Assembly: GCA_018302545.1 (NCBI GenBank)
Contig: JAGVZM010000003.1
Span: 111,680 to 175,679, forward strand
Reading direction: 5' to 3'
Length of the DNA: 64,000 bases
Source of the DNA: Candidatus Woesearchaeota archaeon
Lineage (GTDB): Archaea; Nanobdellota; Nanobdellia; SCGC-AAA011-G17; GW2011-AR18
In this document: positions 1 to 64,000 of the stretch, piece after piece
How the letters are laid out: each line of letters begins with the position of its first letter
Position numbering within the stretch: the first letter of the stretch is position 1
The notes under the pieces: model-generated
What the model saw: only the letters and a program-made list of their open reading frames with translations
What the model was told of the DNA's origin: nothing
Database searches by the model: none
Program-made: the position numbers and the translations under genes

Positions 1-812
1 AGATAAGGATAGTTAGAAGAAGCTTCTTTAAATGCTATCTTCTCCCAAGGAATTTCATCTTCAAATTTAGAAAAAATTTTTCTTTGCATATCTCTTAATT
101 GATATAATTTAATTCTTAGTTCTTTTTTAGAAATTTTTCCATATAATATTTCTAAACCCCACTTGGCACCGGGTCCTATATTAACAAAATCATTATCATT
201 CCAACCTAGTTTAAACCAATTAAAATAAGTTAAATCAGTCCAAATTTCACAAGCTAAAAAAGGACCAACCATTGGTATTTTTATAATATAAGAAAAAGAT
301 TCTTCAGTAGTTTTACTATTATCTATATCTTCAATTAATTTATTTAAATCTAAATTAGCTAAATTTTCTAAAACATTGATATGTTTTATTCCTCTCCCAC
401 CAGAAGATATAAGATAAGCATTATTGAATATAGGTCTACTTTCTTTTAAATTATTAAATCTTTTTATTAATTCAAACTTTAATTCGTCATTTATCTCATT
501 AAAAGGGGGGATATTTAGATCTTCATATAAATTATACAAATTAAAAAACCTATAAAAAATAACATTTATTAAAACAGATTTTCTATCCTTAATATCTTTT
601 AACTTATTAACAAGGTATATTGTACATTTATCTAACTCTCTATACATATTAATAATTTTATATCTTTGTAAAGTTTGATCTTTAGTCCATGGTCTATTTT
701 GTTTTAGAATAAATCTTTTATACCAAATTAATTGTCTCTCATAGACAAACCTAAAAAAATCTAATTCTGTAGGTTTATTAATATCATTTTCTATTTTGTT
801 TTGCATGTTCAT
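1..812 (-). CDS. Partial CDS whose C-terminal end runs off the left window edge; resembles the helical domain of 5-hmdU DNA kinase / aGPT-pyrophosphorylase type DNA base hypermodification proteins (tentative)
   Basis: Not in the supplied ORF track. ATG at 810-812, and the minus frame stays open down to position 3. Translation starts MNMQNKIENDINKPTELDFFRFVYERQLIWYKRFILKQNRPWTKDQTLQRYKIINMYRELDKCTIYL. The block PWTxDxxLQxYxxxNxYRELDxxT matches my memory of that family. No HMM search was possible. Confidence 0.5.
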   Translation of the reverse strand, partial: MNMQNKIENDINKPTELDFFRFVYERQLIWYKRFILKQNRPWTKDQTLQRYKIINMYRELDKCTIYLVNKLKDIKDRKSVLINVIFYRFFNLYNLYEDLNIPPFNEINDELKFELIKRFNNLKESRPIFNNAYLISSGGRGIKHINVLENLANLDLNKLIEDIDNSKTTEESFSYIIKIPMVGPFLACEIWTDLTYFNWFKLGWNDNDFVNIGPGAKWGLEILYGKISKKELRIKLYQLRDMQRKIFSKFEDEIPWEKIAFKEASSNYPY

Positions 813-955
813 AACTTAAAAATCCCCCTTATAAATAACTATCTAACTAACCTTAATTATGGTAAAAAATAATTAAGTTCAAAAACTATTAAAAAATCTT
901 ATAAACTAATTGAGCTCATAAATGCTTAAATATTATAAAATAAAATATTATAAAA

Positions 956-1294
956 TTGAGTATAGAACAGGAATTAAAAAAATCAAAATTTAGGAGTTCT
1001 TTTAAATTGGACTTTAAAGATTTAGAATATATACAACAAAAAGGATTAGAAAAAATAGAGCAACATTGTAAAGATTTTGTAATAAAAAGATTAGCTCCAA
1101 AAAAAATAGCAAATGATGGAAAACAAACACCATTCAAGGGTCATCCGGTGTTTAAAGCACAACATGCAACTGCAACCTGTTGTAGGTCTTGTTTACAAAA
1201 ATGGCACAAAATACCAAAAGATAAAGACTTAAACGGAAGCGAAATAGATTATATTGTGAAATTTCTTATTGATTGGATAAAATCAAATAATTAA
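956..1294 (+). CDS. DUF4186 family protein
   Basis: The 112 aa ORF starts at TTG. The motif NDGKQTPFKGHPVFKAQHATATCCRSCLQKWHKIP is the conserved core of DUF4186. Confidence 0.7.
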   Translation: MSIEQELKKSKFRSSFKLDFKDLEYIQQKGLEKIEQHCKDFVIKRLAPKKIANDGKQTPFKGHPVFKAQHATATCCRSCLQKWHKIPKDKDLNGSEIDYIVKFLIDWIKSNN

Positions 1295-1413
1295 TCATAA
1301 TCTTCATTAGTATCTTCTTCTACTTGTTCTCCCTCCTCTTTTTCTTTTTCTTCAAATTCCACTTCCTCTTCCTCAATAATATCCTGTTTTTTCTTTTTAG
1401 ACTTTTCTGTCAT
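1291..1413 (-). CDS. Small acidic protein (40 aa), hypothetical
   Basis: Hand-found ORF MTEKSKKKKQDIIEEEEVEFEEKEKEEGEQVEEDTNEDYD, too short for the ORF track. A GGGGGT Shine-Dalgarno-like motif lies about 6 nt upstream. It follows the two co-directional upstream genes directly. Confidence 0.3.
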   Translation of the reverse strand: MTEKSKKKKQDIIEEEEVEFEEKEKEEGEQVEEDTNEDYD

Positions 1414-1426
1414 ATTGCCAACCCCC

Positions 1427-1684
1427 TTATATATAATGTTTAATAATAGATACAATAAACAAAATTAAAAAAATCACAAATAAAATTTTAGCCACCCAAG
1501 CAGCAGTTCCAGCTATTCCACTAAAACCAAAAACAGCAGCTATAATTGCGATTATTAAAAAGATTAAGGCCCAACTAAGTAAACTTCCTTTTTTTGCCTT
1601 AATATTACTATTATTGGAAATTTCAGGATAATATTCAATATCTGATTCAATATAATTACTTATCTTTAGATTTTCATGTTCCAT
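1427..1684 (-). CDS. DUF1328 (UPF0391) small membrane protein with N-terminal extension
   Basis: The C-terminal half is [47 protein letters not shown], the typical DUF1328 two-helix motif. Confidence 0.6.
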
Positions 1685-1686
1685 AT

Positions 1687-2001
1687 TTAAGCTTCAACCT
1701 CTCCCAAACTCTCACTACCTAATTCTATAACCTCTCTTTTAATAAACTTGAAAAATTTACTAATACCTCCTTCTTTAGTTTCTTCCTGATACAAAAAAGC
1801 AAGGTTGTTTTCCTCAAAATTATTGAAAAATTCCTCCCAAGATATATCTTCTATAGCAGCTTCTGGGACATCAGGGAAATTAATTGTAAGCAGATCAATA
1901 TCTTTTCCTATCTCTCGAAATTTAGCAGGTTTACCCTTTCTTTTTTCAATCCACTTTTTAATTTCCTCATGATCTATTGTTGTTTTATTTTCTCCAGCCA
2001 T
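1687..2001 (-). CDS. Conserved hypothetical protein
   Basis: 104 aa. The [20 protein letters not shown]...[23 protein letters not shown] pattern recalls a widespread small uncharacterised prokaryotic family. Confidence 0.5.
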
Positions 2002-2144
2002 AAAAAGAAGAATACGTTTTATGATTATAAAATTTCTTCAAATAAAAAATAGAGAATAATCAAAACTAAATAAAATATATAACCTGCCTATAAATACGTT
2101 TTTGAAATGATAAAGAATAAATATTACTATAAATCGAACAATAT

Positions 2145-2807
2145 ATGGTAAAGATTTGTGGTATAGATGATGCTGGTAGAGGTCCAGTCATCGGTCCAAT
2201 GGTATTAGCAGGTATTCTAATAGATGAGAAAGACTTAGATAAACTAAAAGAATTGGGAGCAAAAGACTCTAAAGATTTAACTCCCAAACAAAGAGAATTA
2301 ATATATTCAAAGATAGTAAAAGAGTTTAAAATATACAAAATAGTGAAATCAACACCACAACAAATAGATCAAGCATTAAACTCTAGTAATTCAAATTTAA
2401 ATTGGTTTGAAGCAGACAAAATGATAGAAATAATCAATACTTTAAATCCAGAAAAAGTAATTATCGATTGTCCAAGTAATAATATTCCTGCATTTACAGA
2501 ATACTTAGAAAATAAAATAAAAACAAAAACCCAAATTATTTGTGAACATAAAGCAGATTCAAAATACCCTATAGTTGGTGCAGCTTCAATATTAGCAAAG
2601 GTAACAAGGGATGCAGAAATCGAAAAAATAAAAAAAGAATTAAGAGCCGATTTTGGTTCGGGCTATCCATCTGATCCCAAAACTAAAAAATTCTTAAAAG
2701 AGAATTGGAATAAATATCCAGGAATATTCAGAACAACTTGGTCATCATATAAAAATGTTTCAGAAGGTAAAAATTCTAAAAAACAAAAAACACTAGCAGA
2801 TTTCTAG
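2145..2807 (+). CDS. rnhB: Ribonuclease HII
   Basis: N-terminal ICGIDDAGRGPVIGPMVLAG catalytic motif, plus ASILAKVTRD and GSGYPSD motifs. The 220 aa length is typical for archaeal RNase HII. Confidence 0.9.
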   Translation: MVKICGIDDAGRGPVIGPMVLAGILIDEKDLDKLKELGAKDSKDLTPKQRELIYSKIVKEFKIYKIVKSTPQQIDQALNSSNSNLNWFEADKMIEIINTLNPEKVIIDCPSNNIPAFTEYLENKIKTKTQIICEHKADSKYPIVGAASILAKVTRDAEIEKIKKELRADFGSGYPSDPKTKKFLKENWNKYPGIFRTTWSSYKNVSEGKNSKKQKTLADF

Positions 2808-2843
2808 CAAAATCAATATAAACTTGAAAAATATTAATAAATT

Positions 2844-3403
2844 ATGATGGGGGGAATAAGTAATAAAAATATATTGGATGAATTTGCCATAAATTTTGTA
2901 AAATAATAGAGAATTATGTAGACTATATAATAGTCTCTGGTTTTGTAGCAATATCATCTGGTAGAATAAGAGGTACAGAAGGTATAGATATGATTGTAGA
3001 ATCCATGTCAAAAGAAAAATTTTCAGAATTACATAAAGATTTAATAAAAAATAATTTTGTATGCATGCAATCAGATAGTTCAGAAGAGATTTATTCCTAT
3101 TTAAAAAAATATTTAAGTGTAAGATATACTTATGATCAAATGCCTTTACCAGAAATGGAAGTAAAATTTGCGAAAGACGAATTAGATAAATATCAAATAA
3201 AAACTAAAATAAAATTGCCGCAAACAGGCTTAGATTTATATTTCGGATCAATAAATATGAATATCGCTTTCAAAGAAGAATTATTAAAATCTGAAAAAGA
3301 TATGGAAGATTCTTCACATTTAAGAAAAGTTTATCCAGAATTAATTAGTGAAGATGAAATAAGAAAAATAAAAAAAATGATAAGAAAATTGAGGTTAAAT
3401 TGA
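2844..3403 (+). pseudogene. Nucleotidyltransferase-like gene split by a 1-nt frameshift in an A-run; the longest ATG ORF is 2990-3403
   Basis: Frame a (2844-2906) reads MMGGISNKNILDEFAINFVK then stops. Frame b is open from 2882 and reads ..KIIENYVDYIIVSGFVAISSGRIRGTEGIDMIVES, continuing into the track ORF. One extra A in the run at 2900-2903 would join the two frames. The hGGxAx5GRxRxTxDID-like pattern resembles minimal NTases, but the second acidic residue is missing. Confidence 0.4.
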
Positions 3404-3624
3404 GAGACAAAACACACCAAGACTTTATTGAAAGATGGGCAGAATATGTTAAAAATAATCCAGACTGGAAAAAACATCAGACAGATTTCATAAATGCTCA
3501 ATATGAAAAATTTGAAATATTTATAAAGAATTTAGCAAAAACCAAAGAAGGCCAGGAAAAAATAGTTCAATTATATAAAATAAAAAACATTAAAGGTTAT
3601 AAAAAATTATTAGATAAATTGTGA
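3400..3624 (+). CDS. Hypothetical protein (74 aa, TTG start, 4-nt overlap with the upstream gene)
   Basis: Only ORF-track support and translational coupling. I recognise no motif. Confidence 0.35.
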   Translation: MRDKTHQDFIERWAEYVKNNPDWKKHQTDFINAQYEKFEIFIKNLAKTKEGQEKIVQLYKIKNIKGYKKLLDKL

Positions 3625-3625
3625 A

Positions 3626-4390
3626 CTACCTTCGAATTTTATTTTTAGTAATTTTTGAATTCTCAAATTCAAATGTTTGAGCAAATAAAGCAATTATACT
3701 AACAAAAAATAAAAATAAAATAATTAAATAAAACGCGAATGTCAATATATTTAATATTACAGAATAAACAATACTTGAACCAATTATACTGCTTAAATTT
3801 AATATTAATTTATTAATTATAACAGATAAAACAGAGTAAACAATTAGAAATAATATTAATAAACCAAATGCAACAAAATAATTTTTTGTAAATACATTTT
3901 TTAATATTTTATTAAATTTAAATCCAGAAATAAAAGAGTTATTTACTGAGACCATAGTAAATATTGAAGGTAAGAATAAAATTAATAAAATTAAATAAAC
4001 AAAAGTAATTATGAAACCAAAATTTCCATTTACAAAAGTTGTAAGTTGATATATTATTCCATAAATTACAAAAATTAATAATAATTTAAATCCTAAAACT
4101 ATACTTTCGAAACTAAATAATTTGGGAATGTTAAAATATAGTTTTTCAGAAACACCCCTAGCAAAATTACTCAAATTACCAATAATTAATAGTGTCAGTA
4201 AAAAAGCTAGTAAGAAAAAAATAATTTGAATTATAATTATAAAAACTGAAGAGATGTTAATTAAATTATTTAAAAAATCAACACCAACAAAAGCTACAAA
4301 TAGAACTATAATAATTAAATATAATAGAGCATAAAGAATTACTTTTCCAAAATTGAGATATGGTGCCTTAAGAGCATTTTTAATTTCCAT
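3626..4390 (-). CDS. Polytopic membrane protein, hypothetical
   Basis: Multiple hydrophobic helices. I chose the internal Met (MEIKNALKAPYLNFG) as the start because the longer ORF overlaps the upstream gene by 35 nt. Confidence 0.5.
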   Translation of the reverse strand: MEIKNALKAPYLNFGKVILYALLYLIIIVLFVAFVGVDFLNNLINISSVFIIIIQIIFFLLAFLLTLLIIGNLSNFARGVSEKLYFNIPKLFSFESIVLGFKLLLIFVIYGIIYQLTTFVNGNFGFIITFVYLILLILFLPSIFTMVSVNNSFISGFKFNKILKNVFTKNYFVAFGLLILFLIVYSVLSVIINKLILNLSSIIGSSIVYSVILNILTFAFYLIILFLFFVSIIALFAQTFEFENSKITKNKIRR

Positions 4391-4391
4391 T

Positions 4392-5927
4392 TTATATATT
4401 TGCCTCCAATGTTCCAGAAAAACCAAAGGTGAAGCTATTAAATGCTTGTCCCATTACATAACTTCTTGCTTGAGTAGCTTGTCTAGGATTTGATTGTAAA
4501 ACAACTGATAATAAATTTGAGGATAAAGATCCAAGAGTGTTTATGGGATTTAAACTTAGTAAATCAACATTATTTTTATGATTATTAACGCTAAAAATTT
4601 TTACCTGCTTATCAACACTTATAAATCTAGGCAATAATAAACCAATTTGAGTTTTTTTGTCTATTAAAATTCCAGGTAAAATTTGATTTACTTTCTTTGG
4701 AGGGTTATATTTAATTTGAATGTGTTTACTTAATGCACTAATAATTGCAACTTTATCTGGACATGCATTTCTCACATCATTCCAAAGATTGTTAAATGAC
4801 TTTATTTTTATGTTTCCAATATTATTTTCAGTGTTCACACCATTTAATTTTATACTACTACTATCTAAATAAAAATGTTTTTGTTCTATTCCTAATACTC
4901 GATAATCTCCTGTTTTAATTCCAAATTCGTTCAGATCAAAATGAATGTTTAATGGCAGATCTATATTTTCACCAATAGATATTTTTCCCAAATAATTGTC
5001 TACTTGGCCTTGACACGAAACTTTATTATCTGAATAGACTACAACACCTTGATTAAATTTCTCACAACTATAACATCCTTGGTTTTCTTTAGAGGGTTTA
5101 CAATAAGATTGTCCATTTGAAACTTTTGTACAACTTTCATAGCAACTTTGATAATTATTATAATTTCCTTTAGGACATAATTTTGCACAACTATAGCACC
5201 CTTTGTATTCTTTAGATTGCTCACAAATACCTAATCCATTTTTAGTGCAGCTCTGATAACAAGCAGCATAGCCTTTCAAATCATTAGGACATTCATCGAT
5301 TTTTCCTGTGTTATCCTCTATACCCACAAGAGTTAAATTCTCTATAAGAGAAGGACATTGGTAACAGGTTAAACTAAAAAATTGATTTTTAGCCCTTAAT
5401 TTCTCTATTGCATTACAGGGTGGGTTAAAACAATCTTTATTACATTCTTCAATAAGTTTATATTCTCCTTGTTCACACGAATAAGCTGTTCCATTCTCAT
5501 CAAATATCTTAGAACGGCCGCAATACCAACATTTTTGTATCTGATAATTTGCACCTGTTTTATAACTTTCTGAACAGAATCCATTGCCCCTACAAACGTT
5601 CTCACATTCTTCTTTAGTATCATATTGATCTGGGGTTTGTGGTGTCTTACAAGTTGTAAAAATCGAAAGAGGTATACATTTACCTTCTTTGCAAGCAGTA
5701 TTTTCAGGACAAGCTTCTAGTTTAGAAGTACACCTACCTGGAACACCCGCTAAAATATTAATGCCAATATCACATATAGGGTATTCTATTGTTGAACTAG
5801 ATGCACAATTAATAGCCCCACAATCATAATCATCAACACAGTTTTCTCCATCGTTTTTCCCAGCATAAACAAAAGGTAAAACTAATAATAGAATAAAAAC
5901 AAGAAGAATTATTTTATGTTTTATCAA
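4392..5927 (-). CDS. Secreted cysteine-rich repeat protein
   Basis: Signal peptide MIKHKIILLVFILLLVLPFVYAG. About 45 Cys residues fall in the first 300 aa, including four tandem modules that end in C-[WY]-x-C. The C-terminal ~200 aa are Cys-free. Confidence 0.7.
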   Translation of the reverse strand: MIKHKIILLVFILLLVLPFVYAGKNDGENCVDDYDCGAINCASSSTIEYPICDIGINILAGVPGRCTSKLEACPENTACKEGKCIPLSIFTTCKTPQTPDQYDTKEECENVCRGNGFCSESYKTGANYQIQKCWYCGRSKIFDENGTAYSCEQGEYKLIEECNKDCFNPPCNAIEKLRAKNQFFSLTCYQCPSLIENLTLVGIEDNTGKIDECPNDLKGYAACYQSCTKNGLGICEQSKEYKGCYSCAKLCPKGNYNNYQSCYESCTKVSNGQSYCKPSKENQGCYSCEKFNQGVVVYSDNKVSCQGQVDNYLGKISIGENIDLPLNIHFDLNEFGIKTGDYRVLGIEQKHFYLDSSSIKLNGVNTENNIGNIKIKSFNNLWNDVRNACPDKVAIISALSKHIQIKYNPPKKVNQILPGILIDKKTQIGLLLPRFISVDKQVKIFSVNNHKNNVDLLSLNPINTLGSLSSNLLSVVLQSNPRQATQARSYVMGQAFNSFTFGFSGTLEANI

Positions 5928-6013
5928 GTATCACACCATTTAATTTTCTATCGTATTGTTATTATATAAATCTATCTCAAAAGATTTTTAAAAATAGAAT
6001 ATTTTACAAATTC

Positions 6014-6297
6014 ATGAAATCAGAGATACAATATTCAGATTTTGAAAAAGTAGATTTAAGAGCAGGGACTAAATAGATTTAGGAGAAATAGGAATTAAAC
6101 AATCAAGTGCTCAAATAACTCATGAATATTCTAAAGAAGAATTGATTGGAAAACAAGTTGTGTGTGTAGTGAATTTTCCTAAAAAACAAATAGGCCCGTT
6201 TATTTCTGAAGTTCTAACAACAGGATTTGACGGAGAAAAAGGAGTTGTTTTAACAACAATAGATAAAAAAGTAAGAAATGGGATGAAACTTTACTAA
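6014..6297 (+). pseudogene. CsaA/Trbp111-type tRNA-binding domain gene, disrupted by an internal deletion and frameshift
   Basis: Frame 1 reads [20 protein letters not shown] then stops. A different frame reads [74 protein letters not shown] then stops. Both halves match the CsaA OB-fold, but about 17 residues between them are missing. Confidence 0.6.
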
Positions 6298-6352
6298 AAT
6301 CTATATATTAAACTCCAGAAAATTATATTAATATTACAAAAATCTTGAAATT

Positions 6353-7462
6353 ATGGATCAAATTCGTAATTTATTCGATAGGAGTTATGATCTATTTAAA
6401 CCACTACTTTTTTATTTAACTAAAAGAGATCCAGAAACCGCACACAACATTTTCGTAAAATTTGCTCAAGCTTTACATGAATTAAGACTAGAAAAGTTTG
6501 TTTTAGATAATGAAGAAAATGAATTAGAATCTCCAATAGAAATTTCAAATGCTGCAGGTTTAAACAAAAATGGAGAAATTCCACCAAGTTTTTTAGCGTA
6601 TTTAGGTTTTGATAGAGTTGTAATCGGTACAGTGACTTATGAGCCTTGGAAAGGAAATGAAAGACCCAGATGTAAAAGATATGAATCTACAGCATCTTTA
6701 GTTAATTGGTTAGGACTTCCAGGACATGGAGTTAAAAAAGTAGCTGAAAGAATAATAGAATACAGAGATCCTAAAACCCCAATAACAATTAATGTAATGG
6801 CTACACCATCAAAAAAAGGAGATGATGCATTAGAAGATATAAAATATACAATAGAAATTCTCAGACATTTTCAAAATATAGATAGGTTTGAATTAAATAT
6901 ATCCTGTCCAAATACCCATTCTTCAAATGGTGCTATAGATGCAAGATCTGAATATCAAAAAAATTTAGATGATATGTTAAGAATAACTGATGCATACTTA
7001 CTAGAATCTCAAGAACTTGATGTTAAGTTATCTCCAGATTTAGACGAAAGGGGAATAAAAACAATTTTAGAAGTTGCAAGTGATCACAGGATTCATGGAT
7101 TTACAATAGGAAACACCACAACTAATCATGATGAATACCATATACCAAAATCTCCAGGAAAAGGGGGAGCAAGTGGAAATGCAGTTTATGCAGCATCATT
7201 AAAAGTTCAACAAATGTTCTATGAAGAAATGAGAAGACAAGGAAGGAGTTATAGAATAAATGCTTGTGGTGGTATAAACTCAATAATAAGGGCTAAACAA
7301 AGAGTTGATTATGGAGCAACGGGAATTCAGGTTTATACTCCTCTAATATTTACAGGCCCAAAATTAGTTAGATACTTGAGAAGAGGGTTAGTTAATGTGA
7401 AATTTAATGAGATTAAAGAAGATATTGAAAGATTAGTTATTGATAATGCAAGAGTTCAATAA
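6353..7462 (+). CDS. pyrD: Dihydroorotate dehydrogenase (class 2-like fold)
   Basis: Motifs NAAGLNKNGE, IGTVTYEPWKGNERPR, LGLPGHG, LNISCPNT, KLSPDL, GNTT, GGASG and ACGGI are collinear with DHODH. The catalytic position is Cys (NISCPNT). Confidence 0.8.
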   Translation: MDQIRNLFDRSYDLFKPLLFYLTKRDPETAHNIFVKFAQALHELRLEKFVLDNEENELESPIEISNAAGLNKNGEIPPSFLAYLGFDRVVIGTVTYEPWKGNERPRCKRYESTASLVNWLGLPGHGVKKVAERIIEYRDPKTPITINVMATPSKKGDDALEDIKYTIEILRHFQNIDRFELNISCPNTHSSNGAIDARSEYQKNLDDMLRITDAYLLESQELDVKLSPDLDERGIKTILEVASDHRIHGFTIGNTTTNHDEYHIPKSPGKGGASGNAVYAASLKVQQMFYEEMRRQGRSYRINACGGINSIIRAKQRVDYGATGIQVYTPLIFTGPKLVRYLRRGLVNVKFNEIKEDIERLVIDNARVQ

Positions 7463-7501
7463 CGAGTAATTTTTATTAATATAGTTAATCATCTATAAAA
7501 T

Positions 7502-8473
7502 ATGAAAATCAAAGATCCAATTTACGGAGAGTTTGAAATCAAAGAGCCAGTTCTAATAGAACTAATAAATTCAAAACCAGTTCAAAGGTTAAAAAATATT
7601 GACCAAAATGGTTTACCAAAAGAATACACAGATTTTCCTCGTTGTAATAGATATGATCATTCCATCGGTGTAATGTTAATATTAAGGAAATTAGGTGCTT
7701 CTGTAGAAGAACAAATAGCTGGTTTATTGCATGATGTAGCTCATACAGCATTCTCTCACATGATAGACTGGGTAATACCTAATCTAAATGAAGATTATCA
7801 TGAAAAAAATCATGAAAAAATATTGATGAATTCTGAAATACCAGGAATATTAAAAAAATATAATTTTGATATAAATAGAATAATAAATGTTGAGAATTAT
7901 TCCTTACTAGAAAATAAGATTCCTGATCTTTGTGCAGACCGTGTTGAGTATTCTATAAGGGAGTTTTATCTTTGGGCAAATCCATCAAAAGCTAAATTTT
8001 GTTATAGTAGTTTAGTAAACTATAATGGCAAAATAATTCTTAGCTCAATGAAGGCTGCAGAAATTTTCGCCAAAACTTACCTAAAATGTCAAAAAGAATA
8101 TTGGTCAGGAACAGAAAATAAAGTTCAATATTATTTATTTGCTAAAATCTTAAAAATTGCTCTAAAAGAAAAAATAATTAATACTAAAGATTTTTATCAA
8201 GATGATAACTTAATAATGAAAAAATTAAAAGAGAGTAAAAATAAAAATGTAGAGGAGATATTCTCTATATTAAAATCACCAAGATTTGAAGAGGTAGAGA
8301 CAGACCCTAAAATAATATTAACTAACAAACTGAGATATGTAGATCCAGAGTTTTTAGAAAACGGTGAAATTTATAGATTAAGCGAAGTAAACGAAGATTA
8401 TAAAATTTCTATAGAAGAATTAAAAGAATCGCATAAAAAAGGAATTAAAGTAAACCTTCTAGATGAATTCTAA
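7502..8473 (+). CDS. HD-domain metal-dependent phosphohydrolase
   Basis: RYDHSIGV ... LLHDVAHTAFSH ... DRVEY motifs, typical of COG1078-type HD hydrolases. Confidence 0.75.
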   Translation: MKIKDPIYGEFEIKEPVLIELINSKPVQRLKNIDQNGLPKEYTDFPRCNRYDHSIGVMLILRKLGASVEEQIAGLLHDVAHTAFSHMIDWVIPNLNEDYHEKNHEKILMNSEIPGILKKYNFDINRIINVENYSLLENKIPDLCADRVEYSIREFYLWANPSKAKFCYSSLVNYNGKIILSSMKAAEIFAKTYLKCQKEYWSGTENKVQYYLFAKILKIALKEKIINTKDFYQDDNLIMKKLKESKNKNVEEIFSILKSPRFEEVETDPKIILTNKLRYVDPEFLENGEIYRLSEVNEDYKISIEELKESHKKGIKVNLLDEF

Positions 8474-8701
8474 AATCTTTTCTTTACTTCTAAAACCAGA
8501 GACAATTCTAACTTTTTTCTTAAGCTCTTTTGATAAAAATTTAATCAAATCCAAATTAGCTTCTCCATCAATTGGTTTAGCCTTTAAACTAATCCTATAA
8601 GTGTTGTTTTCAAAACTTAAAATAGAATTATCTTTGGAATTTGTTTTGACAATTACTTTAAACTTGTTTGTTTTAAAATCCATATTAAATAAAGAGAACA
8701 A
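8459..8701 (-). CDS. DUF167 (YggU/UPF0235) family protein
   Basis: VKTNSKDNSI...LKAKPIDGEANLDLIKFLSKELKKKVRIVSGFRSKEK matches the DUF167 pattern. Confidence 0.65.
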   Translation of the reverse strand: MFSLFNMDFKTNKFKVIVKTNSKDNSILSFENNTYRISLKAKPIDGEANLDLIKFLSKELKKKVRIVSGFRSKEKILEFI

Positions 8702-8735
8702 AGGTTTATATATCTAATCTCAAATATCTATCTTT

Positions 8736-9683
8736 ATGAAAAAGGGTTTGATTATATTTTCAATTTTAATTTTACTATTTACTGTTTCCTGTACTCCTAA
8801 GGATATAAATCAAGATTCAAATGAGACTATAAAGGTAGCACCAATAAGGACACAAGAAAATTCTACTAGTGAATGTAAACCTCCCTACTTACAAATAATA
8901 GGAGATTGTTGTTTAGATAGCAATCAAAATGGGGAATGTGATTATGGTGAAAATCCCCCATCAAATGAAGTACAGCAAACACAAGACTCTAATGAACAAC
9001 CAACTTCTCAACAAGATAATGTTCAGATACAACAACAAACTAATAAACAGGAATGCAATTCAGGAACTCCTAATCCACAGACAAATTTCTTTGTAGGAGA
9101 ACCAAGTACAACGGGCGGAAACTTAGGAGGATTAAATGGAGCAGATCAAAAATGCCAACAATGGGCTAATTCAATTGGTTTAGGAAGCAAAACGTGGAGA
9201 GCATACCTAAGTACATCATCTGTTAATGCAAGAGACAGGATAGGAAATGGTCCTTGGAGAGATTATTGTGGTAACTTAATTGCTAATAATTTAAACGAAC
9301 TACATACAAAAGGAGTTTCTGGTAATAGTATGTATGATATTAGTGGAAGTCTTATATGGTACAAAACTACAAATCAACAAGATCATGATATTTTAACAGG
9401 TTCTACTAATGAAGGAACTTTAGCTCCATTCCCAGGAAATCCAGATGCACCATCACCAACCTGTAATGATTGGACTGCTGGTGAAAACACTGGCGGATTT
9501 TATGGTATAGTTGGTCATACTGATTGGGATATTGAAGGAGGTAGTGGTTTCTGGAATAATGCTCATGAAACTTCAGAAAATGATTATGCGACTGGGCAAC
9601 ATTTAACAGATTCATCTTGTAGTCAAGTAGGATTAGGTACAACAGCAGGAAAAGGGAGAATTTACTGTTTTGCAACAAATTAA
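8736..9683 (+). CDS. Secreted lipoprotein-like protein with a DUF1554/endostatin-like C-terminal domain
   Basis: Signal plus Cys (LLFTVSC), then a Q/N/S-rich linker. The domain has GGNLGGLNGADQKCQQWA..GLGSKTWRAYLS ... CNDWT ... GRIYCF, collinear with the endostatin/DUF1554 Cys framework. Confidence 0.55.
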   Translation: MKKGLIIFSILILLFTVSCTPKDINQDSNETIKVAPIRTQENSTSECKPPYLQIIGDCCLDSNQNGECDYGENPPSNEVQQTQDSNEQPTSQQDNVQIQQQTNKQECNSGTPNPQTNFFVGEPSTTGGNLGGLNGADQKCQQWANSIGLGSKTWRAYLSTSSVNARDRIGNGPWRDYCGNLIANNLNELHTKGVSGNSMYDISGSLIWYKTTNQQDHDILTGSTNEGTLAPFPGNPDAPSPTCNDWTAGENTGGFYGIVGHTDWDIEGGSGFWNNAHETSENDYATGQHLTDSSCSQVGLGTTAGKGRIYCFATN

Positions 9684-10054
9684 AAATTTTTTACTATAAA
9701 TTCTACCATTTCTTTATTATCTGCCAATTTAAAAGCACTTAAAGATTTTTTAATCTCTCCTTCTTTTAAAAAATCTTCACCTAATTTATTTAAACCTTCT
9801 TTATGTTCAGAAAAACTAAATGCTTTAAATGCAAACTCCAAATAATTTCTCTCTAAGCATAAAAAACCAATCTTGCTTAATTTATCATTATTTTTTGTAA
9901 TCCTAAAAGTATAAATAGCTTCTAAAAATTGCTCTTTCATAAGGTAATTATCTCCTGTTTTCTCAAAAGAAGGAAACAAACCTTCAGGAATATTCATGTT
10001 CTCAAAATTATCTTTCTTAATTAATTCTCTAACAACCAAATTTAAATCTTCCAT
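9680..10054 (-). CDS. Hypothetical protein (helical, TPR-like?)
   Basis: ORF-track support only. Confidence 0.35.
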   Translation of the reverse strand: MEDLNLVVRELIKKDNFENMNIPEGLFPSFEKTGDNYLMKEQFLEAIYTFRITKNNDKLSKIGFLCLERNYLEFAFKAFSFSEHKEGLNKLGEDFLKEGEIKKSLSAFKLADNKEMVEFIVKNF

Positions 10055-10084
10055 AAAAAAAGAAAGGGATTTACCTATAAATAT

Positions 10085-10930
10085 CTATTGTTCTTTAATA
10101 TCCTTAAAAGTAAATTCTTCCTTTTGAGAAAGTAAAGAAAATGCTTCCTGCCAATGAGTATCTAAACCAAAAGAAATTGAATAAGGCAAAAATTCATTAA
10201 ACAATCTCCCTTCTTCCAAAGGATGTTTCTTTAAAAAATCAAATAAATCCTGATATTTAGCTCTAATACTTTTAATATTATTCTCTTTATAATTAATCTT
10301 TTGATTTGCAATTTTTGTTGTTTTGAATATACTAAAAAATAATATTAAAATAGATAAAACAAAAAAACCTATAATAAAAAGAAGAGTATAAATAATTTTG
10401 CCAGTTATAAAAAAGTAAGCAACAGATATGGATAAAAGCCATAATATACAAAACAATTGTACTATTAAAATAATAATCATAGTTGATTTAAATCTCTGCC
10501 AATCTTCAATAGTTTTAACAGTTTTCCCATTAGATCCAAAAATAACCTGGTTCTTAGGATTATTAATATAAAATTCAACGTTTTCATCTTCAATATTAAA
10601 ATCCACCTTATCTTCTTTTATTGTTCTTTCAATAAGATCATGTAAACTCCTTTTTGCTAATGTATCTTTTAATTCAGAAATACTTATTTCATTTTTTCCA
10701 TTAAATAAAATTTTTAAAAATTCTTGTTCAAATTCAGATCTTGGATTTAATTTATGAAGTGTTAATTTTTTTACTTTCATTTTTTCCCAATCTGAAGTTT
10801 TGGGATAAAAATCTATATAATCTCTAACAATAAGGTCTAAAATTGTTGCTATAACTTCCCTATTTCCAACTCTTCCATCAATAACATAACCTGCAATTCC
10901 AGGTTTAAGATTTTTTAATCTTTGATTCAT
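10085..10930 (-). CDS. DUF2207-like membrane protein
   Basis: The N-terminal LKPGIAGYVIDGRVGNREVIATILDLIVRDYIDF resembles the DUF2207 central motif. Three TM helices lie mid-protein. Confidence 0.45.
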   Translation of the reverse strand: MNQRLKNLKPGIAGYVIDGRVGNREVIATILDLIVRDYIDFYPKTSDWEKMKVKKLTLHKLNPRSEFEQEFLKILFNGKNEISISELKDTLAKRSLHDLIERTIKEDKVDFNIEDENVEFYINNPKNQVIFGSNGKTVKTIEDWQRFKSTMIIILIVQLFCILWLLSISVAYFFITGKIIYTLLFIIGFFVLSILILFFSIFKTTKIANQKINYKENNIKSIRAKYQDLFDFLKKHPLEEGRLFNEFLPYSISFGLDTHWQEAFSLLSQKEEFTFKDIKEQ

Positions 10931-10986
10931 ATATTATTTATCTTTTATTTATTTATAAATTAAACTCTGCTTTATAGTGAATAATC

Positions 10987-11442
10987 TTAAAATTTATCTA
11001 ACTCATCCAAAACTAATAATGTTTCTGTGCTGCTTACACCTTCTATCTTTCTCAAATCCTCAGTAATTAACTTATTTAACATATCAACACCAGTAGTTCT
11101 TATTTTGAGGATGATATCAACTCCTCCAGTGACCATAGCAACATCCTCTACATCACTTCTCTGCTTAATCTTAGCAGCTAAACCCTTTTGTGTCAAATCC
11201 CCCTTATTTAATAGTAAATAATCTACTTTTAATAAAATATAAGCACAGATAATATTTCCAAGCTTTTCATTATCAATAACAACAGAATATCCTTTTATAA
11301 TGCCTTCATTCTCTAATTTTCTTACCCTGTGATGTACTGTTGTAGTAGGCATCAAGAGCTTTTTTGCAATACCTCTATAGGACAATTTGCTGTTTTCTTT
11401 TAAAACTCTTAGAATATCTCTATCTGTATTGTCTATTTTCAT
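10987..11442 (-). CDS. Lrp/AsnC family transcriptional regulator
   Basis: N-terminal HTH DILRVLKENSKLSYRGIAKKLLMPTTTVHHRVRKLENEGII plus a C-terminal RAM domain. 151 aa. Confidence 0.85.
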   Translation of the reverse strand: MKIDNTDRDILRVLKENSKLSYRGIAKKLLMPTTTVHHRVRKLENEGIIKGYSVVIDNEKLGNIICAYILLKVDYLLLNKGDLTQKGLAAKIKQRSDVEDVAMVTGGVDIILKIRTTGVDMLNKLITEDLRKIEGVSSTETLLVLDELDKF

Positions 11443-11505
11443 TAAAGATACAAATGTTCAAATATTATATAAACTTTTGTATTTATTAATTAAATAGACT
11501 TAAAA

Positions 11506-12003
11506 TTAATATTTTTTTCTATCACCTAAAGAAATTTGTTGTATAAATCTATCAGAACTAGATCCAGATGCAGGCATTCTCAAATATGGTTCTTTATTCA
11601 TTTCTTCATCAGCAATTTTTGCCCAACAATTAAACATCCCAATTAAGTTAGAAGTATGTCCTCTAAAATTTTCTATATCTGTTTTAGCACTCATTAGCAT
11701 ATCAGCTAATCTATCTAAAGATTTCTCAGGAGTCTTATCTTCCAAATAAATATGTGCAATTTCTAAAGCTAAATTATATCCATTCCATCCACTAGTCAAA
11801 GGGTTTCTAGGAGTGTATCCATCTCCCCCGCATACCAATTTTATTTCTTCTCCTATATCAAATAAGGAATCTATAGAATCTTCATATCCCAGTCTCATCT
11901 CAGCAACAATTTCACAAAACTGAACTAATCCTAAAGCCTGAAACTTTATGCTCTTATAGTGGTTTTGATAAGCTATTCTTTCTAATTCTGTATGGTCTAT
12001 CAT
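11506..12003 (-). CDS. Hypothetical protein
   Basis: ORF-track support only. Confidence 0.35.
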   Translation of the reverse strand: MIDHTELERIAYQNHYKSIKFQALGLVQFCEIVAEMRLGYEDSIDSLFDIGEEIKLVCGGDGYTPRNPLTSGWNGYNLALEIAHIYLEDKTPEKSLDRLADMLMSAKTDIENFRGHTSNLIGMFNCWAKIADEEMNKEPYLRMPASGSSSDRFIQQISLGDRKKY

Positions 12004-12048
12004 TTAATAAATTATAAAAGAAAAGATTAAAAAACTATTTATGAATAA

Positions 12049-12142
12049 CGCCGACGGTAGGATTCGAACCTACAGATCCTTGCGGAAGGCAGTTTTCGAG
12101 ATTCAGCATGGTTCTGCTGCCCGACCATTAGGCGACGTCGGC
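12049..12142 (-). tRNA. tRNA-Ser(CGA) with a predicted 12-nt intron inside the 5' strand of the anticodon stem (about position 30/31)
   Basis: The minus strand reads GCCGACG TC GCCT AATGGTC GGGC A GCAG [AACCATGCTGAA] T CTCGAAA ACTGC CTTCCGCAAGGATCT GTAGG TTCGAAT CCTAC CGTCGGC G. There is a 7-bp acceptor, a GTTCGAATC T-arm, a long variable arm (class II) and discriminator G. The cloverleaf closes only if the bracketed 12 nt are removed. Confidence 0.75.
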
Positions 12143-12179
12143 ATATTAAGAAACAATTAGTTAAGTATTAAATAAGTTT

Positions 12180-12845
12180 CTAAAATAAAGGTTTATTATC
12201 AATAAGACTTTTAATAGTTTCATAAGCTTTAATTAAAATTCCATTTTTAAAAAGTAGTATAACTTCAGATCCTAGTGTATGCATAGATTGTATTGAAATA
12301 TTTCTTAAAGCTAAAGCTCTAGTTATTTGATAATATATTCCAGGTACATCTTTAGTATATCCTTCAAAGTTAATTGTAACATACCCTAAATTATCTTTTT
12401 CAGAAGTTATTTTTTTATTTTTCAAAATAGTTTTTAAAGCACTTTTATTGTATTGATTCGTCAATAAAACAGTTTCATAATTTGCATCAACTACAGATAA
12501 AAAAGTACCAATTTGGTTACCCAATTTTGACCTTATTTTGATTAACAGCTCTGAAAGATCAGAATCTCTTTTAATAGCAACCTCATAAATTTCAGATCTA
12601 GTGGAAACTTCTAAATTAGTAGGAAATTTCCAATCAAATATTTTATTTCTAGAAAAATTCTCAGAAACTCTCCTAATAGCCATACTAACAGCACTAACTT
12701 TGATTTTTTTGTTAAGGCTAGTTTCTATAATAGGATGTAACTTTAAAGCAAGCGCATTTATATTAACTAGGTCTTGTTGAATTAAATCTAAAAATAATAT
12801 ATTCTTTTGTAATTCTTCCTTAACTAAATTTTGGGTAGTTACCAT
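12180..12845 (-). CDS. Hypothetical protein, possible C-terminal ACT-like domain
   Basis: ORF track; weak ACT-like beta-alpha-beta pattern at the C-terminus. Confidence 0.3.
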   Translation of the reverse strand: MVTTQNLVKEELQKNILFLDLIQQDLVNINALALKLHPIIETSLNKKIKVSAVSMAIRRVSENFSRNKIFDWKFPTNLEVSTRSEIYEVAIKRDSDLSELLIKIRSKLGNQIGTFLSVVDANYETVLLTNQYNKSALKTILKNKKITSEKDNLGYVTINFEGYTKDVPGIYYQITRALALRNISIQSMHTLGSEVILLFKNGILIKAYETIKSLIDNKPLF

Positions 12846-12929
12846 AAAGATAAATAGAAAAATAAAATTTATAAGCTTTGTTAAAATTTTAACATTAAGT
12901 TAATATAATAAATAATGTCGAATTGGTAA

Positions 12930-13325
12930 ATGAGGATCTCTATAATAGTAGATGAAAATTCGGGACTTGGATTTATAACAAATGCAGTTGCATGTATATC
13001 TTCAGGACTATTTTACGATGAAAAAGATCTATTAGGAACTTCTATTGAAGGAGAAAATTTCACATATATTCCAATCACTAAAATCCCTATAATGATTTTT
13101 AAAAGAAATAAGAAGGATTGGGAAGAGTTACTAAAAAGAGCAAAAAGAAATAAATTAAAGTATATGGTATTTACAAGAGAAGGGCAATCTACAACAAATT
13201 ATGAAGAATATATCTCACGTGTTAAAGGAAAGCCAATGAGTCAAGTGAACGTGATTGCTTTTGGCGTTTTAGGAGAGGATAATTTAATAAATAGTTTTTC
13301 TGGAGATCTAGCCTTACTAAAGTAA
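12930..13325 (+). CDS. DUF2000 family protein
   Basis: ISIIVDENSGLGFITNAVACISSGL ... MVFTREGQSTTNYEEY ... FGVLGEDNLINSFSGDLALL is collinear with DUF2000. Confidence 0.55.
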   Translation: MRISIIVDENSGLGFITNAVACISSGLFYDEKDLLGTSIEGENFTYIPITKIPIMIFKRNKKDWEELLKRAKRNKLKYMVFTREGQSTTNYEEYISRVKGKPMSQVNVIAFGVLGEDNLINSFSGDLALLK

Positions 13326-13362
13326 TAAAAACATATTTAAACTTATTAAAGTTTTAAGGATT

Positions 13363-14091
13363 ATGTCATCAGACAGGATTTTAGAACTATTAACAAAAGA
13401 GGATGAAATAACTTGGCAGACAATTCTTTTAGATTTAGTAAAATCAGGAGAAATAGATCCTTGGAATATTAATATTTCAGAACTAGCAAATAAGTATCTA
13501 AATATAGTAAGAAAATTGCAAGAAGCCAATCTTTTCATTTCAGGAAAAGTATTACTTGCATCAGCAATTCTTTTAAGAATTAAATCTCAAAGATTAATAA
13601 TAGAGGATATATCTTCATTAGACGAACTAATGTTTCCTCAAGATATAGAAGAGTTAGATGATTTCATAAATCCACAAGGAAAACAGAGGCTTTCTTTAGA
13701 TGCAGAACCACAACTAACAATCAAAACACCTCAAGCAAGGAAAAAGAGAGTAGAAATGGATGATTTAATATCTGCATTAGAAAGAGCATTAGAAGTTAAT
13801 GAAAGAAGATTATTTAGAATAGCAGAAAAAGACAGAATACCAGACGAATTAAAAATTCCAGAGAAGAAAATAGATATTACAAAATTAATAGAGATTTTGC
13901 ATGAAAAAATAGTTGAAATGTTTAAAAAGAAACCAACATTAACATTTACTGAATTAGTCGGAAGTGATAGAAGAGAAGACAAAATACTAACATTTGTTCC
14001 ATTACTACATTTAGATAATATAGAAAGAGTAAATTTAAGCCAAGAACAACATTTAGGTGAAATAAATATCAGACTAATACAAAAATTATGA
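13363..14091 (+). CDS. scpA: Segregation and condensation protein A (kleisin)
   Basis: N-terminal ILELLTKEDEITWQTILLDLVKSGEIDPWNINISELANKYL and a C-terminal winged-helix part. The length is typical. Confidence 0.75.
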   Translation: MSSDRILELLTKEDEITWQTILLDLVKSGEIDPWNINISELANKYLNIVRKLQEANLFISGKVLLASAILLRIKSQRLIIEDISSLDELMFPQDIEELDDFINPQGKQRLSLDAEPQLTIKTPQARKKRVEMDDLISALERALEVNERRLFRIAEKDRIPDELKIPEKKIDITKLIEILHEKIVEMFKKKPTLTFTELVGSDRREDKILTFVPLLHLDNIERVNLSQEQHLGEINIRLIQKL

Positions 14092-14576
14092 AAATTCTAA
14101 AAGGTCAAGAAGAAAAAAATGCAATGAATTATATAATGATTACAAGAGAATTAGCTAAACAATCAAAGTGCAAGGATCATAAATGTGGTTCTATAATTGT
14201 AAAAGATAATAAAATTATAGGACAAGGCTTTAATTCTCCACCAAAAAACTTAGAATCACAAAGAAGATGTGATATAAGTAAAGAGAATTATGATAAAAAA
14301 GTCACAGATAAGACTTGTTGTATACATGCTGAACAAAGAGCAATATTAGACGCATTAATAAATAATCCAGATAAACTAAAAAACTCTAGACTATATTTTA
14401 CGAGAATAGACAAAAACAATGAATTAATATCTTCTGGAAAACCATATTGCACAATTTGTTCCAAAATGACTCTAGATGTTGGAATATCAGAATTTATATT
14501 GTCTCATGAAAATGGAGTATATATTTATAATACAGAAGAATATAATGATCTTTCTTTTAATTTTAAATCTTCTTAA
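14088..14576 (+). CDS. dCMP / cytidine-deoxycytidylate deaminase family protein
   Basis: Zinc motifs CIHAEQRAI and PYCTICSKM. Confidence 0.8.
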   Translation: MKILKGQEEKNAMNYIMITRELAKQSKCKDHKCGSIIVKDNKIIGQGFNSPPKNLESQRRCDISKENYDKKVTDKTCCIHAEQRAILDALINNPDKLKNSRLYFTRIDKNNELISSGKPYCTICSKMTLDVGISEFILSHENGVYIYNTEEYNDLSFNFKSS

Positions 14577-15405
14577 TCTTATTATTGAAATAACAATTAA
14601 ATAAGAACAATTGTAACCATGCATTAACAATTATAGAAATAATAAATCCAATAATAAAGAAGGGGATCATTACCCAAACCAATATAGGAAATATTCTAGC
14701 AGGCCAGCTTATGAATTCAGATATAATTTTAATAATCAGATTTATCCCAATAGTTATAGCCCAAGGTATAATAACTAATCCAAAATTTTCTTTAGTAAAC
14801 ATAATTGACTTCTTAATTAAAGCAACTGCAGAATTAATTTTAGTTTGCGATAGAATTGGCATTAAATAAAAAAAACCAAATGAAAAGATTAAGGCGAGTA
14901 TAATAACATACAAAACTCCTAACAATCCAAAGAAAATTGCAAGGCCAATACCTAAAGGTTTGCTTGCTAAAAAAGCCAATAAAACTAATGAAGCCAAAAC
15001 GAATATAGGAACAATAAACAAAAGAATTTGAATTAGTTTTACCCTAAACAAAACAAATGTAAAATTCTTAAAACCACCCCACATATCTTGCGCAAGCGCT
15101 TTATTCTTAGTTACAGCTTTATTTAGAATTCCAACATACATTCCTTCAATAGAACTTCCTATTAAGATAAGTAATAAAAGATCAATTATTCCAAAAAATA
15201 TAATATAACTAATAATAAACGGATTAAAATACCAATTTTGTTCCAAAGCAAATCCCAATAAGAAAAATAATCCAATCTCTAAACCAACAATTACAGCCAA
15301 TGCTATCAAAAATAATAAACTATAAAGTAAAGGCAGAAATATGATCAAATTACTCTTTAGATCATTCCAGCTTTTCTTTAACAATAAGCCATATCTAACA
15401 TCCAT
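14563..15405 (-). CDS. Polytopic membrane protein, hypothetical
   Basis: About 7 hydrophobic helices. ORF track. Confidence 0.45.
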   Translation of the reverse strand: MDVRYGLLLKKSWNDLKSNLIIFLPLLYSLLFLIALAVIVGLEIGLFFLLGFALEQNWYFNPFIISYIIFFGIIDLLLLILIGSSIEGMYVGILNKAVTKNKALAQDMWGGFKNFTFVLFRVKLIQILLFIVPIFVLASLVLLAFLASKPLGIGLAIFFGLLGVLYVIILALIFSFGFFYLMPILSQTKINSAVALIKKSIMFTKENFGLVIIPWAITIGINLIIKIISEFISWPARIFPILVWVMIPFFIIGFIISIIVNAWLQLFLFNCYFNNKIKKI

Positions 15406-15520
15406 CTTAGTTTATCCCCAATTAAAACTTATAAAGCTTTTTATCCAGAATTTATTATTACTATCAAAACATTTATATAATGAATAAACTCTGGATCTTT
15501 AATAAAAGGAGGCGAAAATT

Positions 15521-16135
15521 ATGGATATTGTAGAATCAATAAAAAGGCCATTCTCAGATATTAAAAAATGGATTATTGGTTGTTTATTAATGATAATCCC
15601 TATAGTTAACCTATTTTCATTAGGTTATATTTTGGAGTCAGCAAGACTCTCTCTAGGAAAAAAGAGAGATCTTCCAGAATGGGATAATTGGGGTAATCTC
15701 TTTATTGCAGGATTATTGAATACTGTGATAGGATTTATTTATTTATTAATTCCCGGAATATTACTAGTTATAGCTTTAGGAACCTTACTATTAAGTATGT
15801 TTTCTGGTGAAGGTTTTAATTTTGGAGCTTTATTAGCAGCAGGTCCTTTGTTTATTTTAGCATTTGTTCTTGGATTATTTGCTATATACATCTTACCATC
15901 AGCTATACTAAACTGGGTAAAAGAAGATAGGTTTGGAGCTGCTTTTAGTTTCGGAACCATCCTCAAAAAAGCATTCACAGGAAAATATTTTGTTGCTTGG
16001 ATTGTTGGAGCAATAATAAATGTAGTTGTAGTAAGTATATTGAGTTTCATACCTTTTGTAGGTGGTGCTATAGGATCATTTACAGGGATGATAATATCTT
16101 ATACTTTATTAGGAGAAGCAGTAGCTGAATTATAA
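15521..16135 (+). CDS. DUF4013 family membrane protein
   Basis: The N-terminus IKRPFSDIKKWIIGCLLMIIPIVNLFSLGYILESARL....LPEWDNWGNLFIAGL is the DUF4013 signature. A GGAGG SD precedes it. Confidence 0.6.
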   Translation: MDIVESIKRPFSDIKKWIIGCLLMIIPIVNLFSLGYILESARLSLGKKRDLPEWDNWGNLFIAGLLNTVIGFIYLLIPGILLVIALGTLLLSMFSGEGFNFGALLAAGPLFILAFVLGLFAIYILPSAILNWVKEDRFGAAFSFGTILKKAFTGKYFVAWIVGAIINVVVVSILSFIPFVGGAIGSFTGMIISYTLLGEAVAEL

Positions 16136-16136
16136 A

Positions 16137-16442
16137 ATGGCAACGAAGAAAAAAACAACTAAAAAGACAGCTGTAAAAGAAACAGTAAAACCAATGCCTA
16201 AACAAATGTCTGGAAAAAAACCAGATAAGACATTAGCAATAATAGGTTTATTAATAAATGTCTTAATATTTCCAGGATTAGGAACAATAATAGGAGGAAA
16301 AACAAAAACAGGAATAATTCAATTAGTCCTGATGGTTGTTAGTATACCCCTAATGTTAGTTTTAATTGGTTTCTTATTGGCTTTTGGAATTTGGATATGG
16401 GGAATAGTCTCTGGAGTCCAATTAATTCAAGAAGCACAATAA
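16137..16442 (+). CDS. Small membrane protein with a Lys-rich N-terminus
   Basis: Two TM helices. Tightly coupled to the upstream gene (1-nt gap). Confidence 0.45.
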   Translation: MATKKKTTKKTAVKETVKPMPKQMSGKKPDKTLAIIGLLINVLIFPGLGTIIGGKTKTGIIQLVLMVVSIPLMLVLIGFLLAFGIWIWGIVSGVQLIQEAQ

Positions 16443-16459
16443 TTTTTTTATTTTTTTTT
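16443..16459 (+). terminator. Oligo-T tract (T7-A-T9), probable archaeal intrinsic terminator
   Basis: Sits immediately after the stop codon at 16440-16442. Archaeal RNA polymerase terminates at T-runs. Confidence 0.4.
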
Positions 16460-16498
16460 CAGTTAATTTTATATAATTCTATTTTATTTTGATTTTCA

Positions 16499-17041
16499 AT
16501 GGGATATCTTAAATCTGCATTAGAAATAATAATCTGTAATGAAAAAATAATTTCTAAAATTTCAAATGATAAAAATGCAACAAAATGGGCGATTTTAATA
16601 CCTATCTTAGTTGGAATAGTATCATCAATAATAGGTCTATTAGCAAATTTATTGCTTTCTAGTATTGCACCAGAATTAAACACAACAACAAATTATCTTT
16701 TGATTTTATCCTATCCAATTACAACTTTAATTATGGTTTTAATTTGGACAACAATAATTTGGATTTTATCTAAACTATTCAGAGGAAAAGGGACATTTAT
16801 AGGCTTATTTAGAAACTTTGGTTTATCCTCAATTTTATTTATCTTTGGGGCAGTTCCTATAGTTGGTCTTTTAACAGGAGTTTGGGGAGTAGTAACATCA
16901 ATTTTTATAGTTAAATCCTCTCAGAAATTATCTGGCGGAAAAGCAACTTTAGTAGTTTTAATCCCAATAATTTTATTATTTTTATTATACGCTATTATTT
17001 TCGCATTTCTAGTTTCTTCAATGGCCCAACTTATTCAATAA
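16499..17041 (+). CDS. Yip1-domain-like membrane protein
   Basis: Five TM helices and a short cytosolic N-terminus, with overall Yip1/DUF1282 topology. Confidence 0.4.
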   Translation: MGYLKSALEIIICNEKIISKISNDKNATKWAILIPILVGIVSSIIGLLANLLLSSIAPELNTTTNYLLILSYPITTLIMVLIWTTIIWILSKLFRGKGTFIGLFRNFGLSSILFIFGAVPIVGLLTGVWGVVTSIFIVKSSQKLSGGKATLVVLIPIILLFLLYAIIFAFLVSSMAQLIQ

Positions 17042-18693
17042 TCTAAACCAAACAAATCAGTTAAATTTATCTCTAAAGCAACAATTGGAAGTTCTAAACC
17101 AAAATTGCTAATAACTTTAGGATGAATCTCTCCTATGTAAGCAATATCTTTTCCATCTACAGAAACTCTTCCAACTCTTCCAGGAATAAAACTAAAGTGT
17201 TCTTCTTCTCTAATTTTATATTTTAAACCAAGACTATTCATTAAATGATCTAAAATTTGTTTAATCTCAGTATAATTTGCATTAGTATGACAACTAATAC
17301 AAGCCAACCTTAAAACATTTCTAGATTTAACATCTTTACTATCATCCGGAATTACAACTTCACTAACCTCAAATATTTTTTGTGGATATTCTAAACTTCT
17401 ATTATGCATTAAACATTTCATTAATTCAGGAATTAACCATACCCTAACCATATTCAAGGTTTTTTCAGCACTTCCACCTAAATCAATATGATTAAACTCT
17501 TGAATATTCATATTTTCAAATTGATCTTGTTTGTTGCTCAATATCAAAGTAAATACTTCTTGATAACCTAATCCAATCATTAATTTAGTGAGTTCTTCTT
17601 TAATTACGACAGAAGGCCTTGTCCCACCTATAGAACTAACAGGCTTCATTCTTAATTCAAAATTGTTAAATCCATAAGCCCTAGCAATGTCATCTATAAC
17701 ATCTACATCATGCCAAATATCACTTCTAGTTCCAGGAACATTAATCTTCAAAAAAGATTCATTACTAGAATTAACTTTATAACCCATCTTCTCCAATAGT
17801 TTCCCAACTTCTTTAGAATTAAAATCAGTTCCCAAAACTTTATTCACATCATTAATTTTAATTGTTCTTTTCTCTTCTGTAAAATCAGGACTAACAACTT
17901 TTTTATTATCATATACTATATCTATAGAGTATGCTTTTCCACCCATATCAATTAAAGCACCAACTAAAACTTGTAAAGCTATATTTATTGTTTTTAAATC
18001 TAATCCAGTAGCCTCAACAAATACATCAGTAGTATTCTCTGTTATTTTTCCCATATCATGAGAATTAACTATTGGCGGCATGCTCATAATAGTGTTACTA
18101 GAATCTATAAATACAGGCAATCTTTTCCAATTTTCACATATATGTCTATATTCTATTCCAGTTGGGTGTCTTTCTAAGACCTCTTCTCCAGTTATAATGT
18201 CAGGATATTCTAAAGGCCTATACTTAATCTTTTTAGGATCTAAACAAGTAAATGTAATTGGAAACTTAATTTTTTCCAAAGGATATAATCCAAGCCCACC
18301 TTTTTTTCTATGCCTTAAAAAAGTTGCCCCTAATTTTTCTTGAATCCTTATAACTTCTTTAATTTTTTCATCATCAAATTTTAAACCTTTAACAATTGCT
18401 GCAACAGCATAAGGCCATTCTCCAATCATATTTTTTACAATAACCTTATTTCCAGATTTTTCAATTTTATAATCTTGAACTTTTAATCCCAAATAACTCC
18501 TTAAGGCCCTAGCCAGACCCTGAGTACTTATTAAATCAGATCTTTCAGCACTTATATCTACTTTTAATTCATCACCTTCTGCATGCTCCAAATCAAAACC
18601 AAGATTAAACAAGATTTCTTTCAAATTTTCCAAATCAATCTTCTTACCAACATACTTATTTAATTCTGAATGTTTTGTCTCAACAGTTACCAT
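17035..18693 (-). CDS. pheT: Phenylalanine--tRNA ligase beta subunit (archaeal type)
   Basis: 552 aa with B3/4 and B5 domain patterns. Overlaps pheS by 7 nt. Confidence 0.85.
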   Translation of the reverse strand: MVTVETKHSELNKYVGKKIDLENLKEILFNLGFDLEHAEGDELKVDISAERSDLISTQGLARALRSYLGLKVQDYKIEKSGNKVIVKNMIGEWPYAVAAIVKGLKFDDEKIKEVIRIQEKLGATFLRHRKKGGLGLYPLEKIKFPITFTCLDPKKIKYRPLEYPDIITGEEVLERHPTGIEYRHICENWKRLPVFIDSSNTIMSMPPIVNSHDMGKITENTTDVFVEATGLDLKTINIALQVLVGALIDMGGKAYSIDIVYDNKKVVSPDFTEEKRTIKINDVNKVLGTDFNSKEVGKLLEKMGYKVNSSNESFLKINVPGTRSDIWHDVDVIDDIARAYGFNNFELRMKPVSSIGGTRPSVVIKEELTKLMIGLGYQEVFTLILSNKQDQFENMNIQEFNHIDLGGSAEKTLNMVRVWLIPELMKCLMHNRSLEYPQKIFEVSEVVIPDDSKDVKSRNVLRLACISCHTNANYTEIKQILDHLMNSLGLKYKIREEEHFSFIPGRVGRVSVDGKDIAYIGEIHPKVISNFGLELPIVALEINLTDLFGLDY

Positions 18694-20201
18694 TTTTTGA
18701 TCACCTTTGCATTTCTAAACCAGTTTAAATCTCCAGTAACCCCTAAAACTTTTCTTATATCTTTTTGTTCATGTAACATCATAGATAATCTTTCAACACC
18801 CAGTCCCCATGCAATAACAGGAACATTAATTCCATAAGGTTCTAAAGCTTCAGGTCTAAATACACCAGAATTAATTAATTCAACCCACTTTCCTAATTGC
18901 TCATTATATCCAATTGCTTCCATTGAAGGTTCTGTATAAGGATTATATGTCGGTTTAAACTTAATTTTATAAACTCCCATTCTATTATAAAACTCTTTGA
19001 TATAACCCATTAAATCTCGTAAAGTTAATCCCTCATCCATAATAAATCCTTCACTTTGATGGAATTCAGGAAGATGCGTAGCATCTATAGCTTCATTTCT
19101 AAATATTCTACTAACATAGAAATATTTACAAGGGGCTTTAACATTTTTCTCGCCAAAATATCTATAAGTTGTTGCAGTTGTATGTGTCCTCATTAGCAAT
19201 TCCTTAGCTAGTTTCTCATCCCATTTATATCCATAACCTTTACTGCCACACTTTCCACCAGTTTCATGCATTTCAGCAACTTTTTTAGCGAGTTTAGTAG
19301 GTATTTTTCCTTCATAAGGTAAAAAGAAAGTGTCCTGTACATCTCTTGCAGGATGGTTTTGAGGAATCCACATTGAGTCCATACACCAAAATGCAGTTTC
19401 TACTAAAGGCCCTTCCATTTCTTGAAAACCCATATCCATAAATATTCTTCTTATTTGATTAATCGTCTCTTGTAATGGATGTAATCTTCCAGAATGAACT
19501 CTAGGAACTTCAACTTTAATATCATAACTCCTAAAACTTTTCTTTTCCCAACTTTTATCTTTAATTATCTCTGTAGTTACTTGATCTATTAAATCAATGT
19601 TTAAATTAGACTTTGTTAACTCCCTACCCAAATCATTTAAGATTATCCTCCTATCTTTAACAAGTTGTAAACTAACTAAGCCTCTATTTCTGAGCAACTC
19701 AAAAACATTTTTATCAACATCTGATAAATTTAATCTTTCATTTAAAAGCTTAGAAAACAATTCTTCTTCTTCGCTCTTTTTATCTCCTTCTTTTTTACCC
19801 TTTTCACTAAGTTTTACACATAATCCATTGCTTCTAGAAACTTCAACCAAATAACCTTTTTTCAATAAACCAACAGATACATTAATCTCAATATCATTTA
19901 AATTAGTCTTTTTCTTAAGTTGATCTAAACTGATAAGATCACTATTCAAATTTTTAATCACAGTTCTCTCAGGTAATTCTTTATAATTTTTAGCTTTATC
20001 ACTTAAAACAACAAATTTTTTTTCTTCAACATTCAATTTTAATACATTCTTATATTCCAAATCAGATACAGCTTTTATTACTTGTACTTCCTGTAAACCA
20101 GAATTCTTAACGAGCTCATCAAAGTCTTTATACTTTCCTAATAATGGAATTATTTTTCTCTCTAAAGGGTGTAATTTGTTAATTAACCTCTTAATGTCCA
20201 T
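18687..20201 (-). CDS. pheS: Phenylalanine--tRNA ligase alpha subunit (archaeal type)
   Basis: Class II motifs HPARDVQDTFF, FRNEAIDATHLPEFHQSEG and GLGVERL. N-terminal winged-helix repeats. Confidence 0.9.
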   Translation of the reverse strand: MDIKRLINKLHPLERKIIPLLGKYKDFDELVKNSGLQEVQVIKAVSDLEYKNVLKLNVEEKKFVVLSDKAKNYKELPERTVIKNLNSDLISLDQLKKKTNLNDIEINVSVGLLKKGYLVEVSRSNGLCVKLSEKGKKEGDKKSEEEELFSKLLNERLNLSDVDKNVFELLRNRGLVSLQLVKDRRIILNDLGRELTKSNLNIDLIDQVTTEIIKDKSWEKKSFRSYDIKVEVPRVHSGRLHPLQETINQIRRIFMDMGFQEMEGPLVETAFWCMDSMWIPQNHPARDVQDTFFLPYEGKIPTKLAKKVAEMHETGGKCGSKGYGYKWDEKLAKELLMRTHTTATTYRYFGEKNVKAPCKYFYVSRIFRNEAIDATHLPEFHQSEGFIMDEGLTLRDLMGYIKEFYNRMGVYKIKFKPTYNPYTEPSMEAIGYNEQLGKWVELINSGVFRPEALEPYGINVPVIAWGLGVERLSMMLHEQKDIRKVLGVTGDLNWFRNAKVIKKW

Positions 20202-20260
20202 AGAAAGTTATCTTAATTTTAGATATTTAAGAGTATTGGTTTGATCTAAGAATTAAAAAA

Positions 20261-21049
20261 TTACTTCCAAACATTCTCAAATAAAGCTTTCAAAGTTTGT
20301 GCAAAAAAAGGAGTATTTACCCATATTCCAACATCTGAAACCTCGTTTGAACCTTTGTCATCGTTAACCATAAACATAATATGTTTTCCATCAACAACAA
20401 CAAATCTTGAGTTTAAATCTACATCTTTAATTTGAGCATATTCTTTTAACTCTTCAGCAGCTTTTCTTCCCCTATCTGTCTTTAAAGGAGCAGCGATTCT
20501 AATATTAATTTTATTAGCATGAGCTTTTTTAATCGTGTTCTTCATACTTTCCAGTTTTCTTATAATACCACTCTCAGTAGTAGCAATTAAAACCTCTTGT
20601 TCAGCATTAGCCATTAAATTAATAATATGATCATAAACATTATTTCTACCTTTAAAACTTCCCGAGATTGTTGTAGGATCAACATGAGTAACCCCTTGTT
20701 TAAATAATAAGTTTAATTCCTCAAAAACATCTGTTTTTTGTACTTCATCAACACCTTTAATTTCATCTTCAGCTTTATCATGAATTCCTTTTTTTACTCT
20801 TATAACAATTTCACTAGGAGAAACAGCCAAATATTTTATAGGTCTTCCTAATTTCATAATAATAAATCCTTTTTTTTCCAAACTTTCAAGAACATCATAA
20901 CTTCTGCTTCTAGGAACATTACTCATATCAGATAATTCTCCTGCAGTAGCAGACCCTTTACTAAGTAAGGCTGTCCAAACCTTAACTTCATAAATATTAA
21001 GATTAAATGCGCTTCTTAACTTCTTCAATAAACTTTCACTTACTATCAT
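20261..21049 (-). CDS. TrmB family transcriptional regulator
   Basis: The N-terminal wHTH YEVKVWTALLSKGSATAGELSDMSNVPRSRSYDVLESLEKKGF plus a C-terminal TrmB sensing domain. Confidence 0.8.
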   Translation of the reverse strand: MIVSESLLKKLRSAFNLNIYEVKVWTALLSKGSATAGELSDMSNVPRSRSYDVLESLEKKGFIIMKLGRPIKYLAVSPSEIVIRVKKGIHDKAEDEIKGVDEVQKTDVFEELNLLFKQGVTHVDPTTISGSFKGRNNVYDHIINLMANAEQEVLIATTESGIIRKLESMKNTIKKAHANKINIRIAAPLKTDRGRKAAEELKEYAQIKDVDLNSRFVVVDGKHIMFMVNDDKGSNEVSDVGIWVNTPFFAQTLKALFENVWK

Positions 21050-21134
21050 TTTAACTACTTGAGGGTAATGTCATTTATATAAACCTTTCGAAATTAGTAA
21101 CTTAATAGTAGAGATAATGATAGTAGTAATCTAA

Positions 21135-22721
21135 TTACTCTAATAATTTATTTTGTGCATATTTTAAAGAGAAATAGGCAGCAACACTCAGTAGGATGTT
21201 ATAAATAACTAATCTCCAAACAAGTTCACTAAATCTTTCAAATGTAAAATTAAATAAGATAATTCTTTTCAAAAGATTTTCAGCAACAACAAAAGGATTA
21301 TACAATATAAAACTCTTTAAGTACAAAGGCAAAGTTTCTAATGGTAAAATCGTATTTGAAAAGAAAATTGAAATAATTATCACTATTAAAACAGCCACAT
21401 TTGAAGTTTCTTGTGAATTTGTAAAGTATCCTATGAATAATCCAGCTAAAATAAACATACTTAATATTAATAATAAAGGTAAAAAAAGAGCTCCAATTAC
21501 TTGAAGACCAAAATTAACAAACAAACTTAATAATATGAATATAACAATTAAATGGAATAAAATTATTATAAATGTAGTTAAATATGATCCCATTAAAAAA
21601 ACAATTTGCGGTGTTGCAGCTATATTATTTCTAAAATTCGCACTTGAAATTCTTTCATTTAATACTAAACTAGAAGCAACCATTAAACAAACAAACATAA
21701 TAATTAAAACTAGAAAAGTAGGCAAAAACTTACCAATATAAGTTCCTTGTACTGCTATAGGTTCTACTTTTGTTTTTATTGGACTAACAATATTTTCAGG
21801 ATTTGTAATCTTTATACTATTGAGATCATTAACAATAGTTTGAACATCCTGTTTTAAATTATTAACCTTAATTATACTATTACTAGAAGTGCTAGGTATC
21901 CCAGATAATCCTTTAGAAATTTCCTCTATTTTATTATCTGCTACTATAACATCAGCAACAAGACTATTTAATTTACTATCTAAAGCTTTAAGCTGATCTT
22001 CTATCAAAGATTCATTTGTTTTACTTATATTATATATTTTAACAATATTTCTAAAATCTTTCATCAAATTTGCAGTTTTAAAATCAGTATAATTAGCATT
22101 TAATGTTATTCCAGAAGCAGTAGATTGTAAAGTTGTGGCTATATTACTTATCTGATTTTGATCTGTTGTCAGATTATCTAAAATTATTAATTTGCTGTTA
22201 AGTTGAGTTTCAGAATTAATTAATTTACTTAAAAGGTCTTTTGTAATACCCAAGCTTAATTCACTAGATATCTTAAGTACATTCTGATTTATATCAGATA
22301 TAATGATATAAACAATATTAATCTTACTAGGATCAACATAGAATGTAATCTTATTAGAAGAATCATTACTTAAAATCATATTTGGAGAAAACTCTAAGCA
22401 TGCAGTATATTGTCCGCTTTTAACACCAGATAAACAATCAACAGAGTTATTTGATTTTGTAATAATATAATTTCCATCTTCTAAATTATCTATTATTTTA
22501 TTACTAAGTTCACTATAACTATCAGAATAAGTTGCTATTGGAACATCCAATAAAGAGGAATTATTAAAAGCCAGAATAATCAATAACATAATAAGCAACG
22601 GACCAAAAATTATTATAAATGCAGAACTTTTAGATCTAAGTATAATCTTAAAATTCTTAACTATTACAGCCCAGATACTAACCAGTATACTAATAAATTC
22701 CTCTTTTTTTACTTTCTTCAT
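21135..22721 (-). CDS. ABC-2 type transporter permease with a large extracytoplasmic loop
   Basis: N-terminal TM, a ~300 aa coiled Ser/Asn-rich loop, then five C-terminal TMs. Overlaps the ATPase gene. Confidence 0.65.
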   Translation of the reverse strand: MKKVKKEEFISILVSIWAVIVKNFKIILRSKSSAFIIIFGPLLIMLLIILAFNNSSLLDVPIATYSDSYSELSNKIIDNLEDGNYIITKSNNSVDCLSGVKSGQYTACLEFSPNMILSNDSSNKITFYVDPSKINIVYIIISDINQNVLKISSELSLGITKDLLSKLINSETQLNSKLIILDNLTTDQNQISNIATTLQSTASGITLNANYTDFKTANLMKDFRNIVKIYNISKTNESLIEDQLKALDSKLNSLVADVIVADNKIEEISKGLSGIPSTSSNSIIKVNNLKQDVQTIVNDLNSIKITNPENIVSPIKTKVEPIAVQGTYIGKFLPTFLVLIIMFVCLMVASSLVLNERISSANFRNNIAATPQIVFLMGSYLTTFIIILFHLIVIFILLSLFVNFGLQVIGALFLPLLLILSMFILAGLFIGYFTNSQETSNVAVLIVIIISIFFSNTILPLETLPLYLKSFILYNPFVVAENLLKRIILFNFTFERFSELVWRLVIYNILLSVAAYFSLKYAQNKLLE

Positions 22722-23658
22722 TATATATAGCCTTTCTATACATATTATTAAATATTACCTCTAATGGTATCTTTACTAAATCCATATGGATTAGATTATC
22801 ATCACAATTACTATAATACTGATTTAGATACTTTAATAAGTTTCTGGTGTCTTTGGCAAATAACAATAATGATTTTTCATCTAACCTATAATCTTCAATT
22901 AAACCAGTTTGAAATAATGAATCTAGCAAAGATTTATAATTCCCTAATTCTGTTTCTATTTTTATTAATTCATTTTTCTTCAACTCTAATTTAATCTCTT
23001 TTGGATTTTCAAAAGTGATGACTCTTTTATTACTTATAACCAATATTTTATTACATAACTGGTTGATATCCTCTAGAATGTGAGAAGAGATTATTATTGT
23101 AGTGCCTGTCTCATTAATTCTCTTTATTAACTCCATCATATTTCTTCTTAAAGTAGGATCAAGATTAGCAGTAGGTTCATCTAAGAATAATAATTCAGGA
23201 TCATGAATTAAAGAACAAGCCAAATCTAATCTTTTTTGCATACCTATAGACATATTCCCTCCATAAAGATCTTCTGTTCCTCTTAAATCTAATATTTCTA
23301 ATAAAGACTGTATCCTACTCCTTCTATCCTCTCTAGATATTCCATATAGCTTAGCAAAATAATTTAAATTTTCAACCACACTTAAATTTTTATAAAAAGA
23401 ACCTTCTTGTGCAGCAAAACCAACTTTTTTCTTAAATTCATTATTTAATTTATGTATAGGGTCTTTATTATAATAAATATCTCCTGAATTAGGTTTTAAA
23501 AATCCAACTAACATATTAAGTAATGTAGTTTTACCACAACCACTCTTTCCAATAAGACCTAGAATACTTCCTTTCTCTACACTAAAACTAACTTGATCAA
23601 ATACTATAAAATTATTAAATCTCTTACTAACATTCACCACCTCTATTATACTATCCAT
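22690..23658 (-). CDS. ABC transporter ATP-binding protein
   Basis: Walker A GKSGCGKTT, signature SIGMQKRL, Walker B LLFLDEPT. Confidence 0.9.
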   Translation of the reverse strand: MDSIIEVVNVSKRFNNFIVFDQVSFSVEKGSILGLIGKSGCGKTTLLNMLVGFLKPNSGDIYYNKDPIHKLNNEFKKKVGFAAQEGSFYKNLSVVENLNYFAKLYGISREDRRSRIQSLLEILDLRGTEDLYGGNMSIGMQKRLDLACSLIHDPELLFLDEPTANLDPTLRRNMMELIKRINETGTTIIISSHILEDINQLCNKILVISNKRVITFENPKEIKLELKKNELIKIETELGNYKSLLDSLFQTGLIEDYRLDEKSLLLFAKDTRNLLKYLNQYYSNCDDNLIHMDLVKIPLEVIFNNMYRKAIYNEESKKRGIY

Positions 23659-23737
23659 TATTAATATAGATTAGGATCAACTTGTTTTTAAGCTTAACTA
23701 TAGCAACAATTAAATATAGAAAAAAATCTAAAATTAT

Positions 23738-24577
23738 ATGAAACATAATCTAATAGTAACTTTAACTTTAATTTTTTTATTCTTAATTTCACATCTCGTT
23801 GGGTTTTTTATAATAAACCATTATCTTCCAGAAGAAAAATCACTTCCATTAGGAATAGAAAAACCAAAATTAGATCCACAAACTTCCTTTATTCCAATAT
23901 TCTTAATATTATTAGGAGCTACTCTTTTAGCTTTATTATTAATTAAATTAGGAGCATTTAGAATATGGAAAGCTTGGTTTTTCTTAAGTATCTTTTTCAC
24001 ATTATTAATAGCACTCTCAGCATTTACTGGAGTTCTTGTGGGATTTATATTAGCCTTATTCCTGGCTTTATTCAAAACATTCAGACCAACTCCCTTGCTT
24101 CATAACTTTACAGAAATTTTTATCTATGGGGGATTAGCATCATTATTTGTGCCCATCTTAAATATTTGGTCTGTGTCTATACTATTAATTTTAATATCTA
24201 TATATGATATGATAGCAGTTTGGAAAACAAAACACATGGTTTCTATGGCAAAATTCCAAACAAAATCCAAAATGTTTGTTGGGTTATTAATACCCTATAA
24301 AAAATCTTTAAACTCTAAAAAAATTAATTTAAAAAAACAAAGAAATGATAATTTAGAGGCAATACTTGGTGGAGGAGATATAGCCTTTCCTTTAATGTTC
24401 TCAGGTGTAATACTAAAAACAAGTGGATTTTTACCTGCCTTAATTGCATCTGTAACTGCAGCTTTAGCTTTATTATTATTATTTATGCTTGCAAAAAAAG
24501 ATAAATTTTATCCAGCAATGCCATTCATTACAGCAGGATCTTTCATAGGATATTTGCTAATCTACTTATTATTTTGA
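23738..24577 (+). CDS. Presenilin / signal-peptide-peptidase homologue (A22-type GxGD intramembrane aspartyl protease)
   Basis: Polytopic, with the motifs ISIYDMIAVWKTKHM (YD), LGGGDIAFPLMF (GxGD) and GFLPALIAS (PAL) in the canonical order. Confidence 0.75.
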   Translation: MKHNLIVTLTLIFLFLISHLVGFFIINHYLPEEKSLPLGIEKPKLDPQTSFIPIFLILLGATLLALLLIKLGAFRIWKAWFFLSIFFTLLIALSAFTGVLVGFILALFLALFKTFRPTPLLHNFTEIFIYGGLASLFVPILNIWSVSILLILISIYDMIAVWKTKHMVSMAKFQTKSKMFVGLLIPYKKSLNSKKINLKKQRNDNLEAILGGGDIAFPLMFSGVILKTSGFLPALIASVTAALALLLLFMLAKKDKFYPAMPFITAGSFIGYLLIYLLF

Positions 24578-25138
24578 CCAAGCGTAAATTGTTAGACTAC
24601 TATAGTTTCCTAATCTAATATTATTATTTGTAGGATCCTCTATGGTAATGTCTGGAAAACTCATTGTTGTTGATTTAATATAAATGTGTTTTTCTTGAGG
24701 CAATGAATTCTTAAAATTAGTTTCTCTTTCATCTAAATTAGAACCTTGACTAGCAGGGGCATAGTAGCACTCGTAAATGTCTCCTGTTAAATTCAAACCA
24801 CAAGTTCTAACTGCATAATCCCAAGGATGAGCACTAGTTGGATAAGATAAAAACCCAATATAGCCTCTTACACATTCAGCACTACCTAATGTTTGAGGAG
24901 GAGTGTTAGTATCATTATCAAAATCAAAAGTATGGCTTCCACCTAAAACACAATTTCTAAAATAAGCATTTTCCTGCATCTCTTTTAGTATTGACTTTGT
25001 AGTCTGATCTAAATCTGGTGGAACTGCTGCAGTATCTTTTGGAACTTTAGGTAAAATTGCTATCATAAAACCAAGAACTATAATTATAGCAATTATTGCT
25101 TCTAGTATCTTTAAAAATCCATGTTTATTCATCACCAT
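24569..25138 (-). CDS. Pilin-like protein with a class III signal peptide (last gene of the pilus operon)
   Basis: N-terminus MVMNKHGFLKILEAIIAIIIVLGFMIAIL. 7-nt overlap with the upstream gene. Confidence 0.55.
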   Translation of the reverse strand: MVMNKHGFLKILEAIIAIIIVLGFMIAILPKVPKDTAAVPPDLDQTTKSILKEMQENAYFRNCVLGGSHTFDFDNDTNTPPQTLGSAECVRGYIGFLSYPTSAHPWDYAVRTCGLNLTGDIYECYYAPASQGSNLDERETNFKNSLPQEKHIYIKSTTMSFPDITIEDPTNNNIRLGNYSSLTIYAWSK

Positions 25139-26247
25139 GTTTTTATCCTCACTTTTACTGGAATTTTAACACCATCATCAGTAATTAAAAAACTATTAAA
25201 ATTTCTAACAAATACTTGCACATTTTCAGGAGGTTGTAAATTATTTGATGGAAATATAACATTAACATTAGAGGAACCTTGAGGCAAAGCTTCTACTGTT
25301 ATTATAAACTCTTTCAAATCAGGAAAACCCCACTTTTCTTTTATACATCCATAACCTATAGTACAGCCACTTCCAAGATCAATATTATTCAAATTCATAA
25401 AACTAGCTAAATCTATTCCTTCTAAACTTTCTTCTATTCCTATATCATATATTACAGGACATAAAGCAGCAACTTGATTATCATAAGGCCATGTTGTATT
25501 TCCAGAACCTAAACAAGCAGTTAAAGCTCCTGTAATATCTAAACTGGTTGAATCTGTATCAAAATTAATTGGAATATCTGAAAACATCAAATAATATTTT
25601 GTTTTATCTGGCATTTGTCCATTAGCTTGTGTAAAAAACTTTCCAGGAATACCAAAACCATTGTTCTCATCCCTATATTTAGTTTGATTGTCTCTTTCAG
25701 CTAGATTATGAGAATTGTATTGGGCTCTAGCAGCAATAACTAAACTCACATCAAGTTGTCTAGGATCACTACCACAAAAAGTCAATCCACCAGTAGCATT
25801 ATTACAAACTGGTAAAGGATTCTCATTAGAAACTAAAAAATTAGCACCATTGGGAGGATTATCTGTTGGAGTTTTAACTGCATAATAAGATTCAGCAAAT
25901 AAATTATCATTTAGATTATCAAGATAAGTAGTAAATCTATTATTAAAAGGAGTAGTAGCACAATTAGAGTTACAACTAACATTTATACTGTTCCTAGTTA
26001 ACAAAACAACTTGTTCATTAACAATACTTTCATTAGCATGATATAAAAAAATCGGAACTATATTGACTCTTTTATTAATATCATTCATAAATCCATCCTG
26101 AACAATATCCAATAATGTGTCTGAATCATAAACAGGAGTTAAACCTGGCCTAAATAAAATAAACATAAAAACAAGAGTTATCAAAAACAAACCAAGAGCG
26201 ATTATCCAATCTATTTCTTGTCCTATTCCTCTTTTATTATTAAACAT
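25132..26247 (-). CDS. Large pilin-like / pilus-associated protein with a class III signal peptide
   Basis: N-terminus MFNNKRGIGQEIDWIIALGLFLITLVFMFILF. 371 aa, Asn/Thr-rich with many N-x-S/T sequons. Confidence 0.55.
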   Translation of the reverse strand: MFNNKRGIGQEIDWIIALGLFLITLVFMFILFRPGLTPVYDSDTLLDIVQDGFMNDINKRVNIVPIFLYHANESIVNEQVVLLTRNSINVSCNSNCATTPFNNRFTTYLDNLNDNLFAESYYAVKTPTDNPPNGANFLVSNENPLPVCNNATGGLTFCGSDPRQLDVSLVIAARAQYNSHNLAERDNQTKYRDENNGFGIPGKFFTQANGQMPDKTKYYLMFSDIPINFDTDSTSLDITGALTACLGSGNTTWPYDNQVAALCPVIYDIGIEESLEGIDLASFMNLNNIDLGSGCTIGYGCIKEKWGFPDLKEFIITVEALPQGSSNVNVIFPSNNLQPPENVQVFVRNFNSFLITDDGVKIPVKVRIKTW

Positions 26248-27173
26248 TTGAACCTCTTTAATATAAACCTAGTGGGAATCATTAATAAAATTAGTGATTC
26301 TGCAGGATCAACAATTCCAGTTGCAGTACTTATAACTAAATATCCGCCTAAAGTCATAATTATAGAATGTTTTACTCCAGATTTATAATCTCCTTCACTA
26401 AATTTCCCAGTCATTAATCCTGCAAAAATACCCTGAACAATAATTGTAGTAATAAATATTGGGTTAAAATCAACATTGCCAGCACTTCCACCTAAACCAG
26501 TTATTCCTAAAGTTCCTAATCCCTGGCCAACATCACCTCCAACCAAACTTAATTTAGGTATTAAATAGATCTGCAAAACTATCATTATTGCAACAAAAAA
26601 GAAATAAATAAAATAGCTCTGTATAGTTTGTGTATAAGCATTACTCTTTCTTTCATCCTTTATTTTTTTAATTTCAAAAACAGACTTTGTAACAGCCTCT
26701 AAAACAGAACTCATGTCACCTCCACTTCTCTCAGCTTCTATAACAATATTTATTGATCTTTTAATTACTTTATTATCTGTATCTTCAGCAAAAATATTAA
26801 AAGCAGTATGAAGTGGATAACCCCATTCCAATTGATGTGCTAATTTTACAACATAAGGAGTTAAACTTCCAAAATTAACATTAGATACATGTATAATTGC
26901 TTGAGGAATAGTAACTCCAGATCTAACATTTTCTACTAAACTTCTAACAAACTCTAAAAATTTAATTTCTAACTCTTTTTGTCTTTTATTCTCTTCTAGA
27001 AAATCAAATAGGAATGCTAAACCTGCAATTAAAAATCCAACTACCAATATCGGGTTAAAATACCAAACTTTTGGACCAAAATTTGAAGTAAAATTAAAAA
27101 ATAAGATAACATCTATTAAAATTATTATACTCCCTAAAATTAATCCTATCCAATGTTTTGGTTTTAATTCCAT
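26223..27173 (-). CDS. Type II secretion system F / FlaJ-TadC-like platform protein (single T2SSF domain)
   Basis: T2SSF-like cytosolic helical bundle VRSLVENVRSGVTIPQAI ... IEAERSGGDMSSVLEAV flanked by TM helices. Confidence 0.7.
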   Translation of the reverse strand: MELKPKHWIGLILGSIIILIDVILFFNFTSNFGPKVWYFNPILVVGFLIAGLAFLFDFLEENKRQKELEIKFLEFVRSLVENVRSGVTIPQAIIHVSNVNFGSLTPYVVKLAHQLEWGYPLHTAFNIFAEDTDNKVIKRSINIVIEAERSGGDMSSVLEAVTKSVFEIKKIKDERKSNAYTQTIQSYFIYFFFVAIMIVLQIYLIPKLSLVGGDVGQGLGTLGITGLGGSAGNVDFNPIFITTIIVQGIFAGLMTGKFSEGDYKSGVKHSIIMTLGGYLVISTATGIVDPAESLILLMIPTRFILKRFKCLIIKEE

Positions 27174-28517
27174 TTATAATCCCTTTCCTGAGCTATTGAT
27201 AAATACCATAAACCCTATATTAAGTAAAGGAAGTGCAGCCAATACAGATATCCATGCAATTATTCCTACGCTTACTCCAGCTAAATCTCCACCAATAGAA
27301 TTAATTATTGCTAGAGTTACTAATAATAATAATGGGGATGCTATTAAAATAGCAGTATATATTTCAGAATACGTTCCTAAAGCTTGCACTTGTTTTTGTC
27401 TATCTAATTTATAAGTATTTAATGCTTCTTCAGATTTCTCATTTAAATAAGCCCTAAGGTCACCACCAGTTTCTATTGTCGAAATCATCCCATTTAATAA
27501 TTCTTTAAATTCAGGATTTGGTGTTATTTTTGCAATTTTAGCTAATGCTGTAGTTAAATTATATCCAAATAAGTTGACATAATTTAATATCTTCTTAATT
27601 TCTTTTTTTAACTCAGGGTATTCATCAGATTCAACAATCAATTGAAAGATACTTATAGGTTGTGCACCACTACCAGCAACAGCACTCATATGCACTAATG
27701 CAAAGGGCAATTCTAATTTTATTTTTTGATTCTTTCCACCTATCAAACTAGCTGGATAAAAGTAAAATCCTGCAAAAGTGAAGATCATTCCAAAAAAAGA
27801 GATTAAAGCAATAACCAAAATATTTAAATTAAAAGCAAAATTCAAAGCTAAAAAAAATAAGAATATTCCTGGAAATGATAATAATGTAAAAAATAACATC
27901 ATACTAACATAACTTCTAGATAGTAAATCTAATTCAACCATATTAAAATATTTAAACATTGGTTTAAAAAATTCAGGATATTTTTCAACTAAATTATCAG
28001 CTAAACCTTTCATAAATTTATTAGCAATTTTTGCAAAATCATTTGGTTTGTATATAGTATAGAACTCTTTTTCTAAGGCCATCTTGCCTCTAGATTTTAT
28101 TCTTTCTTCTTCTCTTTTCTTAAACTTATTAAGTTCTGATTCTGTTAAATTAATCTCATTTAAATATTTCTTTTTCTCTTGTGAATTCAGTTTCTTAAAT
28201 TTACTAGAACTAAAATTTGGTAAAGGCAAAGACTGCATATTCTCTCTTAAAACTATCTTTTTAGGTTTGGGTAAAACAAGCTGTGGCTTTGGCAATGGTT
28301 TCTTCTCATCAACCTTCTCAGATGAAGATAGAGCATTAATTAATTTAGTATTTTCATTTTCAATGCTATTAAGTATATTATTTCTATTATTGAAAAATTT
28401 ATCGTAAGTTATTCTATTTTTTACTTTATCAATTTTAACTATTTCTGTATCTATATTATCAAGTTCTTCAACTAGTTTCTGAATTTTTCTAGCTCCTTCA
28501 ATAATATCACTTGACAT
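27174..28517 (-). CDS. Type II secretion system F / FlaJ-TadB-like platform protein with a long N-terminal coiled/basic extension
   Basis: LPFALVHMSAVAGSGAQPISIF ... ISTIETGGDLRAYL is the T2SSF domain. About 190 aa of K/E/N-rich N-terminus, with TM helices. Confidence 0.7.
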   Translation of the reverse strand: MSSDIIEGARKIQKLVEELDNIDTEIVKIDKVKNRITYDKFFNNRNNILNSIENENTKLINALSSSEKVDEKKPLPKPQLVLPKPKKIVLRENMQSLPLPNFSSSKFKKLNSQEKKKYLNEINLTESELNKFKKREEERIKSRGKMALEKEFYTIYKPNDFAKIANKFMKGLADNLVEKYPEFFKPMFKYFNMVELDLLSRSYVSMMLFFTLLSFPGIFLFFLALNFAFNLNILVIALISFFGMIFTFAGFYFYPASLIGGKNQKIKLELPFALVHMSAVAGSGAQPISIFQLIVESDEYPELKKEIKKILNYVNLFGYNLTTALAKIAKITPNPEFKELLNGMISTIETGGDLRAYLNEKSEEALNTYKLDRQKQVQALGTYSEIYTAILIASPLLLLVTLAIINSIGGDLAGVSVGIIAWISVLAALPLLNIGFMVFINSSGKGL

Positions 28518-28704
28518 TTTTCTCTTTCTCTATCAATTTATTTAGTCCTGCAAGTAAATATAGAAATTGCTTTTTAAAATTATTTAACTGGTTTTTATAC
28601 TGTTCACTATTCTTATCTATTTTAGGATCTTGTAAAAATTTCTCATAATTCTCAGCAACCTCAACTAAGATGCTTGAATTTTGTTTTAATAGGACATTAC
28701 TCAT
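28507..28704 (-). CDS. Small helical protein (65 aa), pilus operon component of unknown role
   Basis: Overlaps both neighbours (4 and 11 nt), which implies translational coupling. Confidence 0.45.
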   Translation of the reverse strand: MSNVLLKQNSSILVEVAENYEKFLQDPKIDKNSEQYKNQLNNFKKQFLYLLAGLNKLIEKEKNVK

Positions 28705-30644
28705 ATTAATTTAAACCTCCTTAGAACCAACTCAGGAGACTTATAATATTCATGAACAACTGCTTGAACTTCTTTAAAACCAACAATTCCTCTTTTAAAT
28801 AATTCTTTAACTAATCTTATTCTAATATTAAATTCATTCAAAACTTGTTCAGGTGTAAAACCATAGTGAGTAGCTATATTCTCAAATACCTTACTATTAG
28901 GATTAAAAATGAAGGTATTATTCCTTGGATCCCATCTGAAGACATTGTTTGTAACTTCTCCACCTAATCCTTCTTTAACTTCAACAATTTCATCTATACT
29001 AACTACCTTTCTAACATCTCTTCCTTTGACTTTTGTCTCAGCCATAACAACTACAGCAGATAATGTTTCTATTAAAGAGCCAGATAAATTAATTGGATTT
29101 GTCTCTAATCTTCTTATTAAAGTTCCTACATTTTCAGCATGCATTGTAGCCATACCAGGATGTCCTGAAGCAAAAGCCTGGAATAAAACAAACGCTTCTT
29201 TACCTCTAACTTCTCCTACAATGATATAATCTGGTCTCTGTCTAAAGCTTGCTCTAAGCAAATCAAAGAGACTGACTTCACCATATCTTTGTCCAACTAG
29301 GTTACTTAAACCAACACCTGATCTAGCAACACTAGGTAACCAGTTCTCATGCTCTAATTGAAGTTCTCTTGTATCCTCAATTGAAACAACCCTAGCTTGG
29401 GGGGGTATAAAGAAAGCTATAGAATTAATAAATGAAGTCTTACCACTACCTGTTCCACCTATTACCATCAAACTATGTTCATATTCAATAGACATCCATA
29501 GATAAGAATAAACTTCAGCACTAGCAGTTCCCTTAATCATTAATTGTAATGGACTCCAAGGTTCCTTTGTAAACTTTCTAAGCGTAAATGTTGGTCCTTT
29601 TGAAGATACGTCTATACTAAAAGTAGCATTAACTCTTGTTCCATCAGGCAAACTTCCATCTAATAAAGGTTCAGCATAACTAACATATCTTCCACATTTT
29701 TGTGCTAATTTTTCAACAAAAGAAGCAAGATTATGCATATCTCTATAAACTAAACTAGTCCTAATATTTCTAAATTTTCTATGAACAATATACAAAGGGC
29801 TGTTTAAACCATTACATTCAATATCTTCTATAAAATAATCATTCATCATAGGCTCTAATTCATTTAGACCTACAAAATCTCTATAAATATAATACATTGT
29901 TCTAAGGTAAGAGTCCATAGTAATTTCTATAGAGAGTTCTGTAAGTAAAACTTTAATGTTTTTTTCAAGATAAATAATAACTGTATCTCTATCATTAACA
30001 CTTATAAAACTCAAATTGATTAGCTCTTTTATACCGTCTTCTAAAATGTCCAATATTTGTTTTTCATGTTCGCTTAATAAAGGTTCTTCAATTTCATAAA
30101 CTAATTCTGTCTCTTTTTCATCCCAACTAACCTTAGCATAAGCATAAGGGGGAATTAAAGGGTACTTTATATTAACTAATTTAGGATCATTAATGTCTGG
30201 TAAAGTAGGAATAGTCTGTTCTTGAATTTTAAATAAAGGTTTATCTTCTTCCATAGTCTTCATAGGTTTGGGTATAGCCGCAATAGAATCATCTATATTT
30301 GGAGGAGGTATATTATTTGTTTGATCTTTAGGTACTTTTATCTCTTTATTAATTTGGATGTTATTCTCTATTTCATTTTTTTTATCTAATGAATTTTTAG
30401 TTTCTTGCTTCTGATCTTGTGAAATTTTATTCTTTAATTTAGGTCTAACAATTATTAGATATAATATTGCACCAACAACTCCTAAAAAAATAATTAAAAT
30501 TATCCATAAGACTTTTTTATCAAACTTTTTCATAATTGCATCTATTAAAACCCAAATCCAAAATACAAACATAAGCAACCACACAACACCAACAACTATT
30601 AGAACTATAGAACCTAATCCAAGAACACTATCTAGTAAAGCCAT
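28701..30644 (-). CDS. Type II/IV secretion system ATPase (FlaI/VirB11/PilB superfamily) with an N-terminal PLDc_N-like membrane hairpin
   Basis: Walker A GGTGSGKTSF, Asp/His-box region RPDYIIVGEVRGKEA ... GHPGMATMHA. Residues ~8-68 (LIVVGVVWLLMFVFWIWVLIDAIMKKFDKKVLWIILIIFLGVVGAILYLIIVRP) form two TM helices. Confidence 0.85.
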   Translation of the reverse strand: MALLDSVLGLGSIVLIVVGVVWLLMFVFWIWVLIDAIMKKFDKKVLWIILIIFLGVVGAILYLIIVRPKLKNKISQDQKQETKNSLDKKNEIENNIQINKEIKVPKDQTNNIPPPNIDDSIAAIPKPMKTMEEDKPLFKIQEQTIPTLPDINDPKLVNIKYPLIPPYAYAKVSWDEKETELVYEIEEPLLSEHEKQILDILEDGIKELINLSFISVNDRDTVIIYLEKNIKVLLTELSIEITMDSYLRTMYYIYRDFVGLNELEPMMNDYFIEDIECNGLNSPLYIVHRKFRNIRTSLVYRDMHNLASFVEKLAQKCGRYVSYAEPLLDGSLPDGTRVNATFSIDVSSKGPTFTLRKFTKEPWSPLQLMIKGTASAEVYSYLWMSIEYEHSLMVIGGTGSGKTSFINSIAFFIPPQARVVSIEDTRELQLEHENWLPSVARSGVGLSNLVGQRYGEVSLFDLLRASFRQRPDYIIVGEVRGKEAFVLFQAFASGHPGMATMHAENVGTLIRRLETNPINLSGSLIETLSAVVVMAETKVKGRDVRKVVSIDEIVEVKEGLGGEVTNNVFRWDPRNNTFIFNPNSKVFENIATHYGFTPEQVLNEFNIRIRLVKELFKRGIVGFKEVQAVVHEYYKSPELVLRRFKLI

Positions 30645-30660
30645 TATACCTCTTTTGTTA

Positions 30661-30690
30661 TATAAAAAATAAAAAAAGAAGTTTATATAT
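30661..30690. repeat. 30-nt exact repeat copy 1 (tataaaaaataaaaaaagaagtttatatat)
   Basis: Identical to 31845-31874. Both copies lie directly 3' of paralogous pilin genes and 5' of the next gene. Confidence 0.9.
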
Positions 30691-30703
30691 GTTTCTTAAT
30701 CTA

Positions 30704-31306
30704 TTATTTTGGGAAATCTCTAGAAATTCCATTGCCTGGACAAGGATTAGAAATTCCTTCAATCACAACATTAGGCTTAAATTCTAATCTTACAGGTTCA
30801 GTTATTAATGAATTATTATATAATAATACAAAACTTTGTATTGAATTTCCAGGAATGCTATAATCTCTTACACCAATACCCTCATTATATTTAACAATTT
30901 GAGTGCTATTATCTGTAGAATTATAAGGATAAGTTTTTACATTAGATGTGTCAACAACTTCAATAATAGTTGCTCCTTTATTAAATATCCTAACATTAAA
31001 TCCGTTTATAGATCTAGCTGCATTGTTCTCTACTGTAATGCCCATTAAAATTAAGTTAATTCCAGCACTTTCAGGGTTCGGATTAGGATACAATTGTCTA
31101 TTTAGAGGAGCTAAACTAGCTTTAATATCTAAAGAACCAATAACTTCTGTACAAGCAAGGCTAATATCTGTAGATTTAGCAGTCCCTTCTTGGGTTTTTT
31201 TAAATAGGTTTGTACCCCAAGTAATAGCTATAGCAGCAAGAACTATTGTAAATCCAATGATAAGCACAGTAGCTATCAAAGGACTTATACCTCTCTTATT
31301 ATTCAT
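30704..31306 (-). CDS. Archaeal type IV pilin-like protein (Pilin_N/DUF1628-type N-terminus)
   Basis: MNNKRGISPLIATVLIIGFTIVLAAIAITWGTNLFKKTQ. The 5' ~100 nt are near-identical to those of 31885-32391. Confidence 0.8.
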   Translation of the reverse strand: MNNKRGISPLIATVLIIGFTIVLAAIAITWGTNLFKKTQEGTAKSTDISLACTEVIGSLDIKASLAPLNRQLYPNPNPESAGINLILMGITVENNAARSINGFNVRIFNKGATIIEVVDTSNVKTYPYNSTDNSTQIVKYNEGIGVRDYSIPGNSIQSFVLLYNNSLITEPVRLEFKPNVVIEGISNPCPGNGISRDFPK

Positions 31307-31842
31307 TATCTATTAACCTCTGCGATGCTTACTACAACAGCATTATTAAAAACTCCTTCATTTCTAATTATCAAATCATTTAAACCAACTAAAGTATTTG
31401 ATTTACCTTGCTTATTAGTTATATTAGCAAAACCACTATAGTTTGTATAAACATTTATAGAATATCTATTGTTTGTGTTAGTTGAATCTGTCCTTACAAT
31501 CAGTTTGCCTTCAGAAACATCTATTCCCTCTTCACTAATTTTTACTCTGGAATCATTAAAATTCCAAGCAATTGTTTCTCTTTGATCATCTAAAACAAAA
31601 GATCCTTTTCTTATATTAACTGTAACTATCCTCTGGCTCCCAGGACCTTCTCTAACAACTTCTCTTACATTATCATCTAATTTATGCATAACTTCTTTTG
31701 ATTGAATTATTATATTCTTATCTTTTAATTTATTAACAACAGGTAATCCTGCAGCAAGTAATACAGAAATAATAATAATACCTAAACCAAAATAGAGCAC
31801 CGCACTAATCCAAACACTAGCACCCTTTTTTCCAAAAATCAT
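31306..31842 (-). CDS. Divergent pilin-like protein with a class III signal peptide
   Basis: MIFGKKGASVWISAVLYFGLGIIIISVLLAAGLPV. 178 aa. Confidence 0.55.
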   Translation of the reverse strand: MIFGKKGASVWISAVLYFGLGIIIISVLLAAGLPVVNKLKDKNIIIQSKEVMHKLDDNVREVVREGPGSQRIVTVNIRKGSFVLDDQRETIAWNFNDSRVKISEEGIDVSEGKLIVRTDSTNTNNRYSINVYTNYSGFANITNKQGKSNTLVGLNDLIIRNEGVFNNAVVVSIAEVNR

Positions 31843-31844
31843 AA

Positions 31845-31874
31845 TATAAAAAATAAAAAAAGAAGTTTATATAT
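31845..31874. repeat. 30-nt exact repeat copy 2
   Basis: Identical to 30661-30690. Confidence 0.9.
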
Positions 31875-31884
31875 CTTTTGCAAA

Positions 31885-32391
31885 TTAAACTTCCTTAGTA
31901 ATTCCTTGACCTGGACATTGTTTAGCTATTCCTTCAATAACAACCTTTGGTCTTAATACAACTTTAGTCGCATTAGGAACTAAACCATTGTTATAAGTAA
32001 AATTAAATGTCCTTATTGTATTAGCTGGTACTAAATAATTGCCAGGAATTATCTGTGCTGCTTGAGTTACATTATCTGTATCTAATACATCTGCTATAGT
32101 ATCTCCTATATTTTGTACTCTAACTACAAATCCATTTACCTCTCTAGAAACACCATTATCAAGAGTCATTGTAAAAGTATTTGGTGCAACTCTATACAAT
32201 TTAAGGTCTAAATTTCCAATAACTTCTGTACAAGCAATGTTAATGTCTGAAGTCTCTGCAGTCGCTGTTTGTGTTTTTTTAAATAGGTTTGTACCCCAAG
32301 TAATAACCAATGCAGCTATTACTACAGTAAATCCAATGATAAGCACAGTAGCTATCAAAGGACTTATACCTTTCTTATTTTTATTTTTCAT
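31885..32391 (-). CDS. Archaeal type IV pilin-like protein
   Basis: MKNKNKKGISPLIATVLIIGFTVVIAALVITWGTNLFKKTQ. A GAGGTGA SD precedes it. Confidence 0.8.
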   Translation of the reverse strand: MKNKNKKGISPLIATVLIIGFTVVIAALVITWGTNLFKKTQTATAETSDINIACTEVIGNLDLKLYRVAPNTFTMTLDNGVSREVNGFVVRVQNIGDTIADVLDTDNVTQAAQIIPGNYLVPANTIRTFNFTYNNGLVPNATKVVLRPKVVIEGIAKQCPGQGITKEV

Positions 32392-32402
32392 TATTTTTCA
32401 CC

Positions 32403-33017
32403 TCAAGGTCTTATTTTTAATTCTATAGGATCCTCACAATATTTGGATTCTCCGTCGATTGTAAATTGAGGATATATCTCAACTTTACTAGCATTTGTTG
32501 CATTTACTCCGGCAGTTACACCAAGAGCTCTATTAACTATACCAACTACACCATATATACTTGGTACTGGGAATTGAAGTTTAGCTAAGTTAGTATCTGC
32601 ACTCCATTGGTTATTGGCACCATCCCAAACAGAAAATGAATTCTGGCTGTTTGGATCTATGGCTTGCAAATCTCTAATGTTTGCAATTTCATTACCCTCA
32701 TATAATATAAATCTAAATCCACTAACTTCTTGATCTTGGTTACGGTTTTTAATCCTAATTGCTAAAGTGTCTGGAACAGCAGGATTCGGAACTGTACCTC
32801 CACTTAAAGTTGAAGGATCTCTAACAACTTCTGTATCAATCTTAAAACCAGTAGTACAAGCTAAATTAAATTTAGAAGCGCTTGCTGTATCATCTACAGT
32901 TGTTCTAAACAATTTTGTACCCCAAGTAATAACCAATGCAGCTAATACTATTGTAAATCCGATAACTAAAACAGTAGCTATCAAAGGACTTATACCTTTC
33001 TTATTTTTATTTTTCAT
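32403..33017 (-). CDS. Archaeal type IV pilin-like protein
   Basis: I chose the start at the second Met (MKNKNKKGISPLIATVLVIGFTIVLAALVITWGTKLF). Its RBS and first ~50 nt are identical to those of 31885-32391, and this removes the overlap of the longer track ORF (to 33041). Confidence 0.75.
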   Translation of the reverse strand: MKNKNKKGISPLIATVLVIGFTIVLAALVITWGTKLFRTTVDDTASASKFNLACTTGFKIDTEVVRDPSTLSGGTVPNPAVPDTLAIRIKNRNQDQEVSGFRFILYEGNEIANIRDLQAIDPNSQNSFSVWDGANNQWSADTNLAKLQFPVPSIYGVVGIVNRALGVTAGVNATNASKVEIYPQFTIDGESKYCEDPIELKIRP

Positions 33018-33031
33018 TATTTTCCACCTCT

Positions 33032-33532
33032 CTATGAACATTTAACTTGCTGTAATTTATCTATACATAAAACTAATTTATGTCCTTCTCCTTCTTCTTT
33101 TATTACTCCAGGAATTACTTCCACGCTTTCTGGACCATTAGCTCTTGGATTATTATATGAAAAAATAAATTCTTCTCCAGGACTAATTTTCCTTCCACTT
33201 GGAGGAATTCCAGATGCAGATCCATCCTGATAATACGAAACAATCCTTATTGCATCAACATCAGAATTTCCAACATTAGTTACTTTAACATCCAAAGTAT
33301 TTCCATTAATGCTACAACTAGCAGAGATATCTTGAGCTATCTGTTCTTTAATACCACAATCTACTTTTTGTATATTCCCTATAACAATTCCACTAAAAAG
33401 AAGCCATACCCCTACTGCAATTACAACAACAGCACCCACAAGAATAACAGTAGCTATCAAAGGACTTATACCTTTCTTACCACCAAACCTCTTTTCCATA
33501 CTAAGTTTAGAAACATTTTCATTTAAAAGCAT
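33032..33532 (-). CDS. Archaeal type IV pilin-like protein
   Basis: ...MEKRFGGKKGISPLIATVILVGAVVVIAVGVWLL. The true start may be the internal Met at 33499. Confidence 0.7.
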   Translation of the reverse strand: MLLNENVSKLSMEKRFGGKKGISPLIATVILVGAVVVIAVGVWLLFSGIVIGNIQKVDCGIKEQIAQDISASCSINGNTLDVKVTNVGNSDVDAIRIVSYYQDGSASGIPPSGRKISPGEEFIFSYNNPRANGPESVEVIPGVIKEEGEGHKLVLCIDKLQQVKCS

Positions 33533-33587
33533 ATCGGTTTAATTGATTTTTTCATGTTTTTTAATTATTATAAAAAACAAAATAGAT

Positions 33588-34214
33588 TCAAGTACAGCCT
33601 GGAGGACCACGAACATCTAAACATAATTGAGTATAATTAATTACTATCTGTCTGTTTACACATCTAATAAATTGAGATTTTTCTGTATCATTAATTATAG
33701 GTATAATCTTTATTTCATCATCATTAAAACCTGTGTTTAAATCTATACTAATATTATATTTATTATTTTGACCAGGACTTATAGAAGATAAAGTTGGAGT
33801 TGCTCCTGAAGAATCTACAATTTGATAAGTTACAGAACCAGCACCTGGAGCAGTAATGATCAATTTATGAATTGAAAAAGTTCCCTTGTTTATTAAAGTT
33901 AATGGGCTTAATAATCTCCTCGTTGGTGAAGGGTTTGGTCCAAAATTAATTGGTCTTCCAGATCCAGGAGTAGCAGGATCCATTGTAACCGGATCTATAC
34001 CCCCCTCTTGATGTGTGTTAAAATTAGCCCTATCCAAAACATCATAACCTAATCCAACAGAGTCGCAATAAACACTTTCCTCAGCAATCAAATTTGGATC
34101 AAATTCCTTAGCTTGTTTAATAAAATAACTAGAAACAACTGCTCCTAAAGTAACAACAAAAGCTACAAGTATAACTGCAGATAATAAAGGACTTATACCT
34201 CTTTTATTTTTCAT
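33588..34214 (-). CDS. Archaeal type IV pilin-like protein (first gene of the operon)
   Basis: MKNKRGISPLLSAVILVAFVVTLGAVVSSYF. 208 aa with 5 Cys. Confidence 0.75.
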   Translation of the reverse strand: MKNKRGISPLLSAVILVAFVVTLGAVVSSYFIKQAKEFDPNLIAEESVYCDSVGLGYDVLDRANFNTHQEGGIDPVTMDPATPGSGRPINFGPNPSPTRRLLSPLTLINKGTFSIHKLIITAPGAGSVTYQIVDSSGATPTLSSISPGQNNKYNISIDLNTGFNDDEIKIIPIINDTEKSQFIRCVNRQIVINYTQLCLDVRGPPGCT

Positions 34215-34237
34215 TAAAACATTAAATAGAAAACTAG

Positions 34238-34251
34238 ATTTTAAACCTTTC
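34238..34251 (-). promoter_or_regulatory. Candidate BRE/TATA element for the pilus operon
   Basis: The minus strand reads GAAAGG TTTAAAAT, centred ~28 nt upstream of the ATG at 34214. This would give a leaderless or near-leaderless transcript. Confidence 0.3.
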
Positions 34252-34335
34252 TAATTAATTAAAAGACTTGCACAACCCAATAAAGAATAAACACTTGAGG
34301 GCAGAGTATTCAATTTAAAAATAAAAGTGCAAAGC

Positions 34336-34485
34336 TTAATTAGACTCTTTAATTATTTGATTAGCATCAGGTTCAATTGATAAACTATTGAAAGCACCGC
34401 AATTCCCGCATCTTTCTGGAGGTCTAGCTTTAGGCATTTTAGGACTATACTTAAAGCTGCAATTCCTACAGTAATATCTTACCAT
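34336..34485 (-). CDS. Small zinc-ribbon protein (49 aa)
   Basis: Hand-found ORF MVRYYCRNCSFKYSPKMPKARPPERCGNCGAFNSLSIEPDANQIIKESN, with CxxC-x20-CxxC. Confidence 0.45.
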   Translation of the reverse strand: MVRYYCRNCSFKYSPKMPKARPPERCGNCGAFNSLSIEPDANQIIKESN

Positions 34486-34574
34486 ATAATTAAATTATAG
34501 AATGTAGTATATAAACATTATTATGTTTAGAACAAAACATCTAATTTTATATTATTTACTAAATTTTCTACATT

Positions 34575-34958
34575 ATGGGAAAAACTTATGAAAATATAAA
34601 AGACAAATTTGGATATGGTTTAATAGGTGTTGCTGTAATTGATATTATTCAAAGGCAGTTTACAGGAAATAGTTTGTATGAACTAATAAATGAGCATTCT
34701 CTAATAAAATCTTCTCCAGAATTAGTTTATGATATTGCTGTTGCTTCTGCAGGAATATTAAGCCTTTATTTTAAAGAACTAAGAAAAACTAGAATGGAAT
34801 TAAAGGCAAAAGAAGCAAGATTAGAAGAAAATGTAAGAGCATTAGAGAGAGTAGAAAATGATTTAGGTGCAGCCTTAGGAGAAATTGAAAGATTAAAAAG
34901 ACAAAAAGGATCTCAAAATTTTTTTATAATCAAAGAACCTGAAGGTCCAACAAATTAA
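34575..34958 (+). CDS. Hypothetical protein with a C-terminal coiled coil
   Basis: ORF track; a heptad-like region ELKAKEARLEENVRALERVENDLGAALGEIERLKRQ. Confidence 0.4.
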   Translation: MGKTYENIKDKFGYGLIGVAVIDIIQRQFTGNSLYELINEHSLIKSSPELVYDIAVASAGILSLYFKELRKTRMELKAKEARLEENVRALERVENDLGAALGEIERLKRQKGSQNFFIIKEPEGPTN

Positions 34959-35001
34959 ACAAATACAAAAATATTTAAACATAAACTAAATTAATTAATT
35001 A

Positions 35002-35454
35002 ATGATAAAAAAGACGGTATCAAAAGACACTCCATTAGCTGAAATTACTTTAAGAAAATATGAAAAACCTTCTTCTGAAATGCCCAAAAGAGATGCAATA
35101 AAAAAATTGTGTTTATCAATTGGATTATTGCAGCCAGGAGACTCAAGAGATATTGTTGTAGATATTTTCCATGTTCTTCACGATGCAAAATTACAATTAA
35201 ATTCAGAAGAAATTCAAAAAAGAGTTGTTGGCTATAGAAAAAAATCAAATCTTCCACTTCAAGGAATTGCACAATCAAATATTAGAAGACAATTAAGAAG
35301 ATTAAGAGAATTATTTTTAGTAGAAAAAGTAAAGAATACTTATAGAATATCTGAAAACGAAAACATCCATAATATCTTCGAAGAAAAAATAAAAAAGTTC
35401 TATATTCCAACAATAGTTTCAAGAGTAGAAGAATATTTTAAACATCTAAAATAA
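35002..35454 (+). CDS. Putative winged-helix DNA-binding protein
   Basis: The HTH-like segment GIAQSNIRRQLRRLRELFLVEK. The assignment is weak. Confidence 0.35.
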   Translation: MIKKTVSKDTPLAEITLRKYEKPSSEMPKRDAIKKLCLSIGLLQPGDSRDIVVDIFHVLHDAKLQLNSEEIQKRVVGYRKKSNLPLQGIAQSNIRRQLRRLRELFLVEKVKNTYRISENENIHNIFEEKIKKFYIPTIVSRVEEYFKHLK

Positions 35455-35488
35455 TTAGGCTTTTATAATCCTATAGCAAGTTTATTAG

Positions 35489-36145
35489 ATGAAATCAAAT
35501 TCACCTTCAGGAGAAAAAACCTCTGAATTTTCATCATTTCATAGAGGTATTCCAAATCCTAATATTTTACTGATGTATTTAGAGGAAAAACAACATAATG
35601 CAATTACTAAATTAAACCCATTAATCAAAGATCTAATAAAAAATATAAAAAATAAAAAATTATTAGATATTGGTTGTGGAATTGGTTCTGTTCTTTGTCA
35701 AGGCTTAATTTACTATGGATTAAATCCAAAAAATTTATACTCTTTAGATCAGGATCCGAAAAATTTTGAGAATGATGAGTATTCAAGAGAAAATAAAGTA
35801 GTATGCAAAGCTGAAAACCTACCATTCGAATCTAATTTTTTTGATGTTGTTCATTCAAATGAATTAACTTTAGATAATCCAGATCTAGATTACCTGAAAG
35901 TTTTAAAAGAAATTTGTAGAGTATTAAAACCAAATGGTTTTTACATTGCAAACGAACATTTTGATCAAGTTGAGGAGATGAAAAAAATAAATGAGAATAT
36001 AAAAAACAATTTTAAAGAAATAATTAAAAATAAAAATCTAGCATCAATAGGTTTCAAGCCATTAATAAGAGCAAAATATTTAGATTCACCAAAGATTGGA
36101 AAATATCAGTTTATATTTTACTTATTCCAAAAGAAATCATCTTAA
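35489..36145 (+). CDS. Class I SAM-dependent methyltransferase
   Basis: Motif I LLDIGCGIG and post-I/II patterns, with LKPNGFY. Confidence 0.7.
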   Translation: MKSNSPSGEKTSEFSSFHRGIPNPNILLMYLEEKQHNAITKLNPLIKDLIKNIKNKKLLDIGCGIGSVLCQGLIYYGLNPKNLYSLDQDPKNFENDEYSRENKVVCKAENLPFESNFFDVVHSNELTLDNPDLDYLKVLKEICRVLKPNGFYIANEHFDQVEEMKKINENIKNNFKEIIKNKNLASIGFKPLIRAKYLDSPKIGKYQFIFYLFQKKSS

Positions 36146-36865
36146 TTGTTTTTCAATAGCATTCTTAAATAAGATAAAATCTCTATTTCCACTTATAGTT
36201 TCATTTCCAATTATAAAATAAGGAGTAGAATCAACTCCAGCTGCTCTTCCTTCTGCTAAATTTTTATCTACCCTAATCTTCATTGCGCTACTTTCTAAAC
36301 AATTGTTAAATAATTCTGAATCTAATCCAATATCTGCAGCAGCCTTTTTTAACTTATTCTCTTCTAAATTTTCTCCAAGTAAGAAGATTGAATCATGCAT
36401 CTCCCAGAACTTTCCTTGATCTCCTGCACATTCAGTAGCTTCAGCAGCTTTTCTTGCGTATTCATGGAAGGGTAAAGGAAAATGTTTAAAATTAATCTTA
36501 ACTTTTCCAGTTTTTACATATTCATCTTCAATTTGTTTAAAAGTACCTGTTGCAAAAGAAGCACAAAATGGACATTGAAAATCACTATATTCAATAATTT
36601 CTAAAGTAGCATTATCACTTCCCTTAACATTTTCTCCATCAACTGTTAAAGGAGTATAAGTTACCTCTGGTTTAAAAGCAAGATATAATAAAATAATCAC
36701 TATAATAAAACCAAGAGCATAATAGATATATTTCTTCTTTATCTTTTTCTTCGTTTTATCTTTATTCTCAAACTGAACTGTACCAGAATGTTTATCTTTT
36801 TTATGTTGTTCTAAAGAATTCTTATTTTCAAACTCTCTATCACACTGATTACACTTTTTTTTCAT
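36137..36865 (-). CDS. DsbA-family thiol:disulfide oxidoreductase with an N-terminal C2H2 zinc finger and a TM anchor
   Basis: CNQCDREFENKNSLEQHKKDKH (C-x2-C-x3-F-x5-L-x2-H-x4-H), then the TM helix YIYYALGFIIVIILLYLAF, then a thioredoxin fold with CPFC. Confidence 0.75.
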   Translation of the reverse strand: MKKKCNQCDREFENKNSLEQHKKDKHSGTVQFENKDKTKKKIKKKYIYYALGFIIVIILLYLAFKPEVTYTPLTVDGENVKGSDNATLEIIEYSDFQCPFCASFATGTFKQIEDEYVKTGKVKINFKHFPLPFHEYARKAAEATECAGDQGKFWEMHDSIFLLGENLEENKLKKAAADIGLDSELFNNCLESSAMKIRVDKNLAEGRAAGVDSTPYFIIGNETISGNRDFILFKNAIEKQLR

Positions 36866-36928
36866 TTCTCTAGTAAATAATTAAACACTACTTAAACTTT
36901 GTGGAAAAATAATCTTTGTATTAGAAAT

Positions 36929-37993
36929 TTAATTAGTAGGATTAGATGAGAGAGAATGTTCGATTTGTTCTAAAAAAGATGATAAATCTCCTGAAGTAAC
37001 TTTTTCGTGAACTATTTTATAATACAAAACACCGTATTGTAAATGTCGAGAATCTTCAGCATTTGTTATTACTGCTTTGGTTGTGAGATCTTGTGATTTA
37101 AGTGTTGGATCCAATATCCTTCCATCCTCTAATCTTACTCGTGCATGACCCATTTGTTGATCCCATTTGATATACTCTTGTCGTGATTTTATACCTGCAA
37201 CCTGAAGTAAAGTTTGAGCTACAGCAGCATGATGCCTACATACCCCTACCTTACATTCTTTTAGATCCCCAACAGCTACAGTTCTTTGATCATCCCCTTC
37301 TACAACTTCCTTAACACCTTCTTTACTATAAGGCAACATTCCAATTGCCATTCTGGCAATAATATCAAGTAATAAATCTTCTTCTAAATTTTCAGAGAGC
37401 ACAATCTTTCTCAACATGCAGATTTCATTTCTAAGATCATACTTATTTATTCTAAATTTTTCTAGACCGTTCCTTTCAACTCCCTGACTATATGGCCCAC
37501 AATTGGTAAATCCATCTGGAATATATGAAAGCAACCCAGGCACAATATCTTTTGTTTCTGGAAAAACAATCCTATCCAACAAAATTTCTGTCAGTAAAGA
37601 CCACCCAATCTCCTCATAACTCTCTCGTAATTTGCTTGCTTTCCATCTTTCTTCCTGTTCTTTTGTGGGGGGTACGTCAGTCTTCTTAGGAGCGATGACT
37701 GTTTCCTCCTCATAAAGATAACGCTCATATGCTATACAATGAATGTATGCATTGAAAATCTTATGAGTCATCCATGGGTCACGTTGATGTGCTTCGGCAG
37801 CTTGCTCTAAAATTCGGGGTGTAATCCTCTCATGCCTTGGGTTAGGAAGAATAAAAAGACTTCCTCTAGAATTTTCCAAAACTAATTCTGGTCTTAGGAG
37901 AATTGATATCATCATTCTCTGAGAATATGAAAGACTATTAGGATTATATAGCTCTTTAAAAACTTCCATAGGATCAATTGTATAATTAACCAT
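36929..37993 (-). CDS. Transglutaminase-like (papain-fold) superfamily protein
   Basis: The C-terminal core is GVCRHHAAVAQTLLQVAGIKSR ... GHARV ... ILDPT (Cys-His-Asp order). The gene looks richer in G+C than its surroundings. Confidence 0.5.
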   Translation of the reverse strand: MVNYTIDPMEVFKELYNPNSLSYSQRMMISILLRPELVLENSRGSLFILPNPRHERITPRILEQAAEAHQRDPWMTHKIFNAYIHCIAYERYLYEEETVIAPKKTDVPPTKEQEERWKASKLRESYEEIGWSLLTEILLDRIVFPETKDIVPGLLSYIPDGFTNCGPYSQGVERNGLEKFRINKYDLRNEICMLRKIVLSENLEEDLLLDIIARMAIGMLPYSKEGVKEVVEGDDQRTVAVGDLKECKVGVCRHHAAVAQTLLQVAGIKSRQEYIKWDQQMGHARVRLEDGRILDPTLKSQDLTTKAVITNAEDSRHLQYGVLYYKIVHEKVTSGDLSSFLEQIEHSLSSNPTN

Positions 37994-38137
37994 CTTAGAA
38001 AAATTAAATCCAAGATTTTATATGCTTTTCGGAACAAATGCTACTAACGAGTAACAATATTCAAATTCTATAAACCTCTTGAGTTATATAACAAAATTCG
38101 CTTTTTTTAATACTCCAAAAAATTTAAAATTCTATCC

Positions 38138-38458
38138 TTAATGTACTATTGGTTCAACAATTTGATTCAATTTATTTTCTAGAATTTTAATCAATTCAGG
38201 ATCATTATATTCATATTTGTCTTGAATCTCTAAAGATATAAGTTGTTTCTTTGCATATACTTCAGGAAATCTATTTGCTATAGTTCTTCTTTGGAAATCT
38301 TCCATAACCACAATCAAATCTGCCCATTCTAATTCTTCTTTAGAGATAGGTTGATCACTAAACAAGCCTCCAGATTTTGTCTCAAATCTTTTCGCAAACA
38401 AATCTTCAGCAGTTTTAGCCCTTTTTAGGCCTTGATCTCCAATAAAGATGATCTTCAT
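38138..38458 (-). CDS. LMW-PTP-like (COG4551-type) protein lacking the nucleophile Cys
   Basis: IIFIGDQGLKRAKTAEDLF aligns to the CxxxxxRS P-loop with Gly in place of Cys. The C-terminal WADLIVVME ... ISLEIQDKYEYNDPELI pattern is conserved. Confidence 0.4.
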   Translation of the reverse strand: MKIIFIGDQGLKRAKTAEDLFAKRFETKSGGLFSDQPISKEELEWADLIVVMEDFQRRTIANRFPEVYAKKQLISLEIQDKYEYNDPELIKILENKLNQIVEPIVH

Positions 38459-38637
38459 AGTGCCTTATATAGTTCATTTATAAATTTAAATCTATCTAAT
38501 TTAAACATACCTAATTAACTAAATCTTATGTTTTAAATTAATATCAAAGTTTGTCCATATAAATTAAGGCCTAAATAAGCCTTAAAAAATAGCAAAAATT
38601 TATAAATAACTTTCTTTTCCAAAATTTATCCGTATTA

Positions 38638-38656
38638 CTACAGTAACTGTAGGAGG
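38638..38656 (+). promoter_or_regulatory. Perfect 6-bp hairpin (CTACAG-TAA-CTGTAG) whose 3' arm overlaps the GGAGG SD of the L1 gene by 1 nt
   Basis: Read directly from the sequence. The ATG is at 38662. Confidence 0.25.
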
Positions 38657-38661
38657 AAATA

Positions 38662-39357
38662 ATGAATAAACAACAAGTATTAGAAACCTTAAAGTATTTG
38701 CGTGAAAACTCTTCAAAAAGAAATTTTTCTCAATCAGTTGATTTAATAATAAACTTACAAAATTTAGATCTAAAAAAACCAGAGCATAAAATAGAATTTT
38801 ATATGCAATTACCAAAGTCTAAAAATAAAAAAGTTAAAATAGGTGGTTTTGTAGATGCTCAACTTGCTACACAAGCAAAAAAAGTCTTAGATACAGTAAT
38901 ATTAAAAGATGAATTAGATACTTGGAAACAAGATATTAAAAAACAAAAAAAATTAGCAAATTCTCATGATTTCTTTATAGCTCAAGTAGATATTATGGCA
39001 AAAACAGCTGCTACTTTCGGTAAAGTTTTAGGTTCAAGAGGGAAAATGCCTAATCCAAAAGCAGGGTGCGTAGTTCCAGGAACAGCAAACCTAGAACCAA
39101 TTGTTAAGAAATTGCAGGATACCATAAAGATTCAGACTAAAAATGAGTTGTCTATAAAAGCGTCTATAGCATTAGAATCTATGAATGATGAAGATATAGC
39201 AGAGAATGCAATAGTAGTTTACAACAACTTAGTTCCAAAATTACCTCAAGAAAAGAATAACATAAAAGACATTTTTTTAAAATTCACAATGAGTCCTGCT
39301 GTTAAAGTAGGAGAAAAACCAAAACAAGAAACAAAGGTTAAAGAAAATAAAAAATGA
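38662..39357 (+). CDS. rpl1: 50S ribosomal protein L1
   Basis: SVDLIINLQ ... KMPNPKAG ... conserved L1 blocks. Followed by P0 and P1 as in archaeal stalk operons. Confidence 0.9.
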   Translation: MNKQQVLETLKYLRENSSKRNFSQSVDLIINLQNLDLKKPEHKIEFYMQLPKSKNKKVKIGGFVDAQLATQAKKVLDTVILKDELDTWKQDIKKQKKLANSHDFFIAQVDIMAKTAATFGKVLGSRGKMPNPKAGCVVPGTANLEPIVKKLQDTIKIQTKNELSIKASIALESMNDEDIAENAIVVYNNLVPKLPQEKNNIKDIFLKFTMSPAVKVGEKPKQETKVKENKK

Positions 39358-40520
39358 ATTATAAAACTAAAGCAGCACAATATAAGAAGGATGAAGTTAA
39401 TAGGTTAAAGTCTATTATTCAAAATTACCAAATAATTGCTGTAGCAGACATGACAAATATGCCTGCTCTTCAATTACAGAAGATGAGATCTTCTTTAAAA
39501 AATTCAGTTCTAATAACTTTATCTAAATCTTCATTAATAAAAATAGCATTTGATTCCTTAAAAGAAAAGATAAATGGATTAGATCAATTAAAAGATCATA
39601 TCAGAGGTATGCCTGCTTTATTATTAACTAATGATAGTCCATTCAAATTAGCAAGCGTTTTAAAAAAATCAAAAAGTGCTGCTCCTGCAAAAGGAGGGCA
39701 ATTAGCTCCAAACGATATTGTTGTGCCAGCAGGTCCGACTGCATTTCCTCCAGGCCCAATAATTGGGGAATTAGGTACAGCCGGAGTTAAAGCTACTGTA
39801 GTTGATGGAAAGATAACTGTAAAGGAAGATACTATAGTTGTAAAAGAAGGGCAAGTAATCAAACAAGAATTAGCAAATTTACTAACTAGATTAGGAATTG
39901 AGCCTATGGAGATAGGTATCAATTTATTAGCTGCTTTAGAAAAAGGAGTTATTTATACTAAAAAAGTATTAACAATAGATGAATCTGAGTACTTGAATAA
40001 TATAAAATTGGCTTATCAAAGTGCATTTAATTTAGCATTTAATATTACTTATCCAACAAAGGATAACATTAAATTATTATTGCAAAAAGCATTTACAGAA
40101 TCAAATGCATTAGCTGACTCTCAAAACATTATGACTTCTGGAAATGTAAAAAAAATACTTGGAAAAGCTAGCTTAGAAGCTGAAGCTTTAAAATCAAAAT
40201 TAAACTTACCAGAGGTAGATATTTCCACAATAACAGAGTCAATTAACCCTGAGGAAGATAAAAAAAAAGAATCGATAGTATCTAAAGAAGTGATAACACA
40301 AAAAGAAGAGCATAAAACTATGAATAATACTCCTGAATCTCAAGAGACAAAACAAAAAAAAGAAGAATTGACTGCACAGGGAATACTAAAACAACTTCAG
40401 GATGAAAAGATTCAAAAAGAGGGCGGCATAACTAAAAGAGATAAAAATTTTGAGCGAGAAGAAAAAGCAGCCCAAGAAGCTATAAGAAAAGCTCAAGATG
40501 ATAAAATTAAAAGAAGTTAA
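39354..40520 (+). CDS. rplP0: 50S ribosomal stalk protein P0 (L10) with an atypical K/E-rich C-terminal extension
   Basis: The N-terminal L10 domain is KKDEVNRLKSIIQNYQIIAVADMTNMPALQLQKMR. The gene sits between L1 and P1. The C-terminus ends ...DDKIKRS. Confidence 0.85.
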   Translation: MNYKTKAAQYKKDEVNRLKSIIQNYQIIAVADMTNMPALQLQKMRSSLKNSVLITLSKSSLIKIAFDSLKEKINGLDQLKDHIRGMPALLLTNDSPFKLASVLKKSKSAAPAKGGQLAPNDIVVPAGPTAFPPGPIIGELGTAGVKATVVDGKITVKEDTIVVKEGQVIKQELANLLTRLGIEPMEIGINLLAALEKGVIYTKKVLTIDESEYLNNIKLAYQSAFNLAFNITYPTKDNIKLLLQKAFTESNALADSQNIMTSGNVKKILGKASLEAEALKSKLNLPEVDISTITESINPEEDKKKESIVSKEVITQKEEHKTMNNTPESQETKQKKEELTAQGILKQLQDEKIQKEGGITKRDKNFEREEKAAQEAIRKAQDDKIKRS

Positions 40521-40542
40521 CAATTAACAGGAGGAAGCTAAA

Positions 40543-40836
40543 ATGGAATATATTTACGCATCTATGTTGCTTCATGCAGCAAAAAAGGAAGTAAACGAAG
40601 AAAGTGTTAAAAAGGTACTTCAAGCAGCAGGCGTATCTGCAGATGAAGGAAGAGTTAAAGCACTTATCGCAGCACTTCAAGGCGTTGACATCGATGCAGC
40701 TATTAAAGAAGCAGCAGTTGCTCCAGTGGCAGCAGCTCCAGCAGCTCCAGTAGCGCCAGCAGCAAAAGCAGCACCTAAAGAAGAAAAGAAATCTGAAGAA
40801 GCTGCAGCAGCAGGGTTAGCCGGTTTATTCGGTTAA
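40543..40836 (+). CDS. rpl12: 50S ribosomal stalk protein P1 (L12)
   Basis: [26 protein letters not shown]..., an Ala/Pro hinge, and the canonical tail [18 protein letters not shown]. Confidence 0.9.
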
Positions 40837-40850
40837 TTCTTTTTTCTTTT
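40837..40850 (+). terminator. T-rich tract after the stalk operon
   Basis: ttcttttttctttt lies immediately after the P1 stop. Confidence 0.35.
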
Positions 40851-40906
40851 ATTTATTTATTCTACTATAAAAAATTTTAAAAATAAGTATAACTATAAAA
40901 TACTCT

Positions 40907-41173
40907 ATGGGAAAAGAGATTAAAAATGTTGCAGATATTATTAGTGAAGAATTAGAAAGGAGAGGATTATGGAGAGAGTCTTATTTAGTTATAGAACATA
41001 ATAAACCTTTTGGAAGATCCTATGTTGATACTGTTACTGCAAAAATTAGGGGCTGTCAAGAAGTTGTCGCTACATTATATTCAGATAAGACTATTGTTCT
41101 AGAGGGAAATACTAAAAATTATGCCCCTTCATTAAAACAACACTATGATATAAAATTCAAAGATAAACTTTAA
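40907..41173 (+). CDS. Hypothetical protein (88 aa)
   Basis: ORF track only. Confidence 0.35.
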   Translation: MGKEIKNVADIISEELERRGLWRESYLVIEHNKPFGRSYVDTVTAKIRGCQEVVATLYSDKTIVLEGNTKNYAPSLKQHYDIKFKDKL

Positions 41174-41284
41174 GACTCATATCAAAAAGTTTACTACTAA
41201 ATAGATATCCTCTAGAATTTTTACTTCATAAACTTTAAATACATCTCCCTTCGAATTTTAATTATAAAAATATAGGAGGGAAAA

Positions 41285-41683
41285 ATGGAAATCTTTGGAA
41301 AATATTCTAAGTTATACGGTGACTGGTTCTATTTAGTTTTTAGGTTCCTTGTAGGAGTAATGTTCTTTATGCATGGATCTGGGAAATTATTTGGTTGGTT
41401 CGGAGGAAAAGCAATGGGCTTTTCAGGTTTAATGGGTTTTGTAGGTTCAGTTGAATTTTTAGTTGGATTAGCAATAATCTTTGGATTTTTAGTAAGATTA
41501 GCTGCTTTAGGTGGATCATTAATTATGATTGGAGCCTACTTAACTGCACATCTAGGTTGGAACCCATTGCAAACTGGTGGAGAATTAGCCTTAATGTATT
41601 TATCTGCATTCTTAGTTCTAATTGTATTTGGAGCTAGAAAATGGCAACTAGATAAAGTATTATTCAAGAAAGAAATTTTTTAA
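41285..41683 (+). CDS. DoxX family membrane protein
   Basis: RFLVGVMFFMHGSGKLFGWFGG and four TM helices. A GGAGGG SD precedes it. Confidence 0.7.
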   Translation: MEIFGKYSKLYGDWFYLVFRFLVGVMFFMHGSGKLFGWFGGKAMGFSGLMGFVGSVEFLVGLAIIFGFLVRLAALGGSLIMIGAYLTAHLGWNPLQTGGELALMYLSAFLVLIVFGARKWQLDKVLFKKEIF

Positions 41684-42075
41684 TTTCTTTTATTTTTTTA
41701 TTTTAAAATCAATACCCCCAAACTTACTGCGGTTGGGAGCTTCACTTTAATTCTCCAAGTAAATAATATCCTTCTCCAAGAATTCCATAGAAAATTTAAG
41801 GCGGAGTACTATCATATTCTTTAATTAGTCTATAAAAGTTTAAAGCGTTGATCCTATGAGTTATCATAAAGAACGATGTTTAAAATAATTATTAAATCTT
41901 CCTGATTTGTATAAAATTAACAAACCAAGCAATATAATTTTAATGATCAAAAAATATTCCAAAATTCTAAGAGAATAATATAAAGAAGTAAAGGATTTTC
42001 AAAAAAGCAAAAAAACAAGATCTTTTCAAAATTTAAATCTAAAAACATTTAAACACAAACTATCTAAATTAGTTC

Positions 42076-42843
42076 ATGAATGAGATATTACAAGCAATAG
42101 TTTTAGGTTTAATCCAAGGAATTACAGAATGGCTTCCAATAAGTTCTTCTGGCCATCTAGTATTATTTCAACATTTATTTAATATTGAACAACCAATAAT
42201 TTTCGATATATTCTTGCATCTTGGGAGTTTAATAGTTGTCTTAATTATTTTCTGGCAGGATATAAAAAATTTAATTATAGGTTTAATAAAAAAAGATAAA
42301 AATTCAATCAAATTAACTTTGCAATTGATAATAGCAACAATACCCATAGCCCTGGTTGGCTTTTTTTTAAACGATTTAATAAAATCAATATTCAAAGATA
42401 TAAGAACTGTTGGGTTTTCTTTACTATTCACAGCATTATTGTTATTTTTATCAAAATATCCATTAATAAAAAATAAATCATTAAATTACAAAAATACTTT
42501 AATAATTGGCTTACTTCAGTCACTTGCTATACTTCCAGGAGTCTCTAGATCTGGAACAACAATATCTACTGGATTAATCCAAGGAGTAAAAGGAGAAAAA
42601 GCAGCTAAATTTGCGTTTTTATTATTTATTCCAGCAATTTTAGGAGCAACAATCTTAGAAGCAAGAAACATAACCAAAATAACAAATTTTACTCCTCTAA
42701 TAATTTCAACAATTGTAGTTGTAATCTCAGGTTATTTCTCACTAAGATTATTGTTATTTATAATCAAAAAAAGAAAATTCTCCTACTTTGCATGGTATTG
42801 TTTAATATTAGGTCTAGTAACTTTAACAATTGCTTATTTATAA
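42076..42843 (+). CDS. uppP: Undecaprenyl-diphosphatase
   Basis: The GLIQGITEWLPISSSGHL and LPGVSRSGTTI motifs. Confidence 0.9.
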   Translation: MNEILQAIVLGLIQGITEWLPISSSGHLVLFQHLFNIEQPIIFDIFLHLGSLIVVLIIFWQDIKNLIIGLIKKDKNSIKLTLQLIIATIPIALVGFFLNDLIKSIFKDIRTVGFSLLFTALLLFLSKYPLIKNKSLNYKNTLIIGLLQSLAILPGVSRSGTTISTGLIQGVKGEKAAKFAFLLFIPAILGATILEARNITKITNFTPLIISTIVVVISGYFSLRLLLFIIKKRKFSYFAWYCLILGLVTLTIAYL

Positions 42844-43355
42844 ACCATCAAGCAGCCAATATAGTCTTGACTAAAAACTTCTTTTTGATGTATTGTTTTA
42901 TCAATCTTTTCAACTAATATTGATTCTCTTCCGTTAAACCTCAACACATCCCCAATACTGTGATCAATATATCTTAAACCTTCAAATTCATCCTTACCTA
43001 CATAAAAATTAGGACCTCTGAAAGGTCTGCTAGGATCAACTTGTAATAATACTTCTTTCAAAAAAGCAAAAACTCTTTTAGTAAGAACACGATCTTCATG
43101 ATACTCAGAATTCATTCCACCACTATAGGACATACTCCAAATTGGAATTCCTTGAAATCTAACAACTTCTTGTCCAGGAGCAAAGTAATATCCAACATAG
43201 CTGTCTCTATATACAAAATCTCCTTCACAATATTCTAACTCTTTGAAACCAGGTCTTTGCGGATTATCAATGTCTTTACCATCGCCTGCCCAGCATTTAC
43301 TCCTAGCTCTTAAAAGAAATTCAACAAATTTTGTTTGTTCAACTGGCAAATTCAT
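42834..43355 (-). CDS. DUF5680-like protein
   Basis: FLLRARSKCWAGDG ... YRDSYVGYYFAPGQEVV ... PIWSMSYSGGM resembles DUF5680 from memory. Confidence 0.4.
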   Translation of the reverse strand: MNLPVEQTKFVEFLLRARSKCWAGDGKDIDNPQRPGFKELEYCEGDFVYRDSYVGYYFAPGQEVVRFQGIPIWSMSYSGGMNSEYHEDRVLTKRVFAFLKEVLLQVDPSRPFRGPNFYVGKDEFEGLRYIDHSIGDVLRFNGRESILVEKIDKTIHQKEVFSQDYIGCLMVYK

Positions 43356-43395
43356 TATATGAGTAAAACCTAAAAATATAAAAATGTTTCAAAAA

Positions 43396-43794
43396 TTAAT
43401 TCATAACTCTAAGAACAGCATCATAAAGCTCTTTAGCACTTTCATTATTCTCTAAATGGTCCTCTAGAACTCTACCTGAATTATAAATATAATGTTTTCT
43501 AATAAGTCCTGAAGCTGTAAGACTCTTAGGTGCAGAGCTATGTCTATCTATCGAACATATAAGCAAATTAGTAACTTTGCCTCCATTTATACCATGTTCC
43601 ACAGGTTTATCTGAAAAAGTTATAACTGCTTTCAAATCTGCTCTACTCATAGAACCAAAATTGTGTGTGTAAACAGAAACCATTTTTGAATCATCTGGTG
43701 ACCACTCATAACAATATCCTTCCATAACAAAAACCAATCCATAATCCTGTTTTTGCTTAGCGATCCCAGTTAATTCCAAAACCATTTTCAACAT
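43396..43794 (-). CDS. Hypothetical protein (132 aa)
   Basis: ORF track only. Co-directional with the DUF5680-like gene. Confidence 0.35.
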   Translation of the reverse strand: MLKMVLELTGIAKQKQDYGLVFVMEGYCYEWSPDDSKMVSVYTHNFGSMSRADLKAVITFSDKPVEHGINGGKVTNLLICSIDRHSSAPKSLTASGLIRKHYIYNSGRVLEDHLENNESAKELYDAVLRVMN

Positions 43795-43902
43795 AAGATT
43801 AACAAAAAACTTATAAAACTAATAGAATAACTAATAAATAATTTATTTAATACAAATATATACAATCAATAGCCTTAAAAATACCAAAAAAAGCCCAATT
43901 CT

Positions 43903-44781
43903 ATGCTAGACCTAGGGTTAGAAAAGTATAGGACTCTAAAAAAAGATTTAGAAGATTTAAGAAAAAAACTAGATCAAGTAAGAGAGAAAAAAGAATTCTG
44001 GTTTAAAAAGAAGGAAGAGTTAAAAAAAGAGATTAATGATCTAATCAAAAAAATTAAAGATTTAAAAAAAGAAAAGGATCAAAAAAACAGAGAGTTAGAA
44101 AATTTAAAACAACAAAGAGATAAATACAACAATGAAGTTCAGAGTTTAATTAAAAAAATAAAAGTTCTAAACAAAGAAAAAACAAAAGCTTACAAAAAAT
44201 ATAATATAAAAGTAGAACCTAAAAAGTTACAAGAGAAAATAAATATATTAGAACAGAAAGTAGAGATAGAAACTGATTTTGAAAAAGAAAAGAAGTTTAT
44301 GGAAGAGATTAAAAAATTAAAAAAATCATACGAAGAAAGTTCAGAAGTTATGAAAATTGCAGAAAAAGCAGAGTCATTAGATAAAGAAATTAAAGAGTCT
44401 AAAAAAATAGCAGATGAATTTCACAAAAGAATAAAGAACATAACACAAGATACTTCTTACGAAGTTTTCATAGAATTATCAAAGAGAATAAATCATCTAA
44501 AAAAAGAGCAGGAGGATGCTTTCCAGAAATTTATAGACCACAAAAATGAACTTTCTAGTTTAAATGAAGAATTAAAAGAAAAACAACAGGAGTTTAACGT
44601 ATTAAGAATGATATTCCAAAAGGATCAAGAAGTAAGAAAAATGGAGCATGAAGAAAAAATAAAATCAAAATTAAATCAAAATGCAAAAAAAGTAGAAGAA
44701 AAACTAAAAACAAAGAAAAAAATAACAACAGAGGATATAATAGCAATGCAAGGCTCTACTGAAGACGAGATTTCTTATTAG
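43903..44781 (+). CDS. Archaeal coiled-coil protein (COG1340-like)
   Basis: 292 aa, almost entirely K/E heptad coiled coil. Confidence 0.5.
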   Translation: MLDLGLEKYRTLKKDLEDLRKKLDQVREKKEFWFKKKEELKKEINDLIKKIKDLKKEKDQKNRELENLKQQRDKYNNEVQSLIKKIKVLNKEKTKAYKKYNIKVEPKKLQEKINILEQKVEIETDFEKEKKFMEEIKKLKKSYEESSEVMKIAEKAESLDKEIKESKKIADEFHKRIKNITQDTSYEVFIELSKRINHLKKEQEDAFQKFIDHKNELSSLNEELKEKQQEFNVLRMIFQKDQEVRKMEHEEKIKSKLNQNAKKVEEKLKTKKKITTEDIIAMQGSTEDEISY

Positions 44782-45277
44782 TAATATCTTTATAGACTGT
44801 TTTTAAATCATCATAAACAGGGATACTCTTAATCTTATAATTTCTAACCAATAAAATCCATACAATTGCAACATAGGCCCCCATTAAAAATTTCCAAAAT
44901 AACAAATGGACCAAATTAAACCAATAAAATCCATGTTCTAATGCTAAAAAAACAACAAGCCATATTCTAAAAATATTCATTGCAAATATTGCTAAAAAAC
45001 CATAAATAACTAATCTAGACCTAACCTTTAAATTAATATTTTTAGTAAGTAATACTAAGAGTAATAAAAAATAATAAGCATAAATAGCAATACAAGCCTC
45101 AACAAATTCAAATCTTATCCCGTTAACATCTAGAATATTACCAATTAATATAGGGTTATAATAATTTAGAATAAAATAACTAGTATAAATTGTTAGGGGA
45201 GTTAAAATAAAAGAGATAATCGGAACTGAAACTAAAATTAAAAATAATCTAATAATTAATTGAGGGTAATACTTCAT
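44756..45277 (-). CDS. Minimal exosortase/archaeosortase-family protein
   Basis: 173 aa, polytopic. Ordered Cys/Arg/His candidates are FEFVEACIAIYAY, AMNIFRIWLV and LVHLLFWKF, matching the xrt/art core pattern CxG...NxxRI...H. Confidence 0.5.
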   Translation of the reverse strand: MKYYPQLIIRLFLILVSVPIISFILTPLTIYTSYFILNYYNPILIGNILDVNGIRFEFVEACIAIYAYYFLLLLVLLTKNINLKVRSRLVIYGFLAIFAMNIFRIWLVVFLALEHGFYWFNLVHLLFWKFLMGAYVAIVWILLVRNYKIKSIPVYDDLKTVYKDITNKKSRLQ

Positions 45278-45376
45278 AAAATTAAAATATTAACTAATTA
45301 TAAAATACTTGCTATAATTCAGCTTTGCACAAATAATTCAAAAGATATATAAAAACAATATATAATAAGATAATCA

Positions 45377-46888
45377 ATGGTTTTAGGCTTTTCAAAAAAA
45401 GAGAGAATAGAATCACAGTTAGGAGCTATAACCTATATTCTCTCTCAACTTAATGAAATATTTGGAGATTTAGTAGAACTTAATCAAATAATTACAAATT
45501 TAAACATCAATCAAAAAGATCCATTTGATGTTTTAAAATCTGAAAGACAATTAGAAGCATTAAAAAAAAGAATAAAACTTATATTTGAAACAATAAGAAA
45601 ACTAAAGTGGGATTTATTCTCTAAAGAAAATTTAGTTAATAATGGATTTAATATAAATGAAGATTTTTCTGACCAAAATGTACGTAATAATGAATTATAT
45701 AATAATGAGCGTGGTTTTTTAAAAGCAATAAGAGATGTTGAAGAAAACGAAGTAAAAGCAGTAGATGTATTAATAGAGTCAACAAAGTTATTAAAAAAAG
45801 GAAGATTATCTAAACAAGTAATATTAGATACAATAAGGTCTTATAAGGAAGTAATAGCAGGTTTAGAAGTTGTTATTGGAAAAACAATTGATGATATTAA
45901 AGAAGCAACATCTGGACAAAATCATTTTTTATCAGGTATAAGATATTCTAAACCTTATCAAAAACCTAGATTCTTAAAAATAAAAAGATTAGCTGCAGTT
46001 GCAGCACTAGCAGGAGCAATAGTAACAGCTTCAAATGTAGTCCAAAGACATGCAATAGGAGCACCAGCAGCAACTGAAACAAGAGAACAAGCAAAAAATT
46101 TTAAAATTGCAGGAAAAAATTATCAATTAAAACAAAGAACTATTTATGTGGCTGCTGATAGAAGGTCTGCACTAACTTTGTTATTAGGACCACAAGGTTC
46201 AGAACAAGCATTAAAAGAATTGGATCAAGGTCTTTACAATAAATTAATGAGAACAGGACATATCTCTATTTTATTTATAGATCCTTCATCAGGAGAGTTA
46301 ATGGTCTCAGAACAATTAGGTCAAACCAAATTTTATCCAATAGAAAGATCAGAAGTAGGTAAAAAAACAGCATTCAAAGATGCAGGAGTTGATCTTTATG
46401 AAGTTAGAGGGCTTAATTTTGCAGCAGTAGCAGCCACAGCAAAGTTCAGAGGAAAAAATCCAAAAAAGTTTGGAGTTAATCAAAGTTGTACAACACACGC
46501 AGAAGATATGCTAGATGCTGGAGGATTAAATCTAAGAGCAAGATATATAGCAGTTCCAATGAGAGGAGTAGTTCAAGGAAATAGGGCTGAAGAGAACACA
46601 TTAGCAGTTTATCTAAAAACTTTCGCTCCAGCATTGTCTGATGCATTTATTTTTGTGATAGCAAAATTCAAAGATAAAGATTCAAGTAGAGTAAGTGTCT
46701 CAGAATTTTCAGAATATGCAGTTCCAGGTATTAATGGTTATACTGCATTGCATAATCAATTAGTAGAGTTTTATAACGCCTTTCCTTATTTAGTAGGAAT
46801 GGATGTAGTTATACCACATACTCCATCTGGTTTTGTATTAACTGGCATTGAAACAGGATATCTTAAATACACACCCCCAGAATTATAA
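45377..46888 (+). CDS. Hypothetical single-pass membrane protein with an unknown C-terminal domain
   Basis: An N-terminal ~200 aa helical region, the TM LAAVAALAGAIVTASNVV, and a C-terminal ~280 aa domain containing GHISILFIDP ... SCTTHAEDML. Confidence 0.45.
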   Translation: MVLGFSKKERIESQLGAITYILSQLNEIFGDLVELNQIITNLNINQKDPFDVLKSERQLEALKKRIKLIFETIRKLKWDLFSKENLVNNGFNINEDFSDQNVRNNELYNNERGFLKAIRDVEENEVKAVDVLIESTKLLKKGRLSKQVILDTIRSYKEVIAGLEVVIGKTIDDIKEATSGQNHFLSGIRYSKPYQKPRFLKIKRLAAVAALAGAIVTASNVVQRHAIGAPAATETREQAKNFKIAGKNYQLKQRTIYVAADRRSALTLLLGPQGSEQALKELDQGLYNKLMRTGHISILFIDPSSGELMVSEQLGQTKFYPIERSEVGKKTAFKDAGVDLYEVRGLNFAAVAATAKFRGKNPKKFGVNQSCTTHAEDMLDAGGLNLRARYIAVPMRGVVQGNRAEENTLAVYLKTFAPALSDAFIFVIAKFKDKDSSRVSVSEFSEYAVPGINGYTALHNQLVEFYNAFPYLVGMDVVIPHTPSGFVLTGIETGYLKYTPPEL

Positions 46889-47920
46889 ATTTTGATTAAA
46901 AAAGTCTATAACTCTTCTTTCATACTCTGCACCGTATTTTTGCCAAATATAATTATCATGCTTTCCATTCCTCCTTATCCATAATGTTTTTGGTTCTCCA
47001 GCTCTAGAAAAATTAAATCTTGCTTGTGAAACAGGAACTATTGTATCTTTCTTTCCATGAATCAATAGTATAGGTCTTGGGCTTATTCTATCAATATATG
47101 AAACAGGATTTGCTAATCCATAATCAACACCTGTAATCTCTCTAGCTCTATCAAAAATTGAATCTATAACCTCCTCTCTTATTTCATCAGGAATACCATA
47201 TTTTCTTGCAGTGTGTACTGCAACAGCATTGCTTGAAGAATATGCTGCATCTGCAACAACCGCATCAATCTCTTGATTTTGAGCAGCAGCTATAATAGCA
47301 ACCCCTCCACCTAAAGAAGTTCCCAAAATTCCAATATCATTAATTCCCCTTTTTGTAAATTCTACAACAGCAGCATCAACATCCTTAACTTCTAGAACAC
47401 CATAAGTTACATATCTTCCTTCACTTTCTCCTTGTCCTCTAAAATCAAACATAACAACATTATATCCACTATCATTCAAAAATTTAGCATGCTTTCTCAT
47501 ATGAACTTTGCTTCCACCATTACCATGACATAATATAATTCCCTTGCTATTTTTTCCAGGAACATACCAACCATCTAGTTTTAATCCATCTTTAGTTTTG
47601 AATGTTAAATCTGAATAAGCTAATCCAAAATCATTAGGAGTTCCATTAAAATCTATTTTTTTATGTCCTGGTGTTTTACTAGGAGGATAAATTAAAGTTT
47701 CTGTTCCTCTTTCTATTTTTTCTTCTAAACCAAATCTAACAACCCTTTTTGTAATATTTTTTTTTAATTTGCTTAAAGCAGAATCCTTTTGAGGCCTATC
47801 ACAATTATGGGATTTATCAGCCCATGTAGTATCTGAATTGTTATTGATGTTTGTATCTGACCCTAATCCAAGTGCTAAAGAACTACCTAAAATAAACATC
47901 CCAAGATTATTATATTTCAT
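46883..47920 (-). CDS. Alpha/beta hydrolase (COG1073-like), exported or membrane-anchored
   Basis: HGNGGSK, the nucleophile elbow GTSLGG, and late HGKKD and H motifs. A hydrophobic N-terminus. Confidence 0.7.
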   Translation of the reverse strand: MKYNNLGMFILGSSLALGLGSDTNINNNSDTTWADKSHNCDRPQKDSALSKLKKNITKRVVRFGLEEKIERGTETLIYPPSKTPGHKKIDFNGTPNDFGLAYSDLTFKTKDGLKLDGWYVPGKNSKGIILCHGNGGSKVHMRKHAKFLNDSGYNVVMFDFRGQGESEGRYVTYGVLEVKDVDAAVVEFTKRGINDIGILGTSLGGGVAIIAAAQNQEIDAVVADAAYSSSNAVAVHTARKYGIPDEIREEVIDSIFDRAREITGVDYGLANPVSYIDRISPRPILLIHGKKDTIVPVSQARFNFSRAGEPKTLWIRRNGKHDNYIWQKYGAEYERRVIDFFNQNL

Positions 47921-48058
47921 ATTTACGAAAATTAAATGAATTTATATATAAACCTTATCATTTTTACTACTATTACGAAATAACAAAAACCAAAAACACC
48001 AAAAGATTTATATAAGAGTCATAACTGTACAATAGCAACACTTTGGGAGGGTGACTTT

Positions 48059-49441
48059 ATGAAAAAACAAATAAGTACTGTATTTTTAACCCTATTATTC
48101 TTATTAGTATTATCTTCTGTTGCATATGCACAGAATATTACTGTTAAATTCAATAACGTTGAAGTAACACAAACATTAAATGTGAATTTACAATCAGGAG
48201 AAGATAGTAATGTTTTAACATTAACATTAACAAATCCTGGAAATAGAACTTTAACTAATATAGCTGCTTCAACGACATTTACAGATTTAAATGATAATGA
48301 TGGTGATACTTTAATAATAACAAACCCACAACCAATAGCTAGTTTAGCTCCATCAGCTACACAGAGCATATCTTTTAATTTTGATGTAGAATCAGGTTAT
48401 GATAAATTAACAAAAAACGGACAATTAAATATACAATTCACTGAAGGTTCTAATACTACAACAAAAACCTTAAACTTAAACCTAAATGTAGCACCTTTAG
48501 CATGCCAACCAAATGCTAGAAGTAATGATCTTGGATTAGATATAGAAAATCCAGATGATGGTGATGAATTTGAACCTGGTCAAACTATTAGTTTAGACTT
48601 AGAAATAGAAAATAATGGTGAAGATGACATAGATGCTAGAGTAGAAGCATTATTATACAATGCTCGAAAAGACAAAAGAGTAGATAGAGAAACAAAATCA
48701 AAAAACATTAATGAAGATGATAAAGAAAAACTTGAAATTGATTTACAAATAGATGAAGATGAAGACGATGATCTAGAAATCTATGTAAAAGTATTTGATG
48801 ATGATGATGCAACAGAGTTGACTTGTACTATAGAAACTTTAGATATAGAATTAGATGTCCCAGAACATAAAATAAAGATAAATAATCCAACATTAAGCCC
48901 ATTATCAGCTGCTTGCGGTGAAAGAGTATCTGGAAGTGCTTTACTTGTAAACGTTGGAAGAAATGAAGAGGATGCTATATTTGAAGCAACTAGTACTAAT
49001 TTAGGAATCTCAGTTCCAAGACAAACATTCCAATTAGAAGATACTGGTAGAGACAGAGAAGCAGTAGTAAGTTTCTCATTTGTTGTTCCAGATAATGCTC
49101 AATCAGGAGATTATCCTATTTACTTTAGAGTAAGATACGATTCTGGAAGTACAGAAATACCAGTGACTCTAAATGTAAGAGAGTGTAGAACAAAACAACC
49201 TACTACACCAACACAACCACCAAGTGGACCTACTCAGCCTACAAATGGTGGTCAAATTAATCAACCAGTAACTCAACCTGGTCCAGTAACAGGCGGAGCA
49301 GTATTTACTCAACAGGATATATTTGACAAGTTTAATGCTCCAGGAACTAAAGTACCAACTACCTTTTGGATAGTTTTAGATGTATTACTTGGAATATTAG
49401 TTATCGGAGTTTTAGTTTACCTATTCAGTAGAAATAGGTAA
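48059..49441 (+). CDS. Cell-surface protein (CARDB/S-layer-like repeats, acidic insert, Pro/Thr linker, C-terminal TM anchor)
   Basis: Signal peptide ...SSVAYA. The linker is TKQPTTPTQPPSGPTQPTNGGQINQPVTQPGPVTGG. The C-terminal TM is TTFWIVLDVLLGILVIGVLVYLF followed by SRNR. A strong GGGAGGGTGA SD precedes it. Confidence 0.65.
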   Translation: MKKQISTVFLTLLFLLVLSSVAYAQNITVKFNNVEVTQTLNVNLQSGEDSNVLTLTLTNPGNRTLTNIAASTTFTDLNDNDGDTLIITNPQPIASLAPSATQSISFNFDVESGYDKLTKNGQLNIQFTEGSNTTTKTLNLNLNVAPLACQPNARSNDLGLDIENPDDGDEFEPGQTISLDLEIENNGEDDIDARVEALLYNARKDKRVDRETKSKNINEDDKEKLEIDLQIDEDEDDDLEIYVKVFDDDDATELTCTIETLDIELDVPEHKIKINNPTLSPLSAACGERVSGSALLVNVGRNEEDAIFEATSTNLGISVPRQTFQLEDTGRDREAVVSFSFVVPDNAQSGDYPIYFRVRYDSGSTEIPVTLNVRECRTKQPTTPTQPPSGPTQPTNGGQINQPVTQPGPVTGGAVFTQQDIFDKFNAPGTKVPTTFWIVLDVLLGILVIGVLVYLFSRNR

Positions 49442-49504
49442 ATCTCTTTTCTTTTTATAATTCTATAGTTCACAGGAACACTCTAATAATTTAGTTTGAT
49501 TAGT

Positions 49505-50200
49505 TCACATTAAATTAAAAGTATTCAAATAGGTTAATAATATACTATAAATTAAAACTCCAATAATAAAAAAATAAGGGTTTCCTTGATTTTCTTTAGG
49601 TAAAACTTCTCTTCCAATTATATAAATTAAAACTCCCCCAACAAAACTTAACAGGATCCCAAACAAAAAACTATTCAATATAAAAAATTTAGCTATAAAA
49701 GCTCCAATAATAAACCCTAAACTCAAAATAATCCTTTCTACAACCCTATTTCTCTTTTTCCTCTCATGCAAAACTTCAAAAACTGCACTACTAGTAAGAT
49801 TAAGAAAAGCTAAAGAAAAGAAAAACACAAAACCATTAAGAAAATTAATTTCAAAAAAAGAAACAAGTAAAACACCTATAACTAAATGATAAATAAAGAA
49901 AATAATTAAATGCAAAATTTCAAGGCTTTCTATTAATTCATGTTTGAGGTATCTATACATAAACTTCTCAGCTAGATAAAAAATAGAGAAACCAATTAGA
50001 ACACCTAAAAATATAGTTTCACCAAATACAGAAGCCCTATTATAAATTTCTGGAAATACTTGCAGGAATAGATATGAAACTAAAACCCCTACAGCTAAAG
50101 AAACAGTCCAATCCTTATGTTCTTTAAATTTATTTACAAAAATATGGCTAAAAAAACTTACTCCTCCAAGTAAAACACTAAAAATTAACCAATAACTCAT
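49505..50200 (-). CDS. Polytopic membrane protein (weak ZIP-transporter-like features)
   Basis: About 7 TM helices with His-containing helices (LHLIIFFIYHLVIG). The assignment is weak. Confidence 0.3.
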   Translation of the reverse strand: MSYWLIFSVLLGGVSFFSHIFVNKFKEHKDWTVSLAVGVLVSYLFLQVFPEIYNRASVFGETIFLGVLIGFSIFYLAEKFMYRYLKHELIESLEILHLIIFFIYHLVIGVLLVSFFEINFLNGFVFFFSLAFLNLTSSAVFEVLHERKKRNRVVERIILSLGFIIGAFIAKFFILNSFLFGILLSFVGGVLIYIIGREVLPKENQGNPYFFIIGVLIYSILLTYLNTFNLM

Positions 50201-50260
50201 AGAGAGTTTAGCTTTTATATCAATAAAAATCTTTTTATTTACTAGACCATACTGAATGTT

Positions 50261-50557
50261 ATGAATTTTAATGAAAAAGTCTATGAATTATGTAAAAAAA
50301 TTCCAGAAGGAAGAGTCTCAACATATAAAATTATTGCTGAGGCTCTAGGCACTAAGGCATATCGTGCTGTTGGACAAGCTTTAAACAAGAATCCTTATGC
50401 TCCAATCATACCCTGCCATAGGATAGTAGACCATAAAGGAGAACTACATGGTTTTGCAACAGGATTAAAAAATAAGAGGGCACTATTAAAAAAAGAAGGA
50501 ATTAAAATAAAAAATAATAGGGTTCTAAATTTCGAAAAAGTCTTATATAGATTATAA
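50261..50557 (+). CDS. ogt: Methylated-DNA--protein-cysteine methyltransferase, C-terminal domain only
   Basis: IPEGRVSTYKIIA ... NPYAPIIPCHRIV is the PCHR active site. 98 aa. Confidence 0.8.
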   Translation: MNFNEKVYELCKKIPEGRVSTYKIIAEALGTKAYRAVGQALNKNPYAPIIPCHRIVDHKGELHGFATGLKNKRALLKKEGIKIKNNRVLNFEKVLYRL

Positions 50558-50594
50558 CAACAAGGTTTATAAAAACTAACTCCTAAATATAATT

Positions 50595-51200
50595 ATGTTA
50601 AGAAAAATAGCAATAGCAGTATCACTAATAATAATATTTGGTATGTCTGGATACATAAATATAAATGATTTACCTCTAAATCTAGATAGTTCTACAATTA
50701 CTGGAAAATCAATAAATCAAAATTCAGAGCCTAATTCAGAAACAAATTCACAACCAACTCCTTCTAAATCCACTAATATTCCAAAAACAAACCCATCATC
50801 TAAAAATTCAGTTCCTAAAACTGCACCAAAACCAGAAATTAAAATCTCTTTAGAAGATCTACAAAAGACAATAGCCTCAACTCCAGCTTTCAAAGATTTT
50901 CCAGAAAAAGGCTTAGCAGGAATAACGTTTTTTGATGGTAATGGAAAAGATATGCCAGATCAGAAATTCTTAATTAAAGGAGGCGGAAAAGTAGAAAAAG
51001 GTGATAACTCAGATGCAGATTTTATAATAAGTACAGGAAATTATTGGATTCCAAAAGTTAAAGCAAGTAATGACTTCTGTGAAATATTAAAAGAGATAAA
51101 AGAAAAACAAGATTATAGGTTTAAAAGAAATATAGGAGTATTACAAGCAGGCATAAAATATAAATCTCTAATAAAATATAAAGATTGTCTTGGATTATAA
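50595..51200 (+). CDS. Secreted or anchored hypothetical protein
   Basis: An N-terminal TM or signal, a Ser/Pro/Asn-rich linker, and a globular C-terminus. Confidence 0.4.
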   Translation: MLRKIAIAVSLIIIFGMSGYININDLPLNLDSSTITGKSINQNSEPNSETNSQPTPSKSTNIPKTNPSSKNSVPKTAPKPEIKISLEDLQKTIASTPAFKDFPEKGLAGITFFDGNGKDMPDQKFLIKGGGKVEKGDNSDADFIISTGNYWIPKVKASNDFCEILKEIKEKQDYRFKRNIGVLQAGIKYKSLIKYKDCLGL

Positions 51201-51453
51201 TATTATAGAATAATTATTATTATAAAGAAAATACAAATCAAGAAGTAGGTCTAAATTATAATCTAAGGAAGTTTTAATTTGGGAAGAGACTGCTTTGAAA
51301 CATAGAGTAATTCCAAAACCAGAATTTGGAAGATATTATGTATTAACTAATCCTAAATCTGGTAAATTTGAAAAAAGAGAATCTCCTGATTTTGATTTAT
51401 CAGAAACTGCTCAAATTCAATAGCTTTAAAAATCAAATATTCTAACTGAATTT

Positions 51454-53097
51454 ATGAATAAGTTTGCAAAAGAGATAGAAGCATATGTACTAAAGAGTTA
51501 TTTAGAATTTGGGGACGCTCATTCTGGAAAAATATTAGCTAAACTTTTTCAGCATGGTTTAGATAAAAAAAATATTAAAGATATAATGCCGGAAATAGAA
51601 AAGAAAATAAAAGAAATTTCAAAATTATCAAAAAAAGAACAAGAACAGCAATTTGAAATACTAAAAGATTTAGTAAAAGAACAAGAAGAAAAAGAAAAAA
51701 CTTTACCAGAAATAGATGTATCAAGCCTAAAAAAAGTAGTTACAAGATTAGCCCCTGAACCTTCTAAATATAATCATTTAGGACATGCAATGTCTTTCTT
51801 ATTAAATTATATATATACTAAAAAATACAAAGGAAAATGTTTGCTAAGATTTGAAGATACAAATCCAGAGAAAGTGTCTCAAGAATATGTAGATGCAATG
51901 TTACAAGATGTAATTAATTATTTAGATATTAAAGTTGATTCTATAAAATATGTTTCAGATGATATGTCATTATTTTACAATTATGCAGAAGAATTAATAA
52001 AAAAAGACAAGGCTTACATATGTTTTTGTAATAGAGATAAAGTTCAAGAATTAAGACACAAAGGAAAAGAATGCGAATGTAGAAATAAAGATATAAAAAA
52101 TAATTTAGAAGAATGGAAAAAACTTTTAGATGGAGAATACAAAGAAGGAACAGCCACATTAAGAATCAAGGGAGATATGAAGAATAAGAATCATGTGATG
52201 AGAGACTCAGTTATATTTAGGATAATTAATAAGAAACATTACAGGCATGGAACAAAATATAAAGTATGGCCTATGTATGATTTTTATAATGCAATAGAAG
52301 ATTCTATAATGGGTGTTACTTTAATATTAAGAAGCAACGAATTTGACTTAAGATCAGAATTACAAGATCACATTAAAGATCTTTTAGGTTTAGAAAAACA
52401 ATTGATTGTACAATATGGAAGATTTAATGTTCTGGATTTTACAACAAAAGGCAGAGAAATTAGAGATTTAGTAGAGTCTAAAACTCTTATTGGGTGGGAT
52501 GATCCCAGATTAATAACTTTAAGAGCATTAAAAAGAAGGGGGATTACAAAAGAAACAATCTATGAATTAATAAATCAGATAGGTCTTGTTAAGCACCCAG
52601 TTAATTTGGATTTTAACATGATAGCCTCTATTAATAGAAAGATAATAGATCCAAAAGTAGATCGTTATTCATTCATTCAAGACCAAATAGAATTAGAAAT
52701 TAAAAATCAACCAAAAATAAAGGAAATAAATTATCCGATACATCCAGATAAAAAAGAAACAAGAAAAGTAAAAGTAGAAAATCTGTTCATATCATCTGAA
52801 GATTTCAAAAATCTAAAAGGAAAAGAAATAAGGTTATTACACTTATTTAATATAAACTTGGATAAAAAATCAGAATTTACCTCTTTAGAAATAAAAAACA
52901 TTCCAAAAATAAACTGGGTTTCAAAAGGATTAAAAACTAAGATTTTAATGCCAGATGGAAAATGGGTTGAAGGAATTTCAGAAGAGTCAATAAAAAATTT
53001 AAAAATTGATGATTTGATACAGTTTGAGAGATTTGGTTTTGTAAGATTAGATAGAATAAATAAATCTGTCTATGAATTCTGGTTTACTCACAAGTAA
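51454..53097 (+). CDS. gltX: Glutamate--tRNA ligase (archaeal type)
   Basis: The RLAPEPSKYNHLGHAMSF (HIGH-type) and LLRFEDTNPEK motifs. The N-terminal helical extension is typical of archaeal GluRS. Confidence 0.85.
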   Translation: MNKFAKEIEAYVLKSYLEFGDAHSGKILAKLFQHGLDKKNIKDIMPEIEKKIKEISKLSKKEQEQQFEILKDLVKEQEEKEKTLPEIDVSSLKKVVTRLAPEPSKYNHLGHAMSFLLNYIYTKKYKGKCLLRFEDTNPEKVSQEYVDAMLQDVINYLDIKVDSIKYVSDDMSLFYNYAEELIKKDKAYICFCNRDKVQELRHKGKECECRNKDIKNNLEEWKKLLDGEYKEGTATLRIKGDMKNKNHVMRDSVIFRIINKKHYRHGTKYKVWPMYDFYNAIEDSIMGVTLILRSNEFDLRSELQDHIKDLLGLEKQLIVQYGRFNVLDFTTKGREIRDLVESKTLIGWDDPRLITLRALKRRGITKETIYELINQIGLVKHPVNLDFNMIASINRKIIDPKVDRYSFIQDQIELEIKNQPKIKEINYPIHPDKKETRKVKVENLFISSEDFKNLKGKEIRLLHLFNINLDKKSEFTSLEIKNIPKINWVSKGLKTKILMPDGKWVEGISEESIKNLKIDDLIQFERFGFVRLDRINKSVYEFWFTHK

Positions 53098-53143
53098 TTT
53101 CATTATTGAAAAAACTTAAATACTATTATTTATCTATTAATCT

Positions 53144-53659
53144 ATGCAAAAAAAGTGGTTTTTATTAGTTTTAGTTATTTTAATTCTAAGTGCTTGTATA
53201 AATATCAATGTCGAAAATCCTCAAAATAAAGAAGATCCAGAAAAGGAGAATTTAGATGTTCCAAAAAAAATAAATAAAGATTTACAAGTTCCAAAAGAAT
53301 TTGTAGGATTTTGGCGTGTTTTTTCTGAAAGAATATTTTATGATATTGGAGGAGCTGGAGCATTAGGAATTCCTGTAACTAGAAATCTGGAAATTAAAGA
53401 AGATGGAACATGGCAATTCGGAACATCAACTGGAACATGGGAAATTGCAAATATTACAGATGAAGATTGGAAAAAATGGGGCATTGACTCTTATGGTCCT
53501 ACAAGAAAAATTACCTTTAATAATTGGAATAATGCGGTATCTAATGGACCAATAGAAGAGACTAATGGAAGAATTGATTTTATATGGTCTATTTATCATG
53601 TTGAGCCTCCTTTAGTACAAAATCCAGGCACAGTATGGATAAAATTTGGTCAAGCTTAA
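53144..53659 (+). CDS. Lipoprotein with a W-rich domain paralogous to the N-terminal domain of the next gene
   Basis: Lipobox-like LILSAC. FVGFWRVFS...IKEDGTWQFGTSTGTWEI..DEDWKKWGIDSYGPTRKITFNNWN...GPIEE...FIWSI...WIKFG. Confidence 0.55.
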   Translation: MQKKWFLLVLVILILSACININVENPQNKEDPEKENLDVPKKINKDLQVPKEFVGFWRVFSERIFYDIGGAGALGIPVTRNLEIKEDGTWQFGTSTGTWEIANITDEDWKKWGIDSYGPTRKITFNNWNNAVSNGPIEETNGRIDFIWSIYHVEPPLVQNPGTVWIKFGQA

Positions 53660-53660
53660 A

Positions 53661-55580
53661 ATGAAAAAATTTGTTATTTTCTCTACATTGCTTATTTTTA
53701 TATTATTAATAATAACAGTTAACGCAATTGAAAGTGATAACAGTTACAAATCTCCTCAATCAGATAATGATTATGATTCACCAAAATCAGACAATAACTA
53801 CAAATTACCAGAATCAGATAAAAATTATAGTTCACCAACTATAGGTTCAGGTTATGTAAGGCCAAACACATACAATGTTTCTTCAAACAATACAATAAAC
53901 GAAAATGAGACAATAAAAAAGTTTGAGGAAAATAATACTCAAAAAATTAACAAAACTAAAGAAAATAATGAAACTATAAATCAAACTTTAGAATTTAATA
54001 AAGAAGATAAAATTTGGATAGATAAAAAATTTGTTGGAGATTGGAGAGTTTATTCTCAAAGTATATATACTAAAGATGGAGATTTTAGATACCCTCCAAC
54101 GCCAAATACTCTTTTAACAATTAAAGAAGATGGAACTTGGAATTTTGAAGGTTTACAAGGTACATGGGAAATAGATCTCATAAAAGATGAAGATTGGAAA
54201 GAATGGGATATTAAAAATTACGGCCCATTAAGAAAGATAGTCTTCAAAAATTGGAATAAAACAATTGTAAAAGGCCCTATAGAAGAGGATGCCGCGATAA
54301 TTAAATTTATTTGGTCTATTGAAATTTACCAAGATGGAGGTTCTCGTTGGCTTAAATTTGGTCCGAGTGGAAAACAAAAGTTATATGTAGAAACAAAAGG
54401 AAAAGGAAAAGTTTTATCTGGAGATAAGAAAATAGATTGTGGAAAAGAATGCACAGCAGAATATGATTATCATTACACAGTACAATTAAGAGCATTTCCA
54501 GAAGAGGGCTATAAATTAAAGTGGTATGGTGAATGTATAACTTCAGGAGATAATTATTGTAAGTTTAACATAAAAAATCCAACTACAGTAATAGCCCATT
54601 TCGTGCCAATTTGTGAAGATAATTCCCAATGCCCTTTAGATCAAGTATGTGAAAATTCTATTTGTGAAAAAATAGAATGTAGTTGCGGTTATGTAAATAA
54701 TCACCAATGCCAAGAATATGCATGTTGTTCAGATGAAGATTGTGGCGAAGGAAATAATTGTAACTTAGAAATACATCAATGTATCCAAAAATCAACATGC
54801 CAGCCAGTTTTAATAAACGGTGATTCAGATGATAAACATGACTTAGTTTTTGTTGGTGCTGGATTTAGGGATCCTAAAATTCTTGAACAAGGAATAAGAT
54901 TACTAATGGATTTCAATAGTGAATCACAAAACAAATTAGGAGTTTTTAGTTTAACTCCCTTTAAAGAGAATAGGCATAAATTCAATTCTTGGTTGATTTT
55001 AGCTCCAGATTATCCTCATTATGAAGAAGAATCTCCTGTAAAAGGAATAGGGGTTGATACATTAGCTGTTCCAGATAGATACTATTATGAAACCTTAGTA
55101 CAAAGCTGTGAAAGAGATACCGTAATTATCTTATCTCCCGCAATATTTAGGCCATGGGCAAATTTTCCAACTACAGGTATTAGTGGTGGAAAAATTTACA
55201 TGTCATTAAATAATCCTATTAAAGAGCCTCATTTTCTTGGGCGTATTTTAGCTCATGAATTTGGACATGCAATAGGGGGATTAGCAGATGAATATATTGA
55301 ATATGGTAAAGAGAATTTTGCTCAAAAATATGATTTCCCTAACTGCGCTTCAGATTTAGAAACAGCAAAAGAGAAATGGAATGATTTAGAAGGAATTAGA
55401 GGAGTTCATTATATTACAGGTATTAAAGATGTTCCAGGTACAACATATTTCAAAAATTCAAAACCAACATTTTCACAATTAGGTTACTTCCCTGATGGAA
55501 GCGACTTTGGAGATGGGGGATGTGCTTATGTTCATGAAAATATAAGGCCTACAATAAGTTCAATTATGAAAGAAGATTAA
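53661..55580 (+). CDS. Secreted multidomain protein: W-rich domain, divergent InlB-B-repeat-like module, Cys-rich module and an M64-like zinc metallopeptidase domain
   Basis: I set the start at the ATG (MKKFVIFSTL); the track start at 53646 is TTG. HEFGHAIGGLADEY matches the HExxHxxGxLxDEY signature of peptidase family M64. The Cys-rich segment is CEDNSQCPLDQVCENSICEKIEC... Confidence 0.6.
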   Translation: MKKFVIFSTLLIFILLIITVNAIESDNSYKSPQSDNDYDSPKSDNNYKLPESDKNYSSPTIGSGYVRPNTYNVSSNNTINENETIKKFEENNTQKINKTKENNETINQTLEFNKEDKIWIDKKFVGDWRVYSQSIYTKDGDFRYPPTPNTLLTIKEDGTWNFEGLQGTWEIDLIKDEDWKEWDIKNYGPLRKIVFKNWNKTIVKGPIEEDAAIIKFIWSIEIYQDGGSRWLKFGPSGKQKLYVETKGKGKVLSGDKKIDCGKECTAEYDYHYTVQLRAFPEEGYKLKWYGECITSGDNYCKFNIKNPTTVIAHFVPICEDNSQCPLDQVCENSICEKIECSCGYVNNHQCQEYACCSDEDCGEGNNCNLEIHQCIQKSTCQPVLINGDSDDKHDLVFVGAGFRDPKILEQGIRLLMDFNSESQNKLGVFSLTPFKENRHKFNSWLILAPDYPHYEEESPVKGIGVDTLAVPDRYYYETLVQSCERDTVIILSPAIFRPWANFPTTGISGGKIYMSLNNPIKEPHFLGRILAHEFGHAIGGLADEYIEYGKENFAQKYDFPNCASDLETAKEKWNDLEGIRGVHYITGIKDVPGTTYFKNSKPTFSQLGYFPDGSDFGDGGCAYVHENIRPTISSIMKED

Positions 55581-55654
55581 CTTGAAAATGATTTTGGACC
55601 TATAAATGAAAGAGTAATAGATGAAAAATTAAGCATATATTCAGAGGAATAAAA

Positions 55655-56299
55655 ATGAACAAAAAAACAATATTATTAATTTTATTGGTAATCTCGTTAA
55701 TGCCAATTGTAAAAGCTGAGGGTTTATCCTATTCAGTATCATTAAATTATGATTCAGGAAGTATATCATTAAAAGATATAAAATTAGTCCAGATTAACTC
55801 ACAAAAAGTATTTACAAAAGGAGAATATAATATAAAAATCATATCTTTTAAAAATGAAGTTTTATACCAAACAACATTTAATACAAATTTAGAGATATAC
55901 CCTAGTTTACCTGTTAGCAGAAAAGATATACCTCAAGCTAAAAAAACAGACAAATTCAGTATGGATTTAATACTCCCTTATTATAAAAACGCTAAAGCTA
56001 TTGAAATATCAAAAAATGATAAATTTGTATTAAAAATAGATTTAGAACAATTTTCTGTATGCAATGAAAATAATATCTGTGACAGTCAAGAATCTTTAAT
56101 TTCTTGCCCATCAGATTGTACGTGTGGAAATAATATTTGTGATTCAAATGAAAATTATCAAATATGTTCCAGAGATTGTAATTATGAAGAGAAATCAAAT
56201 TTATTGATTTACATCGCAATATTAATAGTATTAATTATTGTTGTTCTTATATTAGTTTGGAAATTTGGAAATAAGAAAAAATTGAAAAGAAAGTTTTAA
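55655..56299 (+). CDS. Surface protein with a Cys-rich NxxCDxxE repeat and a C-terminal TM anchor
   Basis: Signal peptide. CNENNICDSQESLISCPSDCTCGNNICDSNENYQICSRDC, then the TM LLIYIAILIVLIIVVLILVW and a basic tail. Confidence 0.55.
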   Translation: MNKKTILLILLVISLMPIVKAEGLSYSVSLNYDSGSISLKDIKLVQINSQKVFTKGEYNIKIISFKNEVLYQTTFNTNLEIYPSLPVSRKDIPQAKKTDKFSMDLILPYYKNAKAIEISKNDKFVLKIDLEQFSVCNENNICDSQESLISCPSDCTCGNNICDSNENYQICSRDCNYEEKSNLLIYIAILIVLIIVVLILVWKFGNKKKLKRKF

Positions 56300-56417
56300 A
56301 ATATCTATTACGTACCAGCCAAAATTCTTTTTTAGGCATACAAAACCAACTAATTTAAGATTATTTAAAATAATCGATAAAATTTCATCTCAAAATTGGT
56401 GCTTGTTAGTAATAAAA

Positions 56418-56837
56418 TTAAGAAATTATTTTCAAAAATTCTTCAGGTGATAATATTTTAATATCCCTAAATTTCTTAAGTACAAGTAAATGTTTTTTAT
56501 CATTACTAATTATGTAATCAACTTTTCCTTCTACAGCAGCCTCAATAAATTTATTATCGTCTGGATCGTTCTTAACTATAAACAATGTTTCTTTAGGATT
56601 AACTATCTTTGCCATTGTTAATAATTTTTGTAATAAATTAACTTTTGCTTGTTGATAAGCATCTGTTTTCTCTAAAATTTCTTCTGAGTAAATAATTTTC
56701 TCATATTCTTCAAGTATCGGAAGAGAAACAATAATTTTAATCTTATTTTCATTCACAAGTTTAAGAATTTGATAACTTGCTCCAGTCCAAAATGTTCCAC
56801 TTACAACTACATTTGTATCAAGGACAACAGTAATCAT
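56418..56837 (-). CDS. PIN-domain toxin (VapC-like)
   Basis: The VVLDTNVVVSG acidic motif, with DPDDNKFIEAA and ISNDKKHL. Confidence 0.75.
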   Translation of the reverse strand: MITVVLDTNVVVSGTFWTGASYQILKLVNENKIKIIVSLPILEEYEKIIYSEEILEKTDAYQQAKVNLLQKLLTMAKIVNPKETLFIVKNDPDDNKFIEAAVEGKVDYIISNDKKHLLVLKKFRDIKILSPEEFLKIIS

Positions 56838-56840
56838 AAT

Positions 56841-57104
56841 TTATCCTCTCTTTCTTATTTTATGAACCAGATCATTAACATCATCTTCTCTAATCTTTTT
56901 CTTTGCTTCTCTTAAAGGTTTAGTAACTTCTTCCCAAGAAATATCTTCAATTTTTTTAATAATTAAAGAATCTCCCTCTAAAAGAAAAATTATTTTTTCT
57001 CCTTCTTTTAAATGCATTCTATCTCTTATTCCACTTGGAATAGCTACTTGTCCTCTAACACTTACAGTTCCGGTTTCTACAGCTTCAGGCATTTTAACCT
57101 CCAA
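56841..57104 (-). CDS. AbrB/MazE/SpoVT-family antitoxin
   Basis: VSVRGQVAIPSGIRDRMHLKEGEKIIF is a swapped-hairpin motif. It lies 3 nt upstream of the PIN gene. Confidence 0.75.
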   Translation of the reverse strand: MEVKMPEAVETGTVSVRGQVAIPSGIRDRMHLKEGEKIIFLLEGDSLIIKKIEDISWEEVTKPLREAKKKIREDDVNDLVHKIRKRG

Positions 57105-57238
57105 TCTTGCTTATCTTATTAATAAGATATATCTTGTATTTAAACATTTGTATTGTACTTCATTTAACTAAAAATTTAAGAAATAATTTTTCCTAATTTT
57201 TTATCAAAATCAAGTGTGCGCTTTCTCTTTAAGGAGTA

Positions 57239-57421
57239 AAGCGCGGGGAGGGACTTTCCAACCTCTAGGTTTTTTGCGAACGTTTTTCCTAAAAAGGTTC
57301 TTTGAACCCCCACTCGGTTGCTATCTTCTTATTATAGTATAATTAAACCATAACAAGCTGCAGGTTCAGCTCTGTTTGCTCAAGCTTACAGATCAACTGC
57401 CTTACCGTTGGGCCACCCGCG
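57239..57421 (-). tRNA. tRNA-Asn(GTT) with three predicted introns (anticodon stem ~30/31, canonical 37/38, T-loop ~59/60)
   Basis: The minus strand reads GCGCGGG TG GCCC AACGGTA AGGC A GTTG [36 nt] C TTGTTA [28 nt] A GCAAC CGAGT GGGGG TTCAAA [47 nt] T CCCTC CCCGCGC T. Removing the bracketed parts gives a 72-nt cloverleaf with a perfect GTTGC/GCAAC anticodon stem and a 7-bp acceptor. Exact junctions are ambiguous by 1 nt. Confidence 0.65.
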
Positions 57422-57551
57422 CATTAAGAAAAAACATAAGAATTTCATTTATATAACTTTCTTTATTTTAAAATATAAAATATAGTCTCAAAACATAAGT
57501 TTAAAACAAAAACAACAAGTATAAAAATCAAAACATTAAAATTTTTAAATT

Positions 57552-58163
57552 ATGCTTGAAAATAAGAAAAGAAAAGAGGAAATATATAATTTTTTATTAG
57601 AAATAGCTCAGGAATTATCAAAAAGAAAATTAGGAGCTCTAATGGTAATAGCTCCTAAGAGAAAGTTTAACAAAATTTATGAACCTTTATATCCGCAAAT
57701 TATAGCTAAACATCAGATTTTTGAAAAGGGAACCAGAGAATTAATATTAAACCTTGCAGAGCTCGATGGAGCATTCTTAATTGGTGATGATGGTACTTTC
57801 GTATCTTTTGGAGCAAGAATAAAAAAATCAAAAGCTCTTCCAGGTTATGGAACAAAACATGCTGCTGCAGTAGGAATCACAAAGCATATTAAAAATTCAA
57901 GTGCTATTTTAGTTAGTGAGGAAAGTGGGTGGGTAAAAATATTCAAAGATGGTAAAATAGTTTTAGAATTAGATTCAACAAAAAAATCACCCCAATTAAT
58001 GCATAAAGTTGTAAATTTTATTACAGATAATGACACTGCTTTAATAGCAACTGCAGGAGTCTCAGCAGCAATAACTGGAGTTTTACCTATAGTTATTGTT
58101 TCTGGAACTTATTTAGCAATAAAAACCGCTTCTGGAATAATTAAAAAAAGTTTAGGAAAATAA
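57552..58163 (+). CDS. Diadenylate cyclase (DAC/DisA_N) domain protein with a C-terminal membrane anchor
   Basis: GALMVIAP, LDGAFLIGDDG, GTKHAAAVGIT and VSEESGWVKIF correspond to the DAC motifs (DGA, RHR-like, SEE-G). The C-terminal hydrophobic segment is ALIATAGVSAAITGVLPIVIVSGTYLAI. Confidence 0.7.
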   Translation: MLENKKRKEEIYNFLLEIAQELSKRKLGALMVIAPKRKFNKIYEPLYPQIIAKHQIFEKGTRELILNLAELDGAFLIGDDGTFVSFGARIKKSKALPGYGTKHAAAVGITKHIKNSSAILVSEESGWVKIFKDGKIVLELDSTKKSPQLMHKVVNFITDNDTALIATAGVSAAITGVLPIVIVSGTYLAIKTASGIIKKSLGK

Positions 58164-58246
58164 TATACCTGACTGAGTTTCAGGATTAAAGATTTTTGAG
58201 ACATGATAATAAAATGAATTTCATAATTATTAAATTTTCTTTAAAT

Positions 58247-59476
58247 TTATTTTACAGAAGGAACATTGTTATCTTTAATTTTTGTATAAAGAAATATTGC
58301 TGGTATAAGTATTAAACCAGAAACAGATAAAGTTACAGCTGGTCCTAACTTATCAGCTAAGAACCCCACAACAGGAAACATAATTGCAGACATTATAGAA
58401 TTTAACATATTAACCATTGATCCTACAGTTGCTCTTATTTTATCAGGTATATTTTCTTGAAATATTATTGAACTTATTATTCTATACAGACCCAAAGGCA
58501 TTATTATAGAATATAAAATTGCAACCAAAATAAAGTTTTTAGCAAATAATACAAAAGAGAGTAATAATGCTTGAATACCAACTGCAATTATTAGACTCTT
58601 TTTATATCCCCCTAAAACTCTTATTGTTGGTTTCATAAAGTAAGGTACAATTATTTCTATTACAAAACTGGCAGAAACTAAGTAACCAATCCATTCAGCC
58701 TTTAACCCCAAATCTTGAAGTAAAGGAAACCATGTTATTTCACTTGTAAATGCAATAACTATTGTAATCATTAGACCTGCAATTAAAATTAATTTCAAAG
58801 AAGAATTATTATTCAAATAAAATGTTGATTTGTAAGCATGATTCCATATGCCTATTATTTTATTCTTTGTTTTTGCTTTTATAAAATACTCAGATTGAAA
58901 TAAAATTACTATAGCAGATAATAAAATTGTAAGTCCAGTAGCTGGCCATATTATCCCTAGTCCATAGCTTCCAACTAACAAAGAACCAAGAATTCCAGAC
59001 AAAACCATTCCAAGACTCATAAAACTATGTTTTTTTGCATAATATTCATGAATTAAATATTTTCTTTTTTTAAACTTTAGATAATCAATTATCCAAGCTT
59101 CATCAGATCCAGAAGTTAAAGTTTTGAATATTCCTCTAATAAAGAAAAGTATTAAAATTACATAAAAATTATCTGAGAACAAAACTAGTATCATAGATAT
59201 GCCCATGAGTATATCACCAGTTATTACTGAAAATTTTCTTCCAAATATATCTGCTATTATTCCAGTAGGAACCTCAAACAAAATATTTGCAATTAAATAC
59301 GCAGAAGCTAAAAAACCAATTTGAGTTAAGCTAAAACCAATTTCTCTAAAATAAAATACATAAAAAATTGGATATAACCAAAGTATGCTACCTACCAACA
59401 TACTTAAATAAGTCGGCCATAATAATCTTAATTCATCTTTTTTAAGTAGACTCATAAATTCCAAATTATCTATCAA
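58247..59476 (-). CDS. MFS transporter
   Basis: 12 TM-like helices and the loop 2-3 motif GIIADIFGRKF. Confidence 0.75.
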   Translation of the reverse strand: MIDNLEFMSLLKKDELRLLWPTYLSMLVGSILWLYPIFYVFYFREIGFSLTQIGFLASAYLIANILFEVPTGIIADIFGRKFSVITGDILMGISMILVLFSDNFYVILILFFIRGIFKTLTSGSDEAWIIDYLKFKKRKYLIHEYYAKKHSFMSLGMVLSGILGSLLVGSYGLGIIWPATGLTILLSAIVILFQSEYFIKAKTKNKIIGIWNHAYKSTFYLNNNSSLKLILIAGLMITIVIAFTSEITWFPLLQDLGLKAEWIGYLVSASFVIEIIVPYFMKPTIRVLGGYKKSLIIAVGIQALLLSFVLFAKNFILVAILYSIIMPLGLYRIISSIIFQENIPDKIRATVGSMVNMLNSIMSAIMFPVVGFLADKLGPAVTLSVSGLILIPAIFLYTKIKDNNVPSVK

Positions 59477-59516
59477 TATTTAACTCTTTTTACGATGAAA
59501 TTATATAAAATAATAA

Positions 59517-59636
59517 CGGGCCCGATGGGATTTGAACCCACGACCCTCTGCTAACTTCCTAGAAGCTAGAAGGCAGCTACGCCAAGTTTAAAATAAATTA
59601 AACTAGTATGCGCTATCCAGACTGCGCTACGAGCCC
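59517..59636 (-). tRNA. tRNA-Arg(TCT) with two predicted introns (5' strand of the anticodon stem ~27/28, and canonical 37/38)
   Basis: The minus strand reads GGGCTCG TA GCGC AGTCTGGATA GCGC A T [31 nt] CTGC CTTCTA [GCTTCTAGGAAGTT] A GCAGA GGGTC GTGGG TTCAAAT CCCAT CGGGCCC G. The second intron forms a textbook bulge-helix-bulge (CTTC/GAAG central helix with 3-nt bulges TAG and TTA). Confidence 0.75.
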
Positions 59637-59717
59637 GTATAACAAGAAAGAACCATCAGACAGTTTATAAAATTTACTAATCAAAATGTTTATATCCTAA
59701 TTAACAGTTAACCAAGC

Positions 59718-60878
59718 ATGCATTATAAACTCCATAAATTAAGGCTTCCTTTAAAGGGCATGCCCTATTTGACAACAATAGTTTTAATCAATACAATTGC
59801 AACAAGTATGCTTATCCCCATATTTCCTTTATATATAAAAAATTTCGTTTCTAATGATGCCACAGTTGGTTACGTCTTTTCATTAATGGCAGTTTTAATG
59901 ATAGTTTACACTTTAATAATAAGAAAAATACTTACTAAAGTAAAAAGATTAAATCTAATAAGAATTGGTTTTTTAGGATCTGCAATAAGTATATTAATCT
60001 ATACTATCATCTCTTCTATTTTTGAATTTTTAGCTTTACAATTTTTCAGAATATTTTTTGTAATTGCTATATACATATCCATAGGATTGTTTGTAAGGGA
60101 ATATGCAAAAAGAAAAGAAATCGGTCAATCAGAAGGAATGTATTTCACAACACTAAACTTAGGATTTCTAATAGGTCCATTAATAGGAGGGTTGATAGCT
60201 TCAACATATTCATTTAAACCAATATTCATTATAATTTCATCTGTCCAATTTTTAATCACTTTAATGTTACTTATAATCCCCCTAAAAGATACATCTACAA
60301 ACAATGAAAAAAATAAGCTACAAATATTGGACTTTTTTAAAAATAAACAATTATTATTAATATACATAATAAACCTAGGGTTAGTCTTTTGGTGGAATAT
60401 AATATATACTTATTTACCTCTATTCTCTAATAATCATGGGTTTACTGAAAGAGCAATAGGGATAGCCTTGTTTCTATCTGTTATTCCTTTGATTTTTTTA
60501 GAAATACCAATTGGAAAATTAGCAGATAAAAAAGGATTTAAAAAATTTATAATATTAGGTTTTATTATAATTGGGTTAATATCTTTATTGACTTATCTAG
60601 CAAACCCATTATACACAATAGGCATTATAGTTATAGCCTCTATTGGGGGAGCATTAATAGAACCCCTAACAGAAGCTTATTTTTTTAAAGAAGTAAAATC
60701 TAAGGAAGATCAAAATAAATTATTTCCTATATACAAAACATCTGCAGAAACAGGAGAACTAGTTGCTCCTCTAATATTTTCAACAGTTCTTATTTACTCT
60801 TCATTCAGGGGGGTTTTTGTATTTGCAGGAATATTGATGTTAGTTTTCGCTATAATAGCAACAAGATTAAAAAGATGA
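59718..60878 (+). CDS. MFS transporter
   Basis: About 11-12 TM helices with MFS-like loops (GKLADKKGFKK). Confidence 0.7.
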   Translation: MHYKLHKLRLPLKGMPYLTTIVLINTIATSMLIPIFPLYIKNFVSNDATVGYVFSLMAVLMIVYTLIIRKILTKVKRLNLIRIGFLGSAISILIYTIISSIFEFLALQFFRIFFVIAIYISIGLFVREYAKRKEIGQSEGMYFTTLNLGFLIGPLIGGLIASTYSFKPIFIIISSVQFLITLMLLIIPLKDTSTNNEKNKLQILDFFKNKQLLLIYIINLGLVFWWNIIYTYLPLFSNNHGFTERAIGIALFLSVIPLIFLEIPIGKLADKKGFKKFIILGFIIIGLISLLTYLANPLYTIGIIVIASIGGALIEPLTEAYFFKEVKSKEDQNKLFPIYKTSAETGELVAPLIFSTVLIYSSFRGVFVFAGILMLVFAIIATRLKR

Positions 60879-61450
60879 AATTTATAATTGAACATTTAGA
60901 AAAGGAAGTATATGATTGGTGTATAATTGAATATACTAACATATCTAAGATTGTAGGCAAAAATAATTTAATATTTACAAATATAAAATCAAAAAAAGAT
61001 AAAGAAATTCTAAAGAATCTAGGTGAAGTAAAAGAAGAATCTGTAATAAAATTAAAATTAAAAAATGCATGCTTGCTAGATCCCAAAGCACCTAAATCAC
61101 TAAATCCAACAGATAAATTTGACTACTTTATTTTCGGTGGAATATTAGGTGATTATCCAGAACAAGGCAGAACTGAAAAATATTTAACTAGTAAATTAAA
61201 AAATATAGAATTAAGAAATTTAAAAGAGTTTCAAATGTCAACAGATACAGCAGTTTTGACAACCTACAAAATAGTAAAAGAAAAAACTCCAATAGAAAAA
61301 ATAAACTTTATAGATAAACCAATAATAAAACTAAAAAATGGCAAATTTCAAGAGGAAATAGAATTACCCTATAGGTATATATTAAGAAATAATAAAGCAA
61401 TAATAAGTAAAAAATTAATAACTTATTTAAAAAATAAAGAAGACTTATAA
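60875..61450 (+). CDS. SFM1-like SPOUT methyltransferase (PF04252-type)
   Basis: MKFIIEHLEKEVYDWCIIEY ... CLLDPKAPKSLNPTDKFDYFIFGGILGDYP ... MSTDTAVLTT ... FIDKP ... LPYRYIL is collinear with yeast Sfm1 as I remember it. Confidence 0.65.
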   Translation: MKFIIEHLEKEVYDWCIIEYTNISKIVGKNNLIFTNIKSKKDKEILKNLGEVKEESVIKLKLKNACLLDPKAPKSLNPTDKFDYFIFGGILGDYPEQGRTEKYLTSKLKNIELRNLKEFQMSTDTAVLTTYKIVKEKTPIEKINFIDKPIIKLKNGKFQEEIELPYRYILRNNKAIISKKLITYLKNKEDL

Positions 61451-61506
61451 TATCTAATTTTAAGAACAATAATATTTAAATAAGCTATTAAAAAGCTTAA
61501 AATTTT

Positions 61507-62091
61507 ATGTTTCAAGAAACAATTGCACCTACGAGAAAAGGTATTGACCTTAGTTTTCTATTAAGTAGTGATTCAAAAATTCAAATGGATTATGAAATTT
61601 TGAGAGCAGATGATATGTTTCCAAAGCTTGCAAGTTTTGCAGATACAGTAGTAATAACTTTATTTGATGCTCTATTTTATTCATGGACCTCAAATCTAGA
61701 AGAAATTTTAACAACCAATGGAACAGTAGGATTAAAATGTTTAGATAAATCTAATGGACTTTACACTGCTAATACAGAAAGTAACAAAGTAACGATAAAA
61801 GTAGATTATAAAGATATATCTAGACAAGAATCAAAACCACAAAAAAGAAGAATAATAACCAGGATAGGAGGTTTCTATATCTATACTTCTGATGGACCAA
61901 GAGGTACTAACCAGTTTGGTGATGAGCAATCAGCAGATGAATTAAAAAATAGTTTTATAGCTTATGCTAGAAGTTCTGAATTAGATGTCTTAAAATCAAG
62001 AGCAAAGGTAAAAATACAGAAAGAACTAGAATGTAAGAAATATAGAACTCCAAATCTTCCAAGACAAATGAGAAGATACTATAAAGTATAG
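61507..62091 (+). CDS. Hypothetical protein (194 aa)
   Basis: ORF track only. Confidence 0.35.
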   Translation: MFQETIAPTRKGIDLSFLLSSDSKIQMDYEILRADDMFPKLASFADTVVITLFDALFYSWTSNLEEILTTNGTVGLKCLDKSNGLYTANTESNKVTIKVDYKDISRQESKPQKRRIITRIGGFYIYTSDGPRGTNQFGDEQSADELKNSFIAYARSSELDVLKSRAKVKIQKELECKKYRTPNLPRQMRRYYKV

Positions 62092-62154
62092 ATTTTATAT
62101 TATTAAGAGAATTCTTCCACAAATATAATAAACCCAAAAAAACACTGTTAATCT

Positions 62155-62886
62155 ATGCAAAAGATAAAAATATTTTTATTTGTATTAATTCCTGTATTTT
62201 TCATAATTGGATTACTAATTGGAACTCAATTAATTCCACAAAAAATTCAAAATATAGAAAGAATACAATCAAATATTAATTTAGAAAATACAAAAGAAAT
62301 GACTCTTTTAGGAGTAACTTCTGAAGGTAGAGGTATGCCAGTAAAAATGACTGTAGAAGTAAAACCAGGAAATGGATTAGTTCTAGTAAATATAGATAAT
62401 GTCTTAGCAGATTATCTAACACAATTAAGTGCAAGAACTGCAGCAAAAGTAGCTTCTAATATAACAAGAATAAGTCTTTCAAATATGGATGTTATATATA
62501 ATATAAAAGCAAATGCAGAAGTTGTGGCAGGACCATCTGCTGGAGCAGCCATGACAATAGCTACAATAGCAGCAATTCAAAATAAGGATATTGATCATAA
62601 TGTTTTAGTAACTGGTGGCGTTGATGAAAACGGAATAATAACCCAAGTTGGAAATATAAAAGAAAAAGCAAGAGCAGCAAAGGACATAAATGCAACAACA
62701 TTTATAATACCTCAAGCAGCTTATAATGTTGGTTATGAAAAAACGAAATCATGTAAAATCTTAGATAATTTAGAATATTGTCAAATACAATTTTTACCAA
62801 AAGAGGAGGATCTATCAAAAGCTTTAGAAATAAACACCTTGCCTATAAAAACAGTAGAAGAAGCAGCTAAAATAGTACTAAAATGA
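62155..62886 (+). CDS. Membrane-anchored Lon-type (S16) serine protease domain protein without an AAA+ module
   Basis: An N-terminal TM. GPSAGAAMTIATIAAI is the Ser nucleophile motif, with a downstream GNIKEKARAAKDINATTFIIP Lys motif. Confidence 0.7.
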   Translation: MQKIKIFLFVLIPVFFIIGLLIGTQLIPQKIQNIERIQSNINLENTKEMTLLGVTSEGRGMPVKMTVEVKPGNGLVLVNIDNVLADYLTQLSARTAAKVASNITRISLSNMDVIYNIKANAEVVAGPSAGAAMTIATIAAIQNKDIDHNVLVTGGVDENGIITQVGNIKEKARAAKDINATTFIIPQAAYNVGYEKTKSCKILDNLEYCQIQFLPKEEDLSKALEINTLPIKTVEEAAKIVLK

Positions 62887-63446
62887 AAAAGAAAAAACCA
62901 GATAGGTCAGAAATAATAATAGCTATTGTTATTATAATGTTAATAATTACAACAATTTACCTTTTAATATCCAATCAAAAAAATTTAGATAAGCTAGATA
63001 AATTAGGTAATAAACAAGAGTTACAATTATCAAACTTGCCGCTTGAAGAAAATCCTCTCTCATTGGAAGGTTACTCAAAAGTAAACATATCTGTTCAAAA
63101 CACTAGTTTAGTAATAAAATCAAATTGTACTGTTTTGAGTGTAGAGCCTCATCCATTACAAGTTTATTCTATACAACAAGCTTTGAATAAAGAGATTGAA
63201 ATAAGACCAATGAATCATGAAATAGTAGCGAGTATTTTAGAACATTTTAATTTAACTTTAGTTCTAACAAAAATAACAGATTATAAAGAAGGGATTTATT
63301 TTGCAAATATATACATAAAAAATGAAAATAGTTTATTAAATATAGATATAAAACCAAGTGATGCTATAGCATTATCTTTAAGGACAAACACGCCGATATA
63401 CATAAAAGATGCAACATTAAAAGAAAAAGGAACTAAAATATGCTAA
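62883..63446 (+). CDS. Bifunctional nuclease (DUF151/BFN) family protein with an N-terminal TM anchor
   Basis: HPLQVYSIQQAL...RPMNHEIVASILEHFNL ... IYFANIY ... IDIKPSDAIALSLRTNTPIYI matches DUF151. 4-nt overlap with the protease gene. Confidence 0.6.
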   Translation: MKKKKPDRSEIIIAIVIIMLIITTIYLLISNQKNLDKLDKLGNKQELQLSNLPLEENPLSLEGYSKVNISVQNTSLVIKSNCTVLSVEPHPLQVYSIQQALNKEIEIRPMNHEIVASILEHFNLTLVLTKITDYKEGIYFANIYIKNENSLLNIDIKPSDAIALSLRTNTPIYIKDATLKEKGTKIC

Positions 63447-63478
63447 AGTTTTTAAATACTTCTAGATTATGAAAAATC

Positions 63479-64000
63479 ATGTTAGATTTTAAGAAAATAG
63501 AACAAAAATGGCAGAAAGCTTGGAAAGAAAATAAGGCCTTTGAGCCTGAAATAGATTCTAAGAAAAAGAAATTTTTCCTTAATTTTCCTTATCCTTATGT
63601 TAATGGATATTTACATGTTGGTCATTCCTATACAATTCTAAGAGTAGAAGCCTTTGCTAGATATAAAAGAATGAAAGGTTTTAATGTTCTATTTCCCCAA
63701 GGATGGCATGCAACTGGTTCTCCCATAGTAAATGCAGCTAAAAGAATAGCAGAAAATGAGCCAAAACAAATAAAGATTATGAAAGATTCAGATTTATCAG
63801 ATTCAGAGATTAAAAAATTCGCAGATCCAAAATATTGGGTAAAATATTTTGCTCCAGAAAATAAAAAGGATTTAACAAATCTAGGGTTATCTATTGATTG
63901 GAGAAGAGAGTTTTTTACAACTGATATGAACCCTCATTATGACAAATTTGTAAGATGGCAATTTAACAAATTAAAAGAAAAAAATTATATTATAAAATCA
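63479..64000 (+). CDS. leuS: Leucine--tRNA ligase, N-terminal part (runs off the right edge)
   Basis: MLDFKKIEQKWQKAWKENKAF ... FPYPYVNGYLHVGHSYT (HIGH motif) ... FPQGWHATGSPI. Confidence 0.85.
   Translation, partial: MLDFKKIEQKWQKAWKENKAFEPEIDSKKKKFFLNFPYPYVNGYLHVGHSYTILRVEAFARYKRMKGFNVLFPQGWHATGSPIVNAAKRIAENEPKQIKIMKDSDLSDSEIKKFADPKYWVKYFAPENKKDLTNLGLSIDWRREFFTTDMNPHYDKFVRWQFNKLKEKNYIIKS

Follow-up and report, generated by a model that had tools for sequence, protein, structure and literature searches.

A type IV pilus operon of Woesearchaeota and its probable membership of the euryarchaeal Clade 2 class

Gene content and organization

Twelve tightly packed genes on the minus strand (24569-34214) were found in the window, i.e., the whole 64-kb stretch of DNA analyzed, and all 12 ORFs of the type IV pilus-like operon reported in a preliminary description were present. 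They comprise five PilA-like prepilins, three proteins with class III-like N-termini, a T2SSE ATPase, a 65-aa ORF and a two-gene platform. The cluster is genuine, looks complete for a type IV pilus and belongs to a genome of Woesearchaeota (DPANN), in agreement with the DPANN-type host proposed earlier. Starting with an ORF upstream of the operon, the genes are as follows (a slash stands after the Gly at which a class III leader would be cut):

34336-34485, minus strand: zinc-ribbon ORF, 49 aa, CxxC...CxxC, immediately preceding g01
33588-34214, minus strand: g01, PilA-like prepilin, 208 aa, MKNKRG/ISPLLSAVILVAF, four Cys; TIGR02537 32.5 bits
33032-33532, minus strand: g02, PilA-like prepilin, 166 aa as longest ORF, four Cys; TIGR02537 23.7 bits
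32403-33041, minus strand: g03, PilA-like prepilin, 212 aa as longest ORF, one Cys pair; TIGR02537 34.9 bits, Pilin_N E 0.007
31885-32391, minus strand: g04, PilA-like prepilin, 168 aa, one Cys pair (54/159); TIGR02537 34.3 bits, Pilin_N E 2e-4
31306-31842, minus strand: g05, minor-pilin-like protein, 178 aa, KKG/ASVWISAVLYFGLG; PF23960 DUF7289 28.0 bits vs cut-off 27
30704-31306, minus strand: g06, PilA-like prepilin, 200 aa; TIGR02537 35.3 bits
28701-30644, minus strand: g07, pilus assembly ATPase, 647 aa; T2SSE E 2.6e-29, PLDc_N 1.1e-7, PilB3_C 0.011
28507-28704, minus strand: g08, soluble protein, 65 aa, overlapping its neighbours by 4 and 11 nt; GGAGGT motif
27174-28517, minus strand: g09, platform N-half (TadB/EpdJ-like half of FlaJ/PilC), 447 aa; T2SSF 1.2e-16 (residues 276-400)
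26223-27173, minus strand: g10, platform C-half, 316 aa; T2SSF 3.9e-15
25132-26247, minus strand: g11, accessory protein, 371 aa, KRG/IGQEIDW, TM helix, hypervariable middle, conserved Cys-containing C-terminal domain
24569-25138, minus strand: g12, accessory protein, last operon gene, 189 aa, NKHG/FLKILEAIIAI, Pro-rich linker, alpha/beta domain

The successive junctions from g01 to g12 were +55, -10, +11, +42, -1, +59, -4, -11, 0, -25 and -7 nt, i.e., from an overlap of 25 nt to a gap of 59 nt. The close packing was as described before, except that the largest gap exceeds the "about 55 nt or less" given there; the coding region ends at 34214, and the end previously given for the operon (34251) falls in the non-coding stretch before g01. 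Shine-Dalgarno-like motifs and overlapping stop/start codons indicate probable co-expression of the genes. No Shine-Dalgarno motif was found upstream of g01, and AAAGGTTTAAAAT, about 30 nt upstream of this gene, could be a BRE/TATA-like motif. The flanking genes are housekeeping genes (PheRS and ribosomal proteins L1 and L10), so that the operon is not part of a mobile island.

The whole operon was syntenic in Woesearchaeota MAGs (loci L001-L009 and L031), and the comparison across DPANN MAGs suggested earlier thus found it to be common in the Woesearchaeota lineage. The count of twelve genes falls short of the full conserved locus, because the zinc-ribbon ORF was overlooked: in L001, L003, L005, L009 and L031, tblastn matches with 45-59% identity were located just ahead of the g01 orthologue. 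Judged from sequence, this ORF is a conserved 13th gene of the locus. Its matches in Pfam were generic zinc-ribbon matches only, and that its product is a regulator is a guess.

Prepilins and accessory proteins

Prepilins were identified with the NCBIfam model TIGR02537 (archaellin/type IV pilin N-terminal domain; cut-off 20 bits), which was passed by all five of g01-g04 and g06 (23.7-35.3 bits). These proteins carry [KR]G/ISPL[IL][AS][TA]V and, right after it, a hydrophobic helix. The HMM searches proposed in the preliminary description gave matches for T2SSE and T2SSF, while Pilin_N of Pfam was matched below threshold only, and by three of the five prepilins. The earlier count of five prepilins and a divergent sixth (g05) was nevertheless borne out, the sixth passing the DUF7289 model.

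Orthologues of g01 occupied the first position in L001, L003, L005, L007, L009 and L031. The true start of g02 is likely to be M12 (33499), giving MEKRFGGKKG/ISPLIATVILVG, because the N-termini of its orthologues (MQKRLSKKG/ISPL) favour a later start than that of the longest ORF. Similarly, orthologue N-termini suggest that g03 likely starts at M9 (33017), giving MKNKNKKG/ISPLIATVLVIGF; AGAGGTGG is found 6 nt ahead of this ATG. Weak matches to the solved archaeal pilins 8REY, 9MYG and 8FJ5 were obtained for g04, which is 56% identical to g06. The latter is an additional paralogue, encoded between g05 and the ATPase gene, present in L005 and missing at this position in L001, L003, L009 and L031. 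Orthologues of g05 (38-59% identity) directly precede the ATPase gene in L001, L003, L007, L009 and L031; in L005, as in the window, a single pilin gene separates the two.

In the two proteins closing the operon (g11 and g12), the N-terminus is of a conserved K[KR]G/ type, in line with the class III-like signals noted before. Orthologues of g11 were located downstream of the platform genes in L001-L006 and L008. Seven of ten members of this family matched DUF7287 weakly (best E 7e-4); the AF2 model of g11 was poor (pLDDT 57), and neither fold nor sequence was matched in the PDB. The protein could serve as a minor pilin or else as a bitopic component of assembly or of the tip. In the g12 family (112 clusters at 50% identity) a Glu six residues past the Gly (E13) was invariant, and two of 72 members matched DUF7288 weakly. 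The AF2 model of g12 was confident (pLDDT 89.8, pTM 0.77), with no match in the PDB by Foldseek (best E 0.064) or by profile. Proteins with g12-like N-termini hold the same position in L074, L081 and L088, the last of Aenigmatarchaeota. It is possible that neither g11 nor g12 is a pilin and that both stay uncleaved as bitopic membrane proteins.

ATPase and platform

The ATPase g07, with an intact Walker A motif, consists of an N-terminal membrane anchor of PLDc_N type (residues ~1-70), a low-complexity linker (~70-145), an AfGspE-like N-domain, the ATPase core and a C-terminal domain. Its best solved relative was A. fulgidus GspE (2OAP, matched along its full length; 386 bits over residues 148-643), followed by FlaI (255 bits) and CpaF (143 bits), and it scored below the FlaI, BasE and TadA equivalog cut-offs. 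Among more than 7,000 database homologues, many of the close ones carry a precomputed PilB3_C domain. In phmmer searches with the g07 core, Clade 2 ATPases of Thermoplasmata, DHVE2 and Aenigmatarchaeota scored 400-445 bits, those of Bathyarchaeia ~310, archaellum ATPases ~260 and Thermococcus 245.

The platform is made of two proteins with one T2SSF domain each, as stated previously. They align to separate parts of the ArlJ profile (555 positions), g09 to positions 4-245 and g10 to 306-537. Outside the Woesearchaeota group of the window, 34 loci with two short platform genes were compared; in all 34 the N-half preceded the C-half, with the first gene as the best match of g09 and the second as that of g10. 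A cytoplasmic N-terminal extension of ~190 aa is present in g09. The 65-aa g08, described earlier as a coupled ORF, is predicted from its overlaps and its GGAGGT motif to have its translation coupled to that of g07 and g09. It was kept at 40-52% identity in seven related loci (L001-L005, L009 and L028), was restricted to loci whose g09 orthologue is extended by a long N-terminal part, and matched no Pfam or NCBIfam family.

Relationship to known archaeal filament systems

The phylogenetic placement of the ATPase proposed earlier was carried out by neighbour-joining with 120 ATPases (200 bootstraps), a set without the named EpdL, AapE, UpsE and H. volcanii PilB1-5. In this tree g07 nested with Woesearchaeota and Aenigmatarchaeota, whose ATPases formed one clade in 187/200 bootstraps, inside the clade containing AfGspE; the grouping of g07 and AfGspE against all other groups received moderate support (146/200, 73%). 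An archaellum is rejected, as in the preliminary description: the archaellum clade excluded g07 in 200/200 bootstraps, g07 scored 395 bits against a FlaI equivalog cut-off of 550, and FlaH, FlaF/G and FlaCDE are missing. No FlaH/KaiC was found: of all window ORFs with 110 aa or more, just two contain a P-loop, namely those of the pilus ATPase and of an ABC ATPase. The earlier exclusion of Ups and Aap also holds and extends to the bindosome, as the UpsA, UpsF and BasE/F equivalogs were far below their cut-offs and the Bathyarchaeia/Sulfolobales clade excluded g07 in 200/200 bootstraps.

An Epd-like (Clade 1 / System 1) pilus might be suspected from the two single-domain platform genes, as in EpdJ/EpdK and bacterial TadB/TadC. 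Moreover, a preprint (Sivabalasarma and Albers 2026) places System 1, marked by two platform genes, in DPANN, and some g07 orthologues are named 'Flp pilus assembly complex ATPase component TadA' at NCBI. However, g07 was separated from the Thermococcus and CpaF side in 200/200 bootstraps, Clade 1 being represented there by one Thermococcus ATPase only, assigned by elimination; its score was 143 bits to CpaF vs 386 to AfGspE, and 148 bits to the TadA-family model TIGR03819 (cut-off 373). The locus also lacks an EppA-type 9-TM peptidase, a DUF2341 adhesin, MinD and ~70-aa EpdE-like pilins, and two tadC genes are common in Clade 2 too. An Epd-like pilus, set aside earlier as well, is therefore very improbable, differing in ATPase phylogeny, pilin type and accessory genes.

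Based on these results, the locus is most probably a type IV pilus operon on the chromosome, belonging to the 'euryarchaeal' Clade 2 (Makarova et al. 2016, PMC4858521), i.e., System 2 of Sivabalasarma and Albers (2026). The claim that it fits no named archaeal filament system was overstated, and its layout does match a known class, since the ATPase groups with the AfGspE clade and the gene order recurs in Clade 2 loci. For Makarova et al. (2016), AfGspE exemplifies Clade 2, and it is labelled 'Clade 2, arCOG01817' in their Fig. S4. The class has among its members the PilB3C3/PilA pili of Haloferax volcanii, which have been characterized, and AfGspE, an ATPase of solved structure. A pair of tadC-like genes, together with a conserved minor pilin beside the ATPase, is found in many Clade 2 loci, and the Aciduliprofundum rows of Table S4 show the order pilin-ATPase-TadC-TadC (Makarova et al. 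2016). The window shares with these loci the order minor pilin, ATPase, TadC, TadC, which was also observed in loci of Thermoplasmata, Methanomicrobia (Methanolobus and Methanoregula), MGII, Nitrosopumilus and Aenigmatarchaeota. Like g05, the class III protein directly upstream of a Thermoplasmatales Clade 2 ATPase (L038) matched DUF7289 (43.3 bits). The place that g05 takes next to the ATPase is that of the minor pilin in Clade 2 loci. DPANN members of Clade 2 have been reported from Nanoarchaeota (Makarova et al. 2016) and Ca. Mancarchaeum (MIA14_0252-0260; PMC5498576), so the operon adds a Woesearchaeota member, common in its lineage, to an already catalogued class. In the preprint, System 2 platforms are single genes and DPANN two-gene platforms belong to Systems 1 and 4A; its models might therefore label the locus differently from Makarova's Clade 2.

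Within Clade 2, this sublineage is marked by the membrane anchor of the ATPase, the 65-aa ORF with the extended platform N-terminus, the two conserved Glu-bearing accessory proteins and the inteins found in ATPases of relatives. The first three, together with the upstream zinc-ribbon gene, could define a DPANN-specific subtype derived from Clade 2, a class of its own specialized for host-cell contact. Among the ATPases compared, clear N-terminal TM anchors occurred only in the Woesearchaeota subclade of the window (three others had ambiguous N-terminal hydrophobic segments); of the 120 closest g07 homologues, 36 had such anchors. The association of g08 with a long g09 extension, the g12-type N-termini after the platform genes in Woesearchaeota and Aenigmatarchaeota, the g12 model without a solved counterpart, the zinc-ribbon ORF syntenic in five relatives and the Woesearchaeota-Aenigmatarchaeota ATPase clade are also in its favour. 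This subtype is nevertheless doubtful, as the ATPase, split platform, PilA pilins and DUF7289 pilin are common to non-DPANN Clade 2 loci, and the weak links of g11 and g12 would assign these two proteins to existing Pfam families, in which case they may not be specific to DPANN. Both g08 and the TM anchor were absent from other Woesearchaeota orthologues (L006-L008) and are therefore decorations of a sublineage.

Possible assembly and function

The genes present, their families, the clade of the ATPase, and the synteny and conservation of the locus were observed directly; the assembly scheme that follows is a proposal. The five PilA-like prepilins, and probably g05, g11 and g12, would be inserted into the membrane, and a prepilin peptidase of PibD/FlaK type, with its gene at another place in the genome, would cut the short basic leaders after [KR]G. 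As claimed before, no A24-like peptidase was found among the multi-TM ORFs of the window. Archaeal pilus operons commonly contain no prepilin peptidase gene of their own; for example, Ca. Mancarchaeum Mia14 has a single FlaK-like gene away from its pilus locus (PMC5498576). A hexameric AfGspE-like g07, held at the membrane by the anchor at its N-terminus, would sit on the platform of g09 and g10 and lift mature pilins from the membrane into a helical filament by ATP hydrolysis. The shaft would consist of one or more variable PilA paralogues; g05, g11 and g12 would be present in low numbers and serve in priming or as parts of the tip or base. Between ATPase and platform, g08 and the extended N-terminus of g09 probably form a link in the cytoplasm.

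For DPANN pili, the usual hypothesis is attachment to a host or uptake of DNA. A short pseudopilus for secretion, bindosome-like surface display or DNA uptake, instead of a long adhesive pilus, could be considered, as the eight structural candidates, including the conserved low-abundance-type g05, g11 and g12, resemble pseudopilin sets, and uptake of DNA or nutrients via pili is commonly proposed for DPANN. An ABC-2 exporter also lies two genes downstream of the operon and is syntenic in close relatives; however, this adjacency is general synteny limited to close relatives. In the parts of the window examined there were no substrate-binding proteins with class III signals and no ComEC/DprA-type genes, and the BasE and BasF models were far below their cut-offs. 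A pseudopilus is thus unlikely; having several diverging PilA paralogues that contain Cys pairs also fits better with subunits of an exposed filament. The Clade 2 pilus would probably serve in adhesion to surfaces or host cells.

Structure and conservation of the operon

The ORF listing of the window contains twelve consecutive minus-strand ORFs (24569-34214, from g01 at the upstream end to g12), comprising five genes of PilA-like prepilins (g01-g04 and g06), one of a minor-pilin-like protein (g05), a T2SSE ATPase gene (g07), a 65-aa ORF (g08), two platform genes (g09 and g10) and two genes of accessory proteins of 371 and 189 aa (g11 and g12). Neighbouring genes overlap by at most 25 nt or are separated by at most 59 nt, and Shine-Dalgarno-like GAGGT motifs precede seven of the genes. 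Based on such motifs and on the N-termini of the orthologues, the probable starts of g03 and g02 are the later methionines M9 (33017) and M12 (33499), respectively. The full operon is syntenic in related Woesearchaeota and Nanoarchaeia MAGs (L001-L009 and L031), and the pilus-like operon of twelve genes reported in the preliminary description is real and well conserved.

Identity of proteins in the syntenic MAGs to their counterparts in the window
ATPase (g07): 62-81%
Platform halves (g09, g10): 48-72%
65-aa ORF (g08): 40-52%
Minor-pilin-like protein (g05): 38-59%
Accessory protein g11: 24-40%
Accessory protein g12: 32-50%

The number of PilA genes varied from three to five among the syntenic MAGs and their conservation was mainly N-terminal, a variability which fits exposed shaft subunits as opposed to conserved machinery. 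The G+C content of the window is about 28%. Housekeeping genes, i.e., those of PheRS alpha and beta and of ribosomal proteins L1 and L10, flank the operon, and the titles of related contigs name Woesearchaeota or Nanoarchaeia MAGs, from which it follows that the locus is chromosomal and that its attribution to a DPANN-type host is correct. More than 7,000 ATPase homologues were retrieved at E < 1e-20 in the database search. The best 120 with a named source were all from Woesearchaeota, Nanoarchaeia or unclassified archaeon MAGs, and the source names of the homologues include "type II/IV secretion system ATPase subunit", "Flp pilus assembly complex ATPase component TadA" and "FlaI".

Affiliation of the ATPase and the platform

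The ATPases of archaeal T4P have been divided into four groups. The Epd type, which occurs in Methanococci, Methanobacteria and Thermococci, is Clade 1, and the "euryarchaeal" type, which has PilA-family pilins, is Clade 2; the archaellum makes up Clade 3, while Aap, Ups and the bindosome are among the TACK-type systems of Clade 4 (Makarova, Koonin and Albers 2016, PMC4858521). The protein encoded by g07 matched PF00437 (T2SSE) with an E value of 2.6e-29, carries the Walker A motif GGTGSGKT at residue 396 and could be aligned with A. fulgidus GspE (AfGspE) and FlaI through the Asp, Walker B and His boxes. It also gave a weak match to PilB3_C, a domain carried by its homologues. The best match among PDB sequences was AfGspE (AF0659; 2OAP/2OAQ) at 386 bits (residues 148-643 against 21-506), with an alignment covering the protein from its N-terminal to its C-terminal helical domain, while FlaI of S. 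acidocaldarius and CpaF scored 255 and 143 bits, respectively. AfGspE (PDB 2OAP) is labelled "Clade 2, arCOG01817" in Fig. S4 of PMC4858521.

With an alignment of AfGspE, g07, FlaI and one Bathyarchaeia ATPase, 80 further loci were fetched. In phmmer searches with the g07 core, ATPases of Thermoplasmata, DHVE2 and Aenigmatarchaeota scored 400-445 bits, those of Bathyarchaeia about 310, archaellum ATPases about 260 and that of Thermococcus 245 bits. A neighbour-joining tree was constructed from 120 ATPases over 487 columns, with CpaF as the root; it includes neither H. volcanii sequences nor named EpdL, AapE or UpsE. The window ATPase was placed with other Woesearchaeota and one Aenigmatarchaeota sequence, inside a clade containing AfGspE as well as sequences of Thermoplasmata, Methanomicrobia, MGII and Nitrosopumilus. 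The grouping of the window sequence with AfGspE against all other groups was recovered in 146 of 200 bootstrap replicates, and that with Aenigmatarchaeota, to the exclusion of AfGspE, FlaI and CpaF, in 187 of 200.

The platform points in the same direction. Both g09 and g10 pass PF00482 (T2SSF; 61 and 56 bits, cut-off 25), and they align to the N-terminal and the C-terminal half, respectively, of FlaJ/ArlJ profiles, so the platform is split into two genes. Two short platform genes right behind the ATPase are common in the AfGspE-containing clade. Among such loci outside the Woesearchaeota group of the window, the first gene best matched g09 and the second g10 in all cases (34/34), and in loci with a single long platform gene, g09 aligned N-terminal of g10 in 41 of 48.

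The ancestral gene set of Clade 2 was described as comprising, besides the ATPase and TadC, PilA-family pilins and a minor pilin (arCOG02911); a pair of tadC-like genes is found in many loci of this clade, Nanoarchaea are among the members, and the order in Aciduliprofundum (Table S4) is arCOG02911 pilin, ATPase, TadC (332 aa) and TadC (290 aa) (PMC4858521). The Clade 2 loci of Aciduliprofundum boonei and of DHVE2/Thermoplasmata (L034, L038, L041 and L079) have in common with the window an AfGspE-like ATPase, PilA-family pilins, a class III candidate minor pilin next to the ATPase, in the position of arCOG02911, a platform made by two TadC genes in succession (N-half, then C-half), and no peptidase gene in the locus. 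Judged from its sequence, therefore, the locus is a Clade 2/System 2-type ("euryarchaeal") pilus, as the clade of the ATPase, the organization of the platform, the type of pilin and the adjacent candidate minor pilin all indicate. The preliminary description held that the operon maps to no described system; given the nesting of the ATPase in the AfGspE clade and the shared platform order, this claim is not supported. The operon is a new representative of a known pilus class, with modest elaborations in its sublineage.

The characterized members of System 2, i.e., PilB3-PilC3 with PilA1-6 of Haloferax volcanii and Pil1 of Halobacterium salinarum, belong to the same ATPase clade as the window on the grouping of Makarova et al. 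(PMC4858521) and likewise have a Pilin_N/TIGR02537-type pilin N-terminus; their peptidase is encoded elsewhere, as is expected for the window locus. However, the haloarchaeal Clade 2 loci L070 and L084 have a single long platform gene in place of two, and haloarchaeal PilA genes are scattered elsewhere in the genome (PMC4858521) whereas those of the window lie in the operon. Counterparts of g08, g11 or g12 were not identified for these System 2 members. A precedent within DPANN is the locus MIA14_0252-0260 of Ca. Mancarchaeum acidiphilum, which was described as a "euryarchaeal-type" T4P locus with a single FlaK-like peptidase elsewhere in the genome (PMC5498576). This locus and the Clade 2 ATPases of Nanoarchaeum and Nst1 represent loci of about nine genes in other DPANN phyla, likened to the window by their published descriptions. 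In a MacSyFinder survey of 2026, System 2 platforms are single genes and the two-gene platforms of DPANN are placed under Systems 1 and 4A (bioRxiv 10.64898/2026.04.22.720090), and the models of that survey might label the window locus differently.

Comparison with other filament systems

In agreement with the preliminary description, the operon does not encode an archaellum. The operon proteins gave no Pfam or NCBIfam matches to archaellin, FlaF/G or FlaC/D/E (nor is there ArlX), and FlaH/KaiC and MinD are absent, with g07 and an ABC ATPase being the only P-loop ORFs of at least 110 aa in the window. The FlaI equivalog NF058587 scored g07 at 395 bits against a cut-off of 550, and the archaellum clade (FlaI of S. 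acidocaldarius and the Haloferax ATPase of L099) excluded the window sequence in 200/200 replicates.

The Epd pilus of Methanococcus maripaludis and the bacterial Tad/Flp pilus resemble the window in having one bifunctional-type ATPase, no PilT and a two-gene platform (EpdJ/EpdK and TadB/TadC), but their ATPases belong to another clade. Epd is moreover distinguished by a peptidase of its own (EppA), by DUF2341 adhesins and by major pilins of very small size; EppA, DUF2341/PilY-like adhesins, EpdE-type pilins of about 70 aa and MinD/FleN were not found in the operon or the window. An assignment to Epd/System 1 is disfavoured, as the window ATPase was separated from that of Thermococcus (L111), which grouped with CpaF against the rest, in 200/200 replicates. 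L111 stands for Clade 1 by elimination only, since Thermococci have just Clade 1 and archaellum ATPases. Tad/Flp would require a secretin (RcpA) as well as TadV, TadZ and Flp pilins, of which the window has none; it shares with the window only the split-platform layout, and g07 scored 148 bits with TadA TIGR03819 (cut-off 373) and far lower with CpaF than with AfGspE. The Clade 4 systems (Ups, bindosome and Aap) do not fit either. The NCBIfam equivalogs of UpsA (at most 32 bits, cut-off 130), UpsF (53, cut-off 400), BasE (215, cut-off 1000) and BasF (48, cut-off 1300) were all far below their thresholds, and the clade of Bathyarchaeia and Sulfolobales excluded the window sequence in 200/200 replicates.

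Pilins and putative minor pilin

The five PilA-like pilins (155-208 aa, with mutual identities of 32-56%) share the N-terminus [KR]G/ISPL[IL][AS][TA]V, in which the slash marks the putative cleavage site, followed by a hydrophobic helix. A class III signal is accordingly predicted from sequence in the filament subunits, as a motif and helix. In the profile searches proposed earlier, T2SSE and T2SSF were recovered, while Pilin_N remained sub-threshold for these pilins (17.6-22.6 bits, cut-off 25.2), and it was instead NCBIfam TIGR02537 (archaellin/type IV pilin N-terminal domain) whose cut-off was passed by all five. Each of them has one Cys near residue 50 and another about ten residues before the C-terminus, and g01 and g02 have four Cys each, which suggests stapling disulfides.

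The N-terminus of g05, KKG/ASVWISAVLYFGLG, differs from this pattern, and the protein is barely above the cut-off of Pfam DUF7289 (28 against 27). In Thermoplasmatales (L038), the class III protein whose gene immediately precedes that of the ATPase matches DUF7289 at 43 bits, and no such match was obtained for the protein at the minor-pilin position in DHVE2 (L034) or L079. We tentatively infer an equivalence of DUF7289 and arCOG02911.

Prepilin peptidase

As stated previously, an A24-family prepilin peptidase (PibD/FlaK/EppA) was not found in the 64-kb window when the multi-TM ORFs were screened by motif and Pfam, and a search by TM count and D...GxGD motif also found no PibD-like ORFs in any of the fetched loci. 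A membrane protease of another family is located at the end of the operon.

23738-24577, plus strand: presenilin/SPP-family GxGD intramembrane aspartyl protease with YD, GGGD and PAMPF motifs, convergent on the operon

Its coding region overlaps g12 by 9 nt, and a replacement of the prepilin peptidase by this protein was considered. However, it is a PSH-family member of ordinary archaeal type, not A24, and it adjoins the operon only in the three closest relatives, i.e., in 3 of 111 T4P loci; the adjacency is therefore regarded as ordinary local synteny and the replacement is unsupported.

Lineage-specific additions

Compared with the Clade 2 loci of Aciduliprofundum and Thermoplasmata, the window has five PilA paralogues in the operon, a membrane-anchored ATPase, a 65-aa ORF between the ATPase and the platform, a long extension of the platform N-half, and g11 and g12 behind the platform genes; Thermoplasmata Clade 2 loci often have a second ATPase instead.

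30435-30644 (codons 1-70 of g07), minus strand: ATPase membrane anchor, a PLDc_N-type membrane hairpin at the N-terminus

One or more N-terminal hydrophobic segments were present in 36 of the 120 closest g07 homologues, and in those inspected they were followed by a Lys-rich stretch and a low-complexity linker. The positive residues behind the anchor helix would fit a cytoplasmic ATPase. AfGspE, in contrast, has no N-terminal membrane anchor or low-complexity linker, and just three of the other fetched Clade 2, 3 and 4 ATPases have N-terminal hydrophobic segments, two of which look like the result of mis-called starts.

The 65-aa g08 overlaps its neighbours on either side. It is present only where the g09 orthologue has a long cytoplasmic N-terminal extension (L001-L005 and L009) and absent where g09 is short (L006-L008). 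This joint occurrence suggests that g08 and the extension of g09 interact.

In both g11 and g12, a TM helix comes after a conserved K[KR]G/ N-terminus. The g12 family (112 clusters at 50% identity, P0128-P0239) has the N-terminus NKKG/[FY]x[KR]x[LIM]E[AS]. Position +1 to the Gly of the putative cleavage site is usually Phe or Tyr, and the Glu six residues past this Gly is invariant, which is reminiscent of bacterial type IV pilins (Phe1/Glu5). The AlphaFold2 model of g12 is confident (pLDDT 89.8) and consists of a TM helix, a Pro-rich linker, helices and two alpha-beta-beta units, and a Foldseek search of this model against the PDB returned no significant match. DUF7288 was weakly matched by 2 of 72 g12 family members. 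The g11 family has the N-terminus KRG/IGxE[IV]DW, a hypervariable middle and conserved Cys in the C-terminal domain, and DUF7287 was weakly matched by 7 of 10 members. Only 4-6 g11 homologues were obtained from the word-indexed database, hence a shallow alignment, and the AlphaFold2 model computed from seven sequences was poor (pLDDT 57), with nothing meaningful in Foldseek against the PDB (best E 0.84). Profiles of both families found nothing among PDB sequences even at E 10. Behind the platform genes of Aenigmatarchaeota locus L088 are a 152-aa protein weakly matching DUF7287 (E 0.063) and a protein with a g12-like N-terminus, and a g12-like protein is likewise located behind the platform genes in L074 and L081. 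The proteins of this kind could be minor pilins that undergo cleavage, or else bitopic assembly proteins that stay uncleaved.

A further small ORF immediately precedes the first pilin gene.

34336-34485, minus strand: 49-aa zinc-ribbon ORF (MVRYYCRNC...CGNCG)

It is kept at the same position with 45-59% identity in L001, L003, L005, L009 and L031, and may be a small regulator or a 13th member of the operon. It is conceivable, though rather doubtful at present, that the Woesearchaeota and Aenigmatarchaeota loci constitute a branch of Clade 2 specific to DPANN and marked by a conserved accessory module, consisting of the self-anchoring ATPase, the g08 coupler with the extended platform N-half, the upstream zinc-ribbon gene and g11/g12, in which the conserved N-terminal Glu resembles that of bacterial pilins.

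Possible assembly and role of the pilus

Woesearchaeota and similar DPANN archaea are abundant, have reduced genomes and are presumed to be host-dependent. In DPANN, host contact and DNA uptake are as a rule proposed to be mediated by pili. In the assembly pathway proposed here, the prepilins would be processed by a PibD-type peptidase at the membrane, and the g09/g10 platform would couple to the membrane-tethered g07 hexamer, possibly via g08 and the g09 extension. One or more of the PilA paralogues would form the shaft, and g05, g11 and g12 might serve in priming or be located at the tip or base. A role in adhesion or host attachment is plausible by analogy with the PilA pili of Haloferax and with the DPANN literature, in which Clade 2-type loci were proposed to mediate host interaction (PMC5498576). 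As a conserved and widely distributed pilus system of the lineage, the operon is a reasonable candidate for the attachment apparatus. Should the loci be a DPANN-specific branch and its accessory parts a tip or base complex for host recognition, a very large uncultured lineage of archaea would have its attachment organelle in this pilus. As a genomic finding it confirms the comparative surveys of 2016 and 2026 and does not reveal a new kind of machine; the lineage-specific additions, i.e., the membrane-anchored ATPase, the g08 coupler and the Glu-bearing g11/g12 pair, are modest.

Inteins, neighbouring genes and other features

The ATPase copy in the window is intein-free. In its orthologues, three sites within catalytic motifs are occupied by inteins, namely those behind residues 336, 402 (GSGK/T, in Walker A) and 492 (FA/SGH, in the His box) of the window ATPase, and each of the related Woesearchaeota genes concerned has one or two inteins. 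The inteins show the Cys/Ser...HN hallmarks and one is a mini-intein of 167 aa.

Intein-split ATPase genes (locus:coordinates)
L003:7760-10963
L005:4600-8184
L006:430-3702
L007:9968-12970
L008:1197-4325
L009:9923-14434
L031:6011-8638

Long runs of T and TATA-like AT-rich motifs occur in two intergenic gaps among the largest of the operon, 31843-31884 (g04-g05) and 30645-30703 (g06-g07), and might act as internal terminators or promoters separating the expression of pilin genes from that of assembly genes. RNA folding at the 3' end of the operon was uninformative (z = -0.1).

The following genes are located further upstream.

35002-35454, plus strand (opposite to the operon): 150-aa protein with a weak ArsR-type HTH match
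36137-36865, minus strand: membrane-anchored DsbA/thioredoxin-like protein with an N-terminal C2H2 zinc finger, 2 kb upstream of the operon
36929-37993, minus strand: 354-aa protein with a weak transglutaminase-core match (E 0.005)

The HTH protein is very highly conserved (69-83% identity). In L001, L003 and L009 its gene, again on the opposite strand, precedes the pilin genes by 2.4-5.2 kb, and it may be regulatory or just a conserved neighbour. The DsbA-like gene was rejected as a pilus accessory because it is absent from the related Woesearchaeota loci compared. Transglutaminase-family surface peptidases have been linked to some archaeal T4P loci (Makarova et al. 2016, PMC4858521), but the family match of the 354-aa protein, which was likewise considered as an accessory, is too weak to interpret.

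Two Rfam tRNA matches in the window have no corresponding ARAGORN call.

12049-12142, minus strand: Rfam tRNA match, 94 nt
59517-59636, minus strand: Rfam tRNA match, 120 nt

Since both are long and were detected by Rfam while being missed by ARAGORN, they are probably intron-containing archaeal tRNAs.

Follow-up and report, generated by a model that had tools for sequence, protein, structure and literature searches.

A probable tRNA-Cys(GCA) gene with three introns in a Woesearchaeota-type archaeon, and variable intron content among its orthologs

The bulge-helix-bulge (BHB) motif of archaeal introns has a 4-bp central helix (H) between two 3-nt bulges. This helix is formed by intron positions −6 to −3 with a run of four exon nucleotides that ends two nucleotides short of the 5′ splice site. 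Cleavage falls behind the second nucleotide of either bulge, and an outer helix (h) lies on one side of the motif, an inner helix (h′) on the other. Canonical archaeal BHB introns at 37/38 were reportedly described by Marck & Grosjean in 2003 and by Thompson & Daniels, and Marck & Grosjean are said to include 30/31 among the intron positions that they list. Up to three introns are known in archaeal tRNA genes (PMC3239211, PMC4033280, PMC8450103), and the multi-intron tRNA genes of Thermoproteales (Pyrobaculum, Thermofilum; Sugahara 2008, Fujishima 2010) are summarised in PMC4033280 and PMC8450103. In ARMAN-2 (Ca. Micrarchaeum), the intron at 59/60 of pre-tRNA-Cys(GCA) is 13 nt long, and epsilon2 EndA cuts it in vitro (Fujishima et al. 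2011, PMC3239211). In the survey-level account of PMC5829648, disrupted tRNA genes, multi-intron ones included, are reported for Ca. Woesearchaeota RBG_13_36_6 and Ca. Pacearchaeota RBG_13_33_26, and the incomplete predicted tRNA sets found there are attributed to hidden disrupted genes. The view from which this analysis started, that records of such genes come chiefly from Thermoproteales with a few other archaea besides, gives a fair summary, with DPANN already represented in print by Woesearchaeota (PMC5829648) and ARMAN-2 (PMC3239211).

The DNA examined here (the window) is a 64-kb stretch with an average G+C content of ~28%, in which tRNA exons form GC-rich islands. Judged from the sequence, it contains a three-intron tRNA gene of 183 nt on the minus strand, its first base, G1, at 57422 and its last, the discriminator T, at 57240; the original prediction, made from the same DNA, had given 57239–57421, a shift of one base. 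The perfect 7-bp acceptor halves (GCGCGGG/CCCGCGC), the D-arm, the GGGGG/CCCTC T-stem and a T-loop split as TTCAAA|T were all found as predicted, and a cloverleaf is indeed obtained only after three excisions, at 30/31, 37/38 and 59/60. Exon 1 (29 nt, 57394..57422, minus strand, as are all segments of the gene) contains the acceptor 5′ strand GCGCGGG, U8 and G9, the D-arm, A26 and positions 27–30 (GTTG). It is followed by intron A at 30/31 (29 nt, 57365..57393; ATCTGTAAGCTTGAGCAAACAGAGCTGAA), which has a strict BHB, and by the 7-nt exon 2, CCTGCAG (57358..57364), which supplies position 31 and loop positions 32–37 with the anticodon GCA. Intron B occupies the canonical 37/38 site (35 nt, 57323..57357; CTTGTTATGGTTTAATTATACTATAATAAGAAGAT). 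Exon 3 (22 nt, 57301..57322) consists of A38, GCAAC, the variable loop CGAGT, GGGGG and T-loop positions 54–59 (TTCAAA); intron C (47 nt, 57254..57300) interrupts the T-loop at 59/60, and exon 4 (14 nt, 57240..57253) adds T60, CCCTC, the acceptor strand CCCGCGC and the discriminator T (U73), with no encoded CCA. The spliced product is a 72-nt cloverleaf with a 7-bp acceptor stem, a 5-bp anticodon stem, a 5-bp T-stem and the loop CUGCAGA, which has U33 and a purine at 37; the T-loop matches TTCRAAT, and D-stem pair 13:22 is a C.A mismatch. ARAGORN calls this product tRNA-Cys(gca). Upstream, a TATA-like box, TTATATAAA (57448..57456, minus strand), lies 26–34 nt before tRNA position 1, and a purine-rich BRE-like element, AAAGAAAG (57457..57464, minus strand), is found immediately 5′ of it; we infer their BRE/TATA role from the archaeal promoter consensus.

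The splice junctions were tested by a BHB scan of the 183 nt and by tabulation of the outer, central and inner helices. The BHB of intron A has an outer helix of 2 bp, a 4/4 central helix (CAGT/GCTG) and a 5-bp inner helix (TCTGT/ACAGA), with bulges TG^A and AA^C; it also appears in the local minimum-energy fold. Its 5′ site (GTTG|A) is the one originally proposed, and its 3′ end (GCTGAA|C) lies seven bases earlier. Intron B has a 5-bp outer helix, identical to the anticodon stem formed after removal of intron A, a 3/4 central helix (CTGC/GAAG), a 10-bp inner helix (TTGTTATGGT/ACTATAATAA) and bulges AG^C and AT^A. In intron C, the 5-bp T-stem serves as the outer helix, the central helix is 3/4 (TTCA/GGAA), the inner helix is 7 bp (AACCTTT/AGAGGTT) and the bulges are AA^G and AG^T. 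Intron A is thus a strict 4/4 motif, and B and C are relaxed 3/4 motifs with correct bulges and flanking helices. A register of intron C shifted by one base gives a 4/4 central helix with an 8-nt T-loop, so that the 3′ cut is fixed by homology rather than by structure alone. When introns were shuffled with the exons kept, the observed H plus h′ was reached in 10, 4 and 19 of 200,000 shuffles for A, B and C, respectively (P ~2e-5 to 1e-4 per intron). Of the junctions proposed originally, those of intron C fit the BHB geometry, and its length of 47 nt stands; the two junctions specific to a tRNA-Asn product fail, and the lengths of 36 and 28 nt given for the other introns become 29 and 35 nt, as the first had been ended, and the second begun, 7 nt away from the supported positions.

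Scanned for BHBs with no restriction, the 183 nt yield many chance motifs. One strong candidate that was rejected (outer 5 bp, central 4/4, inner 3 bp) joins introns A and B through AGCT palindromes; exon 2 would be lost with it, and the orthologs described below do not conserve it. Introns of group I or II were ruled out by the size of the insertions, 29–47 nt. Inspection of the introns by eye for a C/D-box sRNA gave no consistent C box, and pairing with C25-A26-G27 accounts for the CUGA with which intron A ends.

Compared with the ARMAN-2 gene, the locus shares the isotype, the 59/60 site, the DPANN affiliation and a relaxed BHB with the T-stem as outer helix. In contrast, the 59/60 intron here is 47 nt long with a long inner helix and both flanking helices, not of the hBH type, two further introns are present, and the lineage is Woesearchaeota. 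As in Thermoproteales, a gene holds up to three BHB introns, at the canonical site and at others, adjacent introns may have to be removed in order, related intron sequences recur, and standard finders miss the genes. Thermoproteales, however, are high-GC thermophiles of the TACK group with a heterotetrameric EndA carrying a Crenarchaea-specific loop, whereas the genes studied here come from metagenome assemblies of AT-rich DPANN archaea. The Woesearchaeota and Pacearchaeota genomes of the survey, RBG_13_36_6 and RBG_13_33_26, belong to the same or a neighbouring lineage and show a similarly marked disruption of tRNA genes; PMC5829648 presents them in a survey-level figure based on tRNAscan-SE 2.0, and the main text around it gives neither a gene-level three-intron tRNA-Cys nor an ortholog series. 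Novelty is limited to the lineage, the three-site combination in tRNA-Cys and the ortholog series, the gene being otherwise of a described class. Three-intron tRNA genes, the known archaeal maximum, would now extend to Woesearchaeota, and a 59/60 intron in tRNA-Cys to a second DPANN lineage; the current picture of archaeal tRNA splicing is unchanged.

The neighbouring gene (57552–58163) encodes a diadenylate cyclase (Pfam DAC). Identical contigs occur in four public samples (L001–L004), with the tRNA 100% identical; they represent the same population and add no variation. A D-arm pattern scan of species-representative genomes recovered L005 (“archaeon isolate nzgw40”) and L006 (Candidatus Woesearchaeota), and the same scan of metagenomes gave L012 as the sole ortholog, the other matches there being mostly unrelated bacterial tRNAs, with genuine tRNA-Asn(GTT) among them. 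In L005, L006 and L012 the tRNA gene adjoins a DAC homolog of ~70% identity, and the remaining orthologs were found through the contigs of DAC homologs, which brought the set to nine orthologs and, with the window gene, ten genes; L014 (too short upstream), the P0018 contig and L021–L023 (synteny lost) were left out. All nine orthologs adjoin the DAC gene. Once spliced, each of the ten genes yields a tRNA of 72 nt in which A38 follows CCTGCAG and the discriminator is T; CCA is encoded in none of them. Exon 1 is near-identical in the nine orthologs, exon 2 (CCTGCAG) is invariant in all ten genes, and the acceptor stem varies in a compensatory manner (GCGCGGG/CCCGCGC, GCGTAGG/CCTACGC, GCGTGGG/CCCACGC, GCGCAGG/CCTGCGC). 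A TTATATAAA-like box is found at a comparable distance in 10/10 loci, preceded in most by a purine-rich stretch.

Intron content differs among the ten genes. As in the window gene (A 29, B 35, C 47 nt), all three introns are present in L012 (30, 38 and 48 nt). Introns A and B without C are found in L006 (46 and 30 nt), L015 (23 and 39 nt) and L019 (31 and 24 nt), and introns B and C without A in L016 (35 and 40 nt), L017, which equals L018 (37 and 32 nt), L020 (35 and 48 nt) and L024 (both present). L005 has only intron B, of 16 nt. Intron B is thus present in 10/10 genes, at 16–39 nt. Genes without intron A (L005, L016, L017, L020 and L024) read GTTGCCTGCAG across the 30/31 junction; the contiguity of this sequence in five orthologs identifies CCTGCAG as exon and excludes a splice in which it is removed. 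Similarly, the four genes without intron C (L005, L006, L015 and L019) have an uninterrupted TTCAAAT T-loop, which fixes the 59/60 junction.

Covariation was assessed in register-anchored alignments of the junction regions, with pairs counted against the BHB model. For intron A (5 orthologs), 96.4% of cells are paired and four inner-helix pairs show double changes; the covariation score was matched by 0/500 shuffles and the slid-partner controls were far lower. For intron C (5 orthologs), pairing reaches 92% of cells and double changes occur in seven pairs, again with 0/500 shuffles matching and far lower slid-partner controls. One of the seven is the central pair 57:intron(−6), which is A.G in the window and A-U or G-C in the orthologs. 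Intron B in a strict stacked register was 74% paired, no better than shuffles. Every ortholog has an internal hairpin in intron B; in several it is offset by internal loops. Together with the recurrent G34.A mismatch in the central helix (8/9 aligned genes), these offset hairpins and the weak pairing indicate that B is a relaxed motif in most lineages; the window differs in that its 10-bp inner helix is stacked. Intron B resembles canonical 37/38 introns in the pairing of loop positions 32–35 with intron −6 to −3 and in its bulges, 36-37-I1 and I(−2)-I(−1)-38, but differs from them in the G34.A mismatch and in the offset inner helices of those orthologs.

These data bear on which amino acid the gene specifies. 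The anticodon GCA and U73, a conserved cysteine identity base, make up the CysRS identity set, and the loop CUGCAGA together with U73 is present in all ten genes. The original prediction had instead removed introns of 36, 28 and 47 nt and kept the exon CTTGTTA, for a tRNA-Asn with anticodon GTT. This splice also gives a valid 72-nt cloverleaf, called tRNA-Asn(gtt) by ARAGORN, and its 37/38 junction retains 3/4 central-helix pairs, but, whichever of the two registers behind the product is taken, its first intron has a 1/4 central helix and lacks an inner helix, and its 28-nt second intron has no inner helix either. The TTGTTA on which it depends forms one side of intron B's 10-bp inner helix, falling within the first 7 nt of that intron, the segment taken as the Asn anticodon loop, and is not conserved at the intron B start (ATTACTC in L012, TTTATCA in L005, TTGCTAT in L016). 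Moreover, GTTGCCTGCAG, which the Asn splice would break up, is uninterrupted in five orthologs, and the discriminator is U73, whereas the bacterial tRNA-Asn genes from the metagenome scan have G73. With both BHB geometry and orthologs supporting CCTGCAG and the anticodon GCA, the Asn assignment has practically no likelihood left. We give equally little credence to alternative splicing of one precursor, in which removal of 29 + 35 nt would yield Cys(GCA) and removal of 36 + 28 nt Asn(GTT). Both products are valid cloverleaves from the same DNA, and the loop-like heptamers CCTGCAG and CTTGTTA are adjacent. However, the Asn route lacks a BHB, the second heptamer is missing from most orthologs, and under the identity rules the shared U73 body should be a substrate of CysRS rather than of AsnRS. 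The loop-like appearance of CTTGTTA follows from a shared partner, the purine-rich 3′ strand, with which both the loop and the 5′ part of the intron have to pair.

A different objection is that the gene is decaying or pseudogenised, the insertions being debris and a functional tRNA-Cys being encoded elsewhere. The failure of standard finders to call it and the single central-helix mismatches in introns B and C would fit this, and the inspection here covered the 64-kb window. The exons are nevertheless intact and near-invariant in ten lineages in which the neighbouring DAC is only 67–88% identical, the acceptor-stem changes are compensatory, and the promoter is conserved. In all lineages the insertions occupy precisely these three positions, the helices of introns A and C covary, and the two other tRNA genes of the window share the same construction. 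We regard pseudogenisation as quite improbable. The locus is very probably a functional tRNA-Cys(GCA) gene with three introns in a low-GC Woesearchaeota-type DPANN archaeon; its product would be expressed and charged with cysteine. Part of the remaining doubt about this tRNA-Cys model lies in introns B and C, whose central helices are relaxed.

How the three introns would be removed was considered from the folding of the precursor. The 183-nt precursor folds at −56.4 kcal/mol (z = −2.5), and keeping the acceptor stem along with BHB-A or with BHB-C costs ~5 kcal/mol relative to the minimum free energy. A fold constrained to all three BHBs at once was invalid, the unconstrained structure being returned, because a bulge nucleotide of intron A is also an outer-helix nucleotide of intron B. 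BHB-A pairs nucleotides 23–28 (D-stem, position 26 and anticodon stem) with the 3′ end of the intron, and the complete anticodon stem cannot coexist with it. In the model we propose, a precursor of ~183 nt with four exons (29, 7, 22 and 14 nt) would be transcribed from the BRE/TATA promoter, and EndA, the presumed enzyme, would cut each BHB after the second bulge nucleotide. BHB-A would compete with the anticodon stem, that is, with the outer helix of intron B; intron A is probably removed before intron B, or else B is cut as a relaxed motif without its outer helix. Intron C, with the T-stem as outer helix, would be spliced independently of A and B. An RtcB-type ligase would presumably join the exons, and CCA would be added after transcription. 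The relation between introns A and B has a counterpart in the closely spaced archaeal introns described in the tRNAscan-SE 2.0 paper (PMC8450103).

The distribution of introns was compared with a tree of the DAC proteins, and the sister relations below rest on this one short protein. L019 (A + B) and L020 (B + C) are sisters with 88% identity and identical mature tRNAs, and L017 (B + C) and L005 (B only) are also sisters. Sequence blocks are shared across lineages within each intron (AAGCTT...GCTGAA in A, TTGCTAT...AAGAAGA in B and CCTTTCTT in C). The reciprocal intron sets of L019 and L020 would imply either that introns were lost precisely and more than once, recombination with spliced cDNA being one conceivable route, or that they moved between genes; on this comparative sequence evidence, the pattern suggests either a three-intron ancestor with repeated exact losses or intron mobility. 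That turnover at the three fixed sites of this one Woesearchaeota tRNA gene is unusually fast and precise is a tentative reading, to which we give somewhat less than even weight. If true, the turnover would have taken place in a lineage whose relatives, according to the survey, have only an alpha4-type EndA with the L3 loop. The ten-genome series, which includes every combination of presence and absence of introns A and C, may be used to study gain and loss of BHB introns and the range of DPANN EndA.

All three tRNA genes of the window are interrupted, as had been predicted, with six introns in total: three in tRNA-Cys, one in tRNA-Ser(CGA) and two in tRNA-Arg(TCT). The tRNA-Ser(CGA) gene (12142–12049, minus strand) has a 12-nt intron at 30/31 (12113–12102) with a 4/4 central helix (CAGC/GCTG) and the bulge AA^T. 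The tRNA-Arg(TCT) gene (59636–59517, minus strand) has a 31-nt intron at 27/28 (59607–59577) and a 14-nt intron at 37/38 (59566–59553), both with 4/4 central helices. Spliced Ser and Arg products were both accepted by ARAGORN, and these predicted introns show that orthodox BHB geometry is present in this genome. The tRNA-Ser 30/31 intron ends in GCTGAA, as does intron A of the Cys gene.

The expectation that standard tools would under-call such genes was also correct: ARAGORN found 0/3 and the Rfam tRNA model 2/3 of the tRNA genes in the window. For the unspliced Cys gene there was no ARAGORN call and no match to Rfam RF00005 at the gathering threshold or at E ≤ 10. Orthologs without the T-loop intron were scored by the Rfam model (L005, 55; L019, 49.5; L015, 44.9; L006, 41.2 bits), which attributes the miss in the window to intron load, not to the exons, and none of the versions with a T-loop intron among the orthologs was found by ARAGORN or Rfam. 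ARAGORN called the single-intron gene of L005 tRNA-Cys(gca) and, run with its intron option, miscalled that of L015 as tRNA-Trp. What is probably the only tRNA-Cys gene of a reduced DPANN genome escapes both ARAGORN and the Rfam tRNA model, and a plausible manual reading of such a gene can lead to the wrong amino acid; splice junctions should be accepted only after comparison with the BHB rule and with orthologs. Because multi-intron tRNA genes are missed by finders, tRNA gaps in DPANN metagenomes may be artefacts.

An alpha4-type EndA with the L3 loop is reported from several DPANN lineages in a survey that includes Woesearchaeota and Pacearchaeota genomes, as far as its account of these lineages goes (Kaneta et al. 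2018, PMC5829648). In the 64-kb window, phmmer with an approximate M. jannaschii EndA query detected no EndA, and Pfam scans of 40 window ORFs gave no tRNA_int_endo match, ~28 ORFs of at least 110 aa lying outside the scanned set. Other genes of the window are those for archaeal ribosomal proteins L1 and L10, for a TrmB regulator and for archaeal pilins.

Closely related copies of the tRNA-Cys gene differ in intron content. The orthologous loci L019 and L020 represent sister lineages, with diadenylate-cyclase (DAC) neighbour genes 88% identical and an identical mature 72-nt tRNA; their intron sets are reciprocal, L019 carrying introns A and B (30/31 and 37/38) and L020 carrying B and C (37/38 and 59/60). 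A further sister pair consists of L017 (B and C) and L005 (B only). These differences between sisters suggest that introns have been lost or gained rapidly and precisely, always at the same fixed positions.

Multiple introns also mislead annotation. When the two-intron tRNA-Cys ortholog in L015 (306-439, minus strand) was submitted to ARAGORN with the intron option, it was returned as "tRNA-Trp(cca)" with a 62-nt intron, a concrete isotype mis-annotation due to the multiple introns. Nor is D-arm likeness a guide to isotype, since the archaeal tRNA-Cys D-arm, TGGCCCAACGGTAAGGCAG, is exactly matched in bacterial tRNA-Asn(GTT) genes from metagenomes (L008-L011 and L013), all of which bear G73. 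BHB scans can likewise mislead when used alone: the window's tRNA-Cys gene contains a strong BHB-like motif (57353-57381, minus strand, gene positions 42/70) in which AGCT palindromes within intron A pair with those at the border of exon 2 and intron B, giving a fully paired central helix (4/4) flanked by 5 bp on the outer and 3 bp on the inner side. This motif was rejected as a splice site because cutting there would remove the anticodon and because it is not conserved in the orthologs. The tRNA-Cys T-stem of L016 (GTGGG/CCCCC) has a U50.C64 mismatch that is absent from the other nine genes and may be either an assembly error in the Logan contig or a real variant.

The window's tRNA-Arg(TCT) gene (59517-59636, minus strand) has two BHB introns, both with a 4/4 central helix: 31 nt at 27/28 (59577-59607) and 14 nt at 37/38 (59553-59566). 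The Rfam alignment misplaced the first of these into the D-loop. In L020, Rfam identified a second tRNA (2641-2760, minus strand), about 0.8 kb past the end of DAC that faces away from the tRNA-Cys gene. Its length, 120 nt, equals that of the two-intron tRNA-Arg, and the tRNA-Arg/DAC/tRNA-Cys neighbourhood may therefore be conserved.

The type II tRNA-Ser(CGA) gene of the window (12049-12142, minus strand), which has a long variable arm, contains a 12-nt intron at 30/31 (12102-12113, AACCATGCTGAA; central helix 4/4). The 3' end of this intron, GCTGAA, is identical to that of tRNA-Cys intron A. The shared end could reflect a common origin by intron transposition, or convergence, which is conceivable because C25-A26-G27 is present in both tRNAs.

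Directly downstream of the tRNA-Cys gene lies a toxin-antitoxin pair (56418-57104, minus strand), in which the toxin is of the PIN_3 family and the antitoxin of the MazE/AbrB type. The pair had no tblastn match in the orthologous locus L012, where about 5 kb of different sequence occupies its place; the region downstream of the tRNA is therefore variable. At the tRNA-Cys 3' end, an inverted repeat, GCGCTTT...AAAGCGC (57218-57244, minus strand), pairs downstream sequence with the final four nucleotides of the acceptor stem together with the discriminator and the 3' trailer. L020, L015 and L005 have comparable hairpins in their trailers, though not every ortholog does, and the repeat could act in termination or in 3' processing.
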